Origin: a virus
Virus record (IMG/VR): IMGVR_UViG_3300045988_118310
Coordinates: 1 to 64,000 of that record
Direction: 5' to 3' (one strand)
Length of the DNA stretch: 64,000 bases
Shown: piece by piece, positions 1-64,000 of the stretch
Position numbering within the stretch: position 1 is the stretch's first letter
Layout of the letters: each line of letters starts with the position of its first letter
Notes under the pieces: model-generated
Databases searched by the model: none
Seen by the model: only the letters and a program-made list of their open reading frames with translations
What the model was told of the DNA's origin: nothing
Position numbers and translations under genes: made by a program

Positions 1-202
1 AAACCAGACGGGCTCTTTTGCACACGAAGCGGAATATCGCCTGTGCGGTGTCGGCCGGCAGCTGTGAAGGAGAACAGCCGGAGGAGGATGGCGGACACCC
101 GATATTCCAAAAAACAAGAAGAAAAAGATTTCATGATCCAGAAGGGTCTTGCCCTTTCTGTAACCATATTGTAACTCTTTTGAAAGACTTTTGCAATAGC
201 TT

Positions 203-224
203 TTTGTAATTTCTTTGTAATTTC
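203..224. repeat. tandem direct repeat tttgtaatttc x2 in the non-coding region downstream (3') of the integrase gene
   Basis: exact 11-nt unit repeated back to back; such repeats adjacent to an integrase gene are typical of integrase arm-type binding sites / att region. Confidence 0.4.
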
Positions 225-377
225 TTCAAAAATTTTTTCTTTGGCTCGGCAAGCGTGGTATAAGTTTGTAAAACTTTATGCCAGACGATATATCGTAGAT
301 TTTCTACTCTGGAATTATTTACCAGTTTTTCTGCACTTCATATATCATTATACAGTATCATGCTAGTTCCGAAAAAT

Positions 378-401
378 TGGTGTAGTGATTGGTGTAGTGA
401 A
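378..401. repeat. tandem direct repeat ttggtgtagtga x2 adjacent to integrase
   Basis: exact 12-nt unit repeated twice, ~55 nt from the integrase stop. Confidence 0.4.
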
Positions 402-454
402 AAATGGAATATATTGGAATTGCTTGACAACTTATTTAAGTGAAGTGGCTCAAT

Positions 455-1612
455 TTACTGAACCATTTTGTTGAACTCATTGGCTACATATTGTTCGTCG
501 ATGTGGCTATAGACATCGAGCGTCACATTGACTTTGCTATGACCCATCATATACTGCACTGCCTTAATATTCATTCCAGATTCAATCATTCTCGTACAAA
601 ATGTATGGCGAAAAGTATGAGGCGTGATAGAAGAAGGCAACGGATCTTGTGGATGGGTTTTGTTGTACTCTCTTATTATTCTTTTTATACTCAGGGCAAT
701 ATCAGGGGCGATTCTTGGATTATGTCGCGAAGTCACTTGAAAGAATCCGCTGTATCCATCTATGACAGGTTCTGTTGTCAGCGGTGGTCGCATTTTTATT
801 AAATGCTCAAACGCGGCTTTTGCTTTAGCTGACAATGGAACGATTCGAGTTCCTTTTTTGGTCTTTGGTGACTGAATAAATCTTTTTCCTTTTAAGTACA
901 CCAGCTGATGAGTAACACTAATTGTGTTGTTTCTAAAGTCAACATCATTTAAAGTTAATCCACAAAATTCACTTACACGAAGACCAGTTTCATATAAAAT
1001 GATAAGTTCATCAACGTATTGATAAAAATGTTTATAAGACTTACAAAACTCAATCAGATTATTGTACTGGTCCTCTGACAATATAGTCTTTGATTTTTCT
1101 TCTTTTGGAATAATTTTAGCTAATGTAAAGCCAAATGGGTTTCTTGCTATCAATCTATCATCGCATGCAAGTTCAAACGCTGGTCTTAAAAACCCCTTGA
1201 AATTACTTAGCGTTCCATAACAATACCCGCTTTCATATAATCCTTTCATAAATAACTTAGCGTCACTTGTAGTAACAGACGCGATAGATTTATTAGAAAA
1301 CGGTTCGTCTTCAAGCATGGATATAAAAGTATCTATATTTTTTGTCGAAGTTGTTTTCAGTGATAATTTATGAACGTCCGAATACCTTTTTGCAAGTTCC
1401 ATGACAGTTATAGATGTGGCAGCTAAGTCAATATTTCTTTTGTTGAGTTCTGCAATATTCTCTTTTTTGTCTCTTAGTTCTTTTAGACTACCAGCGTATA
1501 CTGTGTGTCTCTTCCCTGCTCGATCTGTCCATCGATATTGATACAGCCCATCCTTTCGCTGACTCTCACCTTCTTTTAGAACTTTTCCTTTGTTATCTTT
1601 TCTTCTTTCCAT
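455..1612 (-). CDS. int: tyrosine recombinase / phage integrase
   Basis: C-terminal catalytic region HTFRHTF...GH....VYSH (R-H-R-Y pattern); N-terminal SAM-like arm-binding region; at the end of the gene array next to repeats. Confidence 0.85.
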   Translation of the reverse strand: MERRKDNKGKVLKEGESQRKDGLYQYRWTDRAGKRHTVYAGSLKELRDKKENIAELNKRNIDLAATSITVMELAKRYSDVHKLSLKTTSTKNIDTFISMLEDEPFSNKSIASVTTSDAKLFMKGLYESGYCYGTLSNFKGFLRPAFELACDDRLIARNPFGFTLAKIIPKEEKSKTILSEDQYNNLIEFCKSYKHFYQYVDELIILYETGLRVSEFCGLTLNDVDFRNNTISVTHQLVYLKGKRFIQSPKTKKGTRIVPLSAKAKAAFEHLIKMRPPLTTEPVIDGYSGFFQVTSRHNPRIAPDIALSIKRIIREYNKTHPQDPLPSSITPHTFRHTFCTRMIESGMNIKAVQYMMGHSKVNVTLDVYSHIDEQYVANEFNKMVQ

Positions 1613-1682
1613 AATAAGCTCCTTACATTATATAAAGAGCTCCAATGTGACATTTCGATTATATCACACTGAAGCCGAAGTT

Positions 1683-1877
1683 TCAAACGGAATATGCCTG
1701 TTCTATGTATTTTTCAAAGGCTTTTCGCTTTATCAGCTGTTTTCTGCCCACAAATATTACAAACGGACAGTTTTTCTCTTGAAGGAGCTCTCGTATCTTG
1801 CATTGACCGATATTAGAATACGCCGCTGCTTCTTCGATTGTCAGGGTCGTCTTTTCCCAAATTGGGACTTCCTTCAT
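1683..1877 (-). CDS. xis: excisionase-like HTH DNA-binding protein
   Basis: 64 aa with a helix-turn-helix (LTIEEAAAYSNIGQCKIREL) immediately upstream of int; 4-nt overlap with the next gene. Confidence 0.55.
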   Translation of the reverse strand: MKEVPIWEKTTLTIEEAAAYSNIGQCKIRELLQEKNCPFVIFVGRKQLIKRKAFEKYIEQAYSV

Positions 1878-2701
1878 TCAATCACCTCTTCCATCTTCTC
1901 TTCCCCATACCTCGCCACACACACATTATATAAGAGCATGGCACGTGTCATAAGGCCAACTCCGCCGATACGAGGGGTCACTTTGATATCTTCCATCTCA
2001 TAAATATCATCGGCACAGTCGCCGTGTTGCTTTCCGTTCTCGTCATAGTTGATGCCAACATCGATGCAGACTTCAACCCGATCAAGACCAAACGGTGTGA
2101 TAAAATTGCGCTTACCCACAGCAGAGATAATCACATCGACCATTTCAAATCCAAGAGCAGTGGCCTTCATAGCGGAACCCGTGCTGTTCACAGAAATCAC
2201 ATTACAGTGCCGCTTAATCAGCATATCAACCAGCGGACGACCAACAATGTCAGATTGACCGCATACGAGTACATTCTTGCCATCCAGATCGTAACCGATG
2301 GAGTCAAAAATCTTCATAACGCCCAGTGGAGTGCAGGGCTGAAATTTAGATGTAGAATTAAAGCCATCAACGTCAAGTTCATCTGGAATACAAATATTTT
2401 TAGGGTCGATATGTTTTGGCAACGGAAGCTGAACAATGATACCGTCCACATATTCCCAATTATAATCTTCTAAGATCTTGTTGTTCAATTCATCTTCGGT
2501 AATATTTTCTGGCAGCTTGATAAGCTCCGCTTCGATTCCAACCTCTTCACAGTCACGCAGCTTGCCACGAATATAAGCGTTGGATGCCGGATTATCCCCT
2601 ACTTGATAAATATGTAAAATAGGAGCATAGTCATCTTCTGCGATGATATTCTTGATTTTATTTTTGATATCTTGTGCGATAGATTTGCAGTCAATAATCA
2701 T
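1874..2701 (-). CDS. folD: bifunctional methylene-THF dehydrogenase/cyclohydrolase
   Basis: 275 aa; FolD signatures: PCTP, VGRP and C-terminal GGVGLMT (FolD GGVGPMT). Confidence 0.8.
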   Translation of the reverse strand: MIIDCKSIAQDIKNKIKNIIAEDDYAPILHIYQVGDNPASNAYIRGKLRDCEEVGIEAELIKLPENITEDELNNKILEDYNWEYVDGIIVQLPLPKHIDPKNICIPDELDVDGFNSTSKFQPCTPLGVMKIFDSIGYDLDGKNVLVCGQSDIVGRPLVDMLIKRHCNVISVNSTGSAMKATALGFEMVDVIISAVGKRNFITPFGLDRVEVCIDVGINYDENGKQHGDCADDIYEMEDIKVTPRIGGVGLMTRAMLLYNVCVARYGEEKMEEVIE

Positions 2702-2739
2702 TGTAACCCTCCTTTATAAGAATCCAAGTTCTTATGAAA

Positions 2740-3213
2740 TTACGAGTATCTGTAGCAATTCCAAACTTCGTCAGACTTATTGTAAATATTGTCTGGGTGC
2801 ATCCCAATTTTTAAGGCCAATTGATTTGATGCCACATTATCTTTTCGAGTTATCCACAACAATGGTTTATTATCAAAATCGGATCTATGAGCTGTATACC
2901 ATTTAATTGCCGATTGTGCAAGATTCAAAGCGTATCCATGTCCTCGATAGTTTTTATCGTTTCTTGTTGCAACCGCTACATCTATATATGAACATTCTTC
3001 AAACAGGTCAAAAAACGCGACAGGAGTATCGTTACTAATTTTCAAGAATCTTTTTATAACATGTTCTCCTGCTGGAATTGTTAGATATTCGTCATTGTAA
3101 ACACCAAGCATCCGCTGTTCCTCTGAAGATAGTGTTTTAACGATGTCATCTACAAGTGGTTTTGTTTTTGCTGTAGCTTTTGCTCTTTGTATATAAATAT
3201 TATTTTCGCACAT
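2740..3213 (-). CDS. GNAT-family N-acetyltransferase
   Basis: RGHGYALNL ... ASNQLALKIG acetyl-CoA-binding pattern (R/Q-x-x-G-x-G/A). Confidence 0.5.
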   Translation of the reverse strand: MCENNIYIQRAKATAKTKPLVDDIVKTLSSEEQRMLGVYNDEYLTIPAGEHVIKRFLKISNDTPVAFFDLFEECSYIDVAVATRNDKNYRGHGYALNLAQSAIKWYTAHRSDFDNKPLLWITRKDNVASNQLALKIGMHPDNIYNKSDEVWNCYRYS

Positions 3214-3230
3214 TATAAAACCCTAATTCT

Positions 3231-3455
3231 TCAACCATTACGCTTCACTCCTTCACAATAGAATTTATGGAGCATCTTTTCGTATTCGCATCGGCACTGC
3301 GGGCATAAATCTGAAATCGCACCTTTATCTTTTAAGCTCCATCTTTTAGAGTCGGAAATACAGCAGCCCACGATACAGTCTGGGAAACGTGCCTTTCTAA
3401 CAAGTGCTTCTTCCCCACAACGGTCACAATAAATTTTTACATATTCTTCAGTCAT
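3231..3455 (-). CDS. small cysteine-rich zinc-ribbon protein
   Basis: CxxC...CxxC pairs (CDRCGEE, CPQCRC); start ATG overlaps upstream TGA (ATGA) so the internal Met is used rather than the longer ORF. Confidence 0.4.
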   Translation of the reverse strand: MTEEYVKIYCDRCGEEALVRKARFPDCIVGCCISDSKRWSLKDKGAISDLCPQCRCEYEKMLHKFYCEGVKRNG

Positions 3456-3886
3456 AACAAGTACCTCAATCCGCTCAGATATTTTTCCTTCAACCGTGGC
3501 GTCAGTGTATCCACCTGTGACAGATGATCTTTCATGTCGGCCAGCTTGACAAACCAAGCACATTTGCCCCAATCAGGTTTTGCAGATAGTTTGATAATGT
3601 CGCAATACTCATCGTAACCCATTCCTTTTGGCTTTGTAAGTTTCAAAAGTGCTTTGTGAAAATTCGGAGGTAGATCGCCGGGAGCAGGATCATACTCAGT
3701 ATCTTCAATCAAATCGTGCATAAACGCTAGACATTGACAATCATTTCTTAACCGATCCGGGATTGCCTCGTTCATGACAACATAATAGAATACTCGTCTT
3801 GCATGCTCTAAGGTTTTCTTGTCATAATATTTTTCTGCAAGTGTAATCGCATCGTCAAGGAACATATAATTTTTATCAAACGCCAT
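3452..3886 (-). CDS. HD-domain phosphohydrolase
   Basis: H...HD motif (AFMHDLIEDT). Confidence 0.55.
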   Translation of the reverse strand: MAFDKNYMFLDDAITLAEKYYDKKTLEHARRVFYYVVMNEAIPDRLRNDCQCLAFMHDLIEDTEYDPAPGDLPPNFHKALLKLTKPKGMGYDEYCDIIKLSAKPDWGKCAWFVKLADMKDHLSQVDTLTPRLKEKYLSGLRYLL

Positions 3887-3928
3887 AATATTTTTTTGTG
3901 TCCCTCCCCACCCACCACTACCGAATGT

Positions 3929-4228
3929 TTACGTTACTTTTTCAAAGGTAAAAACTGTGTGTTTGGTCGTGATTTCTACGAAACTTTCATCGGTTGCAAT
4001 ATCAACGGCAACTACTGGAGAAGTATGCATTCCACCGCCATACGGGTTTCCTTTGTTATCTTTTACATATCGAAACTGAGCAATCCAACCAAGTTCAAGT
4101 GGCCGAAACTGCATCGTCATACCAACCCACTCAGGGTACCATCCATCAGTGCGTGGCACGCCAGTATTAACGTGAACTGCGCTCTTCATAATATAATTGC
4201 CTTTCGGCATTTGGATCAAATCGTTCAT
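3929..4228 (-). CDS. hypothetical protein
   Basis: same-strand packed ORF; internal Met chosen to avoid 130-nt overlap with upstream gene. Confidence 0.35.
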   Translation of the reverse strand: MNDLIQMPKGNYIMKSAVHVNTGVPRTDGWYPEWVGMTMQFRPLELGWIAQFRYVKDNKGNPYGGGMHTSPVVAVDIATDESFVEITTKHTVFTFEKVT

Positions 4229-4232
4229 TGAT

Positions 4233-4661
4233 TTACTCCTTATCTGGTTTCCACGGCCATCCGTCATCGGGTCGTCTTTCTGATTCGTCTTTAACATACC
4301 AGCTATTGTCTCCAGTATAAATTTCCACAGAAACACAATATTCAGCTCTGATATATCTTTCATTAAAGTTCATATATTTAGGATTGCCGTTAAACGCAGC
4401 TTTGATCATATTGTTTGCGCGATCGATAGCATTGTAAATGTCTTCGTCAAGCTTCTCTTTCGCATCCCAAGCTGTCTTCGCATCCAAATAACTAAACAGA
4501 GATCGTTGATAAGTATCGCTAAACTTATCGCCGTTTTCCATGATGTAATACACAGTAACAGACCTCGATGTATATGGGAGTTTAAGGTCTTTTGCTTTTA
4601 CAACAACAGGTTCTTCTTCGACTTCAACCAGCTGATTTTCCTCTGATTTATTCCAGAACAT
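4233..4661 (-). CDS. hypothetical protein
   Basis: 142-aa ORF in the gene run. Confidence 0.4.
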   Translation of the reverse strand: MFWNKSEENQLVEVEEEPVVVKAKDLKLPYTSRSVTVYYIMENGDKFSDTYQRSLFSYLDAKTAWDAKEKLDEDIYNAIDRANNMIKAAFNGNPKYMNFNERYIRAEYCVSVEIYTGDNSWYVKDESERRPDDGWPWKPDKE

Positions 4662-4959
4662 TTTGCATCACCCGCTCCTTTTCATTCCAGTGTTTGATAC
4701 CGTATTTGTCACGAACACAATTTAATCTTGCAAGGACTTCTTTATATTGCGGATTGTTTGGTTCTGTCTCGAATATAGCTGTCTCTGCTTTCCCAAGTTC
4801 TTCGTTGTATCTATAACCACCATTTCTTAGCTTCTCCCCAATGACAATCAATTCGTCATCACTTTGTACTGATTCGTCATAGATACCATTTTCATCGTAA
4901 TATTTGACACGTCTTTCTCTAAGAGGGTCCACAATTGTATAACCAAAAGCGAATCTCAT
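4648..4959 (-). CDS. hypothetical protein
   Basis: ORF downstream of dut; internal Met start (long form overlaps dut). Confidence 0.35.
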   Translation of the reverse strand: MRFAFGYTIVDPLRERRVKYYDENGIYDESVQSDDELIVIGEKLRNGGYRYNEELGKAETAIFETEPNNPQYKEVLARLNCVRDKYGIKHWNEKERVMQNVLE

Positions 4960-4978
4960 AAAACAGCCCTCCAAAATT

Positions 4979-5455
4979 TTACTTTCCAGTAGAACCAAAG
5001 CCTCCACACCCACGCTCGGTTTCATCCAGTTCATCGACCATATCAAACTGCGCTTGATAATACGGAACGAACATAAACTGTGCGATACGGTCACCATGTA
5101 CAATTTCCTGGGACGTATCAGAGTGATTGTGGAGCGGAACAAATGCTTGGCCGCGATAGTCTTCATCGATAACACAAGCTTTGTTTGCAGGAGCCAGACC
5201 TTTCTTAGTAGCCAAACCACTGCGGGCAAATCCGAGGATAGCCCAGCCTTCAGGAGGAGCAAAACGCAGACCAGTACCAATCATACGAGTGGAGTGAGGC
5301 GGAAGATAGATAATAGGGTTCCCCTGACTGTCGAACAGGTCGGCCTGATCCGCCGGGATATACGCATAAACATCAGCACAAGCGGCCTTCTCAGTGCCAT
5401 AAGTCGGAATGTGTGCATCAGGATAAATCTTGTTTACTTTTACGATAGGATTCAT
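4979..5455 (-). CDS. dut: dUTP diphosphatase
   Basis: dUTPase motifs RSG, IDEDYRG, GDRIAQ, RGCGGFGSTG. Confidence 0.85.
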   Translation of the reverse strand: MNPIVKVNKIYPDAHIPTYGTEKAACADVYAYIPADQADLFDSQGNPIIYLPPHSTRMIGTGLRFAPPEGWAILGFARSGLATKKGLAPANKACVIDEDYRGQAFVPLHNHSDTSQEIVHGDRIAQFMFVPYYQAQFDMVDELDETERGCGGFGSTGK

Positions 5456-5456
5456 A

Positions 5457-5954
5457 TTAGTTCTCCTTCCACAATACAATTTCATTCTTTTTCATACTCT
5501 GTTTGACATCGATCACTCTTTGATTGCGGCTGCCAGCCCACGGCAATGAAATATCGCGCTGGGCTTCGATATATGGACCATCCACCAGAACGTCCACATA
5601 CTTCAGGTGATTCCAATCTTTGATATCGTCCCACTCGTAGCCAGTCCACATCCAGATATCTTTGGCGTCGCCAAATTCTTTGCGGACACGCGCACAGATA
5701 TAACCGACGATGAGGCGATTCTGAACAAATAATGGGTCTCCCCCGCTGAATGTCAAACCGCGAATGTAATTTGGACGAAGCAGATCTAGCAGTTCTTGCA
5801 TTGTATCTTCGACAAATGGAATACCAGCGGCCGCGTTCCATGTAGTAGGATTCTGACAGCCGGGACAATGATGATCACAACCCTGCACGAAAAGTGTGAC
5901 GCGCACCCCTTCGCCATTTGCTATATCACAGGGAACAATTTTAGCGTAGTTCAT
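5457..5954 (-). CDS. nrdG: anaerobic ribonucleotide reductase activating protein (radical SAM)
   Basis: CDHHCPGC cluster near N-terminus; located with nrdD. Confidence 0.75.
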   Translation of the reverse strand: MNYAKIVPCDIANGEGVRVTLFVQGCDHHCPGCQNPTTWNAAAGIPFVEDTMQELLDLLRPNYIRGLTFSGGDPLFVQNRLIVGYICARVRKEFGDAKDIWMWTGYEWDDIKDWNHLKYVDVLVDGPYIEAQRDISLPWAGSRNQRVIDVKQSMKKNEIVLWKEN

Positions 5955-6334
5955 TTAATGCCCTCCATTTTTGCCCCACAATAGGGACAATACTTAAAAG
6001 GCTTGTATTTCTCAGAGCCGATACAAGGTGTCTCGCGCGGATAGAAAAAATCTTCGTAAAACTGTTCGTTGCAATTAGAACAATGATATACAGAGTCTTC
6101 TTCGTCATCGCACGGCCAGTGATCCCAGTGTGCAATAGCACGAACTGTATTAGATTCTGCTTTCGGAAGCCCTAATAGGTCTTCGCGTTCTTCTGCTAGG
6201 AAATCGGAATAGTCATCTCGTTCGTCATAAAAGCGCATGTGCTTCAAGCCACTGTCAATTTCGTCTAGTAAAGGAGTGATATCCGCCCATTGAGCGTTTT
6301 CAGGAATATATTTCGCCATCTTGAACCACCTCAA
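5951..6334 (-). CDS. hypothetical protein with C-terminal zinc ribbon
   Basis: CSNCN...CPYCG. Confidence 0.4.
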   Translation of the reverse strand: MRWFKMAKYIPENAQWADITPLLDEIDSGLKHMRFYDERDDYSDFLAEEREDLLGLPKAESNTVRAIAHWDHWPCDDEEDSVYHCSNCNEQFYEDFFYPRETPCIGSEKYKPFKYCPYCGAKMEGIK

Positions 6335-6519
6335 TGCTTAAACGTCTGTAATGCTGCAAACACGACAATGGCAACGTTCACAACTCCACAAAAGAACTTC
6401 TGTGTTCTTTCGTCATCAAAACTTGCCTTGGACACTTCAACGATAAGCTGCTCACATCGGATGCAACAGCCCATCATAATTAGAGTTGCTAAGACAGCAA
6501 TCGTAAAATCAATCCACAT
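6331..6519 (-). CDS. small hydrophobic (membrane) protein
   Basis: 62 aa, mostly hydrophobic. Confidence 0.3.
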   Translation of the reverse strand: MWIDFTIAVLATLIMMGCCIRCEQLIVEVSKASFDDERTQKFFCGVVNVAIVVFAALQTFKH

Positions 6520-6817
6520 CGATTAGCACCTCCTCGATAGGAATAATCTGACCATCAACGTAGTAGCACATCTGACCGTGCTTATTATAATAAGGAGACA
6601 TATAGCCGTAGCCTGTGTAGCCTGCACCTTTTCCGAACAAATAATACATGATGTGTGTATCCTTGTCGTACACCATAGGAGTGTCACCGATACGATAGAA
6701 CCAGTCATTCGCTACAGTTACATTCCCTACTGAGTCTTTCACCCTTGTACTGCATCCAGTCAGTATAATCGCTGCTAGAAGTACGCATACGGCAGTATTT
6801 TTAAAAATTTTAAACAT
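6509..6817 (-). CDS. putative lipoprotein
   Basis: signal peptide plus lipobox LTGC after the MFKIFK start (ATG with GGAAAGG upstream); the longer ORF form would start at TTG. Confidence 0.4.
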   Translation of the reverse strand: MFKIFKNTAVCVLLAAIILTGCSTRVKDSVGNVTVANDWFYRIGDTPMVYDKDTHIMYYLFGKGAGYTGYGYMSPYYNKHGQMCYYVDGQIIPIEEVLIDVD

Positions 6818-6924
6818 ACCTTTCCTTTCTGTTAAAAGCGGAATTCTATTAAAAATCGCCAAAAACTTATTGCGATACCTCGTTGATTAAATTTAACTGA
6901 AATCAGGATTGTTTTCATCCCCTG

Positions 6925-7254
6925 TCACATGCATCGCCAATAATCAGGCTTGTCGATAACATCGCAATTTAAATCGTACCATTGAGTGTTCCAGCCCATA
7001 AAACCAATTTCTGATGGTCCATCATTACCGTATCTGATGTAGACATTATCAGAACAAAGTTTATTATTTACCACTGGTTCTCTATCTTTTACTCGAATCC
7101 ACCGTGGATCATAATCAACTTCCTTATAGGATGAAATCTCGATGCTATGATAACAATTGGAAAGTTCCATACGAACATCATCTTCAATGGACTTAATATT
7201 TTCTTTATCGATATCATCAACCAGAAGTTCAAGGATCACTTTCTTCACGTTCAT
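6925..7254 (-). CDS. hypothetical protein
   Basis: packed minus-strand ORF. Confidence 0.35.
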   Translation of the reverse strand: MNVKKVILELLVDDIDKENIKSIEDDVRMELSNCYHSIEISSYKEVDYDPRWIRVKDREPVVNNKLCSDNVYIRYGNDGPSEIGFMGWNTQWYDLNCDVIDKPDYWRCM

Positions 7255-7567
7255 TCTCCTTTAAATACCGCCATACATCAGGCACTTTTAAATAAGTAAG
7301 CCCCTTGTCTGGCATCCAATTTCCTTTCATTGAATACCACACTCTAACTTCTCGTTCTTTGTATTTTGCCATGACTATGCTACAAGGCTTCGGAAGATTT
7401 ATCGTCGGGACATTCCAATCCGTAAGTTTTACCTCCGGCCAGTCAATTCGAGTTCCACACTGACCGCAGTAGCTATTTCGGTTTCCATCTTCGTTATAAA
7501 GATACTCGCCGCTGCCACAATACTGGCAAGCGATAATGCCTTCCTCTACAAAAGGATTGTTAATCAT
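7229..7567 (-). CDS. hypothetical zinc-ribbon protein
   Basis: CQYCGS...CGQCG; internal start chosen. Confidence 0.35.
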   Translation of the reverse strand: MINNPFVEEGIIACQYCGSGEYLYNEDGNRNSYCGQCGTRIDWPEVKLTDWNVPTINLPKPCSIVMAKYKEREVRVWYSMKGNWMPDKGLTYLKVPDVWRYLKENEREESDP

Positions 7568-7814
7568 GTTCAGCCTCGATTTCTTTCCATCCAATAAAAT
7601 CACAAACACAAAGCTTTTCTGGATCACATCTGTGGAGCAAGAATTTATTTTGTCCAGAAAGCCTAGATCCACCAGATTCTTCTGCCACTTTATATTTGTC
7701 TTCAAATATTTCAGAAAGACTCCATTGTTCAGTAACAGATAGATCTACATCATGTTTAATGACATCGCGACCACATCCACGGCATTTAAAGATTTTCACA
7801 TATTTCTTTTCCAT
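7560..7814 (-). CDS. hypothetical zinc-ribbon protein
   Basis: CRGCGRD...C.C. Confidence 0.35.
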   Translation of the reverse strand: MEKKYVKIFKCRGCGRDVIKHDVDLSVTEQWSLSEIFEDKYKVAEESGGSRLSGQNKFLLHRCDPEKLCVCDFIGWKEIEAEHD

Positions 7815-7839
7815 ACAGTCGCCTCCTAGAACGGCACTT

Positions 7840-8091
7840 TTATCGTGAATGAACTTCCATCCAAAGATTTTTCAACGGAATTCCATTTATCTTTTTTCCT
7901 TCAATATATTTTATTTCATATGGATTATTATTGCATCGATTATATCTTATTGTACTCTCCACTTCATAATAAGTGTTTTCATTTACAATCTCGCAAGACG
8001 CCCAATTGTCGGTTTCGATAATGAGCATTTCCTTGTATGATGGGTTAAATAGATGCTCAATATTAAAGTAACATTTTGACTCAACACTCAT
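7840..8091 (-). CDS. hypothetical protein
   Basis: ORF with ATGA start/stop overlap to the next small gene. Confidence 0.3.
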   Translation of the reverse strand: MSVESKCYFNIEHLFNPSYKEMLIIETDNWASCEIVNENTYYEVESTIRYNRCNNNPYEIKYIEGKKINGIPLKNLWMEVHSR

Positions 8092-8240
8092 AAATTACCC
8101 CACTTTTCACGACCGCAGGTATCACAGACAAAGTGCCATTTATCGTGCAAGCTGTGGTTATCATCATAAAGCATTATTCCACCACATCTACTGCATTCTG
8201 GAAGGAACCAACGGAGTAGACGTTTCAAGAACTTAATCAT
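8088..8240 (-). CDS. small zinc-ribbon protein (50 aa, not in ORF track)
   Basis: ATG 3 nt after upstream TAA with AGGAG RBS; CSRCGG...CDTCG; stop overlaps next ATG. Confidence 0.3.
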   Translation of the reverse strand: MIKFLKRLLRWFLPECSRCGGIMLYDDNHSLHDKWHFVCDTCGREKWGNL

Positions 8241-8242
8241 CT

Positions 8243-8605
8243 TTACTCCTTCTTCTCAATAATATCAGCCCTTTCCATAGTCTCGAAGAAATCTTCCATA
8301 ATGGCATCAGCCATCTTACCAGGAATTTCAGGAAGATCTAGTCCAAAATCTCTAAAAGCACAGTGTAGGCAGCCCCATGGAGTTAAGGCGAATTTTTTAT
8401 AAAAATCATCATCAGGATTGTTTTCTTTCGAATCCAACATATTCGTCTCGTACTCAAACTGTTTCACTTCATTCTTGGTGAGCCATTTCTGCCACTTACC
8501 ACAAGCAGAGCAATACAGACCAATCTGGCTACCTTTACTCTGGATAAAGAAGGATTCACTGCCACACTTACATTTGAAGTCCATCTCAGCCACCTGCCTT
8601 TTCAA
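8243..8605 (-). CDS. hypothetical zinc-finger protein
   Basis: CKCGS...CSACGKW. Confidence 0.4.
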   Translation of the reverse strand: MKRQVAEMDFKCKCGSESFFIQSKGSQIGLYCSACGKWQKWLTKNEVKQFEYETNMLDSKENNPDDDFYKKFALTPWGCLHCAFRDFGLDLPEIPGKMADAIMEDFFETMERADIIEKKE

Positions 8606-8831
8606 TGCTCTGAATCATACAGCTCATGTTAGGATGAGCCTTTTCAAAGCGATAATGCGCCTTGTTTATAGCATCATTCTGATCCTGCGCCTTTACCATA
8701 TATGTATTGAATGCCTGATTCCCATCATCGTAGTACATTACTTCAACAGACCAATAATCCATAAGACTCCTTTCTTTATCGACCGTTATAAAAATCAAAC
8801 TCAACATCAGAAATAATATCTTCCATTTCAT
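8586..8831 (-). CDS. small secreted/membrane-anchored protein
   Basis: N-terminal hydrophobic signal-like segment. Confidence 0.35.
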   Translation of the reverse strand: MKWKILFLMLSLIFITVDKERSLMDYWSVEVMYYDDGNQAFNTYMVKAQDQNDAINKAHYRFEKAHPNMSCMIQSIEKAGG

Positions 8832-8942
8832 TTTGACTAATATTGTTCGCTTGTTGTATGACTCGAATAATTTCGAGAATCAACTGACGTATACGTTCCA
8901 CATCCATGTTTTCATGCCACCACACCCACCCTGCTTGTTTAT

Positions 8943-9161
8943 TTACTTACCTCGGCTACCCTTAATGAATCGTTCCAGAAAAACTAGAGCCAGCCAGATG
9001 CCTGTCGCCACTTTAACGGTAAAAGTGATATTCAGCAGCTTAAAAATCAGCCAAATAATACCAATCGTGATAATCCACGAGGTAAAATATGTAGCTGCCA
9101 GAATCAGAACGATTCCCAGAAAAAAACCAAGTGCCTTAAAGAAATTTTTCCATGCGTTCAA
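8943..9161 (-). CDS. small two-TM membrane protein
   Basis: 72 aa with two hydrophobic helices. Confidence 0.35.
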   Translation of the reverse strand: MNAWKNFFKALGFFLGIVLILAATYFTSWIITIGIIWLIFKLLNITFTVKVATGIWLALVFLERFIKGSRGK

Positions 9162-9265
9162 TTTATCACCTCTATTTCTAACGATAACACGTTATATTTT
9201 ATTAACACATTTACGCTAAAATTTTCATTTTATATAACCCCACCAACCCACCGCTTATACATTAT

Positions 9266-11467
9266 TTAATTGTCGCTCAAATGAACCACTCGATCTCGAA
9301 TTTCCTGAGTGCGCCCCTGATTCCAAAAATTGGTTCCCAGGTAACCACAAGTACGTCTTACGACATTCATTTTGTTCTGGTCACGATTACCACAATTCGG
9401 GCACTCCCATATAAGCTTGTGGTTTTTCTCATCTTCTACAATTTTAATTTCGCCGTCGTAGCCGCAGCACTGGCAGTAGTCGGACTTGGTGTTCAGCTCC
9501 GCATACATGATGTTGTCGTAAATGAACTGCATAACACTAAGCACCGCAGGAATGTTCTGCTGCAGATTTGGCACCTCGATATAGCTAATCGCCCCTCCTG
9601 GAGAAAGCTTCTGGAACTCGCTCTCAAACTTTAGCTTAGTGAAAGCATCGATATGTTCACGGACAACGACATGATAAGAATTTGTTACGTAGTCATGGTC
9701 AGTAATATCTGGAATCATACCAAACCGCTTCTGCAAGCAACGTGCAAATTCATATGTAGTGGACTCCAAAGGAGTACCATACAGAGAGTAATCGATGTTT
9801 TCAGCGGCCTTCCACTCGTTACACTTATCATTCATGTGCCGCATAATTTCGAGAGCAAAAGGTTTAGCATCAGGATCGGTGTGGCTCTTGCCGGTCATAT
9901 ACTTCACACACTCATACAGACCGGCATAACCCAGGCTGATGGTGGAGTAGCCGCCGAAGAGCAACTTGTCGATCTTCTCGCCCTTCTTTAGACGAGCTAA
10001 TGCACCGTACTGCCACAGGATAGGGGCCATATCAGAAGAAGTGCCGAGTAGACGCTTGTGACGAATCTGTAGAGCTCGATGACACAATTCGAGTCGTTCA
10101 TCGAAGATTTTCCAGAATTTATCCTTGTCCCCTTCTGAACTGCAAGCCACGTCCACCAGATTGATGGTCACGACGCCCTGATTGAAGCGGCCATAATACT
10201 TATGCCCCTTAACCCAATTCTTGGCACTAGCTACGTTCTCAGTGGTGCGGTCAGGAGTAAGGAAGGATCTACAGCCCATGCTAGGCCACACACCGCCTTT
10301 AAGCTCCTTCATAACCTTTGCGGAAATATAATCAGGAACCATTCGCTTGGCAGTACACTTAGCTGCCAGCTCAGTCAGGTAATAATACTTAGAATCAGAA
10401 TGAATGTTATCCTCATCAAGAGCATAAATGAGCTTTGGGAAGGCCGGAGTGACCCATACACCAACTTCATTCTTTACACCCTGAATGCGCTGTTTTAACA
10501 CTTCTTCAACAATTAGAGCCAAATCATCACGAGTTTGACCTTCTGGAACTTCATCGAGGTACATAAACACGGTGATAAAAGGGGCCTGGCCGTTTGTCGT
10601 CATCAAAGTGACAACCTGATACTGGATGGTCTGCACGCCACGAGCAATTTCTTTATGTAAACGATCTTCTACAATTCGATTGATAGTTTCAGACTCCGGC
10701 ATCTTATCGATTTCATTATTCTGAACCATCTCGTAAAATTCTTGGTGTACTTCACTTGTGATCTTCTTGCGGGAAACATCTACGAATGGAGCCAGATGTG
10801 AAAGTGTAATACTCTGACCTCCAAATTGCATCGAAGCTACCTGTGCAATGATCTGGGTGGCAATGTTGCAGGCGGTGGAAAAGCTGTGAGGTTTTTCAAT
10901 ATAGGTGCCGGAGATGACGGTGCCGTTCTGGAGCATATCTTCAAGATTGACCAGATCGCAATTATGGCAGTGCATCACAAAATAATCTTTATCATGCACA
11001 TGAATTAAACCACTTTTGTGTGCATCTCGGATATCCTTTGGAAGTAGAAGTCTGTCAGTTAGTTCCTTAGATACCTCTCCGGCCATGTAATCACGTTGCG
11101 TGCTATTGATGGTTGCGTTCTTATTACTGTTTTCCTGATTGATTGCGTCGTTCTGGGCATCAAGAATTTCAAGAATACTTGCGTTGGTTTTCTCTTTATC
11201 TCGAATTTCCTGACGATACTGCCGCCACTGACTATATGCATTTGCAACGTCAATAAACGGGCTATTTGCTAGACTGTCCACTACGATATCCTGAATCTGC
11301 TCAACAGAAAGAATGCCCGGCATGTCTGCGATATAGTCAGCAATCGCATTCGACACACGAGCGTCGATACTACCCGGTGTACAGGTCATCGCCTTCTCGA
11401 CTGCATTCACAATCTTACTTTTATCAAAAGGGACTTCCGTTCCATCGCGTTTAATCACATATTCCAT
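9266..11467 (-). CDS. nrdD: anaerobic ribonucleoside-triphosphate reductase (class III)
   Basis: 733 aa, ATP-cone-like N-terminus, C-terminal glycyl-radical motif RRTCGYLG and Zn-ribbon CCGYDG...CPNCG. Confidence 0.85.
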   Translation of the reverse strand: MEYVIKRDGTEVPFDKSKIVNAVEKAMTCTPGSIDARVSNAIADYIADMPGILSVEQIQDIVVDSLANSPFIDVANAYSQWRQYRQEIRDKEKTNASILEILDAQNDAINQENSNKNATINSTQRDYMAGEVSKELTDRLLLPKDIRDAHKSGLIHVHDKDYFVMHCHNCDLVNLEDMLQNGTVISGTYIEKPHSFSTACNIATQIIAQVASMQFGGQSITLSHLAPFVDVSRKKITSEVHQEFYEMVQNNEIDKMPESETINRIVEDRLHKEIARGVQTIQYQVVTLMTTNGQAPFITVFMYLDEVPEGQTRDDLALIVEEVLKQRIQGVKNEVGVWVTPAFPKLIYALDEDNIHSDSKYYYLTELAAKCTAKRMVPDYISAKVMKELKGGVWPSMGCRSFLTPDRTTENVASAKNWVKGHKYYGRFNQGVVTINLVDVACSSEGDKDKFWKIFDERLELCHRALQIRHKRLLGTSSDMAPILWQYGALARLKKGEKIDKLLFGGYSTISLGYAGLYECVKYMTGKSHTDPDAKPFALEIMRHMNDKCNEWKAAENIDYSLYGTPLESTTYEFARCLQKRFGMIPDITDHDYVTNSYHVVVREHIDAFTKLKFESEFQKLSPGGAISYIEVPNLQQNIPAVLSVMQFIYDNIMYAELNTKSDYCQCCGYDGEIKIVEDEKNHKLIWECPNCGNRDQNKMNVVRRTCGYLGTNFWNQGRTQEIRDRVVHLSDN

Positions 11468-11478
11468 GTAATCACCTC

Positions 11479-13002
11479 TTACTCAGCATCCTGCGCATCG
11501 TTCTTTTCAGAAACAATCGTCGAATCGCTTACAAGGTTCACATTCTTAGTGACCTTTGCATCGTAACTGTTGGCACGGACAATTTCCTTCATATCAATGC
11601 CAGTTGCTTCACGAACGGCCTCAAAAGTCTGAGCCATGACTGCTGGGACATTGCCGGAAATCTCAGAAACACCATTTGCGTTACTGCCAATGATGGAAAC
11701 CTTGTCAATGGACGCCAGCGGCTTTGCAACCTCAGCTGCAATGCTAGGAAGAATCTTAATGATCATTTCACCCATAGCCGCACCATTGTACTGCTTGTAA
11801 GCTTCGGCCTTCTTCAGCATAGCTTCTGCTTCAGCAAGACCCTTCTGCCTGATGGCCTCAGCTTCCGCCATGCCAACCATACGGATGCCTTCTGCCTCCT
11901 GTTCCTTAGCGAACTTTGCGGATTCTGCAGAACGCTCTGCTTCGTACTTCTTTGCTTCAGCTTCCTTCTGACGCTTATACAGGTCGGCGTCTGCCTGCTT
12001 GCGAATCTCCGCATCCAGCTTTTGCTGACGAACTTCTGCTTCCTGAGCGGCCAACTCAACCATCTTCTTCTGCTTTGCAATAGCTGCGTCAGCTTCAGCT
12101 TCCTTAATTTCCTTATCACGCAGATTCATTTGAATCTCACCAGCAGCTTCTGCATCAGCATTTGCCTTATCAGCCTCCGCCTTCAGAGCGGCCTGAGTCA
12201 GAAGATACTCATTGTTGCGCTGTGCAATAGCGGTCTTGGATTCAATTTCCTTTTCATTTGATTCACGAGCAGTATCCGCCTTAGCACGAGCAATATCACG
12301 AGCGGCTTCGGCCTTAGCAATCTCTGCCTGTTTCTTCACCAGCTCTTCCTGCTGAACACCAATTGCCTCAATGACACCATGATTATGACCCTGAGCATCA
12401 ATAGCATCCTTAATATCCTGAACATTGAAAGTAACAACTTCCAGACCCATCTTTGCTAAATCAGGACGAGCATTCTCAACAACGGAAATTGCCATCTGTT
12501 TACGATTGGTCAGGATATCATTGACAGTCATCTCAGAAACAATCTCTCGCAGATTGCCCTGAAGGACATCGTTGATCTTTTCGTTAATGCCATCTTCACT
12601 CATGCCAAGGAAGTTGGAAATAGCAGCCTGCTGACGAGCACTAATATAAGTCTTTGCATCCTCACAACCGGCACTCTTAATCTCATCATCAGTTACAGTA
12701 GAGTTCTCAGAGTAAACCTGAACAGTAACAACAGAGTCCAGCCACAGAGAAACACCCTCTTTAGTCTTTACACCGGTTTCAGGAGTCTTGACATCAATCT
12801 TGAGCAATCGCATATTCAGACGGTCAGCTCGCTGAATAACCGGAAGGACGAACACGCCACGACCACAGATAACTTTCGGCTTAGACAGTCCAAAACCTGT
12901 TACGACGATTGCCTGAGTAGGAGGAGCCTTCTTATAGCAAGTAAATGCAAAGGCGATCAGAAAGACAACAACGACAGGAATTGCAATAAACATCATATTC
13001 AT
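11479..13002 (-). CDS. flotillin-like SPFH/band-7 protein
   Basis: N-terminal TM segment, SPFH core (AIVVTGFG...VLPVIQRADRLNMRL) and long Ala/Glu/Lys-rich coiled-coil, as in YqiK/FloT. Confidence 0.75.
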   Translation of the reverse strand: MNMMFIAIPVVVVFLIAFAFTCYKKAPPTQAIVVTGFGLSKPKVICGRGVFVLPVIQRADRLNMRLLKIDVKTPETGVKTKEGVSLWLDSVVTVQVYSENSTVTDDEIKSAGCEDAKTYISARQQAAISNFLGMSEDGINEKINDVLQGNLREIVSEMTVNDILTNRKQMAISVVENARPDLAKMGLEVVTFNVQDIKDAIDAQGHNHGVIEAIGVQQEELVKKQAEIAKAEAARDIARAKADTARESNEKEIESKTAIAQRNNEYLLTQAALKAEADKANADAEAAGEIQMNLRDKEIKEAEADAAIAKQKKMVELAAQEAEVRQQKLDAEIRKQADADLYKRQKEAEAKKYEAERSAESAKFAKEQEAEGIRMVGMAEAEAIRQKGLAEAEAMLKKAEAYKQYNGAAMGEMIIKILPSIAAEVAKPLASIDKVSIIGSNANGVSEISGNVPAVMAQTFEAVREATGIDMKEIVRANSYDAKVTKNVNLVSDSTIVSEKNDAQDAE

Positions 13003-13018
13003 GTATTTTTCTCCTTGA

Positions 13019-13114
13019 TTATCTTAAAACAAATTTGGCAAAGCCAAAAATCAACATTGTAACAAACAGGGCAAATGCCGCAAATGGTTCTTCCCAGTTG
13101 TATCTCATTCTCAT
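13019..13114 (-). CDS. 31-aa hydrophobic micropeptide upstream of the flotillin gene
   Basis: ATG ORF MRMRYNWEEPFAAFALFVTMLIFGFAKFVLR; its TAA is followed by the flotillin RBS. Confidence 0.25.
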   Translation of the reverse strand: MRMRYNWEEPFAAFALFVTMLIFGFAKFVLR

Positions 13115-13127
13115 TTATGTAAACCTC

Positions 13128-13568
13128 TTAAAACTTGACCTCATCGGCACAATCAGGGACCACGGCAGTTTCGATGTTTGGAGCATGGATTTCTGGACAG
13201 AAAACCAAATCATCCGTATAGTCGGGCTTTGCATGACGAGGAATGTAATCCGACATCGTAGTCAGCTTATCAGTTACCTCGTTAGGGACTTTCTTGAGCG
13301 TATCTACGACACTTTCAGCAACCTTCTGCTGTTCCTCTAAAAGCCGGATTTTATAGTCCAAATACCAACGTGCCTTCGTCAAATCTTGAAGCTGAGAATT
13401 GCCATCTTTGTGACCTGCCCGGCTCAGATACTTACCAACATTCCAAAGATAAGCATCCTTGTCTAACTGCCACTCCCGTAGCACTTTGATTGCCTCATAG
13501 GGATTGTCTGCACCGCCGTAATAAGACGGGTGCTCGACGTTCTTCTTGATTTCGTCAAGTGTTTGCAT
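13128..13568 (-). CDS. DUF3310-like phage protein
   Basis: HPSYYGG...PYEAIKVLREW motif characteristic of the DUF3310 family. Confidence 0.45.
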   Translation of the reverse strand: MQTLDEIKKNVEHPSYYGGADNPYEAIKVLREWQLDKDAYLWNVGKYLSRAGHKDGNSQLQDLTKARWYLDYKIRLLEEQQKVAESVVDTLKKVPNEVTDKLTTMSDYIPRHAKPDYTDDLVFCPEIHAPNIETAVVPDCADEVKF

Positions 13569-14271
13569 CAATAACCTCCTTGTTTTTTTCAATAGGCTTA
13601 TAAACATCTGCCAACCGAGGATGACGGCCACAGCAGCCACGACCTTCTGGACAGAACGGATACTTCGGATTAGCCTCACAGGAAGGAACCATCCAGTTTG
13701 CTACTTCAGGACAAACCTGTGCAACTTCCTTCTTCATTTCTGTGAACATCTCGCGGATTTCTTTTTGAGCCCTAGAACAAAGTCGAAGATGACTCATCTC
13801 AATCAAAGCACGAGCGTTCATCGTGATGTAGAATTCTGTACAGCAAGCATTTGGCAGAACTGCACGAGCGTCTTCGTTTTTGGCATTATGATACTTCTTG
13901 AGAATCTGATAATCGGTATCAATGTCCGACATCATATTATCGAAAACATCAGCATCTTCACCGGTAAACGGATTTACATACTTGAATCCATCCTCGCTGC
14001 AATAACGCTGGCTGCGGCAGCTCATGCTAATATGTCGATGACGACTAATCTGTGCCAGAAGTGCGCGACTCACATCTTTGACATAGAACGTAAAGTTGAT
14101 GTGTTCAAGCACAGAATAATGACCGCTGGCCTTACATCCCTTAGCAATCTTATAATCGTCAGTCATTGAAGAATCATAACAAATACTCGCAGCTTCCTCT
14201 ACAATATCTAAAGGATTCTTATCATTTGTAGGAACAACTCGCTGTGTGTACGCAATCAAATCAACAGTCAT
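13555..14271 (-). CDS. thyX: flavin-dependent thymidylate synthase
   Basis: ThyX signature RHRHISMSCRSQRY. Confidence 0.85.
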   Translation of the reverse strand: MTVDLIAYTQRVVPTNDKNPLDIVEEAASICYDSSMTDDYKIAKGCKASGHYSVLEHINFTFYVKDVSRALLAQISRHRHISMSCRSQRYCSEDGFKYVNPFTGEDADVFDNMMSDIDTDYQILKKYHNAKNEDARAVLPNACCTEFYITMNARALIEMSHLRLCSRAQKEIREMFTEMKKEVAQVCPEVANWMVPSCEANPKYPFCPEGRGCCGRHPRLADVYKPIEKNKEVIDANT

Positions 14272-14281
14272 TCAACTCTCC

Positions 14282-14506
14282 TTAATATTCGTCCTGCCAG
14301 TTTTCAGGAATGTCGTTCTCACCAATTACGATGCAATTTTTAGGTGCGACATTTAAAGTGTACTTTCCATCTTGAACTTTAATCATTACGTTCATAATGG
14401 AGACAACTTTATGAATGCTCCAAAGAACTCCGCGACCTTTTCGAGTTCTAGCTCTAAGAACTGTGTCGCCAATATGAATTTCTCTATTAAGAATATCGGT
14501 TACCAT
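14282..14506 (-). CDS. hypothetical protein
   Basis: packed minus-strand ORF. Confidence 0.3.
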   Translation of the reverse strand: MVTDILNREIHIGDTVLRARTRKGRGVLWSIHKVVSIMNVMIKVQDGKYTLNVAPKNCIVIGENDIPENWQDEY

Positions 14507-14665
14507 TTAATCCTCCTTTACTTTAGAAGTGCAAACTTAAACCAATCTGGGAAGCTTGATACTGAAATCCAATATTTGATAAGACAAGATAATAGCCACA
14601 ACGCAATCATGATTCCGACCGCAATAAGATAATCCTTAAAAATCTTAATGAAAGCGATCCACATC

Positions 14666-14869
14666 TTAATCCTGTCTCTCATTTACCTCACCTCTTTCAA
14701 TCAACTCATCCACAGTAACCTCTCCACAGAGAACCTGTTTAAGCTGCTCTTCTGACAACTGATATGTAATCGGATCTCCACATTCAGTGGGATATCGAGC
14801 TAAGATTCTATAATACTCTGCAAGGGCTCGTTCCTTACGACCCTGCTCACGATGGTCAATACCAATCAT
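14666..14869 (-). CDS. hypothetical protein
   Basis: packed ORF, 4-nt overlap with the next. Confidence 0.3.
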   Translation of the reverse strand: MIGIDHREQGRKERALAEYYRILARYPTECGDPITYQLSEEQLKQVLCGEVTVDELIERGEVNERQD

Positions 14870-15114
14870 ATCGCCCCACCTCCTTCCTCAAATTCTTCAC
14901 TCTTTCCGGTCACGACATAGATGTCATCTTCGAGATCTTCTTTATCAACAAACGATATTTCTCCTAGCCGCAGACCGCACTTGTTACTTTCTGGTCTGTT
15001 GTCAATTATGTAGAAGTCGCCAGCATCACAAAGAACCTTATACCAGTGTCCTTTCTGCAAAGTGGCTTCTGCCGGGCCCCACTCTTTATAGTCCGTTCTG
15101 AAGTACATCCTCAT
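14866..15114 (-). CDS. hypothetical protein
   Basis: packed ORF. Confidence 0.3.
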   Translation of the reverse strand: MRMYFRTDYKEWGPAEATLQKGHWYKVLCDAGDFYIIDNRPESNKCGLRLGEISFVDKEDLEDDIYVVTGKSEEFEEGGGAI

Positions 15115-15461
15115 TAGAGCTCCTTGTAGGGTTCCATATCACCCTTCCAAATCTGAAAATAAGGATGTGCGTCAATGCCGTAAACCTGACCCTTCATACC
15201 GGTACTGGTGATTTTGTAAGGCTTTCTGTCTTCAAGGCTATTGATAAAGTCCTGATACTGAGGACTCATCTTAAAGAAATCTTTCTTACCCTGAATCCTC
15301 TTTACCTTAATAGTGACCTCATCACCAATCTTTGGTTCCCACTCTTCAACTGGCATTCCAGCAAGAAAATCGGGCCCACCAGCCTTCTTGATTCGCCTGG
15401 CAAGGATTCGTGCTTTACGCTGCTCTCTGCGCCGGTCTTCTCGATTCATCGAATTACTCAT
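15114..15461 (-). CDS. hypothetical basic protein
   Basis: Arg/Lys-rich N-terminus. Confidence 0.35.
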   Translation of the reverse strand: MSNSMNREDRRREQRKARILARRIKKAGGPDFLAGMPVEEWEPKIGDEVTIKVKRIQGKKDFFKMSPQYQDFINSLEDRKPYKITSTGMKGQVYGIDAHPYFQIWKGDMEPYKEL

Positions 15462-15693
15462 ATTCTGTTCCTTTCAGCTTATCAAAGTAGGGATCGCCGT
15501 CTCGCTTCTCTAATAAGTTGAGCTCCCCGGCGGAGCCTACAGAATACAAACGAAAATTTTTAAAAATCTCAGCACCTTTAATAGTGGCTAGAGATGTAAT
15601 CACGTAAATGATATTGTGTTCTTCTGTACCATCCATAAGTTGAACTTCAAGTCGTTCTTTCTTTGGGATGGCTAGTTTTCGGAAGTCGTTCAT
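15454..15693 (-). CDS. hypothetical protein
   Basis: packed ORF. Confidence 0.3.
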   Translation of the reverse strand: MNDFRKLAIPKKERLEVQLMDGTEEHNIIYVITSLATIKGAEIFKNFRLYSVGSAGELNLLEKRDGDPYFDKLKGTEYE

Positions 15694-15909
15694 TTATTCC
15701 TCCGGCATTTTAAAAATCCTCTCATCACAACAATAGTCGTCAAAAATGTTTCCGATAATCTCGTAGCATCTTGACGCAGTATTATAACTACCAAGAACAA
15801 TTCCGCGTTCTCCCATACCTTGCCTTGCGTAAACATTAAGGTTTGCGGCATCAATGATTGCCATGCGGTCAAGATTTATAATTTCTCCACCTTGCGTTAA
15901 AAGTAGCAT
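15694..15909 (-). CDS. hypothetical protein, paralog of 15911..16135
   Basis: MLLLTQ... ends ...FKMPEE; shares termini and core with the neighbour. Confidence 0.35.
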   Translation of the reverse strand: MLLLTQGGEIINLDRMAIIDAANLNVYARQGMGERGIVLGSYNTASRCYEIIGNIFDDYCCDERIFKMPEE

Positions 15910-15910
15910 T

Positions 15911-16135
15911 TTAGTCCTCCGGCATATCGAAACTAACACGGCTCTCACAAAGAGCAGTATTAATTTCTTGGATTACTTCTTTTGCTCGTTCTACTGTTTT
16001 ATATTTACCAAGTCTCATCCATCCATCTTCATCAAAGGTATACGCTCTGATTACTGCTGATTCATCTACAATATGGATTCCAAAACATTTACCGGTGTCA
16101 ACAACTCCGGTTTGATTCTGTGTTAAAATAAACAT
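15911..16135 (-). CDS. hypothetical protein, paralog of 15694..15909
   Basis: MFILTQ... ends ...FDMPED. Confidence 0.35.
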   Translation of the reverse strand: MFILTQNQTGVVDTGKCFGIHIVDESAVIRAYTFDEDGWMRLGKYKTVERAKEVIQEINTALCESRVSFDMPED

Positions 16136-16144
16136 TGTAAAACC

Positions 16145-16423
16145 TCACAAATCTGCAAGCTGTGCAGGAGAATTGATATCTGGACTATCCAAATCCATCC
16201 CAAACTCCTTAGACATTTCATTCTTGATTCCCCAAAAGTAACCTTCGGATGGAGCGTAAACAATAGTCCACCATCCATACGCTTCTTTATTCTTAGGCGT
16301 GAATTCACGAGTTGGAATTCGATTGCCGCTGAAGCTAATTGTTGTGGTTTTGGATGGATTCTCAACACATTTGTTATCCAGAATCCGAAGAATGTGTTTA
16401 ATAGACTTCTTGGAAAGATTCAT
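16145..16423 (-). CDS. hypothetical protein
   Basis: packed ORF, internal start. Confidence 0.3.
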   Translation of the reverse strand: MNLSKKSIKHILRILDNKCVENPSKTTTISFSGNRIPTREFTPKNKEAYGWWTIVYAPSEGYFWGIKNEMSKEFGMDLDSPDINSPAQLADL

Positions 16424-16802
16424 GCCAGCCCTCCCGTTCAGCTTTCCACTGAGCATACTTATCATAAGCAATCTTTTGGGCAAGCTCTCTATTCTCAGCG
16501 GTTACATAAATAGTCCATACCATTTCCTTATCGTAAGGAGCCGAATCAAAATAATTAGGTTCCCATTCTTTGTCTTTAATATCTTCAACATCTCTATGGG
16601 AACGGATTACGAGCCAGTCTCTATTTTTTTCGTAGTGATAAACCTTCCAAACGCCAATCGGATTTATAATACAATCCTCGTACTCTTCGACATCACCGTC
16701 GTAAGCTGCAGCGATTCTTCCCGCTTTTTCTTTATCTTCAGTAATAGTAATAATTCGATAATTTGAATATTTACCTTCGGTTACTGCGTAATAAGTTTTC
16801 AT
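16398..16802 (-). CDS. hypothetical protein
   Basis: 134-aa ORF. Confidence 0.35.
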   Translation of the reverse strand: MKTYYAVTEGKYSNYRIITITEDKEKAGRIAAAYDGDVEEYEDCIINPIGVWKVYHYEKNRDWLVIRSHRDVEDIKDKEWEPNYFDSAPYDKEMVWTIYVTAENRELAQKIAYDKYAQWKAEREGWHESFQEVY

Positions 16803-16879
16803 AATCCTCTCCTTAGCCGTAGCTTACTTCATTCTTATCGTTTCCACCCATCCAATAAAAGGAATCTTTTAACTTGTTT

Positions 16880-18193
16880 TTAGGCATAAGACACCTCGTT
16901 CTTGTCATCTCTAAATCTTACAAAGGTCGGGAATTGCAGGGACTCAGCGCCAGTTTTCTTGTCACAGCTGACCTCTTTGTATTTACACTCAACAATCTTG
17001 CCAATGTAGTCATCAGGATTCGCCCACACAGTAGCTCTCGTAGCGTCATCAAAGCCAGAGCCAATGCGTAGCTCATTACCCTTGTAGTCCACAACGAGAG
17101 CTCCCGTCGTGCCAGCCAGACGGTTCTGACCTTCCTCAATCGCGATGATTCGCAGGTCAACAGTATAAAAACGTTTTACTTTCAGGCATCCATTATGTCG
17201 TGCCCGGCGGTAAGGGACATCTCTGTTACAGACAAGTCCTTCCCAGTCATTTGCAAGAGCGTAATCAAGCCATTTAGCAATCTGTGAATAGTCGGTTCCT
17301 TCGTAGACCATCTCGACAACTTCAATGTTTTGAAGATTGTGCTGCTTGATTTTCTCTTTCAGCTCAAGAAGCCGCTGTTTACGAACTGAATACCGTTCAA
17401 CACATTCGTCATTTTCAAACTGTCTCTGTAGAACCATATCGAAAATTACGAACTTGATGCAGCTCTTATCTGTAGAATCGCTGTTAATAATGCCTGTCCC
17501 AACAACGAAATTTTTGTTATCTGACAGACCATCGACATTCTTACGAATTAACTCTCCATCAAATACATAACCAAAATAGCCAGTATTTTTAATATCGTTG
17601 ATAATGTGGTCAAGTCCAGTAAACTTTTGCGCCTGTCTGGAAATGAACTGACCATTGATAAAGGTGCCGCGCACTCCATTTAATTTGCGCGATACAAAAA
17701 TCATTTCATCCCGCTTCAGTTTAACCTTGTCAATCGGATATCCCTGCTGTACCTCCCAGACAGGAACAATCTCTTCGCCGTACACCTTATTGATGGTAGC
17801 TGCCTCGACTCCGATCGGCAGGTTCTTAGTGAACAGTCGTTTCAGAAACTCTTCGTATTCAGGATTTTTATGTAAATAATTCTGGATTGTTGCGATGGAT
17901 GTATCAGAGCCTGTATTGTGACTAGCACCCATAATATAAAGGTATCCGCAGCTGAGATACTGAACATCGAAATCCGGCCTTGCGGTTACCTTCTTATTGA
18001 TCTTTGCATTAGACAGGCCAGTAACAATTGCCGGGTCAAGCAGGAATCGGAAGAATGCCATTAACTCATCAGCTTCATCTCCAAAATCCTTACGTGCATC
18101 CAGCAAAATGCGGGTCTTGTCCGTCTTTTTCTTTGCTTTCTGCAATGCCTTAACCATCGCATCAAGCTTACCTATGAGCTCTTTATCTGTCAT
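16880..18193 (-). CDS. ATP-dependent DNA ligase
   Basis: motif I KLNGVR, III FDGELI, IV EGLVC, V LKVKR, VI ESLQFPTFVRFRDDK. Confidence 0.75.
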   Translation of the reverse strand: MTDKELIGKLDAMVKALQKAKKKTDKTRILLDARKDFGDEADELMAFFRFLLDPAIVTGLSNAKINKKVTARPDFDVQYLSCGYLYIMGASHNTGSDTSIATIQNYLHKNPEYEEFLKRLFTKNLPIGVEAATINKVYGEEIVPVWEVQQGYPIDKVKLKRDEMIFVSRKLNGVRGTFINGQFISRQAQKFTGLDHIINDIKNTGYFGYVFDGELIRKNVDGLSDNKNFVVGTGIINSDSTDKSCIKFVIFDMVLQRQFENDECVERYSVRKQRLLELKEKIKQHNLQNIEVVEMVYEGTDYSQIAKWLDYALANDWEGLVCNRDVPYRRARHNGCLKVKRFYTVDLRIIAIEEGQNRLAGTTGALVVDYKGNELRIGSGFDDATRATVWANPDDYIGKIVECKYKEVSCDKKTGAESLQFPTFVRFRDDKNEVSYA

Positions 18194-18206
18194 AAAGCCT
18201 CCTTGT

Positions 18207-18233
18207 GTATCCTGTGTTATATAGTTATAGCTA
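18207..18233 (-). promoter_or_regulatory. conserved intergenic motif TAGCTAT..AACACAGGATAC just upstream of the ligase RBS
   Basis: same ~21-nt motif recurs at 18276, 18336(+), 33497, 37759, 43742, 45234(+). Confidence 0.45.
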
Positions 18234-18275
18234 ATAAAGAAAGGCTTGTCGTTACGAGCAAGCCTTCTCTTTCTC
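18232..18275. terminator. stem-loop with flanking T/A-rich runs between helicase and ligase genes
   Basis: GGCTTGTCG-TTA-CGAGCAAGCC hairpin flanked by aataaagaa and ttctctttctc; could terminate either strand. Confidence 0.4.
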
Positions 18276-18294
18276 GTATCCTGTGTTATGCATC
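18276..18294 (-). promoter_or_regulatory. second copy of the ACAGGATAC motif
   Basis: cgtatcctgtgttatgcatc. Confidence 0.4.
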
Positions 18295-18335
18295 TAAAGA
18301 GAGAATTTTAAGCCTACGGGATGGAGACTTTTTAT

Positions 18336-18355
18336 AACTATATTATACAGGATAC
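18336..18355 (+). promoter_or_regulatory. inverted copy of the ACAGGATAC motif
   Basis: taactatattatacaggatac in plus orientation, forming an imperfect inverted repeat with the 18276 copy. Confidence 0.4.
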
Positions 18356-18366
18356 GAATATAATTG

Positions 18367-21300
18367 TCAATGCTTTTCTGAAAATTCTTTCCGTAAAAAT
18401 TCCTTCAAGAACGTCCGCTTGTATGGCACCCTCGAAGTCTTTACAGCCCGATCAAGAGCATGAGTTTCGGCGCAAATCACACAATACTTCTTGGCACGAG
18501 TAATGGCCGTATAGAGCCATTCTCTCGTCAGCATCAGGTATGCAGAGTTGTCCATACCAACAATCACATACGGAGCCTCACTGCCCTGTAGTTTATGACA
18601 ACTTAAAGCATAAGCAAGTTCAAGCGTTGCCCAGATGTTATTCCCACCAAAGTAATGCGGAATGAAGATCGTTCCCCATTGGTCAAAATCAACCAGAATA
18701 AAACTAGTCTCAATCTTTCGGATAATGCCACGGTTTCCGTTGAACACCGGACACTTCTCTTCCTTTTTCTTTGTCTTGAGATTGTATGTGTGAAGTTCAT
18801 AATTGTTCTTGTTGATAATGACTTGATCGCCCTCACGCAGAGTATACACTCTATCCTTGCCATCACCATAGATTGTGACCTTTGCTTCTGCTTGACCACG
18901 ACTCGGATTCACAATTTCCTGAATAGCATTATTGACTTCATAAGTACAGATACTACCACGCAGCTTCTGTGGAAGTACAATCTGAATCTTCGCACTATCA
19001 TTCCCTACCTTATTATATAAGGTACGGTACTGATTGATGATGTGATTGAATGACTCACTTGCATCTTTATAGATATCAAGCTCCAAATCACGAAGTTCAC
19101 CACGAATCTCACTACCAGCCCAGCCATAAGGCACCAATTGCGTAGCATTGCGAACCTTGATGCTCTCCGTGATAATTGCAGACTTAGCTGCCTGACGATG
19201 GATCTTAGTCAACCGAGCCACAGGAACAACCTTAGATGCAAGCATATCCTTGAAAATGTTACACATACCGATGCTCTCAAGCTGTCCGTCATCACCAATC
19301 ATGATGAATCGCTTTCCGGTCTCGATTGCCTGAATCAAGTCATAGAACAACTGAGCTCCAACCATAGATGTCTCATCCAGAATGATAATATCTTCTTCAA
19401 GAGGATTGTCCTTGTTATGAATGAAACCACCATTCTCAATATCATAACCAAGAAGACGATGAATGGTCTTCCCGTCCTGACCAGTAATCTCCTGCATACG
19501 AGCTGCGGCACGTCCAGAGAGTGCAGTCTGAGCGAAAGACTTACCGTGAAGGACCTTTAGAACACCAGCGACAACGGTACTTTTACCGGTGTTGCCTGTG
19601 ACACAAATTCTTCCATTATATCTTATCAGAAACATATGAGACGGAACCGTAAAACAATACTTATATCCATCGCTTGAACGAACAATATCAATATCGCTTT
19701 TACTGCCTTTTGTCATAAGAGAAACTTTTCCATTCGAGTGTTGCACAATATGAACATTATACTCTGTGACCATTCTACCGTGCCGTTCAATATTTGATTC
19801 ATGTACAACAGAACGATAACCACAAGAAGAAAATGCGAACTGAACAAAATCTGCCGTTTCTTTAATCAGTGTACTAAAATCTTTCCGTCTCCCCTCTTTT
19901 ACGTGACCGTCCCAATTTAGAATCTCATCGCAAATCACCTCTAGCTGATGATGATTACAGCTATACCAATACGAAGTAAATCTTTTTTCTTTTCTTGGAG
20001 CATAAAAGACAAAGTTCGAATATTCCAAGTCTTTTGGATTCCACTGATGCTCATCAAAGTATCTACCACTTTCCAAAAGAAGTCTTCTCATGCGAAGTTT
20101 CTTTCGCTCTTTTTTTACGTTTACTCTACACCAAGCTGATTTATGATCCTTCAAAAACGACCCATCGCAAATAACAGCACACATTAGTCTAATATCAGCA
20201 TCGCTCAAATCGATTCCTGGACCATCATAATTGAACGTTGTTATAAAATGTCCGTTAAACCCAGACTTTCGTTTAACATTTCTTTGATACAACTCCCACA
20301 TTGGGATTTTAGCTAAATTGTTTTTGCTGGTCAAGTAAACAACATTATGCTCTGCACTCAATAGTTGATTGATACTGCCCGACTTGTTTTTCATGTGATA
20401 TAGATATTCACATTTAAATTTTACATATTTCTCAGGCTCAACAAGCGTTGTAGTCCCATTTTCATTATATTGAAGAACTTTGTCGCCCTTAACATAATCT
20501 TTTATTTTTTTCCATTGGATACCATTAAAGAACTCCATCTCTGCATCAAGGCATCCGCCGTAACCTGTTAAGATACAGACGTTGCTAGAGCATACCTTTT
20601 TAATAGCATCTCTCTGCTCTTCAGTGTACTCGATACCAAGTTCATCCTCGGCCTCATTGATTGCTGCATCCATATTTCGACCAATCGGCTCAACAGGAAC
20701 ATCCGCCAGACGCTTGATTTCCTTCGCAATACTATCTTCCAGATTCCACACTCTAGTTAAAGCAAATTCCTGACGGTCATCGCTCCACCAAAGCGTTTCA
20801 CGAGCATCATGCAAATGGAAAAGTGCCCTTTTGATGACTTCTTGGTCACCCTCATTCAAATCAAGTTCCTTAATACAGCTATTGATTGTCTGGTTTGCCG
20901 AGATGATAGAGTTGCCTTCTTCGGCACGGCCAGCAAGAAAGTGCATGACGTAAGCTTCAATTCTAAATTGCGAATTGTGTTTCAACCCCATATTCAGAGC
21001 TAGAGCGTCAGCCTTCTTCCAGCCGATGCCATACACATCGTCAATCAGGACGTAAGGATTCTCTTCAATCTTTCTCACCAGAGTGTCTGCACCATGATAT
21101 TGACGGACAAGCTTTTCAATAGCACTAGGGGTCAGACCGTACTCAATTAGCTTTGTGTACGCATCACTGTTATCAATGTTGTTTTCATAAGTATCAATGA
21201 TCTTTTGAGCTCTGCCTTCCGTAATACCACTAACAGTGCAAAGCGACTTGATATCACCATTCTTGATAATCTCATACGGATTTTCGAATGCTTCATAAAG

Positions 21301-21660
21301 TATCTCAAACTGATGGTCGGTCAGGATATAATGGAGAAAGCTTTTCTGTTCTTCCGGGTCAGTAATCTCTTGAAACTCATTCATATAAATGATTTTATAC
21401 TGGTCACCAAACTTTTCATGATGAACATACTCACCACAGAACGAATAAGTTTTATTCATATCGAGGCTAGGAACGTTGCCCTTTAACCGGAGGTCACTGT
21501 ATCGACTCATAACAGGATTTCCCTGCTTGACTTTTACCACCTCGGCAGAGAAAGTGGCGAAGCCGCCGGGCTCCACCTCCCTCCCATCTTTCGGATAAAA
21601 GACTCGTTTTATCCTGATGTAGCAACGGATCATATTTTCATTGAATTTTTTATCTGCCAC
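18367..21660 (-). CDS. RecD-like SF1B DNA helicase interrupted by an intein
   Basis: helicase motifs ILDETSMV, HKLQGSE, LYTAITRAK; Walker A split as LTGYGG|C...N|TGKST. Confidence 0.8.
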   Translation of the reverse strand: MADKKFNENMIRCYIRIKRVFYPKDGREVEPGGFATFSAEVVKVKQGNPVMSRYSDLRLKGNVPSLDMNKTYSFCGEYVHHEKFGDQYKIIYMNEFQEITDPEEQKSFLHYILTDHQFEILYEAFENPYEIIKNGDIKSLCTVSGITEGRAQKIIDTYENNIDNSDAYTKLIEYGLTPSAIEKLVRQYHGADTLVRKIEENPYVLIDDVYGIGWKKADALALNMGLKHNSQFRIEAYVMHFLAGRAEEGNSIISANQTINSCIKELDLNEGDQEVIKRALFHLHDARETLWWSDDRQEFALTRVWNLEDSIAKEIKRLADVPVEPIGRNMDAAINEAEDELGIEYTEEQRDAIKKVCSSNVCILTGYGGCLDAEMEFFNGIQWKKIKDYVKGDKVLQYNENGTTTLVEPEKYVKFKCEYLYHMKNKSGSINQLLSAEHNVVYLTSKNNLAKIPMWELYQRNVKRKSGFNGHFITTFNYDGPGIDLSDADIRLMCAVICDGSFLKDHKSAWCRVNVKKERKKLRMRRLLLESGRYFDEHQWNPKDLEYSNFVFYAPRKEKRFTSYWYSCNHHQLEVICDEILNWDGHVKEGRRKDFSTLIKETADFVQFAFSSCGYRSVVHESNIERHGRMVTEYNVHIVQHSNGKVSLMTKGSKSDIDIVRSSDGYKYCFTVPSHMFLIRYNGRICVTGNTGKSTVVAGVLKVLHGKSFAQTALSGRAAARMQEITGQDGKTIHRLLGYDIENGGFIHNKDNPLEEDIIILDETSMVGAQLFYDLIQAIETGKRFIMIGDDGQLESIGMCNIFKDMLASKVVPVARLTKIHRQAAKSAIITESIKVRNATQLVPYGWAGSEIRGELRDLELDIYKDASESFNHIINQYRTLYNKVGNDSAKIQIVLPQKLRGSICTYEVNNAIQEIVNPSRGQAEAKVTIYGDGKDRVYTLREGDQVIINKNNYELHTYNLKTKKKEEKCPVFNGNRGIIRKIETSFILVDFDQWGTIFIPHYFGGNNIWATLELAYALSCHKLQGSEAPYVIVGMDNSAYLMLTREWLYTAITRAKKYCVICAETHALDRAVKTSRVPYKRTFLKEFLRKEFSEKH
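19591..20553 (-). other. intein (~321 aa) with LAGLIDADG-type homing-endonuclease motifs inside the helicase P-loop
   Basis: starts with Cys after GYGG, contains SAEH (block B-like) and LMCAVICDGSF / FVQFAFSSCGY, ends ...VTGN followed by T; excision restores GYGGTGKST. Confidence 0.6.
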
Positions 21661-21672
21661 TTTATAACCCTC

Positions 21673-24600
21673 TTACGCTATCTCTCTATCATGCAGCCAC
21701 TGCTTATAAGGCTTCATCTTCTCAACAATGTACGAATTTTCTTTTCTCTTGCAAAGGATTGCAAGATCGTTACCCTTTGAAATCAGACTTGAATATCGTG
21801 CATACTGAGATGCCCAACAAATCATTTCGACAATACCACCTGTCGTGTAAACATGTAAGTACGCAAACTGGTTGCCACGTTTATCCTTCTTTTTTTGGAT
21901 ATCTACGATGACACAAATAGCAGTTGCCTTACCGCCATCCTCTACAGTATCAAGACCAGCATCAATATAGGTGCAAGCATCCTTAATGGGATTGCTAGTC
22001 AAAAACATTGAAAGAGTTTCAAATTCCCACATGTGCTCGTCTTGCATATACTTTTCAGCAAACGCCTGCATAAATGCATTCCGCTTTTTGTCTTTTTCTT
22101 TCTTTCGATTCCATGTGCCCGCTTCCCAGCGCTCCCTTCTTACCTTATTATATAAGGCAAGTCTGGTTGGTTTGTCTTTAACAGAGTCCGTATCAATGCC
22201 GTATTCGTCTTTAAGAATGGAAATCTTAGGGAGAGACGCCATCTCATGGAATCCTTTCTCTTTATACTCATTCTCAAAAACCATATTTGCAAAAGTGATT
22301 AAGATTTTTTTCTTATCCTTTGTCGGGATAGCGCCAGCCTTAATCAACTTGACAACATTTGAGGTTCCAATCTTACCACCGTTTGCTCTCTGAACAAAGT
22401 CTGCCAGTCCAGAATATGGACGGTCTGCAATCACTCCTGAAGCGACACTCTCACCCATTCCCTTAATGGCTTTCAAACCAAACAGGATTGTGTGCTTTTC
22501 CGCATCAGCCTTAAATTCCATATCAGACTTGTTGACACTTGGAGGAAGGACACGAATATGTAGACGGTCGCATTCGTTGATAAACACACCCATTTTGCCA
22601 GAATCGTCTTCCTTGGTAATCATACACGCAGCCATGAAATACTCAGTATAATGAGTTTTCAGGTAAGCCGTCAGGTAAGAAAGAAGTCCATACGCAACTG
22701 CGTGGCCTCTATTAAAGGAATAAGAAGCCTGCTTCAAGATTAGTGCCCACATCTCAGAAATCTGGTAATCATTCCATCCTTTCTTGTGAAGACCATCTCG
22801 GAACTGAACTTCCAAGGATGCCATAACATCTTTCTTTTTCTTGCCGATAGCACGACGAGCATTGTCAACCTCAGTTTCAGGGAATCCTGCATAGCGGAAT
22901 ACCGCTAGTGCCTGTTCCTGATAAAGAAGAATGTATTGCGTCTTAGCAAAAAGCTGTTTGATGTCAGGATGGAGTAGTTTGATAGTCTCTGGATGAAGTT
23001 TATTGGAGCAATACGTCGGGAAGCTGTCCTTAGTACCAGGACGATTCGCTGCGTTCACAACAATGATATCCTCAGCATTATCGCACTTTGCTTCAACACA
23101 CATCTTTCGTGCTTCTGCAGATTCCATCTGGAAAATGCCAATTGTGTTGCCCGACTTGTAGACGGTATCATAGACAGCCTTATCACTTAGATCAAGATGG
23201 TTGATATCGACATCTTCCCATGTTAATCCAGCCATCTTTAACGTATCGTCAATAATGTCCAGATTCTCAAGACCAAGGAAGTCCATCTTGACCAGCGACA
23301 AATCATCCATGGCATTGTGCATCTCAAGTTGGCACATCTGATTGCCTTCTCTGTCCATACAAAGAGGACAATATTCAATGACAGGCTTGGGCGTAATCAA
23401 TGTACCGGCAGCATGGCGACCCATACTCTTAGGCAGACCCTCAAGACGCATAACGTATTTGAACCATAGAGGAAACTTGTCATATACATTAGAAAGCTGT
23501 TCACTCTTTCCGAGGATATCCTTTAGTAGAACTTCCTTTTCAACTTCTTCGCCAAGATCATCCAGCGTTTTTACAGTCGGAATTAACTTGGCGACCTCAT
23601 TACGTAATTCATACGGAATCTGCATATAATACGGGCTTTCTGGGTCTTCGTTCAGAACTTTGCCAATATCTTTGATGGCAACTTTTGTAGACAAAGAGTT
23701 AAACGTAGCGATAGGAGCAACATTTTCTTTGCCGAAAAGTTCTTCTGCAATAGCAATAAGTTCCTTTCGACGACGTTTAGAGACATCGAAGTCGAAGTCG
23801 GCCAGGCTCTTTCTACCTTTGTTTGCAAAGCGAGAGAAGTCAAGATCCCAACGAACAGAGTCAATCTGAGTAACATTCTCCATAAAAAGGCAAAGACAAT
23901 TTGCGCCAGAACCACGAGAGTACCCACGAGGAATTTTGCGTTCATCAGCCTTTTTGCAAAGCATATACAGCATAATGAAATAGTCAATATAATCAACATA
24001 CTTCAAAACATCCAGTTCCATCTCAATACGATTCCGCCGGGTTTGCTGTTCCACTTCACTCATCCACCCGAATTTTTTATTAAAAGTGGCATATACAAGG
24101 TGCCGAAGATAATCAAAATGAGAATCAAATTTTCCCTCAATTTTCACTTCTGGCATCTGGTTCGGCTGTCCAAGACCGATATCGATATCATCAATCATGT
24201 CTGCGATTTTCACAGACATCTCACAGCCTTTTTTGATAAAGTCCTCATCAAACTGCTTTGATAGCGTTCTCAAAACATCGTTTTCAGTCTGAAGATAGCA
24301 GTCAACGTAGCTTTCACCAACTTCTCGGCCTTCTCCAATCTCAACAAAGACAGAGTGTGCATCAATATCTTCTTTAGAAAGCATGTGAGCATCGGTCGTA
24401 ATGGTATACGGCAAGTCGTATTTCCTAATAAACGCCGCAATTTTTGCATTGGCCTCAGCTTGATCTGGCGTATCATGTGACTGTACTTCCATAAACACGT
24501 CATCAAAGATCCATTCCAGTTTGTTCCATAACTGCCATGCTTCAGTCTCGTTGCCATCAACAAGTAATCTACTCATTCGACCAACTTGACAGGCTGTAAG

Positions 24601-25017
24601 ACAGATGATACCTTTACCCCACTCGTTCTGTTCAATAATGTTCAAAGAAGTTCGAGGCTTTTTATACATACCATCAACGCAAGCATTTGAAACAATCTTA
24701 AATAGATTTTTTAAACCGGTCTCGTTCTTTGCTAGTAAAACAAGATGGTAACGAGGTTGTTTATAGTCTTTTGTATCGGCTTTCTCTGCCTGATTATCTA
24801 CTTCATAGACTTCACAGCCGATGATAGGCTTAATACCTGCTTCCTTGCAAGCCTTAACTTGGTCAACAAAAGAGTGCATTTTTCCGTGGTCTGTAACCGC
24901 GATTGCTTTCTGGCCATTTTCTTTGGCAAAGTTTACAAGTTCCTTGACGGTAAGAATAGAGTCAAGTAACGAACCCTGCGCTGTATGTACATGAAGATTT
25001 ACAAAATTATCTGACAT
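21673..25017 (-). CDS. dnaE: DNA polymerase III alpha subunit (DnaE-type)
   Basis: 1114 aa; N-terminal PHP domain (NLHVHT...), Pol IIIalpha core. Confidence 0.8.
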   Translation of the reverse strand: MSDNFVNLHVHTAQGSLLDSILTVKELVNFAKENGQKAIAVTDHGKMHSFVDQVKACKEAGIKPIIGCEVYEVDNQAEKADTKDYKQPRYHLVLLAKNETGLKNLFKIVSNACVDGMYKKPRTSLNIIEQNEWGKGIICLTACQVGRMSRLLVDGNETEAWQLWNKLEWIFDDVFMEVQSHDTPDQAEANAKIAAFIRKYDLPYTITTDAHMLSKEDIDAHSVFVEIGEGREVGESYVDCYLQTENDVLRTLSKQFDEDFIKKGCEMSVKIADMIDDIDIGLGQPNQMPEVKIEGKFDSHFDYLRHLVYATFNKKFGWMSEVEQQTRRNRIEMELDVLKYVDYIDYFIMLYMLCKKADERKIPRGYSRGSGANCLCLFMENVTQIDSVRWDLDFSRFANKGRKSLADFDFDVSKRRRKELIAIAEELFGKENVAPIATFNSLSTKVAIKDIGKVLNEDPESPYYMQIPYELRNEVAKLIPTVKTLDDLGEEVEKEVLLKDILGKSEQLSNVYDKFPLWFKYVMRLEGLPKSMGRHAAGTLITPKPVIEYCPLCMDREGNQMCQLEMHNAMDDLSLVKMDFLGLENLDIIDDTLKMAGLTWEDVDINHLDLSDKAVYDTVYKSGNTIGIFQMESAEARKMCVEAKCDNAEDIIVVNAANRPGTKDSFPTYCSNKLHPETIKLLHPDIKQLFAKTQYILLYQEQALAVFRYAGFPETEVDNARRAIGKKKKDVMASLEVQFRDGLHKKGWNDYQISEMWALILKQASYSFNRGHAVAYGLLSYLTAYLKTHYTEYFMAACMITKEDDSGKMGVFINECDRLHIRVLPPSVNKSDMEFKADAEKHTILFGLKAIKGMGESVASGVIADRPYSGLADFVQRANGGKIGTSNVVKLIKAGAIPTKDKKKILITFANMVFENEYKEKGFHEMASLPKISILKDEYGIDTDSVKDKPTRLALYNKVRRERWEAGTWNRKKEKDKKRNAFMQAFAEKYMQDEHMWEFETLSMFLTSNPIKDACTYIDAGLDTVEDGGKATAICVIVDIQKKKDKRGNQFAYLHVYTTGGIVEMICWASQYARYSSLISKGNDLAILCKRKENSYIVEKMKPYKQWLHDREIA

Positions 25018-25034
25018 CTATTCTCCTTCCACCA

Positions 25035-25244
25035 TTAAAACTGATTACGTTCCTTCAGGCGCTTAATCCAACGCTTGCGCTTTTCATCGGCAGTAATATT
25101 TGCGTGTTCAAAAAAAAAATCATAAATACGGTCATCGTCGTCATCAAACAACGCATATAGGCAATTGAGTACATCGCCATATTCTTCATTCAAATCAGCC
25201 CACGCTTCACGAATACTTACTGGTGTAGGGTTCTTTTCTATCAC
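25035..25244 (-). CDS. hypothetical acidic protein
   Basis: 69 aa, GTG start, contains an A10/T10 homopolymer (25110-25119). Confidence 0.3.
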   Translation of the reverse strand: MIEKNPTPVSIREAWADLNEEYGDVLNCLYALFDDDDDRIYDFFFEHANITADEKRKRWIKRLKERNQF

Positions 25245-25360
25245 GAGCCCGGCGAAGCTTTAATGCCGCCTTTGCAACTTCAGAAGCCTCTTCTGACAAC
25301 TGCGCTAAAATTTCATTCTCGTCGATATAATCAAGGACTCGCAGACCTTTATTTCTATCT

Positions 25361-26122
25361 TTAACCATCACTCTTCACCTTGTCTCCAAACTTAATAATG
25401 TCATCAAAAAGCATCACATAGTCATCAGTGTATTTATTTCCATGGAAGTGACCAAAATACCAGAACGGTTTACAATCGTTAGGATAACATTCGTATATAT
25501 CATCAAAGAATATTTCAGTTGACTGGTCTACTGTGCTTTGATCAATACCACCGATAAACAATTCAGTTGGAATGAACCGGAATGGACAGGTATGCGTGAG
25601 CATAACATCAATATCATCGATTTGAGGGTCATGTGTAATATTCCAGATCTTTTTCTTAGTCTTTTCACTCGGCTGTTCATTCGGCCACCAGTTCCATCCA
25701 CGTTCCAACCGATAATATTTATCTACGGAATAAGCTCCGCCGCAAACAAGACAGTTCAGAATTTCCCTATCAGCAAGAATCTGGTAAACTTCGCCATCAA
25801 TAGCAAAATACTGATTGGGATAATGTGGGTCATGCCACACTTTTCCGCAAATATCTCCACTGATTTCCTTTGTCTTATAGCCATCCTTACGAGACGGGCG
25901 GCGTTCGTGATTTCCATGAATGCAGAATAAATTCGCAGGGATGTCCGCAGCAATGGTCTTAATGCTCCATTCACGAGAATCATCCTTGCCGTAGTAATTC
26001 AAACCAACATCGCCAAGGCAGATAATCCAATCATTCTTTCCAAGATTGTGTCTAATGCAAAACTTATTTAGCTTTAAGAGACGATTAAAGTCGCCGTGAA
26101 TATCGCCTGTAATATAAACCAT
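25361..26122 (-). CDS. calcineurin-like metallophosphoesterase
   Basis: GDIHGD, GDVGLNYYG, HGNHE motifs. Confidence 0.65.
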   Translation of the reverse strand: MVYITGDIHGDFNRLLKLNKFCIRHNLGKNDWIICLGDVGLNYYGKDDSREWSIKTIAADIPANLFCIHGNHERRPSRKDGYKTKEISGDICGKVWHDPHYPNQYFAIDGEVYQILADREILNCLVCGGAYSVDKYYRLERGWNWWPNEQPSEKTKKKIWNITHDPQIDDIDVMLTHTCPFRFIPTELFIGGIDQSTVDQSTEIFFDDIYECYPNDCKPFWYFGHFHGNKYTDDYVMLFDDIIKFGDKVKSDG

Positions 26123-26131
26123 ATACTCACC

Positions 26132-26380
26132 TCACTCAAAATCTTCTTTATCAATCACATAAGTTCGTGGATAAAACCTATCGTTTCTATCACCGAAAAT
26201 ATCAACAAAGTAGACTTTAACAACCTCAAACTTACGATTACACTCTTTGCTTTTTAGCATTTTAACTGCATCTCTTGCATTTTCAGCGTAGATTTCTCTG
26301 TGTAAGTTGTGATATTTCTTGAGCGTATAATTATATGTACGGTAATCAATTTTGTAATATCTATATCGTCGTTTTTCCAT
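26132..26380 (-). CDS. hypothetical protein
   Basis: packed ORF. Confidence 0.3.
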   Translation of the reverse strand: MEKRRYRYYKIDYRTYNYTLKKYHNLHREIYAENARDAVKMLKSKECNRKFEVVKVYFVDIFGDRNDRFYPRTYVIDKEDFE

Positions 26381-26383
26381 TTT

Positions 26384-26689
26384 TCATTCAAAATCAAGAA
26401 CAATCATATCTCCCATACCTTCATAGAAAACATGATCCATCTTAAATTTCTCACTAACCGATCCGTGGTCAGTTTCGATACAAATCTCCCAATCTGGATG
26501 CTGCTCTGCAAATTTATCAAGAATATGAGTCAATTCATCCGGTTCAATAATATGAGCACCATCATTTAAAATCTGATTAAATGCTGTACCTTCCCGAAGT
26601 GGTTCTAAATCTGCAATAGTATGTGCAAGTGATTGATGTGCTTTGTCAAGCAAATTTAATGGCAAATCGTAATTACCAACTTTATTCAT
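26384..26689 (-). CDS. hypothetical protein
   Basis: packed ORF, internal start. Confidence 0.3.
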   Translation of the reverse strand: MNKVGNYDLPLNLLDKAHQSLAHTIADLEPLREGTAFNQILNDGAHIIEPDELTHILDKFAEQHPDWEICIETDHGSVSEKFKMDHVFYEGMGDMIVLDFE

Positions 26690-27023
26690 TGTCAACCAAC
26701 TCTCCATTCTTTATTTTTACAGCCTTATCGTCCCAATATTCATCAGCCCCAACCTTTCTAGGAGCAGTGCCAAAATGCTCTTTCCACTCAGGAAGACTCT
26801 CATTGATGGCATCAAACTGAATACCCCAATCAAAGCAAGCCTCCATTGCATCATACAAAAGCTTTCCTTCCCGACAAGTCCAGAGAATCAGACCAGCACC
26901 GTGCTTCTGTTCCTGAATTGCTTGATAAATGACATTCCAGTTTGGTTCACCGATATCAGGATAATTATTCTCACAGAGAGTGCCATCAAAGTCGATGGCG
27001 ATAGCACGTTTCCAATTTCCCAT
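26682..27023 (-). CDS. small HAD-superfamily phosphatase
   Basis: DFDGTL motif I. Confidence 0.5.
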   Translation of the reverse strand: MGNWKRAIAIDFDGTLCENNYPDIGEPNWNVIYQAIQEQKHGAGLILWTCREGKLLYDAMEACFDWGIQFDAINESLPEWKEHFGTAPRKVGADEYWDDKAVKIKNGELVDNE

Positions 27024-27024
27024 A

Positions 27025-28749
27025 TCAAATCACCTCAAAATCAACAATCTGCGCCTGCGGAGTAACTTTGTTTCCGTACTGATTTAAAGACAACCGGCAT
27101 ACAGCATTGATGTATTTTTCTTCCTGATCACCATAGAAGTCATTATTGATCCAGCCAATCATCCGGCCATTATCTGCAAAGCACACAAAATCAATGCCTT
27201 TTTCTTCATCAGAATACTTCCACATATTGCCGTTCTTGCCCATCGGAGCACATCCACTATGAATCAGCGGAATATTTTTAATGTAGAAATATGGCTCTGA
27301 GATTCCCTGTGCCCAGATTTTATGCATTTCATACATGGTCTTCGGCAATGCAACAGTCAGCCTACTATAGTCAAAATCAAAGTCAACCACGATTGCTTTG
27401 CTCATCGTGACATCTTTAAGCAGCTCATTACAATCCGCAATCGCCTTTGGCACGTTTTCTTTCTTGATTTTCACACCAGCAGCATTATCATGACCAAGAA
27501 CTGACTCAAAATCTCCGGTACTCATCAGGAACTCCTTTAAACTTTCAATCGGAGAGCCGTCAGGATTTCTCATTGAACCACCGTAATAGTCCGGTTCATC
27601 AGCAAAAGTACGAAGCAATACGCACGGTTTTGCATACATTTCGGCCAGCTTGATTGCCACAACACCAGTCAGAGTGTTATCAAGAATGCCAGTGGAGTTG
27701 CAGAAGAGAATCTTATTCTGGTCTGCACCATGCTTTTCAATCAGTTCCTGCAACTCTGCAACAGCCTTATCCTTAGTTTTGTTTTGCTGATATTTACAAG
27801 ACGAACACTCACGAGCCACATGCTGTGCCAGAGTCTCGTCAATCGTGACACCGGCATTCTTGCCACGAGTCGGAGTGTACTGGAACGTCTGTTCCTCACC
27901 GACCATCGCACGGAACATCCGCTTCTTTTGCTCGGATGAGCCAACACGAATCAGTGCGTTCATCATCGGAACGATGTAGAACTGAATATCATTGATAGTC
28001 GGGTCACCCTTGATGTTGAAACTATTCGCCTCAACCAGAGCACAAATCATCGGATTTACAATTCGTGCAAGACCTTTTGTGCAAAGGCGCTTTGTCTCAT
28101 GCGAGTGCATATCCATAACGTCACCGATATTTCCGACTGCCACTAAATCAAGATACCTGTCTGCAACATCAGTCCAATTATCTTCATCAACGGCTTGAAG
28201 GAACTTATATACCACGCCAGCACCAGACAGTTCCTTGTTAGGATATGTACCATTCTGGTTATTAACGATTACTGCGTAAGGATTCTCTCTGTCGCAGATG
28301 TGATGGTCAAGAATCAGAATATCGATGCCCTTATCACGAAGTTCCTTGCACTGCTCAACATCGTTACTACCAGCATCAGGGATAATCAGCAAGGTAGTTT
28401 CAGGTGGAACCTCAATTTCTTTAGAGAGTCCATGTTCCTTGCCACTATGATGCAGAACATTGATTTTTCCAAAATAACCAATCGCTTTCAAATACTGAAA
28501 CATCATCGAAGCACTTGTAAAACCGTCCACATCACAGTCTACAAGGATAGAGATGATAGATTTTTTCCAAAGGTGTTTATTCAACATCATGACAGCATAC
28601 TCGATATTGTCCAATTCCCACGGAGAATTCAAGCAAGAATCATCCAGATTCATGTAGGTCTTATAATCCTTGACCCCTCTGTTCTCCATAATCGTTCCAA
28701 TCGGGTCTGATAGGTCGTTCCTACTCCCCTTCCAGAGTTTTACATTCAT
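27025..28749 (-). CDS. RecJ-like DHH-family ssDNA exonuclease
   Basis: DHH motifs (ILILDHHICD) and DHHA1 (GHDNAAG). Confidence 0.7.
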   Translation of the reverse strand: MNVKLWKGSRNDLSDPIGTIMENRGVKDYKTYMNLDDSCLNSPWELDNIEYAVMMLNKHLWKKSIISILVDCDVDGFTSASMMFQYLKAIGYFGKINVLHHSGKEHGLSKEIEVPPETTLLIIPDAGSNDVEQCKELRDKGIDILILDHHICDRENPYAVIVNNQNGTYPNKELSGAGVVYKFLQAVDEDNWTDVADRYLDLVAVGNIGDVMDMHSHETKRLCTKGLARIVNPMICALVEANSFNIKGDPTINDIQFYIVPMMNALIRVGSSEQKKRMFRAMVGEEQTFQYTPTRGKNAGVTIDETLAQHVARECSSCKYQQNKTKDKAVAELQELIEKHGADQNKILFCNSTGILDNTLTGVVAIKLAEMYAKPCVLLRTFADEPDYYGGSMRNPDGSPIESLKEFLMSTGDFESVLGHDNAAGVKIKKENVPKAIADCNELLKDVTMSKAIVVDFDFDYSRLTVALPKTMYEMHKIWAQGISEPYFYIKNIPLIHSGCAPMGKNGNMWKYSDEEKGIDFVCFADNGRMIGWINNDFYGDQEEKYINAVCRLSLNQYGNKVTPQAQIVDFEVI

Positions 28750-29768
28750 TTAATTCTCCTAACACAGTTTTCAATCAATGCCTTAAATTTTTCAGGATTA
28801 TCAGTCGGGGCTTCCTTTTCATCCAGAATCCCTTTATCATCTACTACAGCATACACACTTACGCCATCGACAAATCGATTAGCGAGAACCATAAGCTCAC
28901 TAAGCTGAACGTCTTTATCAAATACAAAACAAATATCAACGCAAAGACGTGTTAAAATTTCAATTTGATTCTGTGAAACCTTCTTACCGCCAGTCGCCAC
29001 ACAGTTGTAGACATCCATGTTCCACATCTGCATGACAGACTTTTCAGCTTCACCAACATATACCAGACCTTCATTCTTAATGTACGGCTCTGTCTTATAC
29101 AGGCCATACAGAATACGGTTTCTGGCACACGGCTCAAGATATAGATACTTTAATTCACCTTCAGGCGGCTTACCAAAATATCTTCCCTTTACACCAACCA
29201 AAGTACCAATTTCATCTCTGATTGGAATCGTGATTCTATTTGTTAGTTCATCAAAACCAATCTCAAACTCCCGTTGTGTCTCGTAAGATATCCCATCGTC
29301 AGCAAAAATCTGGTTAACATAAGGTTTGTAATAACCGAGGATGGCTTCGGAGATGGGGACTATCGGACGGTCATCCTCGTGTTCTTCACCTTCATTTTGC
29401 ATGGTGATGAGTTCTTTTAGAATCAACATACTTTTAGGAAGGTCTTCCTCGAAGTTGTGATAGTAGTCAAGTCCAACCCATTCGCAGATTTGCTTAATAG
29501 CTTTTGGGAAAGACAGTTCCAGAAAGAACTGGACGACAGAAATCAAATCATAACTGGTCTTTCCATTGACAATGTCTCGTGTGTAATCTACCGCAGTAAG
29601 ATTTTCATTCTCGTAGATACAGAGTGCCGTCCTATTGTCACCATCTGGATTCGCACACTGATAATATCCAGCTTTATGACTAATATGATGACAACCAAGC
29701 TCCTCCAAAATTGGTTCAATCTGCTGTTCTTCAAGAATATAATTTTTCAGATCTGCGATATTTACCAT
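28746..29768 (-). CDS. DnaG-like DNA primase
   Basis: N-terminal zinc-binding CHH...C...C, TOPRIM-like VGEAEKS ... DKD. Confidence 0.55.
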   Translation of the reverse strand: MVNIADLKNYILEEQQIEPILEELGCHHISHKAGYYQCANPDGDNRTALCIYENENLTAVDYTRDIVNGKTSYDLISVVQFFLELSFPKAIKQICEWVGLDYYHNFEEDLPKSMLILKELITMQNEGEEHEDDRPIVPISEAILGYYKPYVNQIFADDGISYETQREFEIGFDELTNRITIPIRDEIGTLVGVKGRYFGKPPEGELKYLYLEPCARNRILYGLYKTEPYIKNEGLVYVGEAEKSVMQMWNMDVYNCVATGGKKVSQNQIEILTRLCVDICFVFDKDVQLSELMVLANRFVDGVSVYAVVDDKGILDEKEAPTDNPEKFKALIENCVRRIK

Positions 29769-29777
29769 TGTAGTTCC

Positions 29778-31301
29778 TTACTTTCTGGTGCAGACACCGA
29801 CCTCTTTCCAGACATTCTGGTTCAAATTCACTTCAAACATGATTTTCTTCTTCTCGCCAAAACGGTTCTTGTCAATGTTTCCAACATAGTACCGTTTGTC
29901 TGGATTTAACCGATGAGCACAGTCGCCGCCCCATTCAGGGTCATGAAAGATGTATTGATACTTTGCGAACTTATCTTTCGGAATCTCCTTGAATAGAACC
30001 ATCGTCCAAGCAACATGCTTAATCATTTTTGACTCAGCAATATTGTTTGAATTCAGCTCATCAGGGAGATACTCATGAGCATTTTCAGCCAACTGGATAC
30101 TACCGTAGATGAAAATCTTCAGATTCTTCGCAATCTCTTCAAGCTCGGTGGCCGTGACCTTGAACGCTGCCCATTCACCAATAGATGCAATGTCGTTCTT
30201 TAGAGTATCATAAAACACATACTTAACTCCCTGAGTGAGAGCTGCCTTCTGGATTTCAAATCGCAGGGACTTATCACTATAATCAGCAGAAACATCTTTT
30301 GCGATAATCAAGCCTTGTGATTCGCTCTCAATCCACTGGCAAACATCAAGTACATTGCGGTACTCTTCGCTTTCCTCATAGACACGGGCGGTAAACTCAT
30401 CAATGCTTTCTATGTATTCTCCGTCTTCGTTTTGTTTTCTGAAGATGAAGTTTCCATTTGCATCCCGGTACATCCCAAGGGTGATTTCTCGCTCGTCCTT
30501 ATGGAAACGATGACCATGCAACTCTTGAAACTCAGGATTATTGATGGCGGTGACTAGCAAGCAATACCGGACTGACTCAAGATCCATCTCATTCAGCAGC
30601 AAAAGAGCTTTCTGCTTTTGAACCAATGTGACGTAGGCAACAATCGCCATCATATATCTAGTCTTACCAGCGTTAGATGGCATACCATTAAACATCACAG
30701 TGCCCAACTTCAATCCTCGGAACAAATCATTCATGATAGGATACTGGAACGGTAAACCCATATCGGGAACGCTCAGACGCTCATTGACCATTGGTAGCAG
30801 ACCATTATTCAAAATCTCAGCATCATCGTTTGTAATGATAACCGTATTGATCTTGTCGGCCTTGCCACGAATCAATTTGTAAATGTCCTGAGCACCAAAC
30901 ATTTCAAACCGTTGATGCTTTAAGATTCCTTCAATGTTAAATCCGTTTCTCTGATACTCACGAAGTAGCGAATATTTCTTCAGGATATTGAAATATCCCT
31001 TGATATCATCGTCATTCGCAAGACTCATGTAGTATTCAATGGTTGACCAGCCCTTCAGCCGCTTGTATTGGGACAATCTGGACTCATCTTCAGCCATAAA
31101 CGTTAAAACAGACGTTTTATTAAATTCTTGAGTCCGAGTTTCATAAATAATTAACGCTGCATCGTAGAAAAATTTTGTTGCTTCATCGGCAAAATCGTAC
31201 TTGCTCTTGACATAATGCCCATACTCGACCAAATAGTCAGGATGCTTGTAAATTGCGCCAACAAATAGAATTTCATTCGGGATATTTGAAATGAGTTCCA
31301 C
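29778..31301 (-). CDS. DnaB-like replicative helicase
   Basis: Walker A GMPSNAGKTRYM, RecA-like C-terminal domain. Confidence 0.6.
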   Translation of the reverse strand: MELISNIPNEILFVGAIYKHPDYLVEYGHYVKSKYDFADEATKFFYDAALIIYETRTQEFNKTSVLTFMAEDESRLSQYKRLKGWSTIEYYMSLANDDDIKGYFNILKKYSLLREYQRNGFNIEGILKHQRFEMFGAQDIYKLIRGKADKINTVIITNDDAEILNNGLLPMVNERLSVPDMGLPFQYPIMNDLFRGLKLGTVMFNGMPSNAGKTRYMMAIVAYVTLVQKQKALLLLNEMDLESVRYCLLVTAINNPEFQELHGHRFHKDEREITLGMYRDANGNFIFRKQNEDGEYIESIDEFTARVYEESEEYRNVLDVCQWIESESQGLIIAKDVSADYSDKSLRFEIQKAALTQGVKYVFYDTLKNDIASIGEWAAFKVTATELEEIAKNLKIFIYGSIQLAENAHEYLPDELNSNNIAESKMIKHVAWTMVLFKEIPKDKFAKYQYIFHDPEWGGDCAHRLNPDKRYYVGNIDKNRFGEKKKIMFEVNLNQNVWKEVGVCTRK

Positions 31302-31318
31302 TCATCCACCTCCCTCTT

Positions 31319-32011
31319 TTATATCTCATCGAGAATTGCACTTATATCAATTTCATTCTCGTTTTTACTCTGTTTCGGTGCTGTTTTCATACGTTTCAGT
31401 ACCGTTTCAGTCAGATTTTCCTTCATTTTTTCTTCGCTTTCACTGCGAATCGAAGCTAGTCTTTCTTTTCGATCGAGATAACTAGGATATTGAGCCAATA
31501 AAACAGCCAAGTCGTAATTCCATCGCTGACTCATATCACAACCCTTTGCTTCTTTCTCGGCAACTATCTTATCTAGTCGGGGTTTCGCTAGAACCCACAT
31601 ATCGTAAAGTTCTAGCGGAGGAATAGAACCTCTGTATTTGTAATAATTACCGGAAATTAACTGCGCAAGTTTCGAGTAGAAGCTACCAGGAACAACCGCC
31701 GGGGCGTATATATCTCGAATATGGTCGAAAAGAATCTTTTTCTCTTCCTGTTTGATATGTGCAAGCTCACGATTGTGGTCTTGTTCTCTCTTTTTGGAAA
31801 GAAGATCATCGACCTTTTTATCCGTAGTGTCATTCACTTTGTCAAAAAATGCCCTTAGCAGGTCATCTGTCCAAGGGCGTTTTTGATTTTTCTTTTTTTC
31901 TACAAAACAATCCTTATGATAAAAACCAGTCTTGTCGTAGAAAAATGTGCTACGGTCTCGCTCGATGAAAATGTTCTTCCCGCAAATCTTGCATTTACGG
32001 GTTAGTTCCAT
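31319..32011 (-). CDS. hypothetical protein with N-terminal zinc finger (possible helicase loader / replication accessory)
   Basis: CKICG...HKDC; position between helicase and recombination ATPase. Confidence 0.35.
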   Translation of the reverse strand: MELTRKCKICGKNIFIERDRSTFFYDKTGFYHKDCFVEKKKNQKRPWTDDLLRAFFDKVNDTTDKKVDDLLSKKREQDHNRELAHIKQEEKKILFDHIRDIYAPAVVPGSFYSKLAQLISGNYYKYRGSIPPLELYDMWVLAKPRLDKIVAEKEAKGCDMSQRWNYDLAVLLAQYPSYLDRKERLASIRSESEEKMKENLTETVLKRMKTAPKQSKNENEIDISAILDEI

Positions 32012-33159
32012 TAAGCCAGTTCCTTCTCCATGATTGCGGCGACCTTCTTCAGTTCCTCAATATCAGTCATAGAACGGAACGCGGTAGACAGGCCAGCCGC
32101 CTTAACAGCCTTCTGTGCTGCGCTCTTCTTCACAGGAGAAGCGGAAGCAATCAGGTCGTTCAGCTTTGCCTTGATGTCATCCATAGAAGGCTCTTTACTA
32201 TCAGAACTCTTATCTGCCGGAACATCATCCGGCTCATCGTTTTCGATACCAAGGTCACGCATACTCAGCTTAACCTCAGTCTTAACAGCATCGTTTAAGC
32301 CGTTCTTGATGACGTTCTCCCGATTCTTTGCGCTACTAGAGATAATATCCTGATACTCAAGCAGGGTCAGATCCTCAACGACCTCACCGCCCTTATGCAT
32401 ACCGGTACGATCCTTATCGAAGAAAGCGAGCTGCTGACCATCCTGAAAATACAGGCGGAACTCAGTATCAACGTTGTACTCCTGACCAGCAAACCCATCA
32501 GGAATCTTACGACCAGTAGGCTCACTTACGATAGAACCATTCACAACCTTAGTATGCTTCTCGTCCTTCTCTCGGCAAACAACGATGTAGTTTACACCAG
32601 ATGCATTCAGATCCAAAATCAGAGACTGACCCTTGAAGTTCAGGGTATTGAAATCCTTGAGCTCCATGCCAGCACCCTCAATCTTAACTGCCTTTTCATC
32701 ACCAGTCAGACCCTGAGATGCGGCCTTAACCTTGGCACGCTTCTGCGAGAAGGCGGTGAGGCCCTGGGTAGCAGTCATCTTGAGGATGGAAGCGGAGTCA
32801 ACAACCAGAGCGTCTGCACGGAACGGCTTACTGTCTGCATCCAGATAAACATCTCCATTCTCATCCTCGATATCCTCATCGTTGGTAACCATCTTGATAT
32901 AATCCTGAACTTCTGCCAGAGACTGGGTGTAAACAATCAACAGATTATCAGGATTCACACCATTGGCTTCCAGCTCCTCGGTGTAATTATCAATAGAACC
33001 ATTTTCGGTATCCAAATACAGAACACGGAACGGCTTACCGTCTGCATTCTTCAAATAGCACAGCTGCATAGCAGTACGAGACTTACCAGTTCCCTGTTCA
33101 CCATAAATCAGCATATGAAGCTTCTTACGAACAGCAGATGCCTTACGAATCATAGCCAT
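32011..33159 (-). CDS. AAA/RecA-like ATPase (phage recombination protein, Sak4-like)
   Basis: Walker A YGEQGTGKS near N-terminus. Confidence 0.55.
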   Translation of the reverse strand: MAMIRKASAVRKKLHMLIYGEQGTGKSRTAMQLCYLKNADGKPFRVLYLDTENGSIDNYTEELEANGVNPDNLLIVYTQSLAEVQDYIKMVTNDEDIEDENGDVYLDADSKPFRADALVVDSASILKMTATQGLTAFSQKRAKVKAASQGLTGDEKAVKIEGAGMELKDFNTLNFKGQSLILDLNASGVNYIVVCREKDEKHTKVVNGSIVSEPTGRKIPDGFAGQEYNVDTEFRLYFQDGQQLAFFDKDRTGMHKGGEVVEDLTLLEYQDIISSSAKNRENVIKNGLNDAVKTEVKLSMRDLGIENDEPDDVPADKSSDSKEPSMDDIKAKLNDLIASASPVKKSAAQKAVKAAGLSTAFRSMTDIEELKKVAAIMEKELA

Positions 33160-33187
33160 ATATGTAAATTCCTCTCTAAATCTTTTA

Positions 33188-33481
33188 TTAAACTTTCAAA
33201 CACTCATACCACGGATCACCCGTTTCAACTGCATGAGCAACATAATCCAACTGACGGGTGATGTTATCCACACTATCAACCAGAAGGTCTTTACACCCTA
33301 CCGGAACAGCACCACCATTGCATTCCGCGTCGGCTTTAGCTTCTGCAATAATCTCAGGATGCGTAGTAAACACAATAGACATCATCGGAGAGTCTTCTTC
33401 AGGTTCCTTTTCAAGCGCTTCGATGTAGACAATGTAAAATTTCATACCATTATAAGCGGTATACTCAAGAGTATTCTGCAT
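33188..33481 (-). CDS. hypothetical protein
   Basis: 97-aa ORF preceded by RBS and the ACAGGATAC motif. Confidence 0.4.
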   Translation of the reverse strand: MQNTLEYTAYNGMKFYIVYIEALEKEPEEDSPMMSIVFTTHPEIIAEAKADAECNGGAVPVGCKDLLVDSVDNITRQLDYVAHAVETGDPWYECLKV

Positions 33482-33530
33482 AACTAAACTCCTTATGTAT
33501 CCTGTATTGCATAGCTAATGCTAAAATAAA

Positions 33531-34631
33531 TTAACCCCAGTCGTCCTCTTCCTCATTTGCAGGAGTTGCAGTAGACTTGTTGGAACCACCCCACCAAGAA
33601 GTGTCGTTCTCAGCACCCGTGCCGTCGAAGTCCTTCTTAGCCTGAGTATTGGCAGCAATCTTTGCCCGTGCCTCGGAGATATTGTCCTCTGTGTAAGTAG
33701 GTTCCGCATCCTTGTCGCCAGGGTTCGGATCAAAGGAATCAGGATTAACGCCCTCAATATACAGCTTACGAACTGCCGGAGTGCTCTGGCGCTTCATCTT
33801 ATTAGGACCACCCCAGATATTCTCGGTCTCAACTTCCTCAACCTTCTGCTGATTGACAATGGGGCCAAAACACTCAAAGCTAGTATAAGACTTCAGACGC
33901 TTACGAATAGAATCAGCCAGAACCTTATTCTGAGTGTTTGCCTTATAGTCAATGAAAAGTTCTGCGTCCTCAATGGTGTTGTAGTTCACAATTTTTGCAT
34001 CAACAACTACTTCATCATCCTCATCACTCTTGCGGCAACCAGTGTAAACAATGGTCTGAGTAAACAGAGCCAGCTCCTCGAAACCCTCTGCATCGAAGTC
34101 GATTTCCTTAGAGCTCAGAGACACCTGAGTAGGAACGAAGCGAATTTGGTGCTTGCCGTTGTAAGTGCTGTACTCGATGTTACCACGGACATACACATTG
34201 TCACCATCATGCAGGTTATCAGAGATCTCCTTGGCTGCATCGAAGTCAGTCAGAGTCTTGTTATCATTGACGACCTTACCAGACTCATTCGTCTTCTTGG
34301 TAACACCGACCTTAACGCCAATCATATCATAGCCTTCCGGTGCAACATAAGTCAGACGATCCTTCCAAGCAACTTCCTTCTTATCCTTCTCGATGCCCTT
34401 GTCCTTATCGGCACGGCGGAAGAAGTAAACCTTATCACGAGGCATACCATTAAGATCAACATAAAAAGTGTTTTCATTGGAAGTCTGAACGCCAAAGCTC
34501 AGGACACGGCGCATAGCACCATTCTTAGTCTCCTTCTCGTTATAGAAGTTGCTACGCTGGGTGCCGGTGACCTTACCAGCCATCTCAAAAGAACCACGGG
34601 TCTGAGGAAGATTAAAAATTCTATCTGCCAT
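33531..34631 (-). CDS. putative single-stranded DNA-binding protein
   Basis: OB-fold-like segments and an acidic C-terminal tail ...EEEDDWG; follows the recombination ATPase. Confidence 0.4.
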   Translation of the reverse strand: MADRIFNLPQTRGSFEMAGKVTGTQRSNFYNEKETKNGAMRRVLSFGVQTSNENTFYVDLNGMPRDKVYFFRRADKDKGIEKDKKEVAWKDRLTYVAPEGYDMIGVKVGVTKKTNESGKVVNDNKTLTDFDAAKEISDNLHDGDNVYVRGNIEYSTYNGKHQIRFVPTQVSLSSKEIDFDAEGFEELALFTQTIVYTGCRKSDEDDEVVVDAKIVNYNTIEDAELFIDYKANTQNKVLADSIRKRLKSYTSFECFGPIVNQQKVEEVETENIWGGPNKMKRQSTPAVRKLYIEGVNPDSFDPNPGDKDAEPTYTEDNISEARAKIAANTQAKKDFDGTGAENDTSWWGGSNKSTATPANEEEDDWG

Positions 34632-34776
34632 ATCAAGTCTCCTTTATATAATTTTGTTTCATTGATAATCACTTATGTTTCTTTTTATTGTCTTGAATCA
34701 ATTCATGCACTATTCATTTTATGTGTTATCCTCCGTCTGGTTTATTGATGGCTTATATTTCATACGGCACTCGCCG

Positions 34777-34989
34777 TTAGAAATCGTCCTTTAAAGGATT
34801 ATGTACAAACATTGCGCCGAGCACTATTGGGAGCCGTTCTGAACATTCAGGGCACAAATCAAAACTCAAAAGCGAACCATCAAGTTGGCTACCATAAGAG
34901 TATTGATGCTCAAAACTGATTCCCTGCTCGCTACCTATCGGCTTGATTTCACGACCACACCAGTTACATATTTTCTTACATGTGTTCAT
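34777..34989 (-). CDS. small zinc-ribbon protein
   Basis: CNWCG...CPEC. Confidence 0.35.
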   Translation of the reverse strand: MNTCKKICNWCGREIKPIGSEQGISFEHQYSYGSQLDGSLLSFDLCPECSERLPIVLGAMFVHNPLKDDF

Positions 34990-35006
34990 ACGGCATCACC
35001 CCATTT

Positions 35007-35294
35007 TTAATATTCTCTATCACGGAACATCTTAGATTGAGCACGAGTCAGTCTGTTATTCCGGCCATACTTAGGTCTGAATACGGACTGTAGCTTGTTG
35101 TTTGCATATTCGAGGTCACTCTCCAGAATCTTGGCAGCTTCTTCAATGTAGTCTCGAATGGCACAATATTGGTCATTGCTGATACAGTGCGTCTTTAGAT
35201 AATCAAGCATATCGACGGCCTGATTTTTCAAAAGAAGCGTATCTTCAAGCTGTGTCTTGCGCCGTTGGAAGAAATCTATATTCATAGGCATCAC
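35007..35294 (-). CDS. hypothetical protein
   Basis: 95-aa ORF. Confidence 0.3.
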   Translation of the reverse strand: MMPMNIDFFQRRKTQLEDTLLLKNQAVDMLDYLKTHCISNDQYCAIRDYIEEAAKILESDLEYANNKLQSVFRPKYGRNNRLTRAQSKMFRDREY

Positions 35295-35355
35295 TCCTCT
35301 AACAGATTTTCATACATGCTTCGCAATTTTTCATAGGCGACGGCTCGTTTAAGAA

Positions 35356-35508
35356 TCATCTCGTAGGCGTGAGTAGTGTGTTCACGAGGACACCACTTTC
35401 CGCCCTCCTTGCCAAGTCGGATTTGATTCTCAAGAATTTTTTTGCTTCATCAAAAGTCATCTTTTCGATTCGTTTCTTACTGGCATTTTTCCATTCGTCT
35501 AGTTCCAT
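35356..35508 (-). CDS. small ORF (50 aa) with possible frameshifted C-terminal extension
   Basis: ATG ORF not in track; a T7 run (35437-35443) separates it from an open alternative frame running to 35291. Confidence 0.25.
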   Translation of the reverse strand: MELDEWKNASKKRIEKMTFDEAKKFLRIKSDLARRAESGVLVNTLLTPTR

Positions 35509-35513
35509 AGGAA

Positions 35514-35708
35514 TCACTCCTTTTTGGCAAATTTACTCCAATCCATCTTGTGATGACAATCAGAACACTCACACTCGAACTTTTCCAGCTTCGTCACACA
35601 AAACGGACAGAGATACGTGTTCTTATCCTTCTGGAAGATAGGACTTGCCGGAAGGCTCAAGGAGCCGTGATCGATAGTTACATTGATAGGAATTTTGCTG
35701 TTCATCAT
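35514..35708 (-). CDS. small zinc-binding protein
   Basis: CPFC...CECSDCHH. Confidence 0.3.
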   Translation of the reverse strand: MMNSKIPINVTIDHGSLSLPASPIFQKDKNTYLCPFCVTKLEKFECECSDCHHKMDWSKFAKKE

Positions 35709-35733
35709 GTCACCTCTTGTTTGAATTAGCCTT

Positions 35734-36159
35734 TTATGAGATTTTCTTATCAAGTTTTCGTAACTCTAACTTACTGGGAAGAAAATTTCTACAGAAGTAT
35801 GCACTTCCAAAAGACACTCCCTCGACAGGGCTGTCTGCGTGTTTAGGGTCCATGAATCCTATTCGAGAATCAAAACACAGCATCTGTACATCATTTTTGA
35901 AGATGTCAAATCGTGTCTTACCCTGAATACTATTTGCAGGAAGTAGTAGAGCAAACGGCTTTTTAAGCTCATAGGCTCTACGCAATACTTCATCCTTCCT
36001 ACTAAAAGGAGGGTTTGAAATCATAATATCCCAATATTCCGGTTCGTATGTAAAGAAATCTTGTCCGTTATCAATGTGGCTATATTCTACTTTATATCCA
36101 GCATTTCTGAACACCTGCACAAAGGCAGACCACTCTTTATCAAACGGACACCAAATCAC
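35734..36159 (-). pseudogene. N-terminally truncated amino-methyltransferase-like fragment (NPPF motif IV)
   Basis: DIMISNPPF but no upstream FxGxG within the ORF; GTG start; G6 homopolymer just upstream. Confidence 0.4.
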
Positions 36160-36276
36160 TGTTTTACTCGACGGGGGGCAAATTCAAGCAATGGAATAAC
36201 CGCGTAAACCGGTGTGTATCGCTCATCGCCTACCGCAGATCGGTCAGCTGTTAAATATCCTTTATTTTCTGGCAAA

Positions 36277-37731
36277 TTATCCTCCTTGCTTTTCTGGAAA
36301 ATGCTTCTTAGTTACTGCAACGCAGAACGGTTCAATTTCAGATCCCCAGATAGCAGTACCATCACCATACGTACTTTCAAAGACAAGCGGAAAGCCACCG
36401 ATTCCATCAAAAAGACTGCCAAGCGTAGGATTCTCACCGATATACGGCTTCATTTTCTGGAAAATCCAATACCACTGAGGCAATGCAATCGAATTGCCGA
36501 GCGCCTTGTAACGAGGAGAATCAGCTGGTTTGTGCTTTTTACCATTCTCATCAACCCACTCGCCAATATCAGTCCATCCATCAGGGAACCCTTGAAGTCG
36601 TTCACACTCGACAGGAGTCAGGCGACGAACAATCCATTGCAGATTCTTCGTTTCCTTCTCTGCAATCAAGTCAGTAGCATCCTTGTAGTCACGAGATTTC
36701 ATCGTACTAGCTTGTTCACTTTCCTTGTATTCACCAATGCGTTGCATTGCAAAGGTTTTCTTTTCAGCAACAAGCGGCATATTATTGCCACCAGTCCCCC
36801 ATTGAGCCGTACAAGCCGGACTTGTGTCGCCCTGTTGAGTGTATCGAGCATCCTGACTGTGACTCTCAAACACCACCGGCGAAATCTTTTGTTTTGAATT
36901 ATGTAAAGAGGTGTTGTCTGCCAAGCAAATTAACGTTTGATCTTGCAATGTAGAAAGCGTTGCGCTCTTCTCGATTTGTACCAGTGCGCCTTTGCCACCA
37001 CCTTCGCATCCTGAACGAATCTTTAAAGTGTAGGCAACAGCATTACGGTCAATAGTGTTTATAGTGAAAGCAGTATCTTCTTTTACACCAGTCCCATTCA
37101 TGTTGGTTTCTCTGTCAATCATGTTTCCGACGATACAAAAGCTTTTTTCTCCCACCACTCGATCATTTCCAACAATGCATTTTTCAGCAATTCTGGCAGC
37201 ACCTTGCCACGTCGGGATGCTCTCGTCAGAATTCCCTGGCACGCCCGTGCGCTCAAATAATATCTTTGCGGCACGTTGTCCTCCAAAATCCATGACAAGC
37301 GCGATTCTTTGACGACGTTGGGGCACTCCCCAGTATTGAGCATCGAAGAGTCTCCATGCCAAAGACCATCCATTACCGGAAATTGCGCCGGATTTAGACC
37401 ATTTTCCACCTTTTTCCGAAGGTTTAGGAATTGTAGCGTCTGCTTCGACGATGTGTGCAAATTCTTCCAAGACACATCGGAAGTCTTCTCCGTTGTTTGA
37501 GGAGAGTGCTCCTCTAACATTTTCCCAGATTGCAAATTTTGGATATTCTCCATTGGTGGTATCCCTCATTTCTTTTATCACACGAATCATTTCCATAAAT
37601 AGACCAGACCGTTCTCCAGCCAAACCTGCCCGCTTACCGGCAATAGAAAGATCTTGGCTAACAAGGTGAACCACCAGTGATACACGAGACAGGTTCAATC
37701 TTAGAACCATCAATCTCGCAAATACTTCCAT
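36277..37731 (-). CDS. DNA cytosine-5 methyltransferase, circularly permuted (motifs V-X followed by I-II), catalytic Cys encoded out of frame upstream
   Basis: ENV, QRRQR, RLTPVECERLQGFPDGW, GNSIALP then LFDGIGG and SEIEP...HFPE at the C-terminus; N-terminus reads ...LVSQDLSIAG lacking PC. Confidence 0.65.
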   Translation of the reverse strand: MEVFARLMVLRLNLSRVSLVVHLVSQDLSIAGKRAGLAGERSGLFMEMIRVIKEMRDTTNGEYPKFAIWENVRGALSSNNGEDFRCVLEEFAHIVEADATIPKPSEKGGKWSKSGAISGNGWSLAWRLFDAQYWGVPQRRQRIALVMDFGGQRAAKILFERTGVPGNSDESIPTWQGAARIAEKCIVGNDRVVGEKSFCIVGNMIDRETNMNGTGVKEDTAFTINTIDRNAVAYTLKIRSGCEGGGKGALVQIEKSATLSTLQDQTLICLADNTSLHNSKQKISPVVFESHSQDARYTQQGDTSPACTAQWGTGGNNMPLVAEKKTFAMQRIGEYKESEQASTMKSRDYKDATDLIAEKETKNLQWIVRRLTPVECERLQGFPDGWTDIGEWVDENGKKHKPADSPRYKALGNSIALPQWYWIFQKMKPYIGENPTLGSLFDGIGGFPLVFESTYGDGTAIWGSEIEPFCVAVTKKHFPEKQGG

Positions 37732-37741
37732 AATGTTTCAC
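37658..37741 (-). pseudogene. out-of-frame 5' segment of the C5-MTase encoding motifs III/IV (IDGSKIEP...ITGGSPC) ending at TAG
   Basis: GTG 7 nt after AAGGAGGTG; +1 frame relative to the main ORF; the ATG of the main ORF lies inside it. Confidence 0.5.
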
Positions 37742-37758
37742 CAAACCACCTCCTTTTC

Positions 37759-37779
37759 GTATCCTGTGTTACATAGCTA
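37759..37779 (-). promoter_or_regulatory. ACAGGATAC motif upstream of the MTase RBS
   Basis: gtatcctgtgttacatagcta. Confidence 0.4.
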
Positions 37780-37882
37780 AATCTCAGAGAATAAGCAAAA
37801 AACAATAGACGTATCAACGTCATATTATTTCAACGCTTATAAAACAAAAGTTCTAGCGGGTTTTATGTACGCCCTTTCGGGC

Positions 37883-37963
37883 TGGTGGGACATGTCGGAC
37901 TTGAACCGTGATACATATGCTCAGTTATGAGCTGAGTTCTCTAACCAATTGAGATAATGTCCC
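37883..37963 (-). tRNA. tRNA-Met/Ile2-like (anticodon CAT), CCA encoded; T-stem imperfect
   Basis: acceptor GGGACAT/ATGTCCC, D-stem TCTC/GAGA, anticodon stem CTCAG/CTGAG loop CTCATAA; GGTTCAAGTCC T-arm. Confidence 0.55.
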
Positions 37964-38094
37964 ATAAAAACCAGTTAAATAGCTGCAACTATTCAACTGG
38001 GCACCTTCCTTATAAAACGCTATTGCATCTATATCATATAGACGAGGAAGGAATAACAGCGATGCACATTTCCTATATCTCGCCCCTTTCGGGG

Positions 38095-38152
38095 TGGTAT
38101 CTCGCACAGGCGCGGCCAGATCTGACCGCCAAAGATCCTACCCATACGAGAT
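38095..38152 (-). ncRNA. 57-nt tRNA-minihelix-like element ending in CCA, directly after tRNA-Gly
   Basis: TCTCGTA/TGCGAGA terminal pairing, internal AGATCT palindromes, ends ...TACCA followed by a CCCCGAAAGGGG hairpin. Confidence 0.3.
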
Positions 38153-38227
38153 TGGAGCAGCGAAAGGTAGTCGAAACCTCATCCTCAGCTTGGAAGGCTG
38201 ATGTACTAGCCGTTGTACGACCGCCGC
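38153..38227 (-). tRNA. tRNA-Gly (anticodon TCC), CCA encoded
   Basis: cloverleaf: acceptor GCGGCGG/TCGCTGC (2 GU), D-stem GTAC/GTAC, anticodon loop CTTCCAA, T-arm GAGGT-TTCGACT-ACCTT. Confidence 0.7.
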
Positions 38228-38233
38228 ATGAAA

Positions 38234-38284
38234 ACCCAGCTTACAAAACACTACTGCACCATCACTGGCGAGCTGGGAATAATA
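38234..38284 (-). repeat. R1: conserved ~50-nt inverted-repeat spacer element (CCCAGCT...AGCTGGGAATAAT) upstream of tRNA-Gly
   Basis: shares acccagcttac...cactgc...gagctgggaataat with R2. Confidence 0.4.
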
Positions 38285-38328
38285 GTGGTCAAAGGAGTTC
38301 AACCATGAACAACAACGATTCATGACCG

Positions 38329-38410
38329 TGGTGCGGATAGTGGGCATCGAACCCACACGCCGAAGCACCAGATCCTAAATCTGGCGTGTCTGCCATTCCA
38401 CCATATCCGC
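38329..38410 (-). tRNA. tRNA-Leu (anticodon TAG), long variable arm, CCA encoded
   Basis: acceptor GCGGATA/TATCCGC, anticodon loop TTTAGGA, variable arm TGCTTCGGCGTG, T-arm GTGGG-TTCGATG-CCCAC. Confidence 0.75.
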
Positions 38411-38415
38411 ATAAA

Positions 38416-38486
38416 TTGCGCCAACAGGGGTCGAACCTGTGATGGAGGAGTCAAAGTCCTCTGCCTTACCGCTTGGCGATGGCGCA
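38416..38486 (-). tRNA. tRNA-Gln (anticodon TTG), no encoded CCA
   Basis: acceptor TGCGCCA/TGGCGCA (U1-A72 as in bacterial tRNA-Gln), anticodon stem GAGGA/TCCTC loop CTTTGAC, T-arm ACAGG-TTCGACC-CCTGT. Confidence 0.7.
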
Positions 38487-38495
38487 TCATATACC

Positions 38496-38549
38496 CAGCT
38501 TACTACGCCACACTGCTCCGTTTCCAGAGAGCTGGGAATAATGTGAATG
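38496..38549 (-). repeat. R2: second copy of the inverted-repeat spacer element, upstream of tRNA-Gln
   Basis: tacccagcttac...cactgctcc...gagctgggaataat. Confidence 0.4.
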
Positions 38550-38571
38550 AAAAATTCTACATGCCCTTTCG

Positions 38572-38647
38572 GGCTGGTCCGAGTGACAGGTCATGATCCT
38601 GCGGCCTCATGTTCCCAAAACACGCGCTCTTCCAACTGAGCTACACC
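38572..38647 (-). tRNA. tRNA-Pro (anticodon TGG), CCA encoded, atypical T-loop
   Basis: acceptor CCGGGTG/CACTCGG, D-arm GCTC-AGTTGGAA-GAGC, anticodon loop TTTGGGA, T-loop ATCATGA. Confidence 0.55.
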
Positions 38648-38654
38648 CGGATAT

Positions 38655-38741
38655 AAATGCCACCGAGGAGAGTTGAACTCCTAATCTCTTACGAGCGTTC
38701 CGGTTTAAGCGGAAAGTGTATGCCATTTCCACCACGGTGGC
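38655..38741 (-). tRNA. tRNA-Leu (anticodon TAA), long variable arm, no encoded CCA
   Basis: acceptor GCCACCG/CGGTGGC, anticodon stem TTCCG/CGGAA loop CTTAAAC, T-arm AGGAG-TTCAACT-CTCCT. Confidence 0.7.
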
Positions 38742-38821
38742 ACATCAACACTGTCTGTCCAGCAGTCAACCGTCTTTCCGATTTTGCCAATATTCTAGCA
38801 CTTGCCCATCTGCAAATGGGT

Positions 38822-38900
38822 TGGTAGCCCTACTCAGATTTGAACTGAGAATTTTACAAGGTTTGAGCTTGTTGCGTATGCCTAATTCCGCCATAGGGCC
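38822..38900 (-). tRNA. tRNA of uncertain identity (anticodon CAA, short variable arm, large D-loop), CCA encoded
   Basis: acceptor GGCCCTA/TAGGGCT, anticodon stem ACAAG/CTTGT loop CTCAAAC, T-arm CTCAG-TTCAAAT-CTGAG. Confidence 0.5.
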
Positions 38901-38967
38901 ATAATGCCGGTCTTTCCCGGCTGTCAGCTCACAATGAGCAATTTTCGGAGGAAGAAAAATGTCTTAG

Positions 38968-41178
38968 TTATTCGTGCCGATTCTCATAGAATTCATTCCG
39001 AAGCTGAATGATGTTCTTTTTGCAGAACGATTCGTGATCGGCATCATTCTGTTGTCTCATCCATCCGTAGAAGTTGTTGTCTTCTGCGGTGAACAATTTT
39101 GAGGTGTGTTCGTAGTATCCACGCTTTTGAACGCTCTGCATAACACTACGCAAGAATTTCCAGTGCTTATAGCAAGGAAGCTTCAGCTTAAACATGAAAT
39201 TGTTGTTATCTCTCAAAACAAAGCCTTCAACGTGTTTAAAGCCATGATGCAGATAGTTCTCGTTCATGACTTCCTCGTACCAAGGATAGAATTCACGCCA
39301 GTTCTCAAAGGTCTTAACCTTCTCCTTAATCTGCAGATGACACTTCTCGGCTACACGCTTCAAATCATCATAATCCATTACACTGAAATTCATATCATTT
39401 GCAATAATATCCAGCAAAACAACGTGCGGTTTCTTATATTCGATGATATGCGCATCATTCACAGGATCAATCACCTCGAAGATGATGGAGCCATTCTCTT
39501 TTGCAAATTCTTTCAGATTCTTACGGTCTTCATCAGAAGTCGTATCCATGAGAATCTTTCGAAACATATCTGCAAAAGGCCCTTCAGGAGTGGATTTACT
39601 TGCAATGAACAGACTATCCTGTTCTGCATCATACGAAATGATACCAAGAAATCCGTTCTCTTTTAGATATGCAGTCACCGGGAACTTCAAAGTGTTCTGT
39701 AGGTTTCCAATTCTCGTTTCATTCCGCTCATCAACCGCAAAGAACTTATCATAGCTTCGAGCTACAATCTTATTCGTCTTTGTGTTAATGAACAATCCCC
39801 TTGCTTTGGTAGAAACCTCATCCCAGTGCTTCTTATAAAATGCTTCACGAGAGAAGTTGAAAGAAGAAATATCTCCGAATCGCTTCTCAAACACATATTT
39901 GCTTTGACGCATCTTACTAACAAGTTCTGCGTTATCGAACTCAGTTTTCAGTTCAACGACAGTTTCAGTCTTTGGCTCCTCTTTTTGGAACACATCGTTC
40001 TTGGTTTCTACACACTTGATTGACTGACCGTGTTCAAGTTCCACGCAACGAAGATATCCACCAAACTCGATTTTTCCTTCGAGGTTGTAGCACTGATGCC
40101 CCATATCAATAGGAACATCCTGCACATTTCGATGTCCAAAGATTTGGAAACATCCGTCAGGCATCTTTTGTTCCCATGACTCTGCGACAGTGAGCATGTC
40201 AGAGTAGCGGCCAACACCCTTTACCATCTGGTCAGTAGACACGAACGGTAGAAATTCAGGCAAATAACTCAAACCACCATGGCTAACGAAGTATCTTTTA
40301 TCATCGTAATCAAAATAGGAGCACTGTCCTACTCTTGAATAGACCTTACGAGCCGTATTATGGTCAATCCCTGCTTTAAAAAGCTGCGGACGAGTGTAGT
40401 TTGTAAATTCCTCACTCTGAACCGGCTCGTCATGACCCCACTTGTTTAGCCACCGTTCATGATTTCCTTCAAGGAGAATTACATTCTTCCGATTATTGTC
40501 TACAACATCACAAAGGAACTTGAACATCTCTACATTTTCAATTCCACGATCCAGATAATCGCCAACAAAAATGTACAGCTCATCGTCCTTCAGGTCTCCA
40601 AGGTACTCTTTCAGGCAACTGTAGCATCCATGCACATCACCGATGATATGAATTTTGCTCCAATTATTAAAATCCTGCGGAACATAGTTCAATTTTTCAA
40701 GGACATTGACATCCGACGAAAGCACAGTCACTCCAGACGGAATTTTTTGTGTTGCGAATCGTGCATACATCTTATCAATGACAGCATCTGGAACTCTCTT
40801 CAGTGGGGCACGGAGCGAATTGCGCCGCTTGCACTCATCAATCGGCAAGCCCGTCATGTCAATGATGTACATTCTGTACCTGTACTGCTTGGCGAGGTTC
40901 TTGTAGCGATTGATTTCGACCGTTTTAGAATTCGTTGCATCGATCACGGTGAACTCACCATGAGACATCCGAACCTCCAACAGCTTAAAGAGCATATCCC
41001 AGACAACATCATCGTTCTGGGGAGAGATTTCCATTGTGCCAGCCGGGGTTTCCTGACCACCCTGGCACATAAGACGAATCGTATCTGCACTAAGCGTATA
41101 CTTTTCCAGATCATGCTCTTTAATATAGGGGGACTTCCCGCATCCGGGTGCTCCACGGAAAAGAAGCAAAGTTCTCAT
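38968..41178 (-). CDS. Pnkp-like polynucleotide kinase - metallophosphatase - ligase (RNA repair enzyme)
   Basis: P-loop GAPGCGKS + VIDATN (kinase); GDVHG, GDYLDRG, GNHE (calcineurin-like phosphatase); KENG, FEVID, EGFVL, FKLK (nucleotidyltransferase ligase motifs I, III, IV, V). Confidence 0.75.
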   Translation of the reverse strand: MRTLLLFRGAPGCGKSPYIKEHDLEKYTLSADTIRLMCQGGQETPAGTMEISPQNDDVVWDMLFKLLEVRMSHGEFTVIDATNSKTVEINRYKNLAKQYRYRMYIIDMTGLPIDECKRRNSLRAPLKRVPDAVIDKMYARFATQKIPSGVTVLSSDVNVLEKLNYVPQDFNNWSKIHIIGDVHGCYSCLKEYLGDLKDDELYIFVGDYLDRGIENVEMFKFLCDVVDNNRKNVILLEGNHERWLNKWGHDEPVQSEEFTNYTRPQLFKAGIDHNTARKVYSRVGQCSYFDYDDKRYFVSHGGLSYLPEFLPFVSTDQMVKGVGRYSDMLTVAESWEQKMPDGCFQIFGHRNVQDVPIDMGHQCYNLEGKIEFGGYLRCVELEHGQSIKCVETKNDVFQKEEPKTETVVELKTEFDNAELVSKMRQSKYVFEKRFGDISSFNFSREAFYKKHWDEVSTKARGLFINTKTNKIVARSYDKFFAVDERNETRIGNLQNTLKFPVTAYLKENGFLGIISYDAEQDSLFIASKSTPEGPFADMFRKILMDTTSDEDRKNLKEFAKENGSIIFEVIDPVNDAHIIEYKKPHVVLLDIIANDMNFSVMDYDDLKRVAEKCHLQIKEKVKTFENWREFYPWYEEVMNENYLHHGFKHVEGFVLRDNNNFMFKLKLPCYKHWKFLRSVMQSVQKRGYYEHTSKLFTAEDNNFYGWMRQQNDADHESFCKKNIIQLRNEFYENRHE

Positions 41179-41246
41179 CGTTTTTCTCCCTTTATTTAAC
41201 GTATTATCGTCATTTATTTGTTGTCAAATCACGATAAAATGTCTAT

Positions 41247-41630
41247 TTAATTCAACTCTTCCAGCTTCTTCATTAGCTGGTCAACGTCCATATCTTCAAG
41301 TTCCTTGTCCTTCTTCTTTGCAACGATCTTCATAATCTTATCACGTTGCGCCTTCTTCTCTGCGGCGTCCACACGTGCCTCGTACTCGGCCAGCCTGACA
41401 GAAACGATGTATTTGACTAGCTCAATCTTATTTTCCAGTTCTGTATTTTCGGCGCTCTTAACAGCCAGCAAAGAATCTTCATCTGCGGTTTTCTTTTGAC
41501 GGTTCAGAGTCTTAAAAATCGCATCCAGTGCCTCGACGCTCAGAGCCCACAGATCTTCAACAGTCATAACACCCTTATAGTTGAAGCGATAGCGATTACG
41601 GGTTGCAATTTCAAACAGATTCTTTTCCAT
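41247..41630 (-). CDS. hypothetical coiled-coil protein
   Basis: 127 aa, Lys/Glu-rich C-terminal half. Confidence 0.4.
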   Translation of the reverse strand: MEKNLFEIATRNRYRFNYKGVMTVEDLWALSVEALDAIFKTLNRQKKTADEDSLLAVKSAENTELENKIELVKYIVSVRLAEYEARVDAAEKKAQRDKIMKIVAKKKDKELEDMDVDQLMKKLEELN

Positions 41631-41644
41631 AATTATTTCTCCTT

Positions 41645-43711
41645 TCAGATAACCACTTTCAAAATTCGCTCAGTAGCTCCCTGCACCTTAACAATAAAGG
41701 AATCCTGCTTCGTTTCAGAGAATCCAACGCCGGACAGCTGATCATTTACCGACTGAACTGCCATCTGAGAACCCAGCGCCTCAAATACTCGCTTATGCTG
41801 TAGCAATTCCGCCTTCAGGAATTCGTTGTAAAATCCGTTCGGCTTTTCGGGGTTGACGCAATCCTTGAGCATGAAGAAGTAGTGACGATTGCCATTGCCG
41901 GTCTGTTCGTCCCAGTAGTTCGGAGAGTACATCGCCACAGACACAGGTACGAACTGGTTGGAACTCACACCCCAAATTTCACGGGTGCTGGTAGAACTGG
42001 GAAGCAGTTCCTTGATAGAGAATTTGCCATCCTTCAGAGTGACCTTTGCCACAGCTACATTCTGACCACCATGCAGCGGCTTATCGTAGTTAAACGAGTA
42101 GATGTTGCCATCGAATTCGATTTCAGCACGGAAACCGGTTTTGCCGCCGCGACTAGCGAAGCAGTTTACATAGAAGCTGTACTCGCCTTCCTTCATCTTT
42201 TTGATGTCAGGCCAGGTGATATTCTCGACCGCGGCCTTATAGCGAATGGGACGCATAATATCTACGTCCAGGCGGCCATCAGTACGAGGGTGCCACTTGC
42301 TGCCGAAATAGATGTGATTCTTATCGGGTTCAATGCAATGAGCATCCTCATCATTTTCATCCCACTCGCCCGGCTTATCGTTCCACTGAATAGAGAAACG
42401 CAGCACGCCATCGACTTTGCCGCCAGCATTCTTGACGTTCTCCCGAATCTGGCTGTCAGTCATGTTGCCGGTATATGCCCAACTGAAACCATTAGGCCAC
42501 TTGAACATAGACGGCGCAGCCTTATCCTGCAGAGCAATCAGAGACATCATATTCTTCTCGAAACGATTCTCCATAAACAGCTCTAGGCCCGTTGCAGTCG
42601 GCAGCACGTCTCTGATGAACTTGTCGATGCCGATTTCCTCCGCGCGACCGAACTTCTTAGGATCGGTGCCCATAGATTTTGCCATTGCCTCGAACGGGTT
42701 CATTGCCCCCATTACACGAGGAGCGGCATCGCGGTTGCAGAACAGAATATTGTTGGCAGTAATATCATCCAGAGTGGCAAATCGGCGACCCAGACTGTTC
42801 ATGTAACCCAACTCAGTAACGGTTTTCTGTGCATCTTCCAGCATCTTCTTAGTGAAAATAGCTTTGGGACGCTTGTAATTGGCAGGAGCGACAACCTTCT
42901 CAAAGGCGGTAACGGCGGAATCCACATCCATGCCTTCGCTCAAATTGATAAGAAGGGTGCCGATAGCGGTGTTACGAATACGAAGCCGGTTCATCGACGC
43001 ACCGCCGGGAGCCATCCAAACATAAGCGGACTTCTTTTCATCAGGCAGACGATCATACACTCGCTTATCGATTTTGAAGCCACGAACCAGAGATTCAAAC
43101 TCCTTGCCGCGATACAGGCTGTTCTGCGCAATCAGCTCAAGTACGGTGTCCACGGCATCCATGGTCAGCTCCTCCAGAGAACGCTTGAACACATTAGCAG
43201 AATCACGCCACTCGGCCATCTTGGTAGTCACATCGCAGGAATTGACAATGAACCGCTGAGGAATCTCGACAGCGAAATGATCCCAGGTGTGAACCGCCTT
43301 ATGATCAGCATCGTACTCATAGTTTACCTCCGTGCCGAACTTGCCATCGGAGATCATATTGCGGCTAACATAATACGGATTCACAACAGCACAGGTTTTC
43401 ACATAAGTAGCCAGCGCATCCACAACCGGCTGATAAACGTCGGACTTGGTATCGAAATCCCAGACGGTAACCATCTGACCATCCATAAAGGAAACCAGCT
43501 TACCAATGTTCTTTACGAAACGACGGCAGTAGGAGCAATCATACTTACGCCGCTTACGGAAGATGGAGTTCGTGCCAGCCGGGAAGCTGTCCAGATAGAG
43601 GTCATATAGCTTATCCTCATCTGCATTGGTGATAAACAGAGGTGCGCCATCCTTCACCATCTCATTGAAGTGATCCTGCAGTAGTGCACGAAATTTCTTG
43701 AAATCAGACAT
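41645..43711 (-). CDS. large hypothetical protein (688 aa)
   Basis: no confident family; CSYCRRF pair and an isolated GGKVDGVLRF (KxDG-like) segment; preceded by the ACAGGATAC motif. Confidence 0.5.
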   Translation of the reverse strand: MSDFKKFRALLQDHFNEMVKDGAPLFITNADEDKLYDLYLDSFPAGTNSIFRKRRKYDCSYCRRFVKNIGKLVSFMDGQMVTVWDFDTKSDVYQPVVDALATYVKTCAVVNPYYVSRNMISDGKFGTEVNYEYDADHKAVHTWDHFAVEIPQRFIVNSCDVTTKMAEWRDSANVFKRSLEELTMDAVDTVLELIAQNSLYRGKEFESLVRGFKIDKRVYDRLPDEKKSAYVWMAPGGASMNRLRIRNTAIGTLLINLSEGMDVDSAVTAFEKVVAPANYKRPKAIFTKKMLEDAQKTVTELGYMNSLGRRFATLDDITANNILFCNRDAAPRVMGAMNPFEAMAKSMGTDPKKFGRAEEIGIDKFIRDVLPTATGLELFMENRFEKNMMSLIALQDKAAPSMFKWPNGFSWAYTGNMTDSQIRENVKNAGGKVDGVLRFSIQWNDKPGEWDENDEDAHCIEPDKNHIYFGSKWHPRTDGRLDVDIMRPIRYKAAVENITWPDIKKMKEGEYSFYVNCFASRGGKTGFRAEIEFDGNIYSFNYDKPLHGGQNVAVAKVTLKDGKFSIKELLPSSTSTREIWGVSSNQFVPVSVAMYSPNYWDEQTGNGNRHYFFMLKDCVNPEKPNGFYNEFLKAELLQHKRVFEALGSQMAVQSVNDQLSGVGFSETKQDSFIVKVQGATERILKVVI

Positions 43712-43741
43712 TGTTATTCTCCATTCAAATACTATTTTTAA

Positions 43742-43762
43742 GTATCCTGTATTATATATCTA
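43742..43762 (-). promoter_or_regulatory. ACAGGATAC motif upstream of the 688-aa gene
   Basis: gtatcctgtattatatatcta. Confidence 0.4.
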
Positions 43763-43797
43763 ACGTATTAAAATCAAGGAGCCGAAGCCCCCTGTTT

Positions 43798-44724
43798 TTA
43801 ATTTTTATGGAAATATTCGACCCAACCTTTGTATCCTTGTCTGAAGCTAATGTAGGCAACCTTGCTACACTTTCTTCCGATAATGTCTGCAAGAGGGTCT
43901 TTACCATTTCCGAAACTAAGTTCTGCAAGATTAAATTCTGGATTATTCTTACAGTAGTCGTAGACCTTCACGTATTCGCCGTTTCTGGTTAGATGCCTTC
44001 GATCTAAAGCCTTTGAGTGATATCTTTTTTCGAGGATGTTATTCAACCGCATAAAATAGGTATGAATTGTATGCACAGACATCTTTGGGTCACTGTCTGC
44101 ACCGATACTATCCTCGGTTTTACGAATGATGTAATCACCATTCATGACATAGAATGCCCTATACCCTCCCTTATTGGGAGCGTCATACTGTTTCATTTCA
44201 TAACACTGCTTAATAATATCCATCAACTTTGCATCAACACCTGTCTTATCAAGAACAGTACAAGATTCAAAATCGACATCGTTAATCGTCAGGTTAGAAA
44301 CTTCTTCAGAAGTAAGGCCAATCCAGTACAGTGCAGCAATCACGTTCATACGAATCTGATATGGCTCTTCATACTTATTTAAGAAGTCAACAAACTCATC
44401 AACTGATGCAAAGTATTTATCCGCATACATATTGTCTGCGCTTACATCGCTCTCTGAAAAGTCAGCCAGATCATACATGCTTGTTTTGTTTTCGCTTTTG
44501 ATGTAGCCTGTGATTATTGACTTCACATTTTTAAACGAACGACTCGAGTTCACCCAATTATATTTGGCAAACATCTTTACGAAATCATCTTTTGTGAAGT
44601 CAAACAACTCATACCCACGCTCAGCCTCGTAACCCAGAACATGGTTAAGCGTCGATACAACAAACTCACCGCTTCTATCAGAATACTTTTCAGCAAAAGC
44701 TTTGATCTTTTCTTCAGTAAGCAT
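43798..44724 (-). CDS. divergent tyrosine-recombinase-like protein
   Basis: box-I-like RMNVIAALYWIGLTSEEVSNLTINDVDF; C-terminal region with His/Arg/Tyr but non-canonical spacing. Confidence 0.35.
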   Translation of the reverse strand: MLTEEKIKAFAEKYSDRSGEFVVSTLNHVLGYEAERGYELFDFTKDDFVKMFAKYNWVNSSRSFKNVKSIITGYIKSENKTSMYDLADFSESDVSADNMYADKYFASVDEFVDFLNKYEEPYQIRMNVIAALYWIGLTSEEVSNLTINDVDFESCTVLDKTGVDAKLMDIIKQCYEMKQYDAPNKGGYRAFYVMNGDYIIRKTEDSIGADSDPKMSVHTIHTYFMRLNNILEKRYHSKALDRRHLTRNGEYVKVYDYCKNNPEFNLAELSFGNGKDPLADIIGRKCSKVAYISFRQGYKGWVEYFHKN

Positions 44725-44777
44725 AGTGGCACACTCCTTCTTATTATATGTAGTGTACCATTAACCATTATAAAAAA

Positions 44778-45197
44778 TCAAGCAAATGCGGCAAAATTTT
44801 GAAATTCCATGGTATGTTGTACGCCGCTCAGGAATGCTGCGAGTAAAAACGGTTCATCCTTGCATCTTGCCATTGCGATCATATTCATATGACGCTCAGA
44901 CAAGACACCAAGCTTTTTGATGAACTGTCCTTTGTTAAGTGTATCAGTCTCTTCACAAAGAACAATACTATCAACCTCTAGGAAATCGCAGTCTTCTTTC
45001 GAGAGTAGAACATGAACCGGAGAACGCTTGTATATTCTGGAAGACAACGGATTCCCTTTGATTGTGGGACTGAAGAAGTTGCGCTTGTTGTTGCTTGTCA
45101 CAACGAACGGTCGAATACCGCGCTGCTGATGACCTGTTGCATTGGACAAATCGACCAACCAAACCTCTCCGACCTTTGGGTCAATATTGTTGTCCAT
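44778..45197 (-). CDS. MazF/PemK-family endoribonuclease-like protein with ~30-aa C-terminal extension
   Basis: GEVWLVDLSNATGHQQRGIRPFVVTSNN and downstream conserved core. Confidence 0.6.
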   Translation of the reverse strand: MDNNIDPKVGEVWLVDLSNATGHQQRGIRPFVVTSNNKRNFFSPTIKGNPLSSRIYKRSPVHVLLSKEDCDFLEVDSIVLCEETDTLNKGQFIKKLGVLSERHMNMIAMARCKDEPFLLAAFLSGVQHTMEFQNFAAFA

Positions 45198-45233
45198 AGT
45201 TTTTCTCCTCTATAATAGTGTAGCTCCGTTCCA

Positions 45234-45254
45234 TAGCTATATTATACAGGATAC
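45234..45254 (+). promoter_or_regulatory. ACAGGATAC motif (plus orientation) upstream of the MazF-like gene
   Basis: tagctatattatacaggatac. Confidence 0.35.
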
Positions 45255-45288
45255 CATTTCAGAAGTCAAGAGGTTTTTGAAAATATTT

Positions 45289-45633
45289 TTAGTGCCCGTA
45301 CAACTCGGGATTCTCTGATACGAACACGCTTGTGTTATCGAATATCATCTCATACGCTTTCTCTTTATCGCCCGGTCTAAGCTCAATCCTCCTTGCTTCG
45401 TGGCATTCTTGCCGCAGCTCAATATGACTTTCGTTTCCGAAGAAGCCAATGCCTTTAACGATCCCATGTGTCTCTGTTCCAACATCGTTCATTTTGTTAC
45501 AGACCATGTGAACATCTACACCATTGCAAACAAAACAAACCCACACTCTCTTTTTTCTTATGTACTTTAAAAAGTCATCAACTCGTATGACCTTCAGAAC
45601 CTTTCTCTCACGCATTAAAACACCGCCCTCCAC
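45289..45633 (-). CDS. hypothetical protein
   Basis: 114-aa ORF. Confidence 0.3.
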   Translation of the reverse strand: MEGGVLMRERKVLKVIRVDDFLKYIRKKRVWVCFVCNGVDVHMVCNKMNDVGTETHGIVKGIGFFGNESHIELRQECHEARRIELRPGDKEKAYEMIFDNTSVFVSENPELYGH

Positions 45634-45665
45634 TCATTTAGACAACTTTCAAGATATATTATACA

Positions 45666-45718
45666 CATCTTTTTGTTTTAGTCAATATATTATACATCTT
45701 TTTGTTGTTGTAAAAGTT
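45666..45718. repeat. direct repeat atatattataca(c)atctttttgtt x2
   Basis: two near-identical ~23-nt units resembling the 5' half of the ACAGGATAC-family motif, in the upstream region of gene 45289..45633. Confidence 0.4.
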
Positions 45719-45739
45719 TAAAATTTTAGATGATGCCAT

Positions 45740-46366
45740 TCACTCGGCATCATCCACAACCAGTTCCGCGTTGTAATAGAACCTATGTGCGCCAAATTGT
45801 CCAGCGAACGTTGCTCCGCGCTCGTGCCAACTGCCGGAAGCTGCCGCCGGGGTCACAAACCATTGAATTGGTTTGTCTGAAATTTTAGCGCCGTAATCAA
45901 ACACCATAGACACAGCCAATTCGTTCTCTGCCGTCACCTTCCTATTATATAAGGAACTATAACCATACTTCTTAAAGACCTGCTGGATGGTTAGACCATC
46001 AAGTACGGCAGAATCATAAAGACATTGAGCCACCGCCATCTGACCTTCTAGGCTATCAGCACCTGCTTCACAAGCAACGATCTGCTCCGCAAGAGCACGC
46101 TCATCATTAGTGAGTTCGCGCTTTCCCTGACTGAAGTTTACCACACGCGTTTCGATAACAGTTTTTACGATGACTTCTGGTTCCTTTTCCTCTTGCTGCA
46201 CAACACTTACTGCCGGAGGACTACTATTATAAAGGTACGAATTGCTCTGATTTTGAATTACCGGGCTGATCTTCGATACCAGATTCCCTGCCAGCAAGCA
46301 CATTATACACACAATGGCAACACTTTGCTCACAATTTATTAACAAATTAGAGTTAATGAAAATCAC
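45740..46366 (-). CDS. SleB/CwlJ-like cell-wall hydrolase with N-terminal membrane anchor
   Basis: ERALAEQIVACEAG...GQMAVAQCLYDSA pattern of the Hydrolase_2 family. Confidence 0.5.
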   Translation of the reverse strand: MIFINSNLLINCEQSVAIVCIMCLLAGNLVSKISPVIQNQSNSYLYNSSPPAVSVVQQEEKEPEVIVKTVIETRVVNFSQGKRELTNDERALAEQIVACEAGADSLEGQMAVAQCLYDSAVLDGLTIQQVFKKYGYSSLYNRKVTAENELAVSMVFDYGAKISDKPIQWFVTPAAASGSWHERGATFAGQFGAHRFYYNAELVVDDAE

Positions 46367-46387
46367 TTCCCTTCAAAAATATTGGTT

Positions 46388-46579
46388 TTATAAGCTGCGC
46401 AAAAATTCATACAGCTCAATTTCACCTTGCAGCCAAACGACATCTCCGCCAGCCTTCAAATACACCGAATAGATCTTATCAGGATGCTCGAAGATAGATT
46501 CTACCTTCTTAGCTGCGTTCCGATCAATAAGTACACTACTCATAGTCTTATTCTCCTTCTTCAAAACGCATATCCACAC
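46388..46579 (-). CDS. hypothetical protein
   Basis: packed ORF. Confidence 0.3.
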   Translation of the reverse strand: MWICVLKKENKTMSSVLIDRNAAKKVESIFEHPDKIYSVYLKAGGDVVWLQGEIELYEFLRSL

Positions 46580-46896
46580 ACATTATTATGCAGCGGCGGT
46601 TCAATCTCGAATGCTGTGTCACTCTCAGCATCATATTTAAACCACCTCGTCAATTCTGGTCTTGGATACAGACCTTCCTCGTATCCTTCAACGACTGCGT
46701 AGTTGTAACAATGTTCAAAGATGTCAGTCACGTTTTCCTTAACAACTCGAATAGCCTCTGCTAAATCTGTAAAGAATCCAGCAATCCAACTGTCGTCCGG
46801 CATCCAGTAGATGCCTTTGGTATTTGACACTGGCGAACTAAATTTCGCATTCTGCTCGTTCTTAAACGAGTCAATCATTGTTACGGTATAAATCAT
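46561..46896 (-). CDS. hypothetical protein
   Basis: internal start adjoining the upstream stop. Confidence 0.3.
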   Translation of the reverse strand: MIYTVTMIDSFKNEQNAKFSSPVSNTKGIYWMPDDSWIAGFFTDLAEAIRVVKENVTDIFEHCYNYAVVEGYEEGLYPRPELTRWFKYDAESDTAFEIEPPLHNNVCGYAF

Positions 46897-46897
46897 T

Positions 46898-47116
46898 TTA
46901 AAACACCTTATTATCAAAATGTACTCTATCTTCAACTGGTTCCTGTAACCATACAATCCATTCAAATTTATTCTTGGGATAACGGTCTGGATACTTCTGA
47001 ATGTTCTCAAGAAACTTTTCAAGCCCCATAATGTCTATCTTTCTAATTGCGTCAAGTCGAGTCACTTCATGTTTGTTCTTTTCATGATTTGTTTCGCTCA
47101 TAATATTTTCCTCCAT
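46898..47116 (-). CDS. hypothetical protein
   Basis: packed ORF. Confidence 0.3.
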   Translation of the reverse strand: MEENIMSETNHEKNKHEVTRLDAIRKIDIMGLEKFLENIQKYPDRYPKNKFEWIVWLQEPVEDRVHFDNKVF

Positions 47117-47129
47117 TAAATCTTAGTTT

Positions 47130-47360
47130 TTATTCGACTCGCTTATTCCACGCTTCGATAAGGTCGGCTTTGATTCTTTCCTTGTCTTTTTCAGAGGAAT
47201 CAAAGTAGTAAGTTTTGCTTTCCATGAAAACATGGCAGTTGCACCTATTTTCTTTGTTTCCTCTCGTAACATACATCCATCGTGTTTGGCGATAACTGCC
47301 CTCTGCAACGGTAACTTCTCCACCACAAAAAGGACACGGCTTTAATTTATATTCACTCAT
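47130..47360 (-). CDS. small zinc-ribbon protein
   Basis: CPFCGG...C.C. Confidence 0.35.
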   Translation of the reverse strand: MSEYKLKPCPFCGGEVTVAEGSYRQTRWMYVTRGNKENRCNCHVFMESKTYYFDSSEKDKERIKADLIEAWNKRVE

Positions 47361-47407
47361 AACTATGTCTCCCTAAATCTCAGCTTTTATTAGACATACC
47401 TTTTCAC

Positions 47408-47623
47408 TCAAAAGTTATCCAAATCATTTTTAGCAGCTAACACATTGTAATGAATTTCATGCTCGTGTCCTTTTACAGAATCATTTAATCTTTTAGCGAT
47501 CCTTTCCGCTCCTTGTTTTGAAAATTGCCAACTTGCCGTTTTCTCTTTTGTCCATCCATCTATACATTTATATTTTTTGTACTCAATACCATTTTTTGTG
47601 GTTTTAATTACATAGAATTTCAT
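47408..47623 (-). CDS. hypothetical protein
   Basis: packed ORF. Confidence 0.3.
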   Translation of the reverse strand: MKFYVIKTTKNGIEYKKYKCIDGWTKEKTASWQFSKQGAERIAKRLNDSVKGHEHEIHYNVLAAKNDLDNF

Positions 47624-47654
47624 AGAATCCTCCTAGAACTTAACTTTTATCACA

Positions 47655-47954
47655 TCAACTACGTTCTTTAATCAAACCATTATCCGATGCCTCTGCTCTT
47701 AATTTTATGAGTTCTTTCTTTGTTTCAAAATTTTTCTCATATCTTTCCATAAAAGCCCGAACGTTCATGTTCTTCTGGTTATTCGGAAAGATAAATTCAT
47801 CTAAAATACCATCTTTTGTTACCGTATAAATATCCTTTGATGTATACTGTTTTTTCAATTTCACCTCAAAGCCATGTTTTAATAGCCAAGAGATAGCTAG
47901 TTCCTCTTGTTTATTAAAGTCCCATTTTTTATTTTCAAGTCCTTGTAAATTCAT
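47655..47954 (-). CDS. hypothetical protein
   Basis: packed ORF. Confidence 0.3.
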   Translation of the reverse strand: MNLQGLENKKWDFNKQEELAISWLLKHGFEVKLKKQYTSKDIYTVTKDGILDEFIFPNNQKNMNVRAFMERYEKNFETKKELIKLRAEASDNGLIKERS

Positions 47955-48059
47955 AAGTCCACCTCATTCCATGCTTGCGCATTCTGTGATTATGCAAAGT
48001 TTAACAGCATAACCAGTTGTCGTTAAGCTTTTTACAGCAATTTCATAAGAACCCGGATT

Positions 48060-48275
48060 TTATCGACCATTGTGTATTGCATTTTCGATCTTGCCATTGA
48101 TAGAATCGATTTCACGCATCAGCCTACAACGATAGTTTCCGTTCTTATCAAGTCTGAAACACAAATCCTCATCGTCACTCTTGTAACCAATATAGCATCC
48201 AGACCGACACAAGCTCGTCGCATCAAGCGCATCTTGTATAACTCGTGCTTCATTGAGAGTCAAATCAATCTTCAT
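48060..48275 (-). CDS. hypothetical protein
   Basis: packed ORF. Confidence 0.3.
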   Translation of the reverse strand: MKIDLTLNEARVIQDALDATSLCRSGCYIGYKSDDEDLCFRLDKNGNYRCRLMREIDSINGKIENAIHNGR

Positions 48276-48290
48276 TGTTGTCCACCACCT

Positions 48291-48578
48291 TTATTCTTCT
48301 GCCTTTCCACCAACTCCGGCGATAAACACCCGATGCTTTCCATTCTCGTCACGCTGCCAATCACCACCAAGCATCTCAATCGTATTCAAGACTGTATGGT
48401 AAATCTCAACGGAATCCACTGCCTTTTCTTCATCTCCAAAATCATTGGTATGAATCCAACGCCAATTATTATCCAACCAGCTGACAACTTTCATAACACC
48501 AGCCCGCAGTTCTTTTTCTTTCGTGTTTGTCATTTTTTCACTCCTTTGTTTTACATATCCTGGTTCACAGCATTCCAT
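48291..48578 (-). CDS. hypothetical protein
   Basis: packed ORF. Confidence 0.3.
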   Translation of the reverse strand: MECCEPGYVKQRSEKMTNTKEKELRAGVMKVVSWLDNNWRWIHTNDFGDEEKAVDSVEIYHTVLNTIEMLGGDWQRDENGKHRVFIAGVGGKAEE

Positions 48579-49060
48579 ACCTCAGTCGAAATCATGTCGT
48601 TCTCATCGGATAGGCGACTAATCCAAGCATTGAGCACTTCACGGTACACTGTCATATTTGGACAAAAATGACTGTTGGTGAATACCGGCATATCGTCATT
48701 ACACAGAATTCTCATGATGGCAGCGCACACAGCGGCGGATCTCGATACGCCAGCAGCACAATTCACGCAGAACCAATCGGTCTTATCTGCTTCGTGGTTA
48801 TCCAAGACAAATTTCACAATATTCCTAGCTTGAACATCCGTAATGCATGTACCTTCCAGATCAGTAGTACAATCATCAAACTTCAGCGGTAGAAAAGTAA
48901 TATTACCCTCACACTTATGAAAATCAATATGATGGCCATTAGCTTCAGTGATTGAGATAAACCGAATCCGTTCAAAATGTGGCTGTCGGATAAAGTCTTC
49001 TGCATCTTCTGCGCTCATCACCGAGAATTTCCATTTTCTTCGATACATAGTAATAATCAT
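48551..49060 (-). CDS. dual-specificity/tyrosine phosphatase-like protein (CX5R)
   Basis: VNCAAGVSRSAAV active-site loop C-x5-R-S. Confidence 0.55.
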   Translation of the reverse strand: MIITMYRRKWKFSVMSAEDAEDFIRQPHFERIRFISITEANGHHIDFHKCEGNITFLPLKFDDCTTDLEGTCITDVQARNIVKFVLDNHEADKTDWFCVNCAAGVSRSAAVCAAIMRILCNDDMPVFTNSHFCPNMTVYREVLNAWISRLSDENDMISTEVWNAVNQDM

Positions 49061-49245
49061 TTCTCATCATCCTTCTTTAACAACACTTGTTTTAAATATT
49101 CTGGTGTTAGTTCTCTTATCGTTCCATCTTCCTCTTGAATCATTGGCACTTTATATTCTGACGATAACGGAACATTATACTTTTTACAAAGACTCAGGAA
49201 CAATTCACGATTAAACATCAAGCTCTCCTTCAACAAATACTCCAC
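49057..49245 (-). CDS. hypothetical protein
   Basis: packed ORF. Confidence 0.3.
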   Translation of the reverse strand: MEYLLKESLMFNRELFLSLCKKYNVPLSSEYKVPMIQEEDGTIRELTPEYLKQVLLKKDDEK

Positions 49246-49613
49246 GAGTCATTCCATGCACTCAATTCTTCTAACTCATTCCAAATCTGGTCAGAAATAT
49301 CTTTAATAACAGGATGCTTCTTTACCTGTTCCCATACAATTCTTGTTTCTTCTACGGTAAAATCCCCATAAATATTGTTAAACCACTTTACTAGAACCGG
49401 ATTAGTACCTTCCGGGAAAACAATCTTTTCATGTTCTGTGTTATCAGAACTCATAAAACCAAACCAATAATCGAGTGATCCGTCAACTTCAGAATCTCTT
49501 TTCTCTTTAATATATTTACTTTCTACTCCACCAAAAATTTTTGCAACCTCACACAACTCTCTGTCAAATCGTGGATAGCTAGAGCTTCCAGAATAACGAT
49601 AACCCATACCCAT
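49230..49613 (-). CDS. hypothetical protein
   Basis: packed ORF. Confidence 0.3.
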   Translation of the reverse strand: MGMGYRYSGSSSYPRFDRELCEVAKIFGGVESKYIKEKRDSEVDGSLDYWFGFMSSDNTEHEKIVFPEGTNPVLVKWFNNIYGDFTVEETRIVWEQVKKHPVIKDISDQIWNELEELSAWNDSWSIC

Positions 49614-49634
49614 AATTATTTTCCTCCAAAGAAT

Positions 49635-49910
49635 TTAGGTTTTATTGTTTTCATAAAGTTTTAACATAATTTCTAGCGAAACAGAATCCAGACTACCATA
49701 TTGAACCAAATTAAGCGCCATGTAAAAATTCCTTCGAATATTAAAGTCCACTACGTCCTTTATCTCACCGCCTTTTTGAGCGTGATACAAAATATTATTT
49801 AACTTAAACAGTTCCTGATAACTTAACTTGACAACGGCATCACCATCCGTATCTTTTGGATTTTCATTTCCATTAAAACTCAGAATATTCATATTTGCAC
49901 CTCCAGTCAA
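49635..49910 (-). CDS. hypothetical protein
   Basis: packed ORF. Confidence 0.3.
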   Translation of the reverse strand: MTGGANMNILSFNGNENPKDTDGDAVVKLSYQELFKLNNILYHAQKGGEIKDVVDFNIRRNFYMALNLVQYGSLDSVSLEIMLKLYENNKT

Positions 49911-50110
49911 ATATCCAAGTCTTTAAAATCAACCACTTCTGATTCACCATCATATTCAATATCTACATTCGATAAATATGTTTTGTACGTCTTTTCACGA
50001 CGTATAGCAGCTTCCATACTCGGACGTCGAATATCATAAAGCAACTGTTTAAGTTCTTCATCCGTCAAATTGTACTCTTCTTGCAACATACTCATATCCA
50101 CACCTCTCAA
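49907..50110 (-). CDS. hypothetical protein
   Basis: packed ORF. Confidence 0.3.
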   Translation of the reverse strand: MRGVDMSMLQEEYNLTDEELKQLLYDIRRPSMEAAIRREKTYKTYLSNVDIEYDGESEVVDFKDLDI

Positions 50111-50196
50111 TCAAAACGCAAACGGATTGTTATCCACTGTTGTTATCAGTGCCACATTCAAAATAAACATTACAAACGCGGTCATTCCATATTACC

Positions 50197-50385
50197 TCAA
50201 TCTCTAAATTCAATATCTACAACAATATTCTCAGGCTCTGTCATGTACCTTCGTGCCAACAGCTCTACCATACGTTCCTTGTCACCAAGATTGCTTTCTC
50301 GTAAAATATACGAAGCAACTTGCTTGCCTCTGTACAAAAATACGGCCCAAGCGCTTCTCCTTAGCGGATTTGAAACACCAATCAT
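50197..50385 (-). CDS. hypothetical protein
   Basis: packed ORF. Confidence 0.3.
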   Translation of the reverse strand: MIGVSNPLRRSAWAVFLYRGKQVASYILRESNLGDKERMVELLARRYMTEPENIVVDIEFRD

Positions 50386-50726
50386 TCCATCGCTTCCTCC
50401 AGAGAGGTAGTCACATCACCAAAGTCAAAATCCAGAGCACCAATCATATCATCCAGAGCATCCACAGTATCAGACAGATTCGTGCAAGCATTATCTGCTT
50501 TATCGTACCGCTCACTCCCCTGCAAATTCTCCGGCATGTTATCACGATACTCTTCTTCTTCCCATTGGATATCCTCAACATCGGATTTTACACTTTCGAC
50601 CTCAGATACAAGTTCTTCCAGCTTCTTACGGATGGAATCAAAGCGGTCAATGGTCTGTTTTATAGCTTTTCTACGAGTGTTATTCATTTTCAAATCTCCT
50701 CTCAATCTACAATACCAAGCTTGCAA
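50382..50726 (-). CDS. hypothetical acidic protein
   Basis: packed ORF. Confidence 0.3.
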   Translation of the reverse strand: MQAWYCRLRGDLKMNNTRRKAIKQTIDRFDSIRKKLEELVSEVESVKSDVEDIQWEEEEYRDNMPENLQGSERYDKADNACTNLSDTVDALDDMIGALDFDFGDVTTSLEEAME

Positions 50727-51103
50727 ATGTTTTTCGGATCAGTAATGTAGCCAAATGTCAATGTATTACGAAGATATCCCTTGTATTCAAATCCACGGTC
50801 ACGAGCCGCCAGACGGCACACATCCCGAATCGCAGATTCTCTCGGCCAAGAAATACCAGCCAACTGATACTTCCACTGAAGATCTCTCAGCTTCTGCCAC
50901 TCAATCACAGGTTTTTTCTCATCCTCGAAACACAAACCATTCTGTACCGCATACTTTAGAGCATCGCACCGTTTACTCTCTTCCGATGTGCAAATGTCCC
51001 AATCATTTTCAAGACGACGATACGCCCTGTTAAATGGTGCTTGCTTTGCCGCATCAATACCAAACGCTGCTCCAAGCAGACCCAAACCAAGTAACAGTCC
51101 CAT
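50702..51103 (-). CDS. secreted/lipoprotein-like hypothetical protein
   Basis: N-terminal signal-like MGLLLGLGLLGAAFG. Confidence 0.35.
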   Translation of the reverse strand: MGLLLGLGLLGAAFGIDAAKQAPFNRAYRRLENDWDICTSEESKRCDALKYAVQNGLCFEDEKKPVIEWQKLRDLQWKYQLAGISWPRESAIRDVCRLAARDRGFEYKGYLRNTLTFGYITDPKNICKLGIVD

Positions 51104-51118
51104 ATTTTAAACCTCCAT

Positions 51119-51802
51119 TTATGCTGTTTCCAATTCTCTTTTAACCAACGGACGACGTTTCGTTGCGTTTTTTAACCAATCGTTTCCACTAGGGGCTTGT
51201 CTATCCACTCTTGTATTGCGACCACAACCAATCGGACACACCCGGCGGTAATCATCAGCTGTCTTGCAGCCAAGAGATTCAGCTTCGTCCAGTGCTTTTC
51301 GCACATAAGCCCATGTATTACCGCCCAGATCAGAACACTTTCCAATTACAGCAAGTACGAGTTTATCACCCATGCGTTCAACATATTCTGCCAAAGCCTT
51401 CTTTCCTGTAGCACTGAGCTTCCCAATATTCTCTCGAAAAACATCCTCGACAGATTTCGTCGTTGTCGTCTCATCACAAGACGAAGACGATATCTTATCT
51501 TTTTCTTTCTCTTCTTCTTTTTCTAGCTTGGTTTTGCTTGCGCTTGCTTCGCTTTGCTTACGCTTGCTTGATGAGCCACCAGCTTTACCAGAAATCCTCT
51601 TACCTTCGATGTATTCGGCATCTTTATCCAAATCTCTCTTCACGGCAGGCCACACATACCGCTCATTTCCGTTGAGTTCAGGCTCCGTTCCAGACGATTT
51701 ATATTTCATCATCGCCAGTACCAGACGCCCCACCTCGGCAGCACTAAGGGGTTCAAAGTAGCTCTCGTAAGTATCCCAGATTTTAATATAAGTATCAGCC
51801 AT
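51119..51802 (-). CDS. DnaD-domain-like replication/organiser protein
   Basis: C-terminal NTWAYVRKALDEAESLGCKTADDY resembles the DnaD/DDBH2 motif; low-complexity Ser/Lys/Glu linker. Confidence 0.35.
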   Translation of the reverse strand: MADTYIKIWDTYESYFEPLSAAEVGRLVLAMMKYKSSGTEPELNGNERYVWPAVKRDLDKDAEYIEGKRISGKAGGSSSKRKQSEASASKTKLEKEEEKEKDKISSSSCDETTTTKSVEDVFRENIGKLSATGKKALAEYVERMGDKLVLAVIGKCSDLGGNTWAYVRKALDEAESLGCKTADDYRRVCPIGCGRNTRVDRQAPSGNDWLKNATKRRPLVKRELETA

Positions 51803-51810
51803 AACACACC

Positions 51811-52650
51811 TCAGTCTTCCAAGCTGTGTGTATTCACACCATAAAAAGTCTTCTTATAATATTCTTTTGCCTTATCCTCATCAAAACCAACGTACCGTAA
51901 TGTAATATCCTGACTACTATGATTCAACTGACCCTGAATCCAAGACAATGCCTGGTTATCATCCTTATTAAGACACATCTCACGATAACCAAATGTCTTA
52001 CGGCAAGAATGAGATGCAATCTTATAATTAAGACCCAAATCTTTGCCAGCGTTACGAAGAATACGAGCAAAAGAATCAACATCAATAGGATCACCGGCCT
52101 TTTTGGGTTCTGCAATATGAGGAATACCAGTTTTCCCATCTCCACCATTTGTCCTCAACGACTTTTTCCAGCTCCCCTGCCGAGACGGAAACATCCAATC
52201 GTCATATCCAAGTTTCGCAATCTTAATATATGTTTCAACAATATCCCTCGCTTCTGGAGTAAGGATGATTTCTCGATACTTGGACGTTTTTTCTTCAACG
52301 ATACACACTCCAGCGTCTTCAACCACTTCAATTTTTCCATTATAAAGGCAATAAGACATATCGGAAACTTTCAATTTGAGTAAATCACTAGCACGTAACC
52401 CGGTTGCGATACCTACGTTAAATAGACACCAATTGCGATATTGCTTTTTATCCCAGAAGTATTCCGAAATCATTTGAACATCATCCAAGCTTCTAATTGG
52501 AGAAATATTACGCTTACGCTTCTGCTTACTTCTTGTAACACCACGTTTTTTAGCCGGAACAGAAGGTTTCGGATTAAAATAAATCAATTTAGGTATCTGT
52601 TCTTCTTTTCTTTCAACAACTGCGCTCATTATATTCACCTCAAACTCCAT
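51811..52650 (-). CDS. small tyrosine recombinase (Xer/phage-integrase family)
   Basis: box I GLRASDLLKLKVSDM, box II HSCRKTF...LNHSSQDITLRY. Confidence 0.7.
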   Translation of the reverse strand: MEFEVNIMSAVVERKEEQIPKLIYFNPKPSVPAKKRGVTRSKQKRKRNISPIRSLDDVQMISEYFWDKKQYRNWCLFNVGIATGLRASDLLKLKVSDMSYCLYNGKIEVVEDAGVCIVEEKTSKYREIILTPEARDIVETYIKIAKLGYDDWMFPSRQGSWKKSLRTNGGDGKTGIPHIAEPKKAGDPIDVDSFARILRNAGKDLGLNYKIASHSCRKTFGYREMCLNKDDNQALSWIQGQLNHSSQDITLRYVGFDEDKAKEYYKKTFYGVNTHSLED

Positions 52651-52864
52651 ACTTCAAACAATACTTACCGTAAGATAATCCTTCAGCATCTGCCATTCTT
52701 ACAATCTCAACAAATGTTGGTTTATGTTTCTTTTTATTCTTGCATCGAATGGATGCCTCATTTCTTATTATCTTACGACATTCATCACAATAGAGCTTTC
52801 CACATTTAGGACCATACCATGTAATGCCACAGCGATTACACGTTATGTTTCCATATACCATCAT
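52640..52864 (-). CDS. small zinc-ribbon protein
   Basis: CNRCG...CDEC. Confidence 0.3.
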   Translation of the reverse strand: MMVYGNITCNRCGITWYGPKCGKLYCDECRKIIRNEASIRCKNKKKHKPTFVEIVRMADAEGLSYGKYCLKYGV

Positions 52865-52984
52865 AATTTACACCTCAAACTTGTCAATTTTCCAATGATG
52901 TCGATAGTAATTTCCAGAATTCCCACTAACAACGGACACCTTACATGAATCACACCACGTTTCGTCCTGTTTCACACTATTTCC

Positions 52985-53122
52985 TTACGAATCCCGGCAG
53001 TCCTTATAAAGCAAGAACATCTTTTCAGACAACTTCTCTTTATCTTTGTTAATAGTAATAATATTACCTTCTGCGTAAAAATCGCTAGAGTCGATACATT
53101 CGTGTAAAATATGAATCGTCAT
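52985..53122 (-). CDS. small ORF (45 aa, not in track)
   Basis: ATG with GAGGT RBS, fills the gap between neighbouring genes. Confidence 0.25.
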   Translation of the reverse strand: MTIHILHECIDSSDFYAEGNIITINKDKEKLSEKMFLLYKDCRDS

Positions 53123-53133
53123 TTTTATATACC

Positions 53134-53757
53134 TCAATTCTTTTCAAACAGATCGTTACGAACCTTCGGAGTAAATTGACGCGAGTCAAGCTGTTCAATA
53201 GCAGCCTCAAGCCGACCATGGCCCCAATCATCGTTATTTCGATGGTTCATCACAATCTCAAGCAGAAGCTTTGCATCCTTAGCTTCTCTGCGCTTCCGGC
53301 GAGCTCTTTTAAGTTCTGCCATAAGCTGATAGCCTTGCGCTGCATTTACAGTTTTGAACTCTATTGCGTGTTCAATATCAGCAATCTCATCGCTAGCCGC
53401 AGTTAAATCACTGTAGACTTTGGCATATAAATCATCGAGGCTGGTCATTGTTTTGTCTGTGACCTCAAGATTTTTCTTCAACTCTATCAGCCATTCAGAA
53501 TCTTCCATGTGAAATGCGTATGTATTTGGCTTTACAGCCGGAGCCGTTATATTCGGACTCTTGCCTGCGATGGTAGCTTCATCCATAGATTTTGGTGCAT
53601 AGCGTCCGTTCTTATACCCAGCGGGAAGTTTATTGATTTCACAGATTGCCAGCCCCTTTGATTCAAACTGCAATGCCAGATTGATATCACAGGTGGCGCA
53701 GATTCGACCTCCCTTCCGTTTCATAATATAGTTATGACCATTCGAGATTACATACAT
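53134..53757 (-). CDS. hypothetical protein
   Basis: 207-aa ORF. Confidence 0.35.
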   Translation of the reverse strand: MYVISNGHNYIMKRKGGRICATCDINLALQFESKGLAICEINKLPAGYKNGRYAPKSMDEATIAGKSPNITAPAVKPNTYAFHMEDSEWLIELKKNLEVTDKTMTSLDDLYAKVYSDLTAASDEIADIEHAIEFKTVNAAQGYQLMAELKRARRKRREAKDAKLLLEIVMNHRNNDDWGHGRLEAAIEQLDSRQFTPKVRNDLFEKN

Positions 53758-55065
53758 TTACTTATTCTCCTGTCCTTTCATCAGCTGCTTCACAGTCTTC
53801 TTAAATAGCGCGAGATTCTTTTCATTTTCGATAAACACCTTAGTCTTCGTATGCGGTGCCTTACCGTGTGCCTTTTCGTAAGCCACAAACAAATTATTCA
53901 TTTTCTTATAGCCAATATGCTCATAAATCAGAGTGTAAGTGTGCTTATATTGTGGCTTGTCACCAAGTTTTTCCGCCAGAGGCATCATGATTGGAAAAAG
54001 GATCTTCGCCGTCTCACTCTGTTTCTTGTTCTTAAGTTTTTTGTTAACGACTTCTTTAGCTACCACATCAATCACAGGAGTAACGTTCATATTTGTTTCA
54101 GAAACTGCTTCGACAGCCTTTGGAGTCGGACGAAGTTCATTCTGATTCTGATGCAGACGCTCGATAGATGCTACGTACATATCTGCAACAACAGCCTCCA
54201 TGATAGATTTCCAAGTGGAATCCTCTTCGATAATGTCGATTATTGAAATTTTCCCACTACGATTCGTTCTCTTAATATACTTTGCACGAGCATCTTCCAA
54301 AACAAAACCATAATTACGATTCAGATATTCATAGATCTTGTGAAGCGTTTCTTTATTTGTGTAACCTTTAGTATTTGCAATCACACCAATCTTGCTATAC
54401 AAATCTTTACGCCAGTCACTCATTTCATCCCGAAACACATTGCGAGGAGTATAGCTCTTAGCACGAATCGAATTATCCATCTGCTTATCCTTAATCTGAT
54501 GGACACACTGAGACACGCTGCTGATTACATTCAGTGCTTCGTTGCTAGTAGCACGAGCTTCCTCAATTTGGTCACCGAGCTCCTTGCGAGTGGAATCAAG
54601 TTCACTCTGAAGGTTCTTCATACTATCAAACAGAGCGTGAAGTCTTACATCAATAAATTCTTTACTCAGTGCAGCATCCATCTGAGGCGTAGCCAGAACG
54701 GTGTCACCACGCATCAAGGATTCCATGATGTCCCAGCAGAAATCCATGAACGCATCTGCTTTCGGCTGACGTGACAGACGGCAGATTTCCATAACACCAC
54801 GCAAACTGTAAACAATATATTCACGTTCCTTCGTGATTCCGCCCTCAACTTTCCTCAGTTTGAGGAATGTTGAAAGAGGGTCAAGACGATCCGTATTCTT
54901 AACATGGATGTTTTGAATTGCCTTATTAGGATTATTGTACTCTAGCGCTGCACCAATTTGTTCACGAGTCATGTAATACTGATGCTTGTCATTCTGGTAC
55001 ACATCCACATTCAGTACACCAAAGGGCTTAGAGGTTATTACGGTCATAGGATTATTAGTAGTCAT
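53758..55065 (-). CDS. Bro-N domain antirepressor-like protein
   Basis: N-terminal FGVLNVDVYQNDKHQYYMTREQIGAAL resembles the Bro-N/antirepressor domain. Confidence 0.45.
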   Translation of the reverse strand: MTTNNPMTVITSKPFGVLNVDVYQNDKHQYYMTREQIGAALEYNNPNKAIQNIHVKNTDRLDPLSTFLKLRKVEGGITKEREYIVYSLRGVMEICRLSRQPKADAFMDFCWDIMESLMRGDTVLATPQMDAALSKEFIDVRLHALFDSMKNLQSELDSTRKELGDQIEEARATSNEALNVISSVSQCVHQIKDKQMDNSIRAKSYTPRNVFRDEMSDWRKDLYSKIGVIANTKGYTNKETLHKIYEYLNRNYGFVLEDARAKYIKRTNRSGKISIIDIIEEDSTWKSIMEAVVADMYVASIERLHQNQNELRPTPKAVEAVSETNMNVTPVIDVVAKEVVNKKLKNKKQSETAKILFPIMMPLAEKLGDKPQYKHTYTLIYEHIGYKKMNNLFVAYEKAHGKAPHTKTKVFIENEKNLALFKKTVKQLMKGQENK

Positions 55066-55084
55066 TTTTGTTTACTCCCTACAC

Positions 55085-55336
55085 TCACTCTTTAATCATA
55101 AGTTGTTCTTTAGTCCATCGCATCATCTTAGTGCATTCATCTGTAGACGTATTTTCCCAGATAAAGACTCTGCCTTCGCCAGTTTCTTTATCAATTTCCG
55201 TGCAAGACAAATCAATTTGAACGCCATCTTCTCTCTGAAGATAAATGTAAATTCCTGGATAATCTTTATAATCTCCATCAGCTTCAGCAACCAGTTTTCC
55301 AATAGGCGTATCAATTTCAAATCTCTTTTCATTCAT
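55085..55336 (-). CDS. hypothetical protein
   Basis: packed ORF. Confidence 0.3.
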   Translation of the reverse strand: MNEKRFEIDTPIGKLVAEADGDYKDYPGIYIYLQREDGVQIDLSCTEIDKETGEGRVFIWENTSTDECTKMMRWTKEQLMIKE

Positions 55337-55365
55337 ATTACCATCTCCTTAGAAGAACTGTTTTA

Positions 55366-55626
55366 TCAAATCTCTACGATTTTCCACCAGTCGTATACGT
55401 CACAAGCATCAATACGAATATCACCTTTTAATCGCAAAACACTAAAATTCTGTTCACCGTTTTCATCTTTATAATATTTACAATAATGATTTACAAGAAT
55501 ATCGTCCACTTGTTTGTTCATTTCATTTTCCGCCTCAAGAATCGTATTAAAACCCTTTTTATAAACAACTTCTGGGAGAAATGAATTCTCACCTTTTGCA
55601 ATATAAATATTGATAAGCAAAAACAT
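55366..55626 (-). CDS. hypothetical protein
   Basis: packed ORF, internal start. Confidence 0.3.
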   Translation of the reverse strand: MFLLINIYIAKGENSFLPEVVYKKGFNTILEAENEMNKQVDDILVNHYCKYYKDENGEQNFSVLRLKGDIRIDACDVYDWWKIVEI

Positions 55627-55640
55627 TTTGTTTCCTCCTC

Positions 55641-55853
55641 TTAAAACTGATACTTCCAAAAGATTCGTGCGTTGCCGGTAATATCTTGCAAGCAAGAAAT
55701 GTACTCCCGGAACGAAATCAGCCCTTGTATTTTTAGAACCCATGCTCGCTTTGCACGAACTGCAATCGCTGGATCGTACTTCACAGCATCATCAAATGCA
55801 CTGTCGGTCATCTTACGTTCAAAGTAACGAATTTCGTTGATATTCATAATCAT
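55641..55853 (-). CDS. hypothetical protein
   Basis: packed ORF. Confidence 0.3.
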   Translation of the reverse strand: MIMNINEIRYFERKMTDSAFDDAVKYDPAIAVRAKRAWVLKIQGLISFREYISCLQDITGNARIFWKYQF

Positions 55854-56053
55854 TTCTCCTCTGTCTCACTCAGTTTCTTTTCAAAATCTTCGAGTTCTTC
55901 ATAATCTTCATCTGTGAGATAATCGTCGATCTCAATATCCAAAAGGATATAACACTGCGCCTGCAAAGCAACATACGCATCATCCGCACTCATTCCATTT
56001 TCAATAAGAACCTGTGCTGCTTCCATGAGTTTATCATTCATAGTTCGTTCCAT
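55850..56053 (-). CDS. hypothetical acidic protein
   Basis: packed ORF. Confidence 0.3.
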   Translation of the reverse strand: MERTMNDKLMEAAQVLIENGMSADDAYVALQAQCYILLDIEIDDYLTDEDYEELEDFEKKLSETEEK

Positions 56054-56070
56054 TTTCTAAAACCTCGATT

Positions 56071-56388
56071 TTATTTAATTTCAATATTCATTTTGCTAAA
56101 TAAATATTTAGCAGATTCTTCAATCGCATCAATAGACCAAACATTAGGATTACACACACCAAGAATTTTATCGCCAGAAGCATTGTAACGTGCATCACAA
56201 AAATGCCACCAGCTATTATCGCCAGCATCATATTCATAATAAACATCCACATCAATTTCAGGGTGACCATCTACATGATATTTAATCTGATCTTTATCAT
56301 TAAATGTATCCGGTTTGTATCCACGTCCATTCCATCCAGAAGGATTCATTTTAGAAAGAAAATCTCTTGCAATCTCACGTGCCGTCAT
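56071..56388 (-). CDS. hypothetical protein
   Basis: packed ORF. Confidence 0.3.
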   Translation of the reverse strand: MTAREIARDFLSKMNPSGWNGRGYKPDTFNDKDQIKYHVDGHPEIDVDVYYEYDAGDNSWWHFCDARYNASGDKILGVCNPNVWSIDAIEESAKYLFSKMNIEIK

Positions 56389-56578
56389 AAGTTAATGCCC
56401 CCAAAATAAAAGCTTTTTCTGAATCAAAAGGTTTTAGTAACTCACATTTGTTGGTTTCTTCATTAAAAATACCAACTGTCACACCTTCTCTTAACCAATA
56501 TGAAAGTGTATCAAGAGCTTCCTTAACTTCGTCCACTGAATGATCCCATCCGCAATTTTGGATAATCATAACTCTCAC
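56375..56578 (-). CDS. hypothetical protein
   Basis: packed ORF. Confidence 0.3.
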   Translation of the reverse strand: MRVMIIQNCGWDHSVDEVKEALDTLSYWLREGVTVGIFNEETNKCELLKPFDSEKAFILGALTYDGT

Positions 56579-56593
56579 TCCCTTAATTCCTCA

Positions 56594-56812
56594 TTATATT
56601 ATTATCTTATCCTCACCAAGCGTTTCGGTTTCATACGTTGCATAGACAAGCTCTGTCGGCTTGCTGTAACACATTTTCATCCAGTTAAGTTCTGCGTTAC
56701 GCAGCTCTTTTGTAGGATAGACTTCATGCCCTCTATATGTATCGCCGTACATAAAGTGTCTGACAGAGTATTCAAGATGGTAATACATTATTTTTCTCTC
56801 AGCTCCTCGCAC
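56594..56812 (-). CDS. hypothetical protein
   Basis: packed ORF. Confidence 0.3.
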   Translation of the reverse strand: MRGAERKIMYYHLEYSVRHFMYGDTYRGHEVYPTKELRNAELNWMKMCYSKPTELVYATYETETLGEDKIII

Positions 56813-56985
56813 ACTTTAGCAATGATAGCAAGACCATTACGACGAAAATCAGCATTGTAAGGATTTTGTGCCATAATATCTAGCGAATGCAACAAATTTT
56901 CTAAATCAAGGTTATACTCAACACCTGCTACATCGCAAAGCGTCTCCGTCATTTGTTTAATGTCATATTTTATAGTAATTCTCAT
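56788..56985 (-). CDS. hypothetical protein
   Basis: packed ORF. Confidence 0.3.
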   Translation of the reverse strand: MRITIKYDIKQMTETLCDVAGVEYNLDLENLLHSLDIMAQNPYNADFRRNGLAIIAKVCEELREK

Positions 56986-57000
56986 AATAAAACTCTCCTT

Positions 57001-57237
57001 TTACATCAATTTGTTAGAAATATCAAATGCTTTCCATCTGAAACCAAATTCATCCGTCCAAACCTGTGCCTCGAGTTCGTCACTATCATAATAAGCCAGA
57101 ACATTAGGAAGGTCAGAATACATTGCATGGCATTCTTTCGAATCATCCACGATATATTTCATAACTTCTTTTTCGTTTTGAAAAAACTCAGGCTCAAAAA
57201 TTTCACCTTTAGAACCACATTTGATAACACACCACAT
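57001..57237 (-). CDS. hypothetical protein
   Basis: packed ORF. Confidence 0.3.
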   Translation of the reverse strand: MWCVIKCGSKGEIFEPEFFQNEKEVMKYIVDDSKECHAMYSDLPNVLAYYDSDELEAQVWTDEFGFRWKAFDISNKLM

Positions 57238-57417
57238 AACTTATACCTTACTAAAATTTGCATTAAAAAGAATCTCATTACCATATTCAGTAAGAGTATC
57301 CTTAAACCACTTTTCGTTCTTTTTCCACCACGACTCAGCTTGTTGCGAAGTCAATACAATTCCTTTTTTCTTCGCTGCATCAATAACGTCATCGATACAC
57401 CAACGAGTTTCAGCAAA

Positions 57418-57735
57418 CTAATACTGATTTACGTCATCATCCTTTTCCTGTTCGTCTTCAATATAGTTATGGCAATAGTTGGTGTAGAAATCCACATCAA
57501 AAAGTGTGATAGTCATATCATTGCCGCTTAATTCACGTTCAACGTCAGCTACTTCTTCTCTGAGATACAGCTCAGACATAATACCGTCTTCATGTTCCTG
57601 AATCCATTTCTCTGTAATATTGAACTTTTTCGCCAGTTCATCGACCTCAAACACCCATGTGCCATAATTCGTGTTTTCAGTGCCATACTTCACCATATAA
57701 TCAGCAATCTGACGTTCCATCATATTATCATCCAT
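57418..57735 (-). CDS. hypothetical protein, paralog of 61464..61787
   Basis: shares IA.-MVK-GT-NT--G-W-F--DE--K-FN-----...ADVE..L..G....-FDVDFYT--C with the other copy. Confidence 0.4.
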   Translation of the reverse strand: MDDNMMERQIADYMVKYGTENTNYGTWVFEVDELAKKFNITEKWIQEHEDGIMSELYLREEVADVERELSGNDMTITLFDVDFYTNYCHNYIEDEQEKDDDVNQY

Positions 57736-57764
57736 GGTATTTCCCTCCTAAAATTCAACATTTA

Positions 57765-58664
57765 TCAAAAGCGCCAGCTAGTTGTAACAACCTTTTTTGC
57801 TTCGCCTTCTTCGTATTTGTTATTTTTAATAGCTTCTTCTAAACCATTACCTGCATTGTAGGCCATACCATTTTGAACAAGATCATCTCCAAGAAAACCA
57901 CCACAAGAATCAATTTCAACCCAATTGGATTCGGCGCTTTCTTCGACATCATCTTCTACAAAACCATCCTGTTCATAAAGCGTATACCCATACACTTCAC
58001 CAGTCAGATAGTTGTTATATGCCTCAACGTCAAGTTCCATATTTTTTTCAGCAATAGCTTTATTCTTTTCGTTAAAGTCAGAAAGAACAGTAACAATCCA
58101 TCCAGCGCAACTTGAATCAAACGTATCATTGTAAGGATATGTCCGATCTCCGCAGCTCATCGTGATTACGCTGTGTTCGTAAATCCAAAGAGGAAGCCAA
58201 ACCACTTTCTTTTCAAGCAATTTCATACAATCACGAATGGAAAAATCTCCTCTTGAATACTGAACAAGATCATCATAAAACAGATTTCTCCAAGAATATT
58301 CTTCTTCATTTGGAATCCAATCGTTTGACTCAAAATCATTGACGCAAATTGCCCAATAATCATTATCGTCATCCTGGTCGTGATATTGAACTGCACATGT
58401 ATCAAATAACTTTTTGTTTACAAGTGCATCAAGAACTTCCTTGTCGTCGCAATACTTCCAAACAAGGTTATTCCAAAAACTTTCCGGTGTATCTGCTTCA
58501 ATAAAGTCTCCAAGTTTATAATTCCCATAAAAGCAAGCCATAATAGAATCATGGTCATAATCACGAGGGTTACACTCTTCGCCATTGTCTGCCCAAATAT
58601 GTAAACAATAATTTATATCGTTGTCTGTCCATTTTATGGTTTCATTATCATAGCAATATAACAT
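57765..58664 (-). CDS. highly acidic hypothetical protein (299 aa)
   Basis: Asp/Glu-rich throughout; no motif recognised. Confidence 0.4.
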   Translation of the reverse strand: MLYCYDNETIKWTDNDINYCLHIWADNGEECNPRDYDHDSIMACFYGNYKLGDFIEADTPESFWNNLVWKYCDDKEVLDALVNKKLFDTCAVQYHDQDDDNDYWAICVNDFESNDWIPNEEEYSWRNLFYDDLVQYSRGDFSIRDCMKLLEKKVVWLPLWIYEHSVITMSCGDRTYPYNDTFDSSCAGWIVTVLSDFNEKNKAIAEKNMELDVEAYNNYLTGEVYGYTLYEQDGFVEDDVEESAESNWVEIDSCGGFLGDDLVQNGMAYNAGNGLEEAIKNNKYEEGEAKKVVTTSWRF

Positions 58665-58683
58665 ATTTAAAATCTCCCTTTTA

Positions 58684-58878
58684 TCAATCTTTTTCTTTCA
58701 CAAAAATCATCAGCATATTGAACTCTGGTGTGATGAAGTCAACCGTGTAGCGTCTTGCTTCTGAAATTTCAAGAAGAGAATTATTATTGTAACATTCAAT
58801 TTCTTCGCCTGAATTACAATCACAAAGCGTAAAGCTAATGTCATCCGGAATAATTGAAAGTAAAGTAAGCAGTTCCAT
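58684..58878 (-). CDS. hypothetical protein
   Basis: packed ORF. Confidence 0.3.
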   Translation of the reverse strand: MELLTLLSIIPDDISFTLCDCNSGEEIECYNNNSLLEISEARRYTVDFITPEFNMLMIFVKEKD

Positions 58879-58891
58879 ATTCCATCACCTC

Positions 58892-59164
58892 TTATGCACT
58901 AGCCTTTTCTTCAAAAGCGTACCAATCAGACCAAATCTTATCGACCTCGCCATTCTTAAAACCGTTCTTGTAATCAGTGAACTCAACATAATAGTTGCTT
59001 GTCCACTCATTCAGATAGTGTTCATAGATGGCTGCGACTCCACGCTTTGTTTCAACGACAAAACTATCAACCAGAACACCTTCAACATAAGCACCAGTGT
59101 ATTGTGCTTTATTCTGGTGCATCCAACGGCCAAGAGTACCCGCATCCAAATAAAAACGTGTCAT
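58892..59164 (-). CDS. hypothetical protein
   Basis: packed ORF. Confidence 0.3.
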   Translation of the reverse strand: MTRFYLDAGTLGRWMHQNKAQYTGAYVEGVLVDSFVVETKRGVAAIYEHYLNEWTSNYYVEFTDYKNGFKNGEVDKIWSDWYAFEEKASA

Positions 59165-59177
59165 AATTCATTCTCCT

Positions 59178-59426
59178 TTACTCTGCAATCATCATAGCAA
59201 GAACCGGCTCGCCAGAATCCTTCAATTGAAGTTCTAGAATATCACCATCATCAACGATTTCGCACTTATTAAGATAATCTTGAAGGAAGAACATCTGACA
59301 TTCTTGCCAGAAGATTTCTCTCGGGTTTTCGTTCTCATCTACAAATACATCCTTGTGATGGAAAGATCCGTTCCAAACCCAACTTTCACCATCAAAACAA
59401 GCGTGGACTTCTCTCAGATCCCACAT
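59178..59426 (-). CDS. MWDL-family small protein (copy 3)
   Basis: starts MWDLREV. Confidence 0.35.
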   Translation of the reverse strand: MWDLREVHACFDGESWVWNGSFHHKDVFVDENENPREIFWQECQMFFLQDYLNKCEIVDDGDILELQLKDSGEPVLAMMIAE

Positions 59427-59428
59427 AG

Positions 59429-59659
59429 TTAATCCTCCAAAGTTTTAGAATGTCTTAAAATAATAATTTCTTTCATTTCTTCTTTATCTCTTGCGGTAGG
59501 AAGAACAAAAAAGGAAGAATACTCTGGAAAATAAAAAGAAATACAAAAACTAAGTATCATATACATGATTGTGAAGTAATGACCTGTTTGTTTGTTCTTG
59601 AACTTTGCTCTTCCGATTTTATATTCTTCAGAGTATTCATCTTTAATTAAATCCCACAT
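59429..59659 (-). CDS. MWDL-family small protein (copy 2)
   Basis: internal start MWDLIKDEYSEEYKIGRAKF. Confidence 0.35.
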   Translation of the reverse strand: MWDLIKDEYSEEYKIGRAKFKNKQTGHYFTIMYMILSFCISFYFPEYSSFFVLPTARDKEEMKEIIILRHSKTLED

Positions 59660-59661
59660 AG

Positions 59662-59883
59662 TTAATCCTTCCAAAAGTTGAGTTTCTTTTTGATTGTCAT
59701 CTCAATTTCGTCTTTATCACCGTCAGATAGAATCTTATTATCGTACTCGGAATAGCAAAACATAACGCTACGGCCATTATATTTATACATAACCATTGCT
59801 GTTTTTAATTGTTTGTCACGAAAAAAGGTTGCACACCCAATTCCATATTTTTTAGAATATTCATTTTCAACTAGATCCCACAT
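59662..59883 (-). CDS. MWDL-family small protein (copy 1)
   Basis: MWDLVENEYSKKYGIGCATF. Confidence 0.35.
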   Translation of the reverse strand: MWDLVENEYSKKYGIGCATFFRDKQLKTAMVMYKYNGRSVMFCYSEYDNKILSDGDKDEIEMTIKKKLNFWKD

Positions 59884-59887
59884 TTTA

Positions 59888-60400
59888 TCACCTCAAAATC
59901 TCCTTGAGCATCTTTACCATACCTTCGTAATCTTTATCATCGGCACCCAGCATACGAACCGTCATATCAAAATCAACTGTCTGACAATCACTGAAATCGT
60001 ATTGTTCAATATCATTACTACAAGTGTCAGGGTAATGTTCTTCGAGCCGGTCTTTCGTACCACAGTCACAGAAGGTTCCAGAATAATAATCACTGGCCGA
60101 CTCACCTGTTTTCATATACACACGGATACCATCTGTGACAATCACTTTAGCGAACCGCTTCATATCTTCTGGCGTAAAGGTCTTATCCATAACATCATAC
60201 GAATAGACCATGTAACAAGTTTTATCAGGCTCATAAATATCCTGTTCCTTATCTGCACCAAACGCTCTAGCGTATCCACCAGCCCATCCACCACAAAACA
60301 CAAGAATTTCTTTTCCCGCTTCGATAGCTGCCATATATTCCTCTTCAGGAATCGCTACAATTCTTCCGTTAGGAAAAATAAAACCTTCAAATTCTCTCAT
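59888..60400 (-). CDS. hypothetical protein
   Basis: 170-aa ORF. Confidence 0.35.
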   Translation of the reverse strand: MREFEGFIFPNGRIVAIPEEEYMAAIEAGKEILVFCGGWAGGYARAFGADKEQDIYEPDKTCYMVYSYDVMDKTFTPEDMKRFAKVIVTDGIRVYMKTGESASDYYSGTFCDCGTKDRLEEHYPDTCSNDIEQYDFSDCQTVDFDMTVRMLGADDKDYEGMVKMLKEILR

Positions 60401-60404
60401 TTTA

Positions 60405-60614
60405 TCACTCCTCTGCGTCTTTTACCGTAACACTATCAATGTCCGTCGGATTCGGATTATCTGGTTCAATCTCACCGGCAACAAATCTATCTTTCGCAAT
60501 TTCATAAGCATCATCTTTGTTGTCTGCTTCTACAAACGTTGTGTAAGTAACTCTTGTTTCAATAGTAACGTAATAGCCGTTCATTTTACACACTCCCAAC
60601 ATTCTTGAATCCAT
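60405..60614 (-). CDS. hypothetical protein
   Basis: packed ORF. Confidence 0.3.
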   Translation of the reverse strand: MDSRMLGVCKMNGYYVTIETRVTYTTFVEADNKDDAYEIAKDRFVAGEIEPDNPNPTDIDSVTVKDAEE

Positions 60615-60858
60615 AAAGGCTATAACCTTTACATTTGAAATACCGCATCGCTTTGTTAATCTGAGAAGAGCTTGCTGTCGAATGGCTTTTTAGGTATGTA
60701 TTCTTATATTCACACAGCTTCTTATACTCATCACTTTCACGATGGGCTTTCAGCTTTTTGCAATGGTCGTGGCAACCAGGATAACGCTCCGGTGCCACGC
60801 AATAATGGCATGGATCAGTCAATTTCTGCCACCTCCCCAGCTTCATAAAAAGCAACAA
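60586..60858 (-). CDS. hypothetical Cys/His-rich protein
   Basis: CHYC...CHDHC. Confidence 0.3.
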   Translation of the reverse strand: MLLFMKLGRWQKLTDPCHYCVAPERYPGCHDHCKKLKAHRESDEYKKLCEYKNTYLKSHSTASSSQINKAMRYFKCKGYSLYGFKNVGSV

Positions 60859-60997
60859 CGTAGGATTGAGCTATTCTTTTATCCTTCCATCTATACGGAG
60901 TAATAATAACCTTGCCGCTCATCCATGTTTGTTCAACATGATACCAGCCATCAATATAAACAATCTTCATTCTTTTGTATTTCATATTCCACCTATC

Positions 60998-61285
60998 TCA
61001 TTTATTAGACTTGCACTGATATTTGCGTTCAATCATCTCTGCATCAGCGCAAGTCATACCGTAATACCAACGCACATCAACAACGGATTCAACCCAGTTT
61101 CCAGTCTTGCGGTTCTTTATGACACGAACCTCTTCAACATCTTTGTGAATCTGTGTGCCTGGCTTCGGGAGATAAGTCAAAACACTTTCTTCAGAATGTT
61201 CCAAATCGTAAGAGCCAACAAATGTGCAATCACGTTTGATCAAATCAAAAATTTTCTTGCGGTTCTGTTTAGACAGGTTTCTCAT
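60998..61285 (-). CDS. hypothetical protein
   Basis: packed ORF. Confidence 0.3.
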   Translation of the reverse strand: MRNLSKQNRKKIFDLIKRDCTFVGSYDLEHSEESVLTYLPKPGTQIHKDVEEVRVIKNRKTGNWVESVVDVRWYYGMTCADAEMIERKYQCKSNK

Positions 61286-61467
61286 ATTGCAAACTCCTTT
61301 TCTCTTGTAAACTTAATCACCAACGCATTCACGTTGGCTGCTTCAATCGTGCTTGCTCTTGCATCCTCGTGATTGCCAGCTCTGAGGAACGAAACACTCT
61401 GATCCATCAGCTTACGCCGATATGAAGAAAGAGCTGCGAGAACGATATTCTTTTCAGTGTTGGTCAT
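61282..61467 (-). CDS. hypothetical protein
   Basis: packed ORF. Confidence 0.3.
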   Translation of the reverse strand: MTNTEKNIVLAALSSYRRKLMDQSVSFLRAGNHEDARASTIEAANVNALVIKFTREKEFAI

Positions 61468-61787
61468 ACAATCTCACTCCAATTTTTATCCTCTACATTG
61501 GGACAAAATTTTGTATAAAAATCAACGTCAAAAGTTTTCACATAAAAATTAGAGCCTTCTTGTAGAGTACATTCCACATCAGCAACCGATTCGTGTTCAT
61601 AAAGTGAATCAAAAATCTCTCCACAATAGGCCGCAACAAACATTTTGCTTACGTTAAATTCTTTTGTGATTTCGTCAATATGAAAAATCCAATTGCCTTC
61701 TGTAGTATTTTTTGTACCTTCTTTGACCATCCATTCGGCAATCTGCTTCACAACTTTGCTTTCGTCCATTTTTATCACCTCAATCAA
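61464..61787 (-). CDS. hypothetical protein, paralog of 57418..57735
   Basis: see paralog. Confidence 0.4.
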   Translation of the reverse strand: MIEVIKMDESKVVKQIAEWMVKEGTKNTTEGNWIFHIDEITKEFNVSKMFVAAYCGEIFDSLYEHESVADVECTLQEGSNFYVKTFDVDFYTKFCPNVEDKNWSEIV

Positions 61788-62017
61788 AACTGAACCACTT
61801 CATGTTTGACTTTCTCCAGCATCTCTTTCTCTTGTTCTTCAAGACGCTCAACCTCATATAAAACGCTGTGAATACCATAAATAATCAATTCACGATCTCG
61901 TTCACGGTTCGCTTTGTTTTCAAGGTTGCTTTTACAACTTCCTTTGCATAATTCGATTTCTCTAAGAACAAGATTATCGATTGCGTATTTTAGAATCCGT
62001 TTATCTTTCTCAGTCAT
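61784..62017 (-). CDS. hypothetical protein
   Basis: packed ORF. Confidence 0.3.
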   Translation of the reverse strand: MTEKDKRILKYAIDNLVLREIELCKGSCKSNLENKANRERDRELIIYGIHSVLYEVERLEEQEKEMLEKVKHEVVQF

Positions 62018-62026
62018 ATTATCACC

Positions 62027-62194
62027 TCAATCTTCGTAAAATGCTTTCTTATTCTGACATTTGTAGAATGCAATTACCTCGTGAACATACTCAGGATCGT
62101 CATGAATTCGCAACGAAAATACTTCGTTTGCTTTCTTTTTGGTGCATCCAAACTCCCAGCAAAACGCTTCAATAAAATCTCTCCGAATGTTCAT
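62027..62194 (-). CDS. small ORF (55 aa, not in track)
   Basis: ATG ORF MNIRRDFIEAFCWEFGC... filling the inter-gene gap. Confidence 0.25.
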   Translation of the reverse strand: MNIRRDFIEAFCWEFGCTKKKANEVFSLRIHDDPEYVHEVIAFYKCQNKKAFYED

Positions 62195-62227
62195 TTTTTT
62201 GTTACTCCTGCTCCATCGTTACGCAAA

Positions 62228-62410
62228 TCAAAGGCTCATCAGGATATGCTTCTTCGTCAGAAAAACACACACCCTTTGACACCCCCTGACCTGAAGTTCT
62301 TTCCAGTCTCCGAATTCAGTATTGGTATACATTCCAAAAACCAATTCGGTATTTTCGTCATAGCCAAACTCTTTCAACTTCTTAATAAATTCAGAAACAG
62401 TCATAAACAA
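62228..62410 (-). CDS. hypothetical protein
   Basis: packed ORF. Confidence 0.3.
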   Translation of the reverse strand: MFMTVSEFIKKLKEFGYDENTELVFGMYTNTEFGDWKELQVRGCQRVCVFLTKKHILMSL

Positions 62411-62429
62411 ACCTCATAAAAGCATGATT

Positions 62430-62729
62430 TTAAGCCGTTTTGTAATTTGCACAGCTATTCAAAAACTGCAACACTTCATCTGGGGAGAGATACCCAGCAA
62501 CATCATCACAGGTGTCGCAGAACTTATTTGTAACCCATTCGTCGTTTTCATTCCATGCGGCCACTTCTGCTGTATTAGAACTTGCTTCTTTTGAGAAAGA
62601 GAAGTCTTTACTAAAATAGTTATCGCAGTAATTCCCAGTTCCCCACTGGACGCTTGCAGTAATACCATTTGCAAAAGTCATATTGAATCCTTTATTTGAG
62701 GTCGAATTAAACTTCTTCATACCTAACAC
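62430..62729 (-). CDS. hypothetical protein
   Basis: packed ORF. Confidence 0.3.
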   Translation of the reverse strand: MLGMKKFNSTSNKGFNMTFANGITASVQWGTGNYCDNYFSKDFSFSKEASSNTAEVAAWNENDEWVTNKFCDTCDDVAGYLSPDEVLQFLNSCANYKTA

Positions 62730-62738
62730 TCCTTTTAT

Positions 62739-62930
62739 TTACCACGTTTCATCAATTAACGTGTCGTGAATCCAGCCCAGCTTATCAATCAAGTCGGCCC
62801 TTACATAGTTGTTAAAATTAGGGTCTTCCTTAATTCTCTTGAGAAGTAAAGAGCAAATCTCATCATAATTCATCTCATATTTGAGACCGTACTTGTCGTA
62901 TAATTCGGGAATGTTATATTCTTTATCCAT
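62739..62930 (-). CDS. hypothetical protein
   Basis: packed ORF. Confidence 0.3.
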   Translation of the reverse strand: MDKEYNIPELYDKYGLKYEMNYDEICSLLLKRIKEDPNFNNYVRADLIDKLGWIHDTLIDETW

Positions 62931-62943
62931 AATGCTATCTCCT

Positions 62944-63186
62944 TTATTTCACTCTTACGCAGAAATCATCGTCGTAAAGTCCAAACGATACGATTTCTTT
63001 GCCGAGTAAATCTTTATGCTTTTCTTTTTCGTCCATAAATTCAAAGATTTTGGTTCGTGCATTATACAGACGATTCAAACTATTGTCGTTGATGATGATA
63101 TATTTGTTCCAATCATCAAACAGATTAAGCAATGTCCCCACTTTCATAGCACCATCTCCTTTATTTTCATGTGTGTATTCGTTCAT
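62944..63186 (-). CDS. hypothetical protein
   Basis: packed ORF. Confidence 0.3.
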   Translation of the reverse strand: MNEYTHENKGDGAMKVGTLLNLFDDWNKYIIINDNSLNRLYNARTKIFEFMDEKEKHKDLLGKEIVSFGLYDDDFCVRVK

Positions 63187-63247
63187 GCTTTCGCATTGGT
63201 AGCGGTTATGTCTGCCCTAGTACCGCTAATCACCTAGCATCTGCTGC

Positions 63248-63487
63248 TTATACCACCCAGACTTGACTTCTTATGTAGTCCTCAATATCTGCCGGGTATC
63301 CATTGCGCTGGATATACTGACACAGAACACGCTGCACATCTTTGTTATCACCGTAATCCATTGCAATAGAAATATCCTCGCCGTTTGTCCCAACACCCAA
63401 ACGCTCATATTTCCTGACCTCAAGATAGAAATCATGAGCACTGTAGTGTCTGCCGTCCTTACGGTCAAGAATAGAATCAATGATCAT
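63248..63487 (-). CDS. hypothetical protein
   Basis: packed ORF. Confidence 0.3.
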   Translation of the reverse strand: MIIDSILDRKDGRHYSAHDFYLEVRKYERLGVGTNGEDISIAMDYGDNKDVQRVLCQYIQRNGYPADIEDYIRSQVWVV

Positions 63488-63675
63488 TCTTCATCCTCGC
63501 TTTCCATATAACCTTCATCAACCAAAAACTGATGGAAATCCTCGTTCAAAAGCTGATTACCAAAGAAATTTGCAAACGCTCTTGCAACATCCTCACCGGA
63601 CATCTCAACCAGCACGTCCCACATCTTTTCCTGAATATCAGTCATTTTCTTCCACCTCATAATACTGAAAAACAC
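63484..63675 (-). CDS. hypothetical acidic protein
   Basis: packed ORF. Confidence 0.3.
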   Translation of the reverse strand: MFFSIMRWKKMTDIQEKMWDVLVEMSGEDVARAFANFFGNQLLNEDFHQFLVDEGYMESEDEE

Positions 63676-63877
63676 AGTCGTACATCATGTTCCCCGTAAT
63701 CTGATCCACGAATTTTGCACAATGAAAGTTCATCGTATACCCATTTTCATCACACCATTCAGAAATAATTTTTGTAGTCAACGGTGTTACAAAAACATAA
63801 AGGTCGGACATATGATGATAAATTTCTGCTTTCGGATATCCGGCATCCAAAAGTCGTTCAAGCAACGTCTTACGCAT
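63638..63877 (-). CDS. hypothetical protein
   Basis: packed ORF. Confidence 0.3.
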   Translation of the reverse strand: MRKTLLERLLDAGYPKAEIYHHMSDLYVFVTPLTTKIISEWCDENGYTMNFHCAKFVDQITGNMMYDCVFQYYEVEEND

Positions 63878-63892
63878 TTTCTTCCAGCTCCT

Positions 63893-64000
63893 TTACAGTC
63901 TCATCATCCCAATGGAATCCACGCTTTTCATAAAGCGGAATCCAATGAGATTCGTAAAAGTCGTAGCCACAACCATCAATGCCGAAAACGTACTCAAAAT
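63893..64000 (-). CDS. 3' end of a minus-strand gene continuing beyond the window
   Basis: open frame from the window edge to TAA at 63893, followed by AAGGAG and the next ATG. Confidence 0.3.
   Translation of the reverse strand: MLSTFSALMVVATTFTNLIGFRFMKSVDSIGMMRL

What the first reader, a model, noticed from the sequence alone, without database searches (positions are those of the whole stretch)
36277..37757. Circularly permuted cytosine-5 DNA methyltransferase whose catalytic Pro-Cys is split off by a +1 frame break
The 484-aa ORF carries C5-MTase motifs in the order V/VI (FAIWENV), VIII (QRRQR), a large target-recognition region, IX/X (RLTPVECERLQGFPDGW, GNSIALP) and then I (LFDGIGG) and II (SEIEP..HFPE) at the C-terminus, a permuted arrangement. 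Its N-terminus reads LVSQDLSIAG where GG(F/P)PCQDLSIAG is expected. The missing motif III/IV (IDGSKIEP...ITGGSPC) is encoded in the +1 frame immediately upstream, starting at a GTG 7 nt after AAGGAGGTG and ending at TAG directly after the Cys codon. The gene is therefore either a frameshift-inactivated MTase, the product of a 1-4 nt indel or sequencing error, or is expressed by an unusual recoding event. A prfB-like +1 slip is not supported by the P-site codon.
Basis: seen in the sequence. Interest (0 to 1): 0.6.

Follow-up and report, generated by a model that had tools for sequence, protein, structure and literature searches.

The report
Permuted phage methylase with conserved recoding stop
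A gut-phage cytosine DNA methylase gene is naturally rearranged (circularly permuted), and its catalytic motif is interrupted by a 4-base element, TGT-TAG-(A/C/T), that is kept unchanged in hundreds of phages, so it is probably read through by an unusual ribosome frameshift and is not simply broken.

Summary
On the minus strand a 27-codon ORF (GTG 37741 to TAG 37658) encodes motif III/IV up to the catalytic Pro-Cys. The rest of the enzyme (QDLSIAG, VI, VIII, TRD, IX, X, I, II) follows in the +1 frame (37656..36277).

The permutation is genuine. Intact relatives exist, and the breakpoint lies between motifs II and III. That topology was engineered in 2018 and reported as absent in nature.

The frame break is not a sequencing error. 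Removing 4 nt (TAGC) restores PCQDLSIAG. The same insertion was the only one found among all family hits in viral, metagenome and genome collections. It is always TGT-TAG-H: never TGC, TAA, TGA or TAGG, and never a 1- or 3-nt insert.

Both flanks evolve under purifying selection, each in its own frame (upstream median dN/dS 0.18 at dS about 1.3). Many alleles have no start codon that could serve the downstream ORF.

Best explanation: programmed recoding at a "shifty stop" UGU_UAG_H, most likely a +1 frameshift. No trans-frame protein has been detected and the mechanism does not follow the usual re-pairing rule. 41% of shifted alleles carry further frame breaks or splits.

Also noticed: a deeply conserved overlapping +1-frame ORF across motif VIII.

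The parts
37746..37754 (-). Shine-Dalgarno AGGAGGTGG, 4 nt upstream of the GTG start. It is part of a strong extended SD shared by all frame-shifted permuted alleles.
   Evidence: TAGN alleles carry GGAGGTGAT / AGGAGGTGG plus GTG in 135 of 138 cases.
37658..37741 (-). Upstream 27-codon ORF (GTG start, TAG stop): VKHYGSICEIDGSKIEPVSCITGGSPC*. It encodes motif III and motif IV up to the catalytic Cys.
   Evidence: translation; purifying selection in this frame (47% of codon differences synonymous, against 8-9% in the other two frames; median dN/dS 0.18).
37657..37663 (-). Putative recoding site UGU_UAG_C: Cys codon 37663..37661, TAG 37660..37658, extra base C 37657. Deleting TAGC restores PCQ.
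   Evidence: the alternatives TGC, TAA/TGA and TAGG each give 0 hits in whole-collection scans.
36277..37656 (-). Main MTase coding part in the +1 frame, in the order QDLSIAG (rest of IV), VI, VIII, target-recognition region, IX, X, linker, I, II, stop.
36292..36414 (-). Permuted AdoMet-binding segment at the C-terminus: motif I LFDGIGGF, motif II SEIEPF, and ...KHFPE. It aligns to residues 6-48 of the non-permuted Javan191 MTase and to residues 16-58 of M.HhaI.
37119..37553 (-). Overlapping ORF in the +1 frame of the MTase frame (144 aa). Its conserved part, ESRLSWILEDNVPQRYYLSARACQGILTRASRRGKVLPELLKNALLEMIE, lies at 37307..37158 and overlaps motif VIII and the linker after it.

Best explanation
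The locus encodes a functional, naturally circularly permuted C5 DNA methyltransferase. The new N-terminus lies between motifs II and III, the 'Type B' topology.

Proposed mechanism:
1. Ribosomes start at the strong SD plus GTG (37741) and translate 27 codons, ending in Pro-Cys.
2. They meet UAG in a weak context: UAG followed by A, C or U, never G.
3. Most ribosomes terminate. A fraction shifts into the +1 frame without re-pairing of the peptidyl-tRNA. The UGU codon gives a weak G:U wobble pair in the P site. This resembles the antizyme and Ty3 type of +1 shift more than the prfB type.
4. Those ribosomes continue with AGC-CAA-GAT..., giving full-length enzyme reading ...GGSPC-S-QDLSIAG... (Arg in place of Ser in TAGA alleles).

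The likely effect is to keep MTase output low.

Shown: the anatomy, the permutation, the conservation and invariance of UGU-UAG-H, selection on both frames, and the absence of an independent start codon in many alleles.

Inferred: that ribosomes shift, the exact product, and the regulatory purpose.
For: 1. The junction is conserved, not an error. 141 viral-contig alleles, 120 metagenome alleles and 6 MAG alleles all carry TGT-TAG-N. The exact window protein is indexed in 451 assembly blocks.

2. The sequence is specific. The search pattern allowed any 4 nt and either Cys codon. All 113 family hits were TGT+TAGN, while chance hits in other genes had assorted 4-mers. Whole-collection scans gave:
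- TGC-TAG: 0
- TAA or TGA: 0
- TAGG: 0, against at least 120 TAGH
- 1-nt insert: 0
- 3-nt in-frame insert: 0
The neighbouring Gly, Gly, Ser, Pro, Gln and Asp codons all vary synonymously.

3. Both sides are under selection in their own frames. Across 41 unique upstream exons the median dN/dS is 0.18 at dS 1.27. Within the window clade, where every member has TAGC or TAGT, the most diverged pair gives upstream dN 0.034 / dS 0.72 and downstream dN 0.014 / dS 1.0. Four other clades behave the same way.

4. Independent initiation is not possible in many alleles.
- The non-permuted clade has no ATG, GTG or TTG in its 8-codon open window.
- Alleles with GGCGGC or GGAGGC also have none.
- In the L086 type the +1 frame is closed by TGA-TAG six codons before Gln, so the shift must occur in the last codons; to keep the catalytic Pro-Cys it must come after the Cys codon.

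5. The window uses the standard genetic code and TAG is a rare true stop. No suppressor or odd tRNA lies near 60 such loci.

6. Sister alleles in the same phage backbone are intact but start at CTG, while shifted alleles have a strong SD plus GTG. Both arrangements would give low output.
Against: - No protein or ribosome-profiling data exist.
- UGU cannot re-pair in the +1 frame, so the classical slippage rule is not met.
- No conserved downstream RNA structure was found. The small hairpin and the upstream GGUGGU element are not universal.
- A +1 shift would insert Ser or Arg directly after the catalytic Cys. Ser and Arg interchange within clades. No in-frame PCxQ allele exists anywhere in the viral collection, so it is doubtful that such a product is active.
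- 39 of 96 unique shifted alleles, against 3 of 57 intact ones, have further frame changes or splits before motif IX. This fits relaxed constraint in part of the family.
- Recombination between N-terminal modules and the rest of the gene is evident. It could inflate the apparent age of the junction.
Confidence: 0.5

Rival explanations
1. The ribosome bypasses exactly four nucleotides. Peptidyl-tRNA-Cys takes off at UGU, the ribosome skips UAGN, and decoding resumes at CAR. This yields the exact wild-type motif GGSPCQDLSIAG.
For: - The insert is always exactly 4 nt and its removal restores the canonical motif.
- N varies freely among A, C and U, even within clades, as expected for an untranslated base.
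- No natural in-frame PCxQ allele exists.
- A stop codon directly after the take-off codon is a feature of T4 gene 60 bypassing (own knowledge).
Against: - The landing triplet AGN does not match tRNA-Cys; in TAGA alleles at most one pair forms.
- No conserved take-off hairpin exists. The 4-bp CYUG/CARG stem is broken in CCG alleles.
- I know of no precedent for a 4-nt hop without a matched landing codon.
Confidence: 0.13
2. The shifted alleles do not produce enzyme. The 4-nt insert is either a selected knock-out or an insert that protects the conserved PCQ-coding DNA from a homing endonuclease, as proposed for the T4 gene 60 insert. It persists and spreads by recombination. On this reading the selection signals reflect history before the insertion.
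For: - 41% of shifted alleles have additional frame breaks, against 5% of intact alleles.
- The gene family is invaded by an intein at motif VI and by an HNH ORF at motif IX.
- Module shuffling between shifted and intact alleles is evident.
- Neighbouring MTase genes in these phages switch off through homopolymer tracts.
Against: - A dead gene would not hold TGT (versus TGC) and TAG (versus TAA) invariant while adjacent synonymous sites are saturated.
- Within clades in which every member carries the insert, both flanks still show dN/dS of about 0.02-0.1.
- No intact allele with a class-A-type upstream exon was found that could serve as a recombination donor.
- The extra breaks are recurrent architectures: a split with SD plus TTG in the variable region, and frame switches at a poly-G tract. 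They are not random lesions.
Confidence: 0.17
3. The enzyme is split into two polypeptides: a 27-aa peptide ending in the catalytic Cys, plus a large subunit re-initiated at the GTG six codons upstream of Gln (MVHLVSQDLS...). The two are translationally coupled and assemble in trans.
For: - A GTG or TTG lies at -6 codons in 138 of 141 viral alleles.
- C5-MTases tolerate splitting, and natural split forms exist (PMC5944983).
- Relatives are split in the variable region with their own SD and start.
Against: - The start codon is absent in the non-permuted clade and in GGCGGC, GGAGGC and GGAGGA alleles.
- No SD precedes it.
- Coupling does not explain why TGC, TAA, TGA and TAGG never occur.
- A central beta strand plus the catalytic Cys supplied as a free 27-mer is structurally improbable (inference).
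Confidence: 0.08
4. A special tRNA decodes the site, for example a UAG suppressor or a tRNA with an 8-nt anticodon loop that reads UAGN as a quadruplet.
For: - Strict UAG specificity.
- In the window a phage tRNA cluster sits directly upstream of the gene.
Against: - No CUA-anticodon or odd tRNA was found in the 64-kb window or in the flanks of 60 loci, and most of those phages show no tRNA genes nearby.
- TAG is used as an ordinary stop in the window.
Confidence: 0.05
5. The frame break is a sequencing or assembly artefact.
For: None beyond the bare presence of a frame break.
Against: The junction is identical in hundreds of independent assemblies from different projects and assemblers, and it is not in a homopolymer.
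Confidence: 0.01

Closest known systems
[quoted passage not shown] 2018, PMC5944983)
   Same: The new N-terminus lies in the loop between motifs II and III. The order is III-IV-...-X-I-II. The native ends are joined by a short linker.
   Different: [quoted passage not shown] Here it is a natural, abundant phage family, and it carries a frame break.
Natural permuted C5-MTases M.BssHII, M.Alw26I, M2.Eco31I, M.Esp3I and M2.BsaI (Type H); plant DRM2
   Same: Circular permutation of the ten-motif C5-MTase fold.
   Different: In those enzymes the breakpoint lies in the variable region (IX-X precede I-VIII), or after motif V in DRM2. Here it lies between II and III.
Streptococcus phage Javan191 DNA-cytosine methyltransferase (QBX15552.1) and similar Firmicutes phage MTases
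   Same: The same subfamily: GSPCQD(L/M)SIAGKRAGL, WENV, QRRRRI, RRLTPxECxRLQGFPDGW. It carries the same overlapping +1-frame peptide.
   Different: Standard motif order in one continuous frame.
Programmed +1 frameshifting at a stop codon: bacterial prfB (CUU_UGA_C) and antizyme (UCC_UGA_U)
   Same: A 0-frame stop in a weak context at the shift site, a short upstream ORF, the main product in the +1 frame, and a site conserved across deep divergence.
   Different: The motif is different (UGU_UAG_H). The P-site tRNA cannot re-pair in the +1 frame. There is no universal SD-like or pseudoknot stimulator. The site lies inside a catalytic motif. No evident autoregulatory link exists.
T4 gene 60 translational bypass
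   Same: An untranslated insert in a conserved enzyme gene, a stop codon directly after the last decoded codon, and a gene family visited by homing elements.
   Different: The gap is 4 nt, not 50 nt. There is no matched landing codon and no demonstrated take-off structure.
Split or overlapping C5-MTases M.AquI (alpha/beta) and M.EcoHK31I (beta encoded in an alternative frame inside alpha)
   Same: Several reading frames are used within one C5-MTase locus. Relatives are split in the variable region.
   Different: Those splits lie between VIII and IX, and each part has its own start. Here the break lies between Cys and Gln of motif IV and has no general start codon. The information on these enzymes is from my own knowledge; I did not read the papers.

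Membership tests
C5 DNA methyltransferase (Pfam PF00145, M.HhaI fold) | Profile score above the curated cut-off | tested here: met
   103.3 bits against a cut-off of 22, E=2e-29, in 4 stretches. M.HhaI is the best solved relative.
C5 DNA methyltransferase (Pfam PF00145, M.HhaI fold) | Motifs I (FxGxGG), II, VI (ENV), VIII (QxRxR), IX and X all present | tested here: met
   LFDGIGGF, SEIEPF, FAIWENV, QRRQRIALV, RRLTPVECERLQGFPDGW and GNSIALP.
C5 DNA methyltransferase (Pfam PF00145, M.HhaI fold) | Catalytic Pro-Cys of motif IV in the same polypeptide as the rest of the enzyme | tested here: not met
   On standard decoding, Pro-Cys ends a separate 27-codon ORF (TGT TAG, 37663..37658). The feature is met only if recoding occurs.
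C5 DNA methyltransferase (Pfam PF00145, M.HhaI fold) | Canonical motif order I to X | tested here: not met
   The order is III-IV-VI-VIII-TRD-IX-X-I-II.
C5 DNA methyltransferase (Pfam PF00145, M.HhaI fold) | Predicted fold and methyl-transfer activity | tested here: inconclusive
   The AlphaFold2 model of the intact relative P0105 failed (mean pLDDT 28, shallow alignment). Activity cannot be tested with these tools.
Natural circularly permuted C5-MTases (Type H, M.BssHII-like) | N-terminus in the variable region, with IX-X preceding I-VIII | tested here: not met
   The breakpoint corresponds to HhaI residue 58 and to Javan191 residues 48|49, between motifs II and III. The definition is taken from PMC5944983.
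Type B permutation topology (defined on engineered cp62M.MpeI) | New N-terminus between motifs II and III, with the native termini fused | tested here: met
   Intact natural members: P0105, L001, L002, L063, L081, L082.
Programmed +1 ribosomal frameshift at a stop (prfB / antizyme type) | Shift site and 0-frame stop conserved across divergent homologues | tested here: met
   TGT-TAG-H is invariant across at least 5 clades with dS above 1.
Programmed +1 ribosomal frameshift at a stop (prfB / antizyme type) | Both ORFs under purifying selection, each in its own frame | tested here: met
Programmed +1 ribosomal frameshift at a stop (prfB / antizyme type) | P-site tRNA can re-pair in the +1 frame (prfB rule) | tested here: not met
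   UGU would shift to GUU, which gives no pairing with anticodon GCA. This follows directly from the sequence.
Programmed +1 ribosomal frameshift at a stop (prfB / antizyme type) | Cis stimulator: an SD-like element 3 nt upstream, or a downstream structure | tested here: inconclusive
   GGUGGU lies 6 nt upstream in most alleles but is absent in GGCGGC, TTCGGT and GGAGGA alleles. No downstream structure shows covariation.
Programmed +1 ribosomal frameshift at a stop (prfB / antizyme type) | Trans-frame protein product | not testable with these tools
   Needs a reporter assay or mass spectrometry.
Translational bypassing (T4 gene 60 type) | Matched take-off and landing codons | tested here: not met
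   Take-off codon UGU, landing triplet AGN.
Split two-gene C5-MTase (M.AquI type) | Second ORF has its own start codon and RBS | tested here: not met
   No start codon exists in the open +1 window of the non-permuted clade or of several other alleles, and no SD precedes the GTG at -6.
Phase-variable MTase (simple-sequence repeat) | Frame break within a homopolymer or short tandem repeat of variable length | tested here: not met
   The junction CCTTGTTAGCCAAG is not repetitive and does not vary in length. The neighbouring N6-MTase does meet this feature.

The most novel reading that the evidence does not exclude
UGU-UAG-H is a new kind of recoding signal. At this site bacterial ribosomes skip exactly four nucleotides, or shift +1, without any codon re-pairing, and so rebuild the catalytic PCQ motif of a phage methyltransferase. 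The 4-nt insert may have arisen or spread as protection of the conserved PCQ-coding DNA against a homing endonuclease, as proposed for the T4 gene 60 insert. Together with the conserved overlapping +1 ORF across motif VIII, this would make the MTase family a natural system that uses all three reading frames.
Probability: 0.2. Interest if true: 0.92.

Novelty: new variant of a known kind. Interest (0 to 1): 0.78.

Why it matters
1. It is the first natural example of the permutation topology (N-terminus between motifs II and III) that protein engineers found to be the most active, and that they reported as absent from nature.

2. It offers a candidate new bacterial recoding signal defined by unusually clean comparative data. 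UGU, UAG and "not G" are invariant while every neighbouring synonymous site varies. The signal can be tested directly with a short reporter and one diagnostic peptide.

3. Gene callers give most of the database entries inspected a false N-terminus (MEVFARL...) and drop the catalytic cysteine. These abundant gut-phage enzymes therefore look like cysteine-less MTase homologues.

4. Weak CTG starts in intact alleles, homopolymer switches in neighbouring MTase genes and the shifty stop all point the same way. These phages appear to keep DNA methylation output low or switchable, which bears on phage-host restriction conflicts in the gut.

Tried and rejected
- **AlphaFold2.** The model of the intact relative P0105, built with a 29-sequence alignment, gave mean pLDDT 28 and was unusable. 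No fold search was run.
- **RNA structure.** RNAalifold on 14 diverse junctions (-15 to +97) gave -3.5 kcal/mol and no covariation. The 4-bp hairpin CYUG-UUAGN-CARG is broken in CCG alleles.
- **TAG reassignment.** Rejected. The window's genes are intact under the standard code, and TAG terminates 6 of 62 long ORFs.
- **Phage suppressor or quadruplet tRNA.** None found in the window or in the flanks of 60 loci.
- **Generality to other C5-MTases.** PC-TAGN-QxFSxAG gave 0 hits.
- **In-frame PCxQ or 1-nt insertion alleles.** 0 hits each.
- **GenBank phages.** Megablast found only a 105-nt match to Ruminococcus phages, so there is no close cultured relative.
- **Alt-frame peptide.** PHROGs and NCBIfam gave nothing useful.
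- **Literature.** Searches, the Atkins 2016 recoding review, and Antonov 2013 for its methyltransferase and UAG mentions, turned up no DNA-methyltransferase frameshift case. The look-up in the PRFect paper failed on a search-term error and was not repeated.
- **Group I intron or intein remnant, TadA-type editing, transcriptional slippage.** Considered and dropped, because the 4-nt, non-repetitive sequence fits none of them.
Full report
**1. Observation**

The gene lies on the minus strand.
- A strong Shine-Dalgarno sequence (AGGAGGTGG, 37754..37746) precedes a GTG at 37741.
- The GTG opens a 27-codon ORF, VKHYGSICEIDGSKIEPVSCITGGSPC, that ends TGT TAG (37663..37658).
- One base later, CAA GAT CTT... 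(from 37656) reads QDLSIAGKRAGL... in the +1 frame and runs for 459 codons to the stop at 36279..36277.
- The ATG at 37731 and the first 25 residues of the 484-aa ORF are merely the upstream exon read out of frame.
- The DNA is CCT TGT TAG C CAA GAT. Deleting TAGC gives CCT TGT CAA GAT, which encodes PCQD.

**2. The permutation is real**

- Pfam PF00145 matches in four stretches.
- Against M.HhaI the repaired protein aligns as 441-485 to 16-58 (motifs I-II), 4-89 to 58-136 (III-VI), 125-148 to 146-169 (VIII) and 370-419 to 271-308 (IX-X).
- Against the standard-order MTase of Streptococcus phage Javan191 it aligns as 1-436 to 49-522 and 438-482 to 6-48. The breakpoint is therefore exactly ...KRMPE|VKHLGD....
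- Intact permuted relatives exist, with a continuous GSPCQDLS and the same C-terminal LFDGIGG...KKHFPED: P0105/L001, L002, L063, L081 and L082.
- According to Albert et al. [quoted passage not shown] This phage family is that topology.

**3. The frame break is a conserved element, not an error**

Relatives of the window gene in IMG/VR fall into two allele classes on the same ~130-kb phage backbone.
- Class A, which includes the window, has a GTG start and TGT-TAGC.
- Class B is in frame (PCQDLSQAG), but its start at the homologous position is CTG.

I then ran a degenerate scan for P-C-[any 4 nt]-Q-D-L-S-I-A-G with either Cys codon.
All 113 family hits read TGT+TAGN: TAGA 82, TAGC 30, TAGT 1.
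- In species-representative genomes, the 6 MTase hits were all TGT-TAGC or TGT-TAGA. The 15 chance hits, FliG among them, carried assorted 4-mers.

Whole-collection scans for alternatives all found nothing:

| Alternative searched | Hits |
|---|---|
| TGC-TAGN | 0 |
| TAA or TGA in place of TAG | 0 |
| TAGG (metagenome collection) | 0 |
| 1-nt insert | 0 |
| 3-nt in-frame insert | 0 |
| TGT-TAGN insert in PCQxFSxAG-type MTases | 0 |

The flanking Gly, Gly, Ser, Pro, Gln and Asp codons all vary synonymously. The exact window protein is indexed in 451 assembly blocks.

**4. The element is not tied to the permutation**

A clade of standard-order relatives carries AGC CCC TGT TAGC CAG in a different nucleotide context (...SEIEPFPIRVTEKRLPE[M/V]KHYGD...VITFGSPC). 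Its sister alleles are intact.

**5. Selection acts on both sides**

- Among 41 unique upstream exons from shifted alleles, 47% of codon differences are synonymous in the exon's own frame, against 8-9% in the other two frames. Median dN/dS is 0.18 at dS 1.27.
- Within the window clade every member carries TAGC or TAGT. There, synonymous versus non-synonymous codon states are 9/5 upstream and 14/3 downstream in the own frame, against about 3/12 in the other frames.
- The most diverged pair in that clade has dN 0.034 / dS 0.72 upstream and dN 0.014 / dS 1.0 downstream. Four other clades behave alike.
- No intact allele with a class-A-type upstream exon was seen, so a recent spread of the insert into diverged intact genes is not supported.

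**6. How the downstream ORF is reached**

- In the non-permuted clade, and in alleles with GGCGGC, GGAGGC or GGAGGA, the short open +1 window contains no ATG, GTG or TTG.
- In the L086 type the +1 frame is closed by TGA-TAG six codons before Gln.
- Translation must therefore enter from the upstream frame within the last few codons. To keep the catalytic Pro-Cys, it must do so after the Cys codon.
- The window uses the standard code with TAG as a rare stop.
- No suppressor or expanded-anticodon tRNA is present in the window or near 60 other loci.
- No downstream structure is supported.

**7. Interpretation**

The invariance of UGU, UAG and 'not G' fits competition between slow termination and a frame change. 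The points below rest on my own knowledge of the recoding literature.
- UGU pairs through a weak G:U wobble in the P site, unlike UGC.
- UAG is read by RF1 only.
- A fourth base other than G gives a weak UAG termination context. I recall this from Poole et al. 1995 and did not check it here.
- The pattern resembles the antizyme, Ty3 and prfB logic, but without re-pairing of the peptidyl-tRNA.

Two products are possible.
- A +1 shift gives PC(S/R)QDLS.
- A 4-nt bypass gives the exact PCQDLS. In its favour, the fourth base is free and no PCxQ allele exists. Against it, there is no landing-codon match.

I commit to recoding at about 0.5 for the +1 shift, plus about 0.13 for bypass.

Shifted alleles combine a very strong SD plus GTG with the stop, and intact sister alleles use CTG. 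I infer from this that low MTase output is what selection favours.

**8. Caveats**

- 39 of 96 unique shifted alleles, against 3 of 57 intact ones, do not run as a single ORF from Gln to motif IX.
- Many of these are recurrent architectures, not random lesions. Some are split in the variable region, with TAA followed by GGAGGG and a TTG start. Others switch frame at a poly-G tract.
- Even so, they are compatible with decay in part of the family.
- Recombination between N-terminal modules and gene bodies is evident.
- The structure prediction failed.
- All evidence is comparative.

**9. Other things seen**

- **Overlapping ORF.** The MTase gene carries a second conserved reading frame.
  - The +1-frame peptide ...SRLSxILE..P.(R/K)Y(Y/F)LS.(K/R)AC.GIL.RA..RGK.LP..L..AL lies at window 37307..37158, within the ORF 37553..37119.
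  - It overlaps motif VIII and the poorly conserved linker after it.
  - It is found in the same relative frame in MTase genes of Streptococcus, Vibrio, Mycobacterium and Caulobacter phages.
  - Database entries for it are only short hypothetical proteins.
- **Neighbouring N6-adenine MTase.** The gene downstream is out of frame at a C6 tract in the window. It is in frame with C7 in relatives, and as a 180-aa ORF in otherwise identical contigs.

Noticed in passing
window 37119..37553 (-); conserved part 37158..37307: A conserved ORF in the +1 frame of the MTase frame overlaps motif VIII and the linker after it: ...ESRLSWILEDNVPQRYYLSARACQGILTRASRRGKVLPELLKNALLEMIE.... The same peptide lies in the same relative frame inside annotated C5-MTase genes of Streptococcus, Vibrio, Mycobacterium and Caulobacter phages. 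There it is better conserved than the main frame after ILFE. No Pfam or NCBIfam family matches, and the database holds only 39-103 aa hypothetical proteins. This is a candidate long-lived overlapping gene, or an alternative C-terminus.
   Followed up: partly
window 35734..36275 (-); poly-C tract 36173..36178: The N6-adenine MTase-like gene directly downstream (NPPF motif) is split into 39-aa and 141-aa ORFs by a C6 tract. Relatives L008, L021 and L059 have C7 and are in frame. Contigs that carry the identical C5-MTase have either a 180-aa intact ORF (L254, L259) or the 141-aa form (L256, L257). This looks like homopolymer phase variation.
   Followed up: partly
L002:2914-2916, and 50 of 54 intact class B loci: Intact permuted alleles of the same phage backbone have CTG at the position of the start codon, 8 nt after AGGAGG. 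A conserved ATG 7 nt upstream is out of frame and too close to the SD. CTG initiation is rare in bacteria.
   Followed up: partly
P0089 (819 aa); P0108 (641 aa); L122 near motif IX: Relatives carry an intein inserted after ENV (motif VI). Others carry an HNH-endonuclease ORF inserted in frame within motif IX (RLQGFPE|...|GWTDIGEW). The family is a target of homing elements.
   Followed up: no
L088, L122, L113, L138, L141, L147 and others (TAGA clade): A poly-G tract, ATCAG(G)nCTGTGACGG with n = 5-9, at the IRGGCDGGGKGALVQ motif decides which upstream frame joins the downstream half. In at least 15 unique sequences the alt frame (the overlapping-ORF frame) runs on into the TRD, IX and X, while the motif VIII frame stops at CTG TGA C. 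This gives two long overlapping ORFs.
   Followed up: partly
L051 about 640 nt after the junction; also L098, L117, L148, L159, L178: Class A relatives are split in the variable region. A TAA stop is followed by GGAGGG, a 6-nt spacer and a TTG start, which suggests a two-subunit form of the enzyme.
   Followed up: no
window 37883..38900 (-) and 38968..41178 (-): Seven tRNA genes (Met/Ile-like CAT, Gly, Leu x3, Gln, Pro) lie immediately upstream of the MTase. Before them lies a 736-aa kinase-phosphatase-RNA ligase (T4 Pnkp/Rnl1-like) gene. The 81-nt tRNA(CAT) appears by eye to have a weak T stem (not checked with a folding tool), and its counterpart in L117 is tRNA-Ile(TAT).
   Followed up: no
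database proteins P0001-P0120: Most of the database proteins inspected, and the majority consensus of an alignment of 29 homologues, start with the out-of-frame artefact MEVFARLMVLRL..VVHLVS and lack the catalytic Cys. Intact alleles are truncated to MSQAGK... because callers do not use the CTG start.
   Followed up: yes

What the first reader, a model, noticed from the sequence alone, without database searches (positions are those of the whole stretch)
37871..38920. Seven-tRNA array with post-CCA GNRA hairpins, a 57-nt CCA-ending minihelix and two copies of a conserved spacer stem-loop
Minus-strand tRNAs: Met(CAT), Gly(TCC), Leu(TAG), Gln(TTG), Pro(TGG), Leu(TAA) and one with anticodon CAA. 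The 3' CCA of tRNA-Met and tRNA-Pro is abutted by an identical GCCCGAAAGGGC hairpin (GAAA tetraloop), and the CAA tRNA by ACCCATTTGCAGATGGGC. tRNA-Gly is followed directly by a 57-nt element that also ends in ...ACCA plus a CCCCGAAAGGGG hairpin. Two ~50-nt elements (R1 38234-38284, R2 38496-38549) with an inverted repeat CCCAGCT...AGCTGGGAATAAT precede tRNA-Gly and tRNA-Gln. None of this is standard tRNA structure, so it may be processing or protection signals, or small RNAs.
Basis: seen in the sequence. Interest (0 to 1): 0.55.

Follow-up and report, generated by a model that had tools for sequence, protein, structure and literature searches.

The report
Phage tRNA operon with structured spacers
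A gut-phage cluster of seven tRNA genes is punctuated by three kinds of conserved folded RNA, one of which is an undescribed double pseudoknot that also sits in front of a chromosomal tRNA gene of the likely host, Faecalibacterium.

Summary
Seven minus-strand tRNAs are real, and their boundaries end at CCA, so they do not absorb the hairpins.

Comparison with over 150 related gut-phage contigs and 11 Faecalibacterium genomes shows three conserved RNA-level modules.

1. **R element.** The "spacer stem-loop" is a 53-58 nt double pseudoknot: P1 7 bp, AUU, P2 7 bp, P3 hairpin, C, P1', 7-nt linker, P2'. The window holds three copies, not two. About 98% of cells are paired, and 13 of 19 pairs show compensatory changes. 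It sits 5-9 nt upstream of a tRNA 5' end. It also precedes the chromosomal tRNA-Leu(UAA) of Faecalibacterium. It has the HDV/theta-ribozyme strand order but lacks their catalytic features, and it is not in Rfam.

2. **Minihelix.** It is 58 nt: a 13-bp helix plus ACCA, capped by a small pseudoknot. It always directly follows a tRNA's CCA.

3. **Post-CCA hairpins.** They start exactly at +1 and their stems covary. The GNRA loop is not conserved.

The most likely role is punctuation and end formation of a polycistronic tRNA precursor. This is inferred; no transcript data exist. R could instead be a new ribozyme or aptamer.

The parts
38968..41178 (-). Context gene directly upstream: 736-aa fusion of polynucleotide kinase, metallophosphoesterase and Rnl1-type RNA ligase (tRNA-repair type enzyme).
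   Evidence: Pfam AAA_33, Metallophos and RNA_lig_T4_1. phrog_8238 RNA ligase, E=1.7e-223. The ligase domain matches solved tRNA ligase and T4 Rnl1 chains.
38906..38921 (-). Leader hairpin GCCGG-GAAAGA-CCGGC, 5 nt upstream of the first tRNA.
   Evidence: Sequence. Relatives keep the GAAAGA loop with a different stem, GCTCG/CGAGC in L087.
38822..38900 (-). tRNA with anticodon CAA, 79 nt, short variable region, CCA encoded.
   Evidence: ARAGORN. Rfam tRNA 52.2 bits.
38804..38821 (-). Post-CCA hairpin (CCCAU/AUGGG stem).
   Evidence: Relatives covary: ACCCAT/ATGGGT, GCTCAT/ATGAGC, ACTCAT/ATGAGT.
38658..38741 (-). tRNA-Leu(TAA), no encoded CCA. Upstream member of a dimer, with a 7-nt gap to tRNA-Pro by these Rfam coordinates (6 nt by ARAGORN).
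38575..38650 (-). tRNA-Pro(TGG), CCA encoded.
38563..38574 (-). Post-CCA hairpin GCCC-GAAA-GGGC, starting at +1.
   Evidence: -8.2 kcal/mol, z=-3.0. Relatives have GTCC/GGGC, GTTGG/CCAAC and GTGGA/TCCAC at the same offset.
38494..38546 (-). R2 double pseudoknot: TCACATT-ATT-CCCAGCT-C..hairpin..G-C-AGTGTGG-CGTAGTA-AGCTGGG. It ends 7 nt before tRNA-Gln.
   Evidence: Covariance model 69.3 bits (this copy was in the model's training alignment). Structure counts.
38416..38486 (-). tRNA-Gln(TTG), no encoded CCA, 5-nt gap to tRNA-Leu(TAG).
38329..38410 (-). tRNA-Leu(TAG), CCA encoded.
38300..38328 (-). Weak trailer hairpin after Leu(TAG). Not significant in the window on its own.
   Evidence: z=+0.5. 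Relatives carry a different hairpin, AATGGT/ACCGTT, in this trailer.
38235..38287 (-). R1 double pseudoknot: CACTATT-ATT-CCCAGCT-C..GTGA..G-C-AGTAGTG-TTTTGTA-AGCTGGG. It ends 7 nt before tRNA-Gly.
   Evidence: Covariance model 75.3 bits (this copy was in the model's training alignment). Structure counts.
38153..38227 (-). tRNA-Gly(TCC), CCA encoded.
38095..38152 (-). tRNA-like minihelix, 58 nt. It has a continuous 13-bp helix (nt 1-13 with 42-54) plus 3' ACCA. The 28-nt cap forms a small pseudoknot (15-20 with 30-35; 24-27 with 38-41). It starts at +1 after the Gly CCA.
   Evidence: -27.8 kcal/mol, z=-4.2. 97.5% of cells paired against 27-52% in slid controls; 6 pairs changed on both sides. 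115 instances, always after NCCA. Not called a tRNA by ARAGORN or Rfam.
38083..38094 (-). Hairpin CCCC-GAAA-GGGG abutting the minihelix ACCA.
38004..38061 (-).
   Evidence: Covariance model 49.3 bits, E=2e-9 (this copy was in the model's training alignment). Found independently by the structural scan.
37971..38000 (-). Stable 13-bp leader hairpin between R3 and tRNA-Met.
   Evidence: -16.4 kcal/mol, z=-5.5. Flagged as terminator-like, but the U run is not conserved in relatives.
37883..37963 (-). tRNA-Met(CAT), 81 nt, CCA encoded.
37871..37882 (-). Post-CCA hairpin GCCC-GAAA-GGGC, starting at +1.
   Evidence: -8.1 kcal/mol, z=-2.6. One relative has GTCC/GGAC, changed on both sides. Loops vary: GATA, AATA, CAAA.
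37808..37821 (-). Terminator-like hairpin followed by a T-rich tail. Probable end of the tRNA operon.

Best explanation
The region is a phage tRNA operon. The phage most likely infects Faecalibacterium. The operon is transcribed as a polycistronic precursor downstream of a kinase-phosphoesterase-ligase gene. Its spacers are conserved folded RNA modules that punctuate the precursor and help form tRNA ends.

**1. Minihelix.** It mimics the acceptor/T-arm stack of a tRNA: a 13-bp helix plus a single-stranded ACCA. RNase P would cut at its 5' side. Because it begins at +1 after tRNA-Gly, that single cut would release a finished Gly-CCA 3' end.

**2. Post-CCA hairpins.** They begin exactly at +1, which leaves only NCCA single-stranded. 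They probably insulate tRNA folding, block exonucleases, and mark a one-step endonucleolytic cut right after CCA. This would resemble the terminator stem-loops of the E. coli proline tRNAs.

**3. CCA-less tRNAs.** Leu-TAA and Gln are upstream members of dimers with 5-7 nt gaps, as in T4 dimeric precursors. They would need trailer removal and CCA addition.

**4. R double pseudoknot.** It is a 5'-leader module shared with the host's tRNA-Leu(UAA) gene. It sits a fixed 5-9 nt before the RNase P site. There it most likely sets a short defined leader, protects the 5' side, or modulates RNase P access.

**Shown:** the sequences, structures, covariation, positions and the host copy.
**Inferred:** every enzymatic step.
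For: **tRNAs and boundaries.**. The array order is conserved in 80 related loci.

**R element.**
- 194 copies and 62 distinct sequences in the first 81 loci.
- 98.5% and 98.2% of cells paired, against 32-47% in slid controls, with 13 of 19 pairs changed on both sides.
- P2 was not part of the covariance model's structure and is still 99.7% paired.
- The frequent U-G pair in P1 (35 of 50) argues for RNA, on this strand.
- The R 3' end lies 7 nt from a tRNA 5' end in 205 of 331 copies. The distance to the upstream tRNA varies from 2 to 107 nt.
- R occurs in 11 Faecalibacterium genomes, 5-9 nt upstream of a solitary tRNA-Leu(UAA). The locus is syntenic and chromosomal: IMPDH, NAPRTase, sigma-70 promoter, leader, R, tRNA, terminator.

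**Minihelix.**
- The 13-bp helix is 100% paired, with 4 pairs changed on both sides. The pseudoknot stem is 100% paired.
- 115 instances, always directly after NCCA, behind 9 different tRNA 3' ends.
- ACCA is invariant.

**Hairpins.**
- 41 of 98 distinct CCA trailers have an offset-0 hairpin, against 4.8% by chance.
- Many of the other trailers are followed at once by a minihelix, an R, a ~200-nt element or the next tRNA.
- Stems covary while loops vary.

**Precedents.**
- RNase E cuts immediately after CCA and removes the terminator stem-loop of E. coli proK, proL and proM (PMC5291269).
- RNase P cleaves pseudoknot substrates that carry a 3' RCCA (PMC12710915, abstract).
Against: - No RNA-seq or end mapping exists for this phage or for the host leader.
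- The nuclease that would cut between CCA and a 4-bp hairpin is unknown. The likely host is a Firmicute, a group that generally lacks RNase E (general knowledge, not checked for Faecalibacterium).
- A stable hairpin at +1 would hinder the exonucleolytic 3' trimming that CCA-encoding tRNAs use in Bacillus (my own knowledge).
- R has 12 invariant nucleotides clustered at its three-helix junction. That is more than a passive spacer or roadblock needs. It points to a specific partner, ligand or chemistry that this explanation does not name.
- One R (L099) has no tRNA downstream.
- The covariation in the minihelix rests on closely related sequences, with 92% mean identity.
Confidence: 0.55

Rival explanations
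1. R is a self-cleaving ribozyme. It would be a new variant or class with the HDV-like strand order, cutting at the 5' edge of P1 to separate processing units. The neighbouring kinase-phosphoesterase-ligase would heal the resulting 2',3'-cyclic phosphate and 5'-OH ends.
For: - R has the same strand order and the same 7-bp P1 and 7-bp P2 as theta ribozymes.
- Theta ribozymes are minimal HDV-like ribozymes next to tRNAs in gut phages (PMC10879173).
- In 6 instances R starts 2 nt after a Pro CCA.
- Invariant junction nucleotides include an unpaired C.
- The adjacent enzyme acts on exactly the end types that ribozymes produce.
Against: - R has no 3-bp P3 with an L3 loop and no P1.1. The hairpin is 5+ bp with a tetraloop.
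- The position equivalent to the catalytic C of J4/2 is C or U. The window's R1 and R3 have no C at all in the linker. A C-to-U change inactivates HDV-like ribozymes.
- R is coupled to the downstream tRNA, not to an upstream tRNA 3' end.
- No Rfam ribozyme model matches, even at E<=10.
Confidence: 0.15
2. R is a ligand- or protein-binding aptamer in the tRNA leader. When folded or bound, it controls RNase P access 5-9 nt away. That would regulate maturation of rare-codon tRNAs such as the host tRNA-Leu(UAA).
For: - Strict short spacing to the RNase P site.
- Twelve invariant nucleotides at the junction of three helices, while the helices themselves covary freely.
- Conservation across Faecalibacterium species in the leader of a single tRNA gene with its own promoter and terminator.
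- preQ1-II and preQ1-III aptamers use a similar three-helix-junction pseudoknot pocket with an unpaired C, junction adenines and a U-A-U floor. Class III was solved from Faecalibacterium (PMC11625349).
Against: - No expression platform such as a terminator or SD sequence is present.
- Regulation of tRNA 5' processing by an aptamer has no precedent that I know of.
- The Rfam preQ1-II and preQ1-III models do not match.
- The strand order differs from preQ1-III: P1, P2, P1', P3, P4, P2'.
- R lacks the U-rich junction and the A-U-rich P2 that form the base triples.
Confidence: 0.2
3. The minihelix is a functional small RNA in its own right, not merely a cutting guide. It could be a decoy for host tRNA-targeting defence nucleases, or a substrate for CCA-adding or charging enzymes.
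For: - It has an elaborate conserved pseudoknot cap and an invariant ACCA.
- It moves as a module behind different tRNAs in at least three phage groups.
- It sits next to a tRNA-repair type enzyme.
- T4 carries stable RNAs of unknown function in its tRNA cluster (my own knowledge).
Against: - No known identity elements were recognised.
- Its constant position at +1 after a CCA is explained more simply by end formation.
- There is no expression data.
Confidence: 0.15
4. The post-CCA hairpins are transcription terminators, and the spacers hold internal promoters, so each unit is transcribed separately.
For: - GC-rich stems lie right after genes.
- TAGAAT lies 7 nt before R2.
- The host R-tRNA unit has its own promoter and terminator.
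Against: - No U tract follows the hairpins.
- Only 16-21 nt separate hairpin and R, which is too short for a promoter.
- The TAGAAT is not conserved in relatives.
- The promoter scan finds nothing in the array.
- In the host, R lies about 70 nt downstream of the promoter.
Confidence: 0.08
5. The spacer elements are non-functional leftovers, such as degenerate tRNAs, selfish repeats or DNA-level protein sites.
For: - The minihelix looks like a tRNA stripped of two arms.
- R is repeated and mosaic between lineages.
Against: - Compensatory changes keep the RNA helices intact across more than 50 distinct R sequences and 21 minihelix sequences.
- G-U pairs are frequent, and they would be mismatches on the other strand or in DNA.
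- R is conserved in a syntenic chromosomal locus across Faecalibacterium species.
Confidence: 0.03

Closest known systems
Theta ribozymes (minimal HDV-like ribozymes next to tRNAs in gut phages; Kienbeck et al. 2024, PMC10879173)
   Same: - Gut Caudoviricetes and tRNA arrays.
- About 55 nt.
- Nested double-pseudoknot strand order P1, P2, P3, P3', P1', P2'.
- 7-bp P1, 7-bp P2 and a 2-3 nt J1/2.
   Different: - R has a 5+ bp P3 with a tetraloop instead of a 3-bp P3 with L3 and P1.1.
- R has no conserved catalytic C.
- Only 7 nt separate P1' and P2'.
- R is coupled to the 5' end of the downstream tRNA rather than to the 3' end of an upstream, mostly CCA-less, tRNA.
- R is also present in a bacterial chromosome. 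The theta paper found 12 bacterial hits, none near a tRNA.
preQ1-II / preQ1-III riboswitch aptamers (class III solved from Faecalibacterium prausnitzii)
   Same: - A pseudoknot with an embedded hairpin forms a three-helix junction.
- The conserved nucleotides include an unpaired C, adenines just before a helix, and U-A pairs at helix ends.
- Same bacterial genus.
   Different: - Different strand order.
- No U-rich junction or A-U-rich P2 for base triples.
- No SD or terminator platform.
- Lies in front of tRNAs, not queT/queCDEF.
- Rfam models do not match.
RNase P minihelix and tRNA-like substrates (acceptor/T-arm minihelices, pseudoknot substrates with 3' RCCA, mascRNA, T4 stable RNAs in the tRNA cluster)
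   Same: - A 12-13 bp helix with a single-stranded RCCA 3' end.
- Placed so that a 5' cut also makes the neighbour's 3' end.
- Lies inside a phage tRNA cluster (PMC12710915 abstract; T4 and mascRNA from my own knowledge).
   Different: - The cap is a small H-type pseudoknot rather than a T-loop.
- Only 58 nt.
- Not recognised by tRNA models.
- Cleavage has not been tested.
Terminator stem-loops abutting CCA in E. coli proK/proL/proM (Mohanty et al. 2016, PMC5291269)
   Same: A stem-loop follows the encoded CCA. In E. coli a single endonucleolytic cut immediately after CCA removes it and gives the mature end without exonucleases.
   Different: - The stems here are only 4-7 bp, have no U tract and lie inside an operon.
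- The E. coli enzyme is RNase E, which Firmicutes generally lack (my own knowledge).
- The cut is not shown here.
T4-type dimeric tRNA precursors
   Same: A CCA-less upstream tRNA is separated by a few nucleotides from a downstream tRNA (Leu-TAA/Pro and Gln/Leu-TAG). A Gln-Leu-Gly order also occurs in T4 (my own knowledge).
   Different: No sequence relationship was tested. The host is different.

Membership tests
tRNA (Rfam RF00005) | Cloverleaf scored by covariance model and ARAGORN | tested here: met
   Seven genes score 46-60 bits against a gathering threshold of 29. ARAGORN agrees. The minihelix and R do not score, even at E<=10.
HDV-like / theta ribozyme (for R) | Nested double-pseudoknot strand order with about 7-bp P1 and P2 | tested here: met
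   P1 is 96.9-99.2% paired and P2 99.2-99.7% paired. Both covary.
HDV-like / theta ribozyme (for R) | 3-bp P3 with an L3 loop that forms P1.1 with two nucleotides after P1' | tested here: not met
   P3 is 5+ bp and closed by a 4-8 nt loop. The nucleotides after P1' (CU, CG, UU) cannot pair with it.
HDV-like / theta ribozyme (for R) | Invariant catalytic cytosine at the first position of J4/2 | tested here: not met
   Linker consensus is YNNWGYA. Every C position also occurs as U. Window R1 (TTTTGTA) and R3 (TTTTATA) have no C.
HDV-like / theta ribozyme (for R) | Cleavage site within +/-5 nt of a tRNA 3' end (theta definition) | tested here: not met
   Distance to the upstream tRNA is 2-107 nt, and only 6 of 331 copies are at 2 nt. 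The distance to the downstream tRNA is fixed at 5-9 nt.
HDV-like / theta ribozyme (for R) | Self-scission | not testable with these tools
   Needs in vitro transcription and a cleavage assay.
preQ1-II/III riboswitch (for R) | Match to Rfam RF01054 / RF02680 | tested here: not met
   No match at E<=10 in the window array or the host leader.
preQ1-II/III riboswitch (for R) | U-rich junction forming stacked U-A-U triples with an A-U-rich P2; order P1, P2, P1', P3, P4, P2' | tested here: not met
   R's J1/2 is AUU. P2 is CCCAGCU/AGCUGGG-like with one invariant U-A. The hairpin lies before P1'.
RNase P minihelix substrate (for the 58-nt element) | About 12-bp continuous helix ending in a single-stranded 3' RCCA | tested here: met
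   13-bp helix 100% paired in 21 distinct sequences. ACCA is invariant.
RNase P minihelix substrate (for the 58-nt element) | Cleavage by RNase P at the 5' end of the helix | not testable with these tools
   Needs an enzyme assay or end mapping.
Intrinsic terminator (for post-CCA hairpins) | GC-rich stem followed directly by a U tract | tested here: not met
   The stems are present, but none of the post-CCA hairpins is called by the terminator scan, and no T run follows them.
proK/L/M-type one-step 3' maturation (for post-CCA hairpins) | Stem-loop following the encoded CCA | tested here: met
   Offset 0 in 41 of 98 distinct trailers against 4.8% by chance.
proK/L/M-type one-step 3' maturation (for post-CCA hairpins) | Endonucleolytic cut immediately after CCA | not testable with these tools
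   Needs 3' end mapping in nuclease mutants or in vitro assays.

The most novel reading that the evidence does not exclude
R is a previously unrecognised class of functional RNA. It would be either a self-cleaving ribozyme with an HDV-like fold but different catalytic residues, or a small-molecule or protein-sensing aptamer. It would act in cis on the 5' maturation of tRNAs, used by Faecalibacterium for its tRNA-Leu(UAA) and copied by its large phages in front of several of their tRNAs.
Probability: 0.3. Interest if true: 0.85.

Novelty: new variant of a known kind. Interest (0 to 1): 0.62.

Why it matters
Phage tRNA clusters are usually treated as plain lists of tRNAs. Here the spacers carry as much conserved structure as the genes.

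- **R element.** It is a compact, strongly covarying pseudoknot found in hundreds of copies in gut phages and in a core gut bacterium. It matched no Rfam 15 family and no paper I could find. Its fixed place before the RNase P site makes regulated or assisted tRNA 5' maturation directly testable, and Faecalibacterium isolates can be cultured. It also looks like a sibling of the theta ribozymes with a different job. That bears on how small pseudoknotted RNAs are reused around tRNAs.
- **Minihelix and +1 hairpins.** They suggest how a phage gets exact CCA ends without host exonucleases.
- **Host assignment.** The shared R element and a near-identical tRNA-Leu assign this roughly 130-kb phage family to Faecalibacterium.

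Tried and rejected
- **Generic structural scans.** Scans for any two crossing 7-bp helices were far too permissive once G-U pairs were allowed. They became useful only after adding the invariant nucleotides.
- **HDV/theta membership for R.** Rejected on L3/P1.1, the catalytic C and position.
- **preQ1-II/III membership for R.** Rejected on Rfam models, strand order and the lack of triples.
- **Second CGAGAT copy after the minihelix hairpin as an alternative partner of the 5' strand.** Rejected, because it does not covary when the 5' strand changes.
- **R3 plus the following 13-bp hairpin as a riboswitch with terminator.** Rejected, because the U run is absent in many relatives.
- **Internal promoters in the spacers.** Not supported.
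- **ORFs overlapping the array on either strand.** No family match.
- **The 688-aa protein two genes upstream of the array.** No Pfam or PDB match, so no lead.
- **One wasted viral scan.** The gap length was miscounted and the scan returned only chance hits.
- **GenBank phage collection.** No close relative, apart from one unannotated faecal contig.
- **Literature searches for a described tRNA-leader pseudoknot or phage tRNA minihelix.** Nothing found.
Full report
**1. What is there**

ARAGORN and the Rfam tRNA model (46-60 bits) agree on seven minus-strand tRNAs between 37883 and 38900. In transcription order they are CAA, Leu-TAA, Pro-TGG, Gln-TTG, Leu-TAG, Gly-TCC and Met-CAT.

- Five tRNAs encode CCA.
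- Leu-TAA and Gln do not encode CCA. They lie 5-7 nt upstream of the next tRNA.
- The quoted hairpins and the CCA-ending element are present as described.
- No ORF overlapping the array on either strand matches a protein family.

**2. Context**

All genes in the window run on the minus strand and belong to the replication and nucleotide-metabolism module of a large phage: family-B DNA polymerase, DnaB-like helicase, RecJ-like exonuclease, DNA ligase and NrdD.

- The gene ending 67 nt upstream of the first tRNA encodes a 736-aa fusion of polynucleotide kinase, metallophosphoesterase and Rnl1-type RNA ligase.
- The ligase domain matches solved tRNA ligases and T4 Rnl1. This is a tRNA-repair type enzyme.
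- Downstream lies a C5 DNA methylase.
- GenBank phages hold no close relative.
- IMG/VR holds at least 80 contigs of about 125-138 kb with the same ligase at 87-94% identity, followed by the same tRNA order.

**3. The spacer element R is a double pseudoknot with three copies**

The segment just upstream of the conserved ATT pairs with a segment after the inner hairpin, and this pairing covaries:

| 5' segment | 3' segment |
|---|---|
| CACTATT | AGTAGTG |
| TCACATT | AGTGTGA |
| GTACGTT | AGCGTGC |
| TCCTATT | AATAGGA |
| GTCAATT | AGTTGAC |
| CCTTATT | AATAAGG |

The layout is P1 (7), AUU, P2 (7), P3 hairpin, one C, P1' (7), a 7-nt linker (rarely 6 or 13), then P2' (7).

- A structural scan found a third, more divergent copy in the window at 38004-38061.
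- On 38 distinct sequences, 98.5% of cells pair, against 33-46% when partners are slid. Thirteen of 19 pairs change on both sides.
- I chose these sequences partly by pairing, which biases the count. I therefore built a covariance model that encodes only P1 and P3 and used it to align 50 distinct copies. P2, which the model does not know as a helix, is 99.7% paired, with four pairs changed on both sides.
- The model finds exactly three copies in the 64-kb window, all in the array. Those three copies were in the alignment the model was built from, so their scores hold by construction; the informative result is that nothing else in the window matches.
- The invariant nucleotides cluster at the junction:
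  - the last P1 pair, U-A
  - the AUU of J1/2
  - the C-G and U-A pairs at the P2 end
  - the C-G pair at the base of P3
  - the unpaired C
  - the A before P2'
- The frequent U-G pair in P1 shows selection on RNA of this strand.

**4. Where R sits**

Across 331 instances (with some redundancy between fetched loci), the 3' end of R lies 7 nt from a tRNA 5' end in 205 cases and 5-9 nt in most others. In front of Met the gap is 39-41 nt, because an extra hairpin intervenes. The distance from the upstream tRNA varies from 2 to 107 nt. R is therefore a 5'-leader element of the downstream tRNA.

- A scan of one genome per bacterial species found R in 11 Faecalibacterium genomes and on one short contig labelled Collinsella.
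- Each copy lies 5-9 nt upstream of a solitary tRNA-Leu(UAA).
- The locus is syntenic and chromosomal: IMPDH, nicotinate phosphoribosyltransferase, a TTGACA-17-TATCAT promoter, a leader of about 70 nt, R, the tRNA without CCA, and a terminator.
- P3 covaries among species.
- Some relatives of the window phage carry a tRNA-Leu(TAA) that differs from the host gene by one base.
- Strong Shine-Dalgarno sequences fit a Firmicute host.
- I conclude that Faecalibacterium is the likely host and that R is shared between host and phage.

**5. Is R a known RNA?**

Rfam 15 gives no match for R at E<=10, in the phage or in the host.

- **Theta ribozymes.** R has the strand order and helix lengths of these minimal HDV-like ribozymes found next to tRNAs in gut phages. 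It fails the defining features:
  - It has no 3-bp P3 with L3 and P1.1.
  - It has no invariant cytosine in the J4/2 position. Two of the window's three copies have no C in the linker.
  - It is not coupled to an upstream tRNA 3' end.
- **preQ1-II/III aptamers.** These share the idea of a conserved three-helix junction, and class III comes from Faecalibacterium. The strand order differs and the base-triple features are missing.
- Literature searches found no description of R.

**6. The minihelix**

The element after tRNA-Gly is 58 nt. Nucleotides 1-13 pair continuously with 42-54, followed by an invariant ACCA. Compensatory changes include C-G to U-A at two positions, and GG/CC to AC/GT in one divergent copy. 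The 28-nt cap forms two crossing helices. One of them shows GCGG/CCGC, GCAG/CTGC and GCTG/CAGC.

- The sequences are close (92% identity), so the covariation is limited but consistent: 97.5% paired against 27-52% slid.
- A nested-only fold gives -27.8 kcal/mol, z=-4.2.
- In 115 instances it always starts directly after the NCCA of a tRNA.
- It follows nine different tRNA 3' ends in at least three phage groups. In MT835676 and in the 142-kb group it follows Leu-TAG.
- It is always followed by a 4-bp GC hairpin.
- A 12-13 bp helix with a 3' RCCA is the classical minimal RNase P substrate (established knowledge; see also PMC12710915).
- A cut at its 5' side would leave tRNA-Gly with a finished CCA end. 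This step is inferred.

**7. Post-CCA hairpins**

In relatives, the hairpin after Pro, Met/Ile and the CAA tRNA keeps its position at +1, while its sequence changes:

- Pro: GCCC/GGGC, GTCC/GGGC, GTTGG/CCAAC, GTGGA/TCCAC.
- Met: GCCC/GGGC, GTCC/GGAC.
- CAA tRNA: ACCCAT/ATGGGT, GCTCAT/ATGAGC.

Loops are not kept as GNRA.

- Forty-one of 98 distinct CCA trailers have an offset-0 hairpin, against 4.8% of random positions. Relatedness inflates the significance.
- Many of the remaining trailers are followed at once by a minihelix, an R, a ~200-nt element or the next tRNA. The rule seems to be that an encoded CCA is usually abutted, within a few nucleotides, by a folded element.
- The hairpins lack U tracts and are not called as terminators.
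- The closest precedent is E. coli proK/L/M. There RNase E removes the terminator stem-loop with one cut immediately after CCA (PMC5291269). Which enzyme would act in a Firmicute is unknown.

**8. Model and its limits**

I read the array as five packed units:

1. hairpin, CAA tRNA, hairpin
2. Leu-TAA, Pro, hairpin
3. R2, Gln, Leu-TAG, trailer
4. R1, Gly, minihelix, hairpin
5. R3, hairpin, Met, hairpin, terminator

The expected steps are as follows. All are inferred:

- RNase P would cut at every tRNA 5' end and at the minihelix.
- The CCA-less tRNAs would need trailer removal and CCA addition.
- The +1 hairpins would keep NCCA free and define or protect the 3' end.
- R would give a short fixed leader next to a compact fold.

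The junction conservation of R exceeds what a passive role needs. I therefore keep two active rivals for R, aptamer (0.2) and ribozyme (0.15), and one for the minihelix as a functional small RNA or decoy (0.15).

**9. Verdict**

- The tRNA array itself is ordinary for a large phage with lower GC than its host.
- The R pseudoknot and the pseudoknot-capped minihelix are, as far as Rfam 15 and the searchable literature show, undescribed.
- I rate the finding a new variant of a known kind (structured processing modules flanking phage tRNAs). There is a fair chance that R is something more novel.

Noticed in passing
window 7-113 (-): Full-length match to the IMPDH RNA motif (RF02994): 126.9 bits against a gathering threshold of 95.4. 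In the Faecalibacterium locus that carries R, an IMPDH gene lies two genes upstream of the tRNA.
   Followed up: no
window 38968-41178 (-): A single 736-aa protein fuses polynucleotide kinase, metallophosphoesterase and Rnl1-type RNA ligase directly upstream of the tRNA array. This looks like a complete RNA end-healing and sealing enzyme, and it is conserved at 87-94% identity in 80+ contigs.
   Followed up: partly
L001 6366-6561; L012 7032-7233; L087 about 3030-3190: A conserved element of about 200 nt, closed by GAAATCAG...CTGATTTC, replaces the hairpin or spacer after some tRNAs in relatives. It has no Rfam match. It is absent from the window.
   Followed up: no
L001 7160-7386 (tRNA-like at 7292-7358): The 227-nt spacer between the second Gly type and Met in relatives holds a weak tRNA-like sequence (30-32 bits) with a 5-nt anticodon loop. 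ARAGORN does not call it.
   Followed up: no
window 38906-38921 and 38770-38785 (-): Two hairpins share a GAAAGA hexaloop (GCCGG/CCGGC and a weaker TCG/CGG stem), upstream of the CAA and Leu-TAA tRNAs. L087 keeps the loop with a GCTCG/CGAGC stem. This may be a fourth kind of leader element. The 8-mer count alone is not above chance in the window.
   Followed up: partly
window 37971-38000 (-): The arms of the 13-bp hairpin before tRNA-Met resemble the two P1 strands of R3: GAATAGTT against CAATAGCG, and GCTATTT against CGCTGTT. Alternative pairings with R3 are therefore possible. In the window the hairpin is followed by T5, but not in many relatives.
   Followed up: partly
window 38822-38900 and 37883-37963 (-): The CAA tRNA is only 79 nt with a short variable region, which is unusual for a bacterial tRNA-Leu. 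Relatives have 84-90 nt versions. The Met tRNA is 81 nt, with a long variable region and an imperfect T stem. Relatives have Ile-TAT or 92-nt Met at this position.
   Followed up: no
L099 6306-6359: On a 150-kb phage contig, one R copy has no tRNA downstream. After 7 nt comes a short sequence that ends in a terminator-like hairpin. R may therefore also lead a non-tRNA small RNA.
   Followed up: no
L087 2618-2749: Between two R copies lies a tRNA-like sequence (GTGGCTGTAGCTCAGATGGTAGAGC...GGTTCAAGTCCAACC...). ARAGORN does not call it. Its anticodon arm looks aberrant.
   Followed up: no
L143 (IMG/VR contig) against L200: The 'viral' contig L143 shares the host flank upstream of tRNA-Leu(UAA) and diverges right after the tRNA. 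This fits a prophage integrated at the 3' end of this tRNA gene.
   Followed up: no

Follow-up and report, generated by a model that had tools for sequence, protein, structure and literature searches.

A predicted single-polypeptide RNA heal-and-seal enzyme in a temperate phage of gut Clostridia

RNA-cleaving immunity, which includes anticodon nucleases, PARIS, retron effectors, Cas13 and toxin RNases, is now seen as widespread. Anticodon nucleases, toxin RNases and CRISPR-associated collateral RNases leave RNA ends with a 2',3'-cyclic phosphate and a 5'-OH. To our knowledge, repair as the phage's answer is well studied only in the two-enzyme system of T4, where a kinase and 3'-phosphatase (Pnkp) and an Rnl1-superfamily ligase (Rnl1) are separate proteins and the phosphatase is a DxDxT acylphosphatase. 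In bacterial Pnkp the ligase module is of the Rnl4 type and is completed by the N-domain of Hen1, and the system includes Hen1 together with a 2'-O-methylation step. Fungal and plant Trl1 carries three healing and sealing activities on one polypeptide in the order LIG-KIN-CPD, and heals 3' ends with a 2H cyclic phosphodiesterase. As far as we know, the Rnl6 clade has been described from fungi, plants and kinetoplastids only.

We analyzed a window of 64,000 nt of viral DNA, the whole stretch available to us, in which one minus-strand gene encodes a 736-aa protein. This protein is likely, in our judgment, to be a self-sufficient RNA 'heal-and-seal' enzyme, on a single polypeptide, that serves counter-defence in a temperate phage of ~130 kb infecting gut Clostridia; its host is probably a Faecalibacterium or a member of a related genus. 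The gene, its parts and two neighboring features are as follows.

38968..41178, minus strand: gene for the predicted trifunctional RNA repair protein, 736 aa, ATG start, stop codon at 38968-38970 (ORF list)
41186..41190, minus strand: Shine-Dalgarno sequence GGGAG, 7 nt 5' of the ATG (sequence reading)
40684..41178, minus strand: polynucleotide 5'-kinase domain, aa 1-165
39979..40671, minus strand: binuclear metallophosphoesterase domain, aa 170-400
39940..39978, minus strand: disordered linker between the healing and sealing halves, aa 401-413 (pLDDT below 50)
39178..39939, minus strand: ligase adenylyltransferase domain, aa 414-667 (Pfam RNA_lig_T4_1; residue conservation; family profile against PDB)
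38971..39177, minus strand: all-helical, Trl1/Rnl6-like ligase C-domain, aa 668-736
37883..38900, minus strand: seven tRNA genes, Leu-CAA, Leu-TAA, Pro-TGG, Gln-TTG, Leu-TAG, Gly-TCC and Met/Ile-CAT (ARAGORN)
44778-45197: MazF/PemK-type endoribonuclease gene, 3.6 kb upstream of the ligase gene (Pfam PemK, E 3.8e-19; phrog_1936)

The first-pass annotation had read a kinase, a metallophosphatase and a ligase, in this order, in one protein; Pfam and residue conservation agree, and every motif it quoted (GAPGCGKS, VIDATN, GDVHG, GDYLDRG, GNHE, KENG, FEVID, EGFVL, FKLK) is found in the translation. Three Pfam matches lie far above chance: AAA_33 in the kinase region (aa 4-142, E 8.5e-19), Metallophos (aa 175-353, E 1e-15) and RNA_lig_T4_1 (aa 458-669, E 1.8e-40), the last of which makes the C-terminal third significantly similar to nucleotidyltransferases in the HMM search that the annotation had proposed. 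The AlphaFold2 model has a mean pLDDT of 89.1, and the linker is its only segment below 50.

The active sites are complete and conserved, and none of the catalytic residues varies across the family. The kinase displays the features of the Clostridium thermocellum Pnkp (CthPnkp) type: a P-loop (G9-S16, with K15), D80, lid arginines R119 and R123, and D32 and R35 as predicted general acid and phosphate ligand. The metallophosphoesterase has D181, H183, D207, R211, N239, H240, H300 and H349; of the nine residues essential in the CthPnkp phosphatase, the ninth (Asp392) has no mapped counterpart. In the ligase, the Rnl1-type N-subdomain (equivalents of Arg54, Lys75 and Phe) and motifs I, III, IV and V are all present, with R460, K478, K506-E-N-G (motif I), E568 (motif III), H577, E651-G-F-V (motif IV), and K664 and K666 (motif V). 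Its adenylyltransferase residues are kept in 148-150 of 150 diverse family representatives. The C-domain contains invariant Y670, W673, K674 and R677 and a terminal motif (I723, L726, R727, F730); across the same representatives, position 674 is K or R in 148 and R677 is found in 146, these two forming a KxxR on the first C-domain helix.

Bacterial Pnkp and the healing half are homologous, and the best solved-structure matches of the latter are the kinase and phosphatase domains of CthPnkp; to this extent, the initial identification as a bacterial Pnkp stands. The whole protein, however, is not a Pnkp, as its ligase is of another type. Against the NCBIfam Pnkp equivalog TIGR04075 it scores 71.7 bits for a cutoff of 750, short of a whole-protein match, in an alignment that covers aa 4-304 only, to model positions 10-324 of 851. 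No Pnkp-ligase Pfam family is found in the 736-aa protein at E up to 0.01. In a comparison of the family profile with PDB, the ligase half matches Trl1-LIG (1.4e-28) and T4 Rnl1 (1.8e-9). Pfam, the equivalog score and these ligase-half matches refute membership of the Pnkp family. By sequence, the predicted ligase falls in the Rnl1 superfamily, carries a C-domain of the Trl1/Rnl6 type and is not the Hen1-dependent Pnkp ligase.

Like Trl1, the phage protein would unite three healing and sealing activities on one polypeptide. In structure and in sequence, the phage ligase is closest to the Trl1 ligase domain, with which it shares the clade-defining C-domain, an equivalent of His227 (H577) and a basic i/i+3 pair in the first C-domain helix. 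The domain order, however, is permuted to KIN-phosphatase-LIG, and 3' healing is assigned to a metallophosphoesterase, Pfam detecting no 2H domain in the 736-aa protein. The T4 pair likewise provides a phage kinase, a 3'-phosphatase and an Rnl1-superfamily ligase, but as two proteins instead of one. By analogy with T4, undoing anticodon-nuclease damage would be the expected logic and a standard 3'-5' phosphodiester the probable product. The phage metallophosphoesterase is unlike the T4 acylphosphatase, and the C-terminal tRNA-specificity domain of T4 Rnl1 is missing from the phage protein: just 247 residues align.

The protein belongs to a large phage family, apparently without a characterised member, and differs from it in nothing essential. 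It matches phrog_8238 'RNA ligase' over its full length (E 1.7e-223; aa 1-733 against profile positions 1-732 of 737), and relatives with 37-51% identity have the same three domains in the same order, also at full length. Family members are found under PHROG 8238 and the NCBI name 'RNA ligase' in Twort-, Sep1- and K-like Staphylococcus phages and SPbeta-like Bacillus phages, as well as in Lactobacillus, Brochothrix, Fusobacterium and Streptomyces phages and in Lachnospiraceae and Oscillospiraceae prophages; they are variously annotated as RNA ligase, tRNA ligase, polynucleotide kinase, Ser/Thr phosphatase or hypothetical. The family also occurs in the genomes of at least 231 bacterial species, presumably as prophages. 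Given the temperate SPbeta-like phages and these bacterial genomes, the enzyme is not, as had been suggested, unusual in a temperate phage. An identical 736-aa protein lies on a 431-kb contig, and the 90%-identity cluster of the protein has 2003 member sequences. The searchable literature yielded neither a characterised member nor any account of an Rnl6 ligase from a phage or a bacterium, although the RNA repair catalogue of Burroughs and Aravind 2016 may already list the architecture.

What this clade adds to the PHROG 8238 family is a tRNA array directly downstream. The first tRNA starts 67 nt past the ligase stop codon on the same strand, each of the seven clears the Rfam tRNA model with 46-60 bits over its full length (1-71), and no terminator-like site lies between the ligase gene and the first six tRNAs; the array is probably co-transcribed with the gene. 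The adjacency described in the first-pass annotation thus holds at this locus and as a trait of the clade (79 of 80 close relatives), but not for the family: direct adjacency occurs in 0 of 80 divergent loci, which led us to reject it as a family trait. Of 52 divergent loci, 24 have tRNAs within 10 kb, and none was found near the family genes of the Bacillus and Staphylococcus phages checked. The array could merely supplement rare A-ending codons, with no functional tie to the enzyme. In the phage genes, which the count covered, the codons cognate to the seven tRNAs are again in the minority.

Two upstream proteins of 688 and 127 aa had been put forward as possible partners. We rejected both: just 7 of 80 close relatives have them, and an identical ligase occurs with and without them. 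The 688-aa protein is a DUF8224 protein; its homologues, present in 537 phage records (Ackermannviridae and others), are distributed without regard to the ligase family, and the usable ones are all at least 90% identical. Hen1 is absent from the window, as first reported: none was found among the 36 ORFs (of at least 127 aa) scanned with Pfam, and the only methyltransferases in the window are DNA methylases (36277-37731 and 35734-36159). Nor does any Pfam hit listed in the gene tables of the divergent relatives examined belong to the Hen1 family. Since the ligase is of the Rnl1/Rnl6 type and not Hen1-dependent, this absence is expected and unremarkable. The gene itself lies within a replication and nucleotide-metabolism arm encoding Pol III alpha, RecD2, RecJ, DNA ligase, ThyX and NrdD.

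From domain content and phage location we infer that the enzyme may reverse anticodon-nuclease damage during infection; counter-defence RNA repair, the function initially suggested, is the most plausible one. The P-loop kinase at the N-terminus would add a phosphate to the 5'-OH. [quoted passage not shown] Past the flexible linker, the C-terminal ATP-dependent ligase would become adenylylated at K506, pass the AMP on to the 5'-phosphate and close the break. The result would be, in effect, a fusion of T4 Pnkp and Rnl1 that combines a healing half of the bacterial Pnkp type with a ligase of the Trl1/Rnl6 type. Domains, active sites, fold and family distribution were observed here; the reactions of the enzyme, the kind of 3' end it leaves, its action on tRNA and its use against host defences are predictions from sequence. 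We also observe that the retained Trl1-like phosphate-site residues H577, K674 and R677 do not simply fit a 2'-OH/3'-OH pathway.

These residues bring us to a different chemistry, in which the phosphoesterase stops at 2'-PO4/3'-OH, the ligase needs the 2'-PO4, and the junction 2'-phosphate is removed by a host KptA/Tpt1. The proximity of the ligase half, with its clade-defining C-domain, to fungal Trl1-LIG speaks for it, as do H577, kept in 149 of 150 representatives, and the alignment, in the profile register, of the fungal 334-RxxR-337, which enforces 2'-PO4 specificity (PMC11404444; PMC6379707), with the nearly invariant K674 and R677. This register is ambiguous, however: in the single-sequence register Arg334 falls on K671, a variable position (N in 40, S in 27 and K in 25 of 150), and Arg337 on K674. 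Products with a 2'-phosphate are known for lambda phosphatase and CthPnkp-H189D (PMC2190708). Yet the phage phosphatase retains, as H183, the very His that lets CthPnkp remove the phosphate completely, down to 2'-OH (PMC1920235). Moreover, no KptA/Tpt1 is found in the window or in 171 family loci (3.07 Mb total), and the genus labels of KptA phages (Erwinia, Dickeya, Klebsiella, Clostridioides and others) overlap with those of family phages at Bacillus only. We therefore regard this alternative as rather unlikely. Similarly doubtful is the proposal that the ligase module is a true prokaryotic-virus member of Trl1/Rnl6 needing a 2'-phosphate end, as Trl1 does. If this were true, common phage and prophage enzymes would repair Firmicutes RNA by a 'eukaryotic' pathway that leaves 2'-phosphate junctions, a natural substrate for bacterial KptA/Tpt1 enzymes, and this would point to phages as an origin or a reservoir of the eukaryotic tRNA ligase domain.

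Other explanations change the purpose or the ancestry of the enzyme. [quoted passage not shown] In all 80 of the 80 close relatives the toxin gene stays in the same block, and relatives of ~50% identity again have it close to the ligase. However, the close loci are 87-94% identical, so that their synteny is not independent evidence; an iterative HMM search finds a PemK-like ORF within 8-10 kb in just 8 of 87 divergent loci, with one gene split, and in Staphylococcus and Bacillus phages the family does well without a MazF neighbor. We rejected MazF linkage as a family trait on these counts and consider a MazF-directed role very unlikely. Housekeeping, by processing of the adjacent tRNA transcripts or by clean-up of 5'-OH/3'-phosphate DNA or RNA ends in replication, would suit the replication module, the probable co-transcription of the array and the action of CthPnkp-type kinases on DNA ends too (PDB 4mde is a DNA complex). 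But none of the seven tRNAs has an intron or split structure, the phage already has a separate ATP-dependent DNA ligase (16880-18193), the ligase domain falls in RNA-specific clades and most of the family lacks adjacent tRNAs, which makes this role slightly more improbable still. Least credible of all is a bacterial-type Pnkp that lost Hen1 and repairs RNA without protective 2'-O-methylation: the domain order is shared and the kinase-phosphatase half is homologous, but the equivalog score covers the healing half only, Pnkp-ligase domains are missing, the Rnl1/Rnl6-type ligase belongs to a clade that seals without Hen1, and neither the window nor the Pfam hits listed for relatives bear a trace of a past Hen1 association.

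If the preferred reading, counter-defence repair, is correct, the family would put an entire repair pathway into one protein, with possible use as a one-step tool for ligation of RNAs with cyclic-phosphate ends. The family is very abundant among human-gut prophages and is also present in therapeutic-type Staphylococcus phages. A characterised member would tell whether Trl1-type ligase chemistry occurs outside eukaryotes, and would reveal which host defences are neutralised and whether prophages shield their hosts from tRNase toxins.

The repair gene, an ORF on the minus strand at 38968-41178, starts with ATG, encodes 736 aa and lies exactly where the first-pass annotation had placed it; a GGGAG ribosome-binding site is found 7 nt 5' of the ATG. 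All the motifs quoted in that annotation are present in the translation, and the domain order it claimed, kinase, metallophosphoesterase and ligase, is the one given by Pfam. Across an alignment of 26 family members (A1, 49-88% identity), every one of the expected catalytic residues is invariant. The domains, all encoded on the minus strand, are as follows.

aa 4-142: AAA_33 kinase (Pfam E 8.5e-19); invariant K15, D32, R35, D80, R119, R123
aa 175-353: calcineurin-like metallophosphoesterase (Pfam E 1e-15); invariant D181, H183, D207, D210, R211, N239, H240, H300, H349
aa 458-669: RNA_lig_T4_1 (Pfam E 1.8e-40); invariant R460, K478, K506 (motif I), E568 (III), E651-G-F-V (IV), K664 and K666 (V)

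The AlphaFold2 prediction based on A1 has high confidence (mean pLDDT 89.1), and its sole disordered stretch, aa 401-413, is the linker joining the healing half (kinase and phosphatase) to the sealing half (ligase).

The protein is not a Pnkp, the bacterial trifunctional repair enzyme that works with Hen1: it scores 71.7 bits against the NCBIfam Pnkp equivalog, whose cutoff is 750, only aa 4-304, in the healing half, are aligned, and no Pnkp-ligase Pfam domain was detected in it. The ligase half has about 323 residues, of which the adenylyltransferase domain takes up about 254; the 313-residue alignment with Trl1, the fungal and plant tRNA ligase, therefore includes the C-domain, whereas T4 Rnl1 shares the adenylyltransferase domain and leaves the C-domain outside the alignment. 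Foldseek on the model agrees with sequence searches on the identities of the modules. For sequence-level confirmation, we searched with a profile of the ligase half (A3), which matched Candida glabrata Trl1-LIG at E 1.4e-28 and Chaetomium LIG at E 3.8e-22. The latter alignment reaches residue 399 of 407 and covers the terminal IIxLRxxF motif, with invariant R727 paired with the essential Arg389; that with T4 Rnl1 (E 1.8e-9) ends at profile position 258. A 70-residue profile of the C-domain on its own is too weak and gave no matches. The Trl1 C-domain defines Rnl6, a clade named by Banerjee et al. (PMC6379707). Given the Foldseek, sequence and A3 matches, the protein is an evolutionary chimera, in which a healing half of bacterial Pnkp type is joined to an Rnl6-clade ligase.

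Rnl4, the ligase of Pnkp, depends on the N-domain of Hen1. Ligases of the Rnl1 and Rnl6 types do not need this domain (PMC6379707), as is also well established, and because the ligase here is of Rnl1/Rnl6 type, the absence of Hen1 is not that of a missing partner. No Hen1, Tpt1/KptA, 2H or RlaP protein was found among the 36 ORFs scanned in the window.

Kinship with Trl1 raises the question of whether the enzyme also follows Trl1 chemistry, in which a 2'-PO4 end is required. In Trl1 this requirement is enforced by His227, Arg334 and Arg337 (PMC11404444). Of 150 representatives, 149 keep H577, the residue that pairs with His227, and K674 (K or R in 148/150) and R677 (146/150) form an invariant KxxR in the first C-domain helix, which the profile alignment places on the fungal RxxR; a single-sequence alignment, however, moves the register by three residues and sets Arg334 on variable position 671. 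The phosphatase also retains His183, the equivalent of CthPnkp His189. In studies of CthPnkp, ends healed by the wild-type enzyme are sealed by T4 Rnl1 and not by yeast Trl1-LIG, and an H189D mutant leaves a 2'-PO4 (PMC1920235; PMC2190708). Nor is a KptA linked to the ligase: tBLASTn gave no KptA match either in the window or across 3.07 Mb of sequence from 171 related loci, and KptA-encoding phages overlap with phages carrying this ligase family only in the genus label Bacillus. We consider a Trl1-like pathway improbable; the retained His183 and the CthPnkp precedent favour a 2'-OH/3'-OH intermediate, although the 2'-PO4-type residues kept in the ligase speak against so simple a scheme. A KptA-like RNA 2'-phosphotransferase (45-46% identity to E. 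coli KptA) is encoded by two phages of Clostridioides difficile, CP011970.1 (phiCDIF1296T) and CP067347.1, whose records are about 131-133 kb long; neither is among the matches for the trifunctional family.

The family is already named in databases: PHROG 8238 ('RNA ligase') matches the protein end to end (E 1.7e-223). By tBLASTn it occurs in 140 phage records (113 matches are full-length), including 97 from Staphylococcus Twort, Sep1 and K-like phages, 18 from Lactobacillus and others from Streptomyces, Fusobacterium and Brochothrix phages; its annotation in these records is inconsistent. With a limit of E 1e-10, more than 4000 proteins in a set of 5.8 billion match the window protein, and the three-domain architecture recurs in nearly all of the 120 that were listed. 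For the ligase half alone, the number of representative clusters at or below E 1e-30 is 630, and 90 of the best 149 are 690-800 aa long with the ligase at the C-terminus. The exact window protein is found on 53 contigs (the longest of 431 kb), its 90% cluster has 2003 members, and in IMG/VR there are at least 80 relatives (87-94% identical), whose contigs measure 125-139 kb.

The window is the replication arm of a phage of this kind. It encodes FolD, NrdD, ThyX, DNA ligase, RecD2, Pol III alpha, RecJ and a primase-like protein, together with two tyrosine recombinases.

455-1612 (-): Tn916-type integrase with DNA-binding domain, near the window start
51811-52650 (-): 279-aa Phage_integrase protein, the second tyrosine recombinase

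A 507-aa SPFH/Band-7 flotillin-like protein (11479-13002, minus strand), whose gene is flanked by that of the anaerobic ribonucleotide reductase and by the ThyX region, is unusual cargo in a phage replication module. The family is carried by the temperate SPbeta-like Bacillus phages L2, L3, L8, Goe11 and Goe12 (tBLASTn) and by at least 231 GTDB species genomes, mostly Lachnospiraceae and Oscillospiraceae. From this distribution and the integrase-bearing content of the window, we conclude that the element is temperate and that temperate phages commonly carry the enzyme, which had been proposed to be unusual in them.

Seven tRNA genes (37883-38900, minus strand), all passing the Rfam tRNA model, follow on the same strand, the first beginning 67 nt past the stop codon, so that the gene does lie directly upstream of a 7-tRNA array. 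Between it and the first six tRNAs there is no terminator-like site; a terminator-like hairpin (38000-37971) lies in a 190-nt gap at 37964-38152. The array directly follows the ligase in 79 of the 80 close relatives (87-94% identical), with a constant core (Leu-CAA, Leu-TAA, Pro, Gln, Leu-TAG, Gly) and a distal end that varies among near-identical phages (extra Gly-TCC, 'His-ATG', 'Ile-TAT' or 'Tyr-ATA'). The last window tRNA, called Met-CAT (81 nt), may be an AUA-reading tRNA-Ile2, since an Ile-TAT tRNA with similar acceptor and D-arm occupies its slot in four relatives. Of the seven anticodons, five read codons that end in A, as would make sense for a 41%-GC phage in a host of higher GC; the tRNAs may thus do no more than help to decode rare codons. 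Beyond the array, the slot at 35734-37731 (-) is filled by DNA methyltransferases that differ between relatives; divergent relatives have Dam, D12 and N4/N6 methylases there.

36277-37731 (-): C5 methylase
35734-36159 (-): 141-aa ORF, aligned to just the middle of longer N6-adenine methylase profiles

The conserved block of close relatives runs p208, p114, MazF, p308, ligase, tRNAs, variable DNA methylases and p366. Upstream of the ligase, the window has the following.

41247-43711 (-): optional two-gene cassette directly upstream of the ligase, 688-aa DUF8224 protein (phrog_1735) and 127-aa phrog_2018 protein
43798-44724 (-): p308, 308-aa tyrosine-recombinase-like protein (weak MrpR N-/C-domain matches; phrog_5830 'integrase', E 3.8e-11)
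44778-45197 (-): PemK/MazF-like endoribonuclease toxin gene (Pfam E 3.8e-19; phrog_1936 'MazF-like growth inhibitor')
45289-45633 (-): 114-aa ORF before the toxin gene, no family match

The two cassette proteins, once suggested as repair partners, can be dismissed as such: they occur in 7 of the 80 close relatives, and an identical ligase is found with and without them. The 688-aa gene has 49% GC against about 41-44% in its neighbours. There are 537 phage records with DUF8224 homologues, none with an assigned function; they include Ackermannviridae, Bacillus BCP78 and Caulobacter CcrSwift, and their host range is unrelated to that of the ligase family. A 92% homologue in Faecalibacterium prausnitzii genomes suggests Faecalibacterium as a possible host. 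The p308 gene, between the MazF gene and the ligase, is present in 80/80 close relatives and is followed by a terminator-like hairpin (43794-43775). No p308 homologue was detected by tBLASTn in divergent loci; in L084-L086, relatives at about 50% identity, the gene after PemK encodes a protein of similar size. The 114-aa ORF could be the antitoxin of the PemK/MazF-like toxin, whose gene is split in a Flintibacter prophage. At L083, a relative at 55% identity, a Macro-domain gene (6878-7312) lies two genes upstream of the trifunctional ligase and an RLIG1-like (PF17720) gene (10630-11226) two genes downstream of it, in what looks like a denser RNA-repair cluster.

By analogy with T4, a precedent for phage RNA repair as counter-defence (PMC3400036), and with comparative-genomic surveys of phage RNA repair (PMC7824862; PMC9503650), we infer that the enzyme would counter RNA-cleaving host systems; it may equally well protect the lysogen against tRNase toxins. 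A tie to the phage's own MazF is less likely: the toxin gene, 3.6 kb upstream, is kept in 80/80 close relatives, but of 87 divergent loci only 8 have a PemK/MazF-like ORF close to the ligase. A housekeeping role is likewise less likely. Of 80 divergent loci (45-51% identity), none has a tRNA immediately after the ligase, 24 of the 52 with enough flank have tRNAs within 10 kb, and two have a Leu-Pro-Gln-Leu run upstream. Linkage to tRNAs and to MazF is thus a trait of particular lineages.

The literature searched, whose coverage stops short of the catalogue likeliest to list this architecture, yielded neither a characterised family member nor any account of an Rnl6-type ligase from phages or bacteria. 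The original framing, as a Pnkp lacking Hen1 and out of place in a temperate phage, cannot be upheld. The gene is genuine and belongs, as an ordinary case, to a large uncharacterised family whose kind, phage RNA heal-and-seal repair, is already known; the point worth keeping is its ligase module, which is Trl1-like and conserves a candidate phosphate site.
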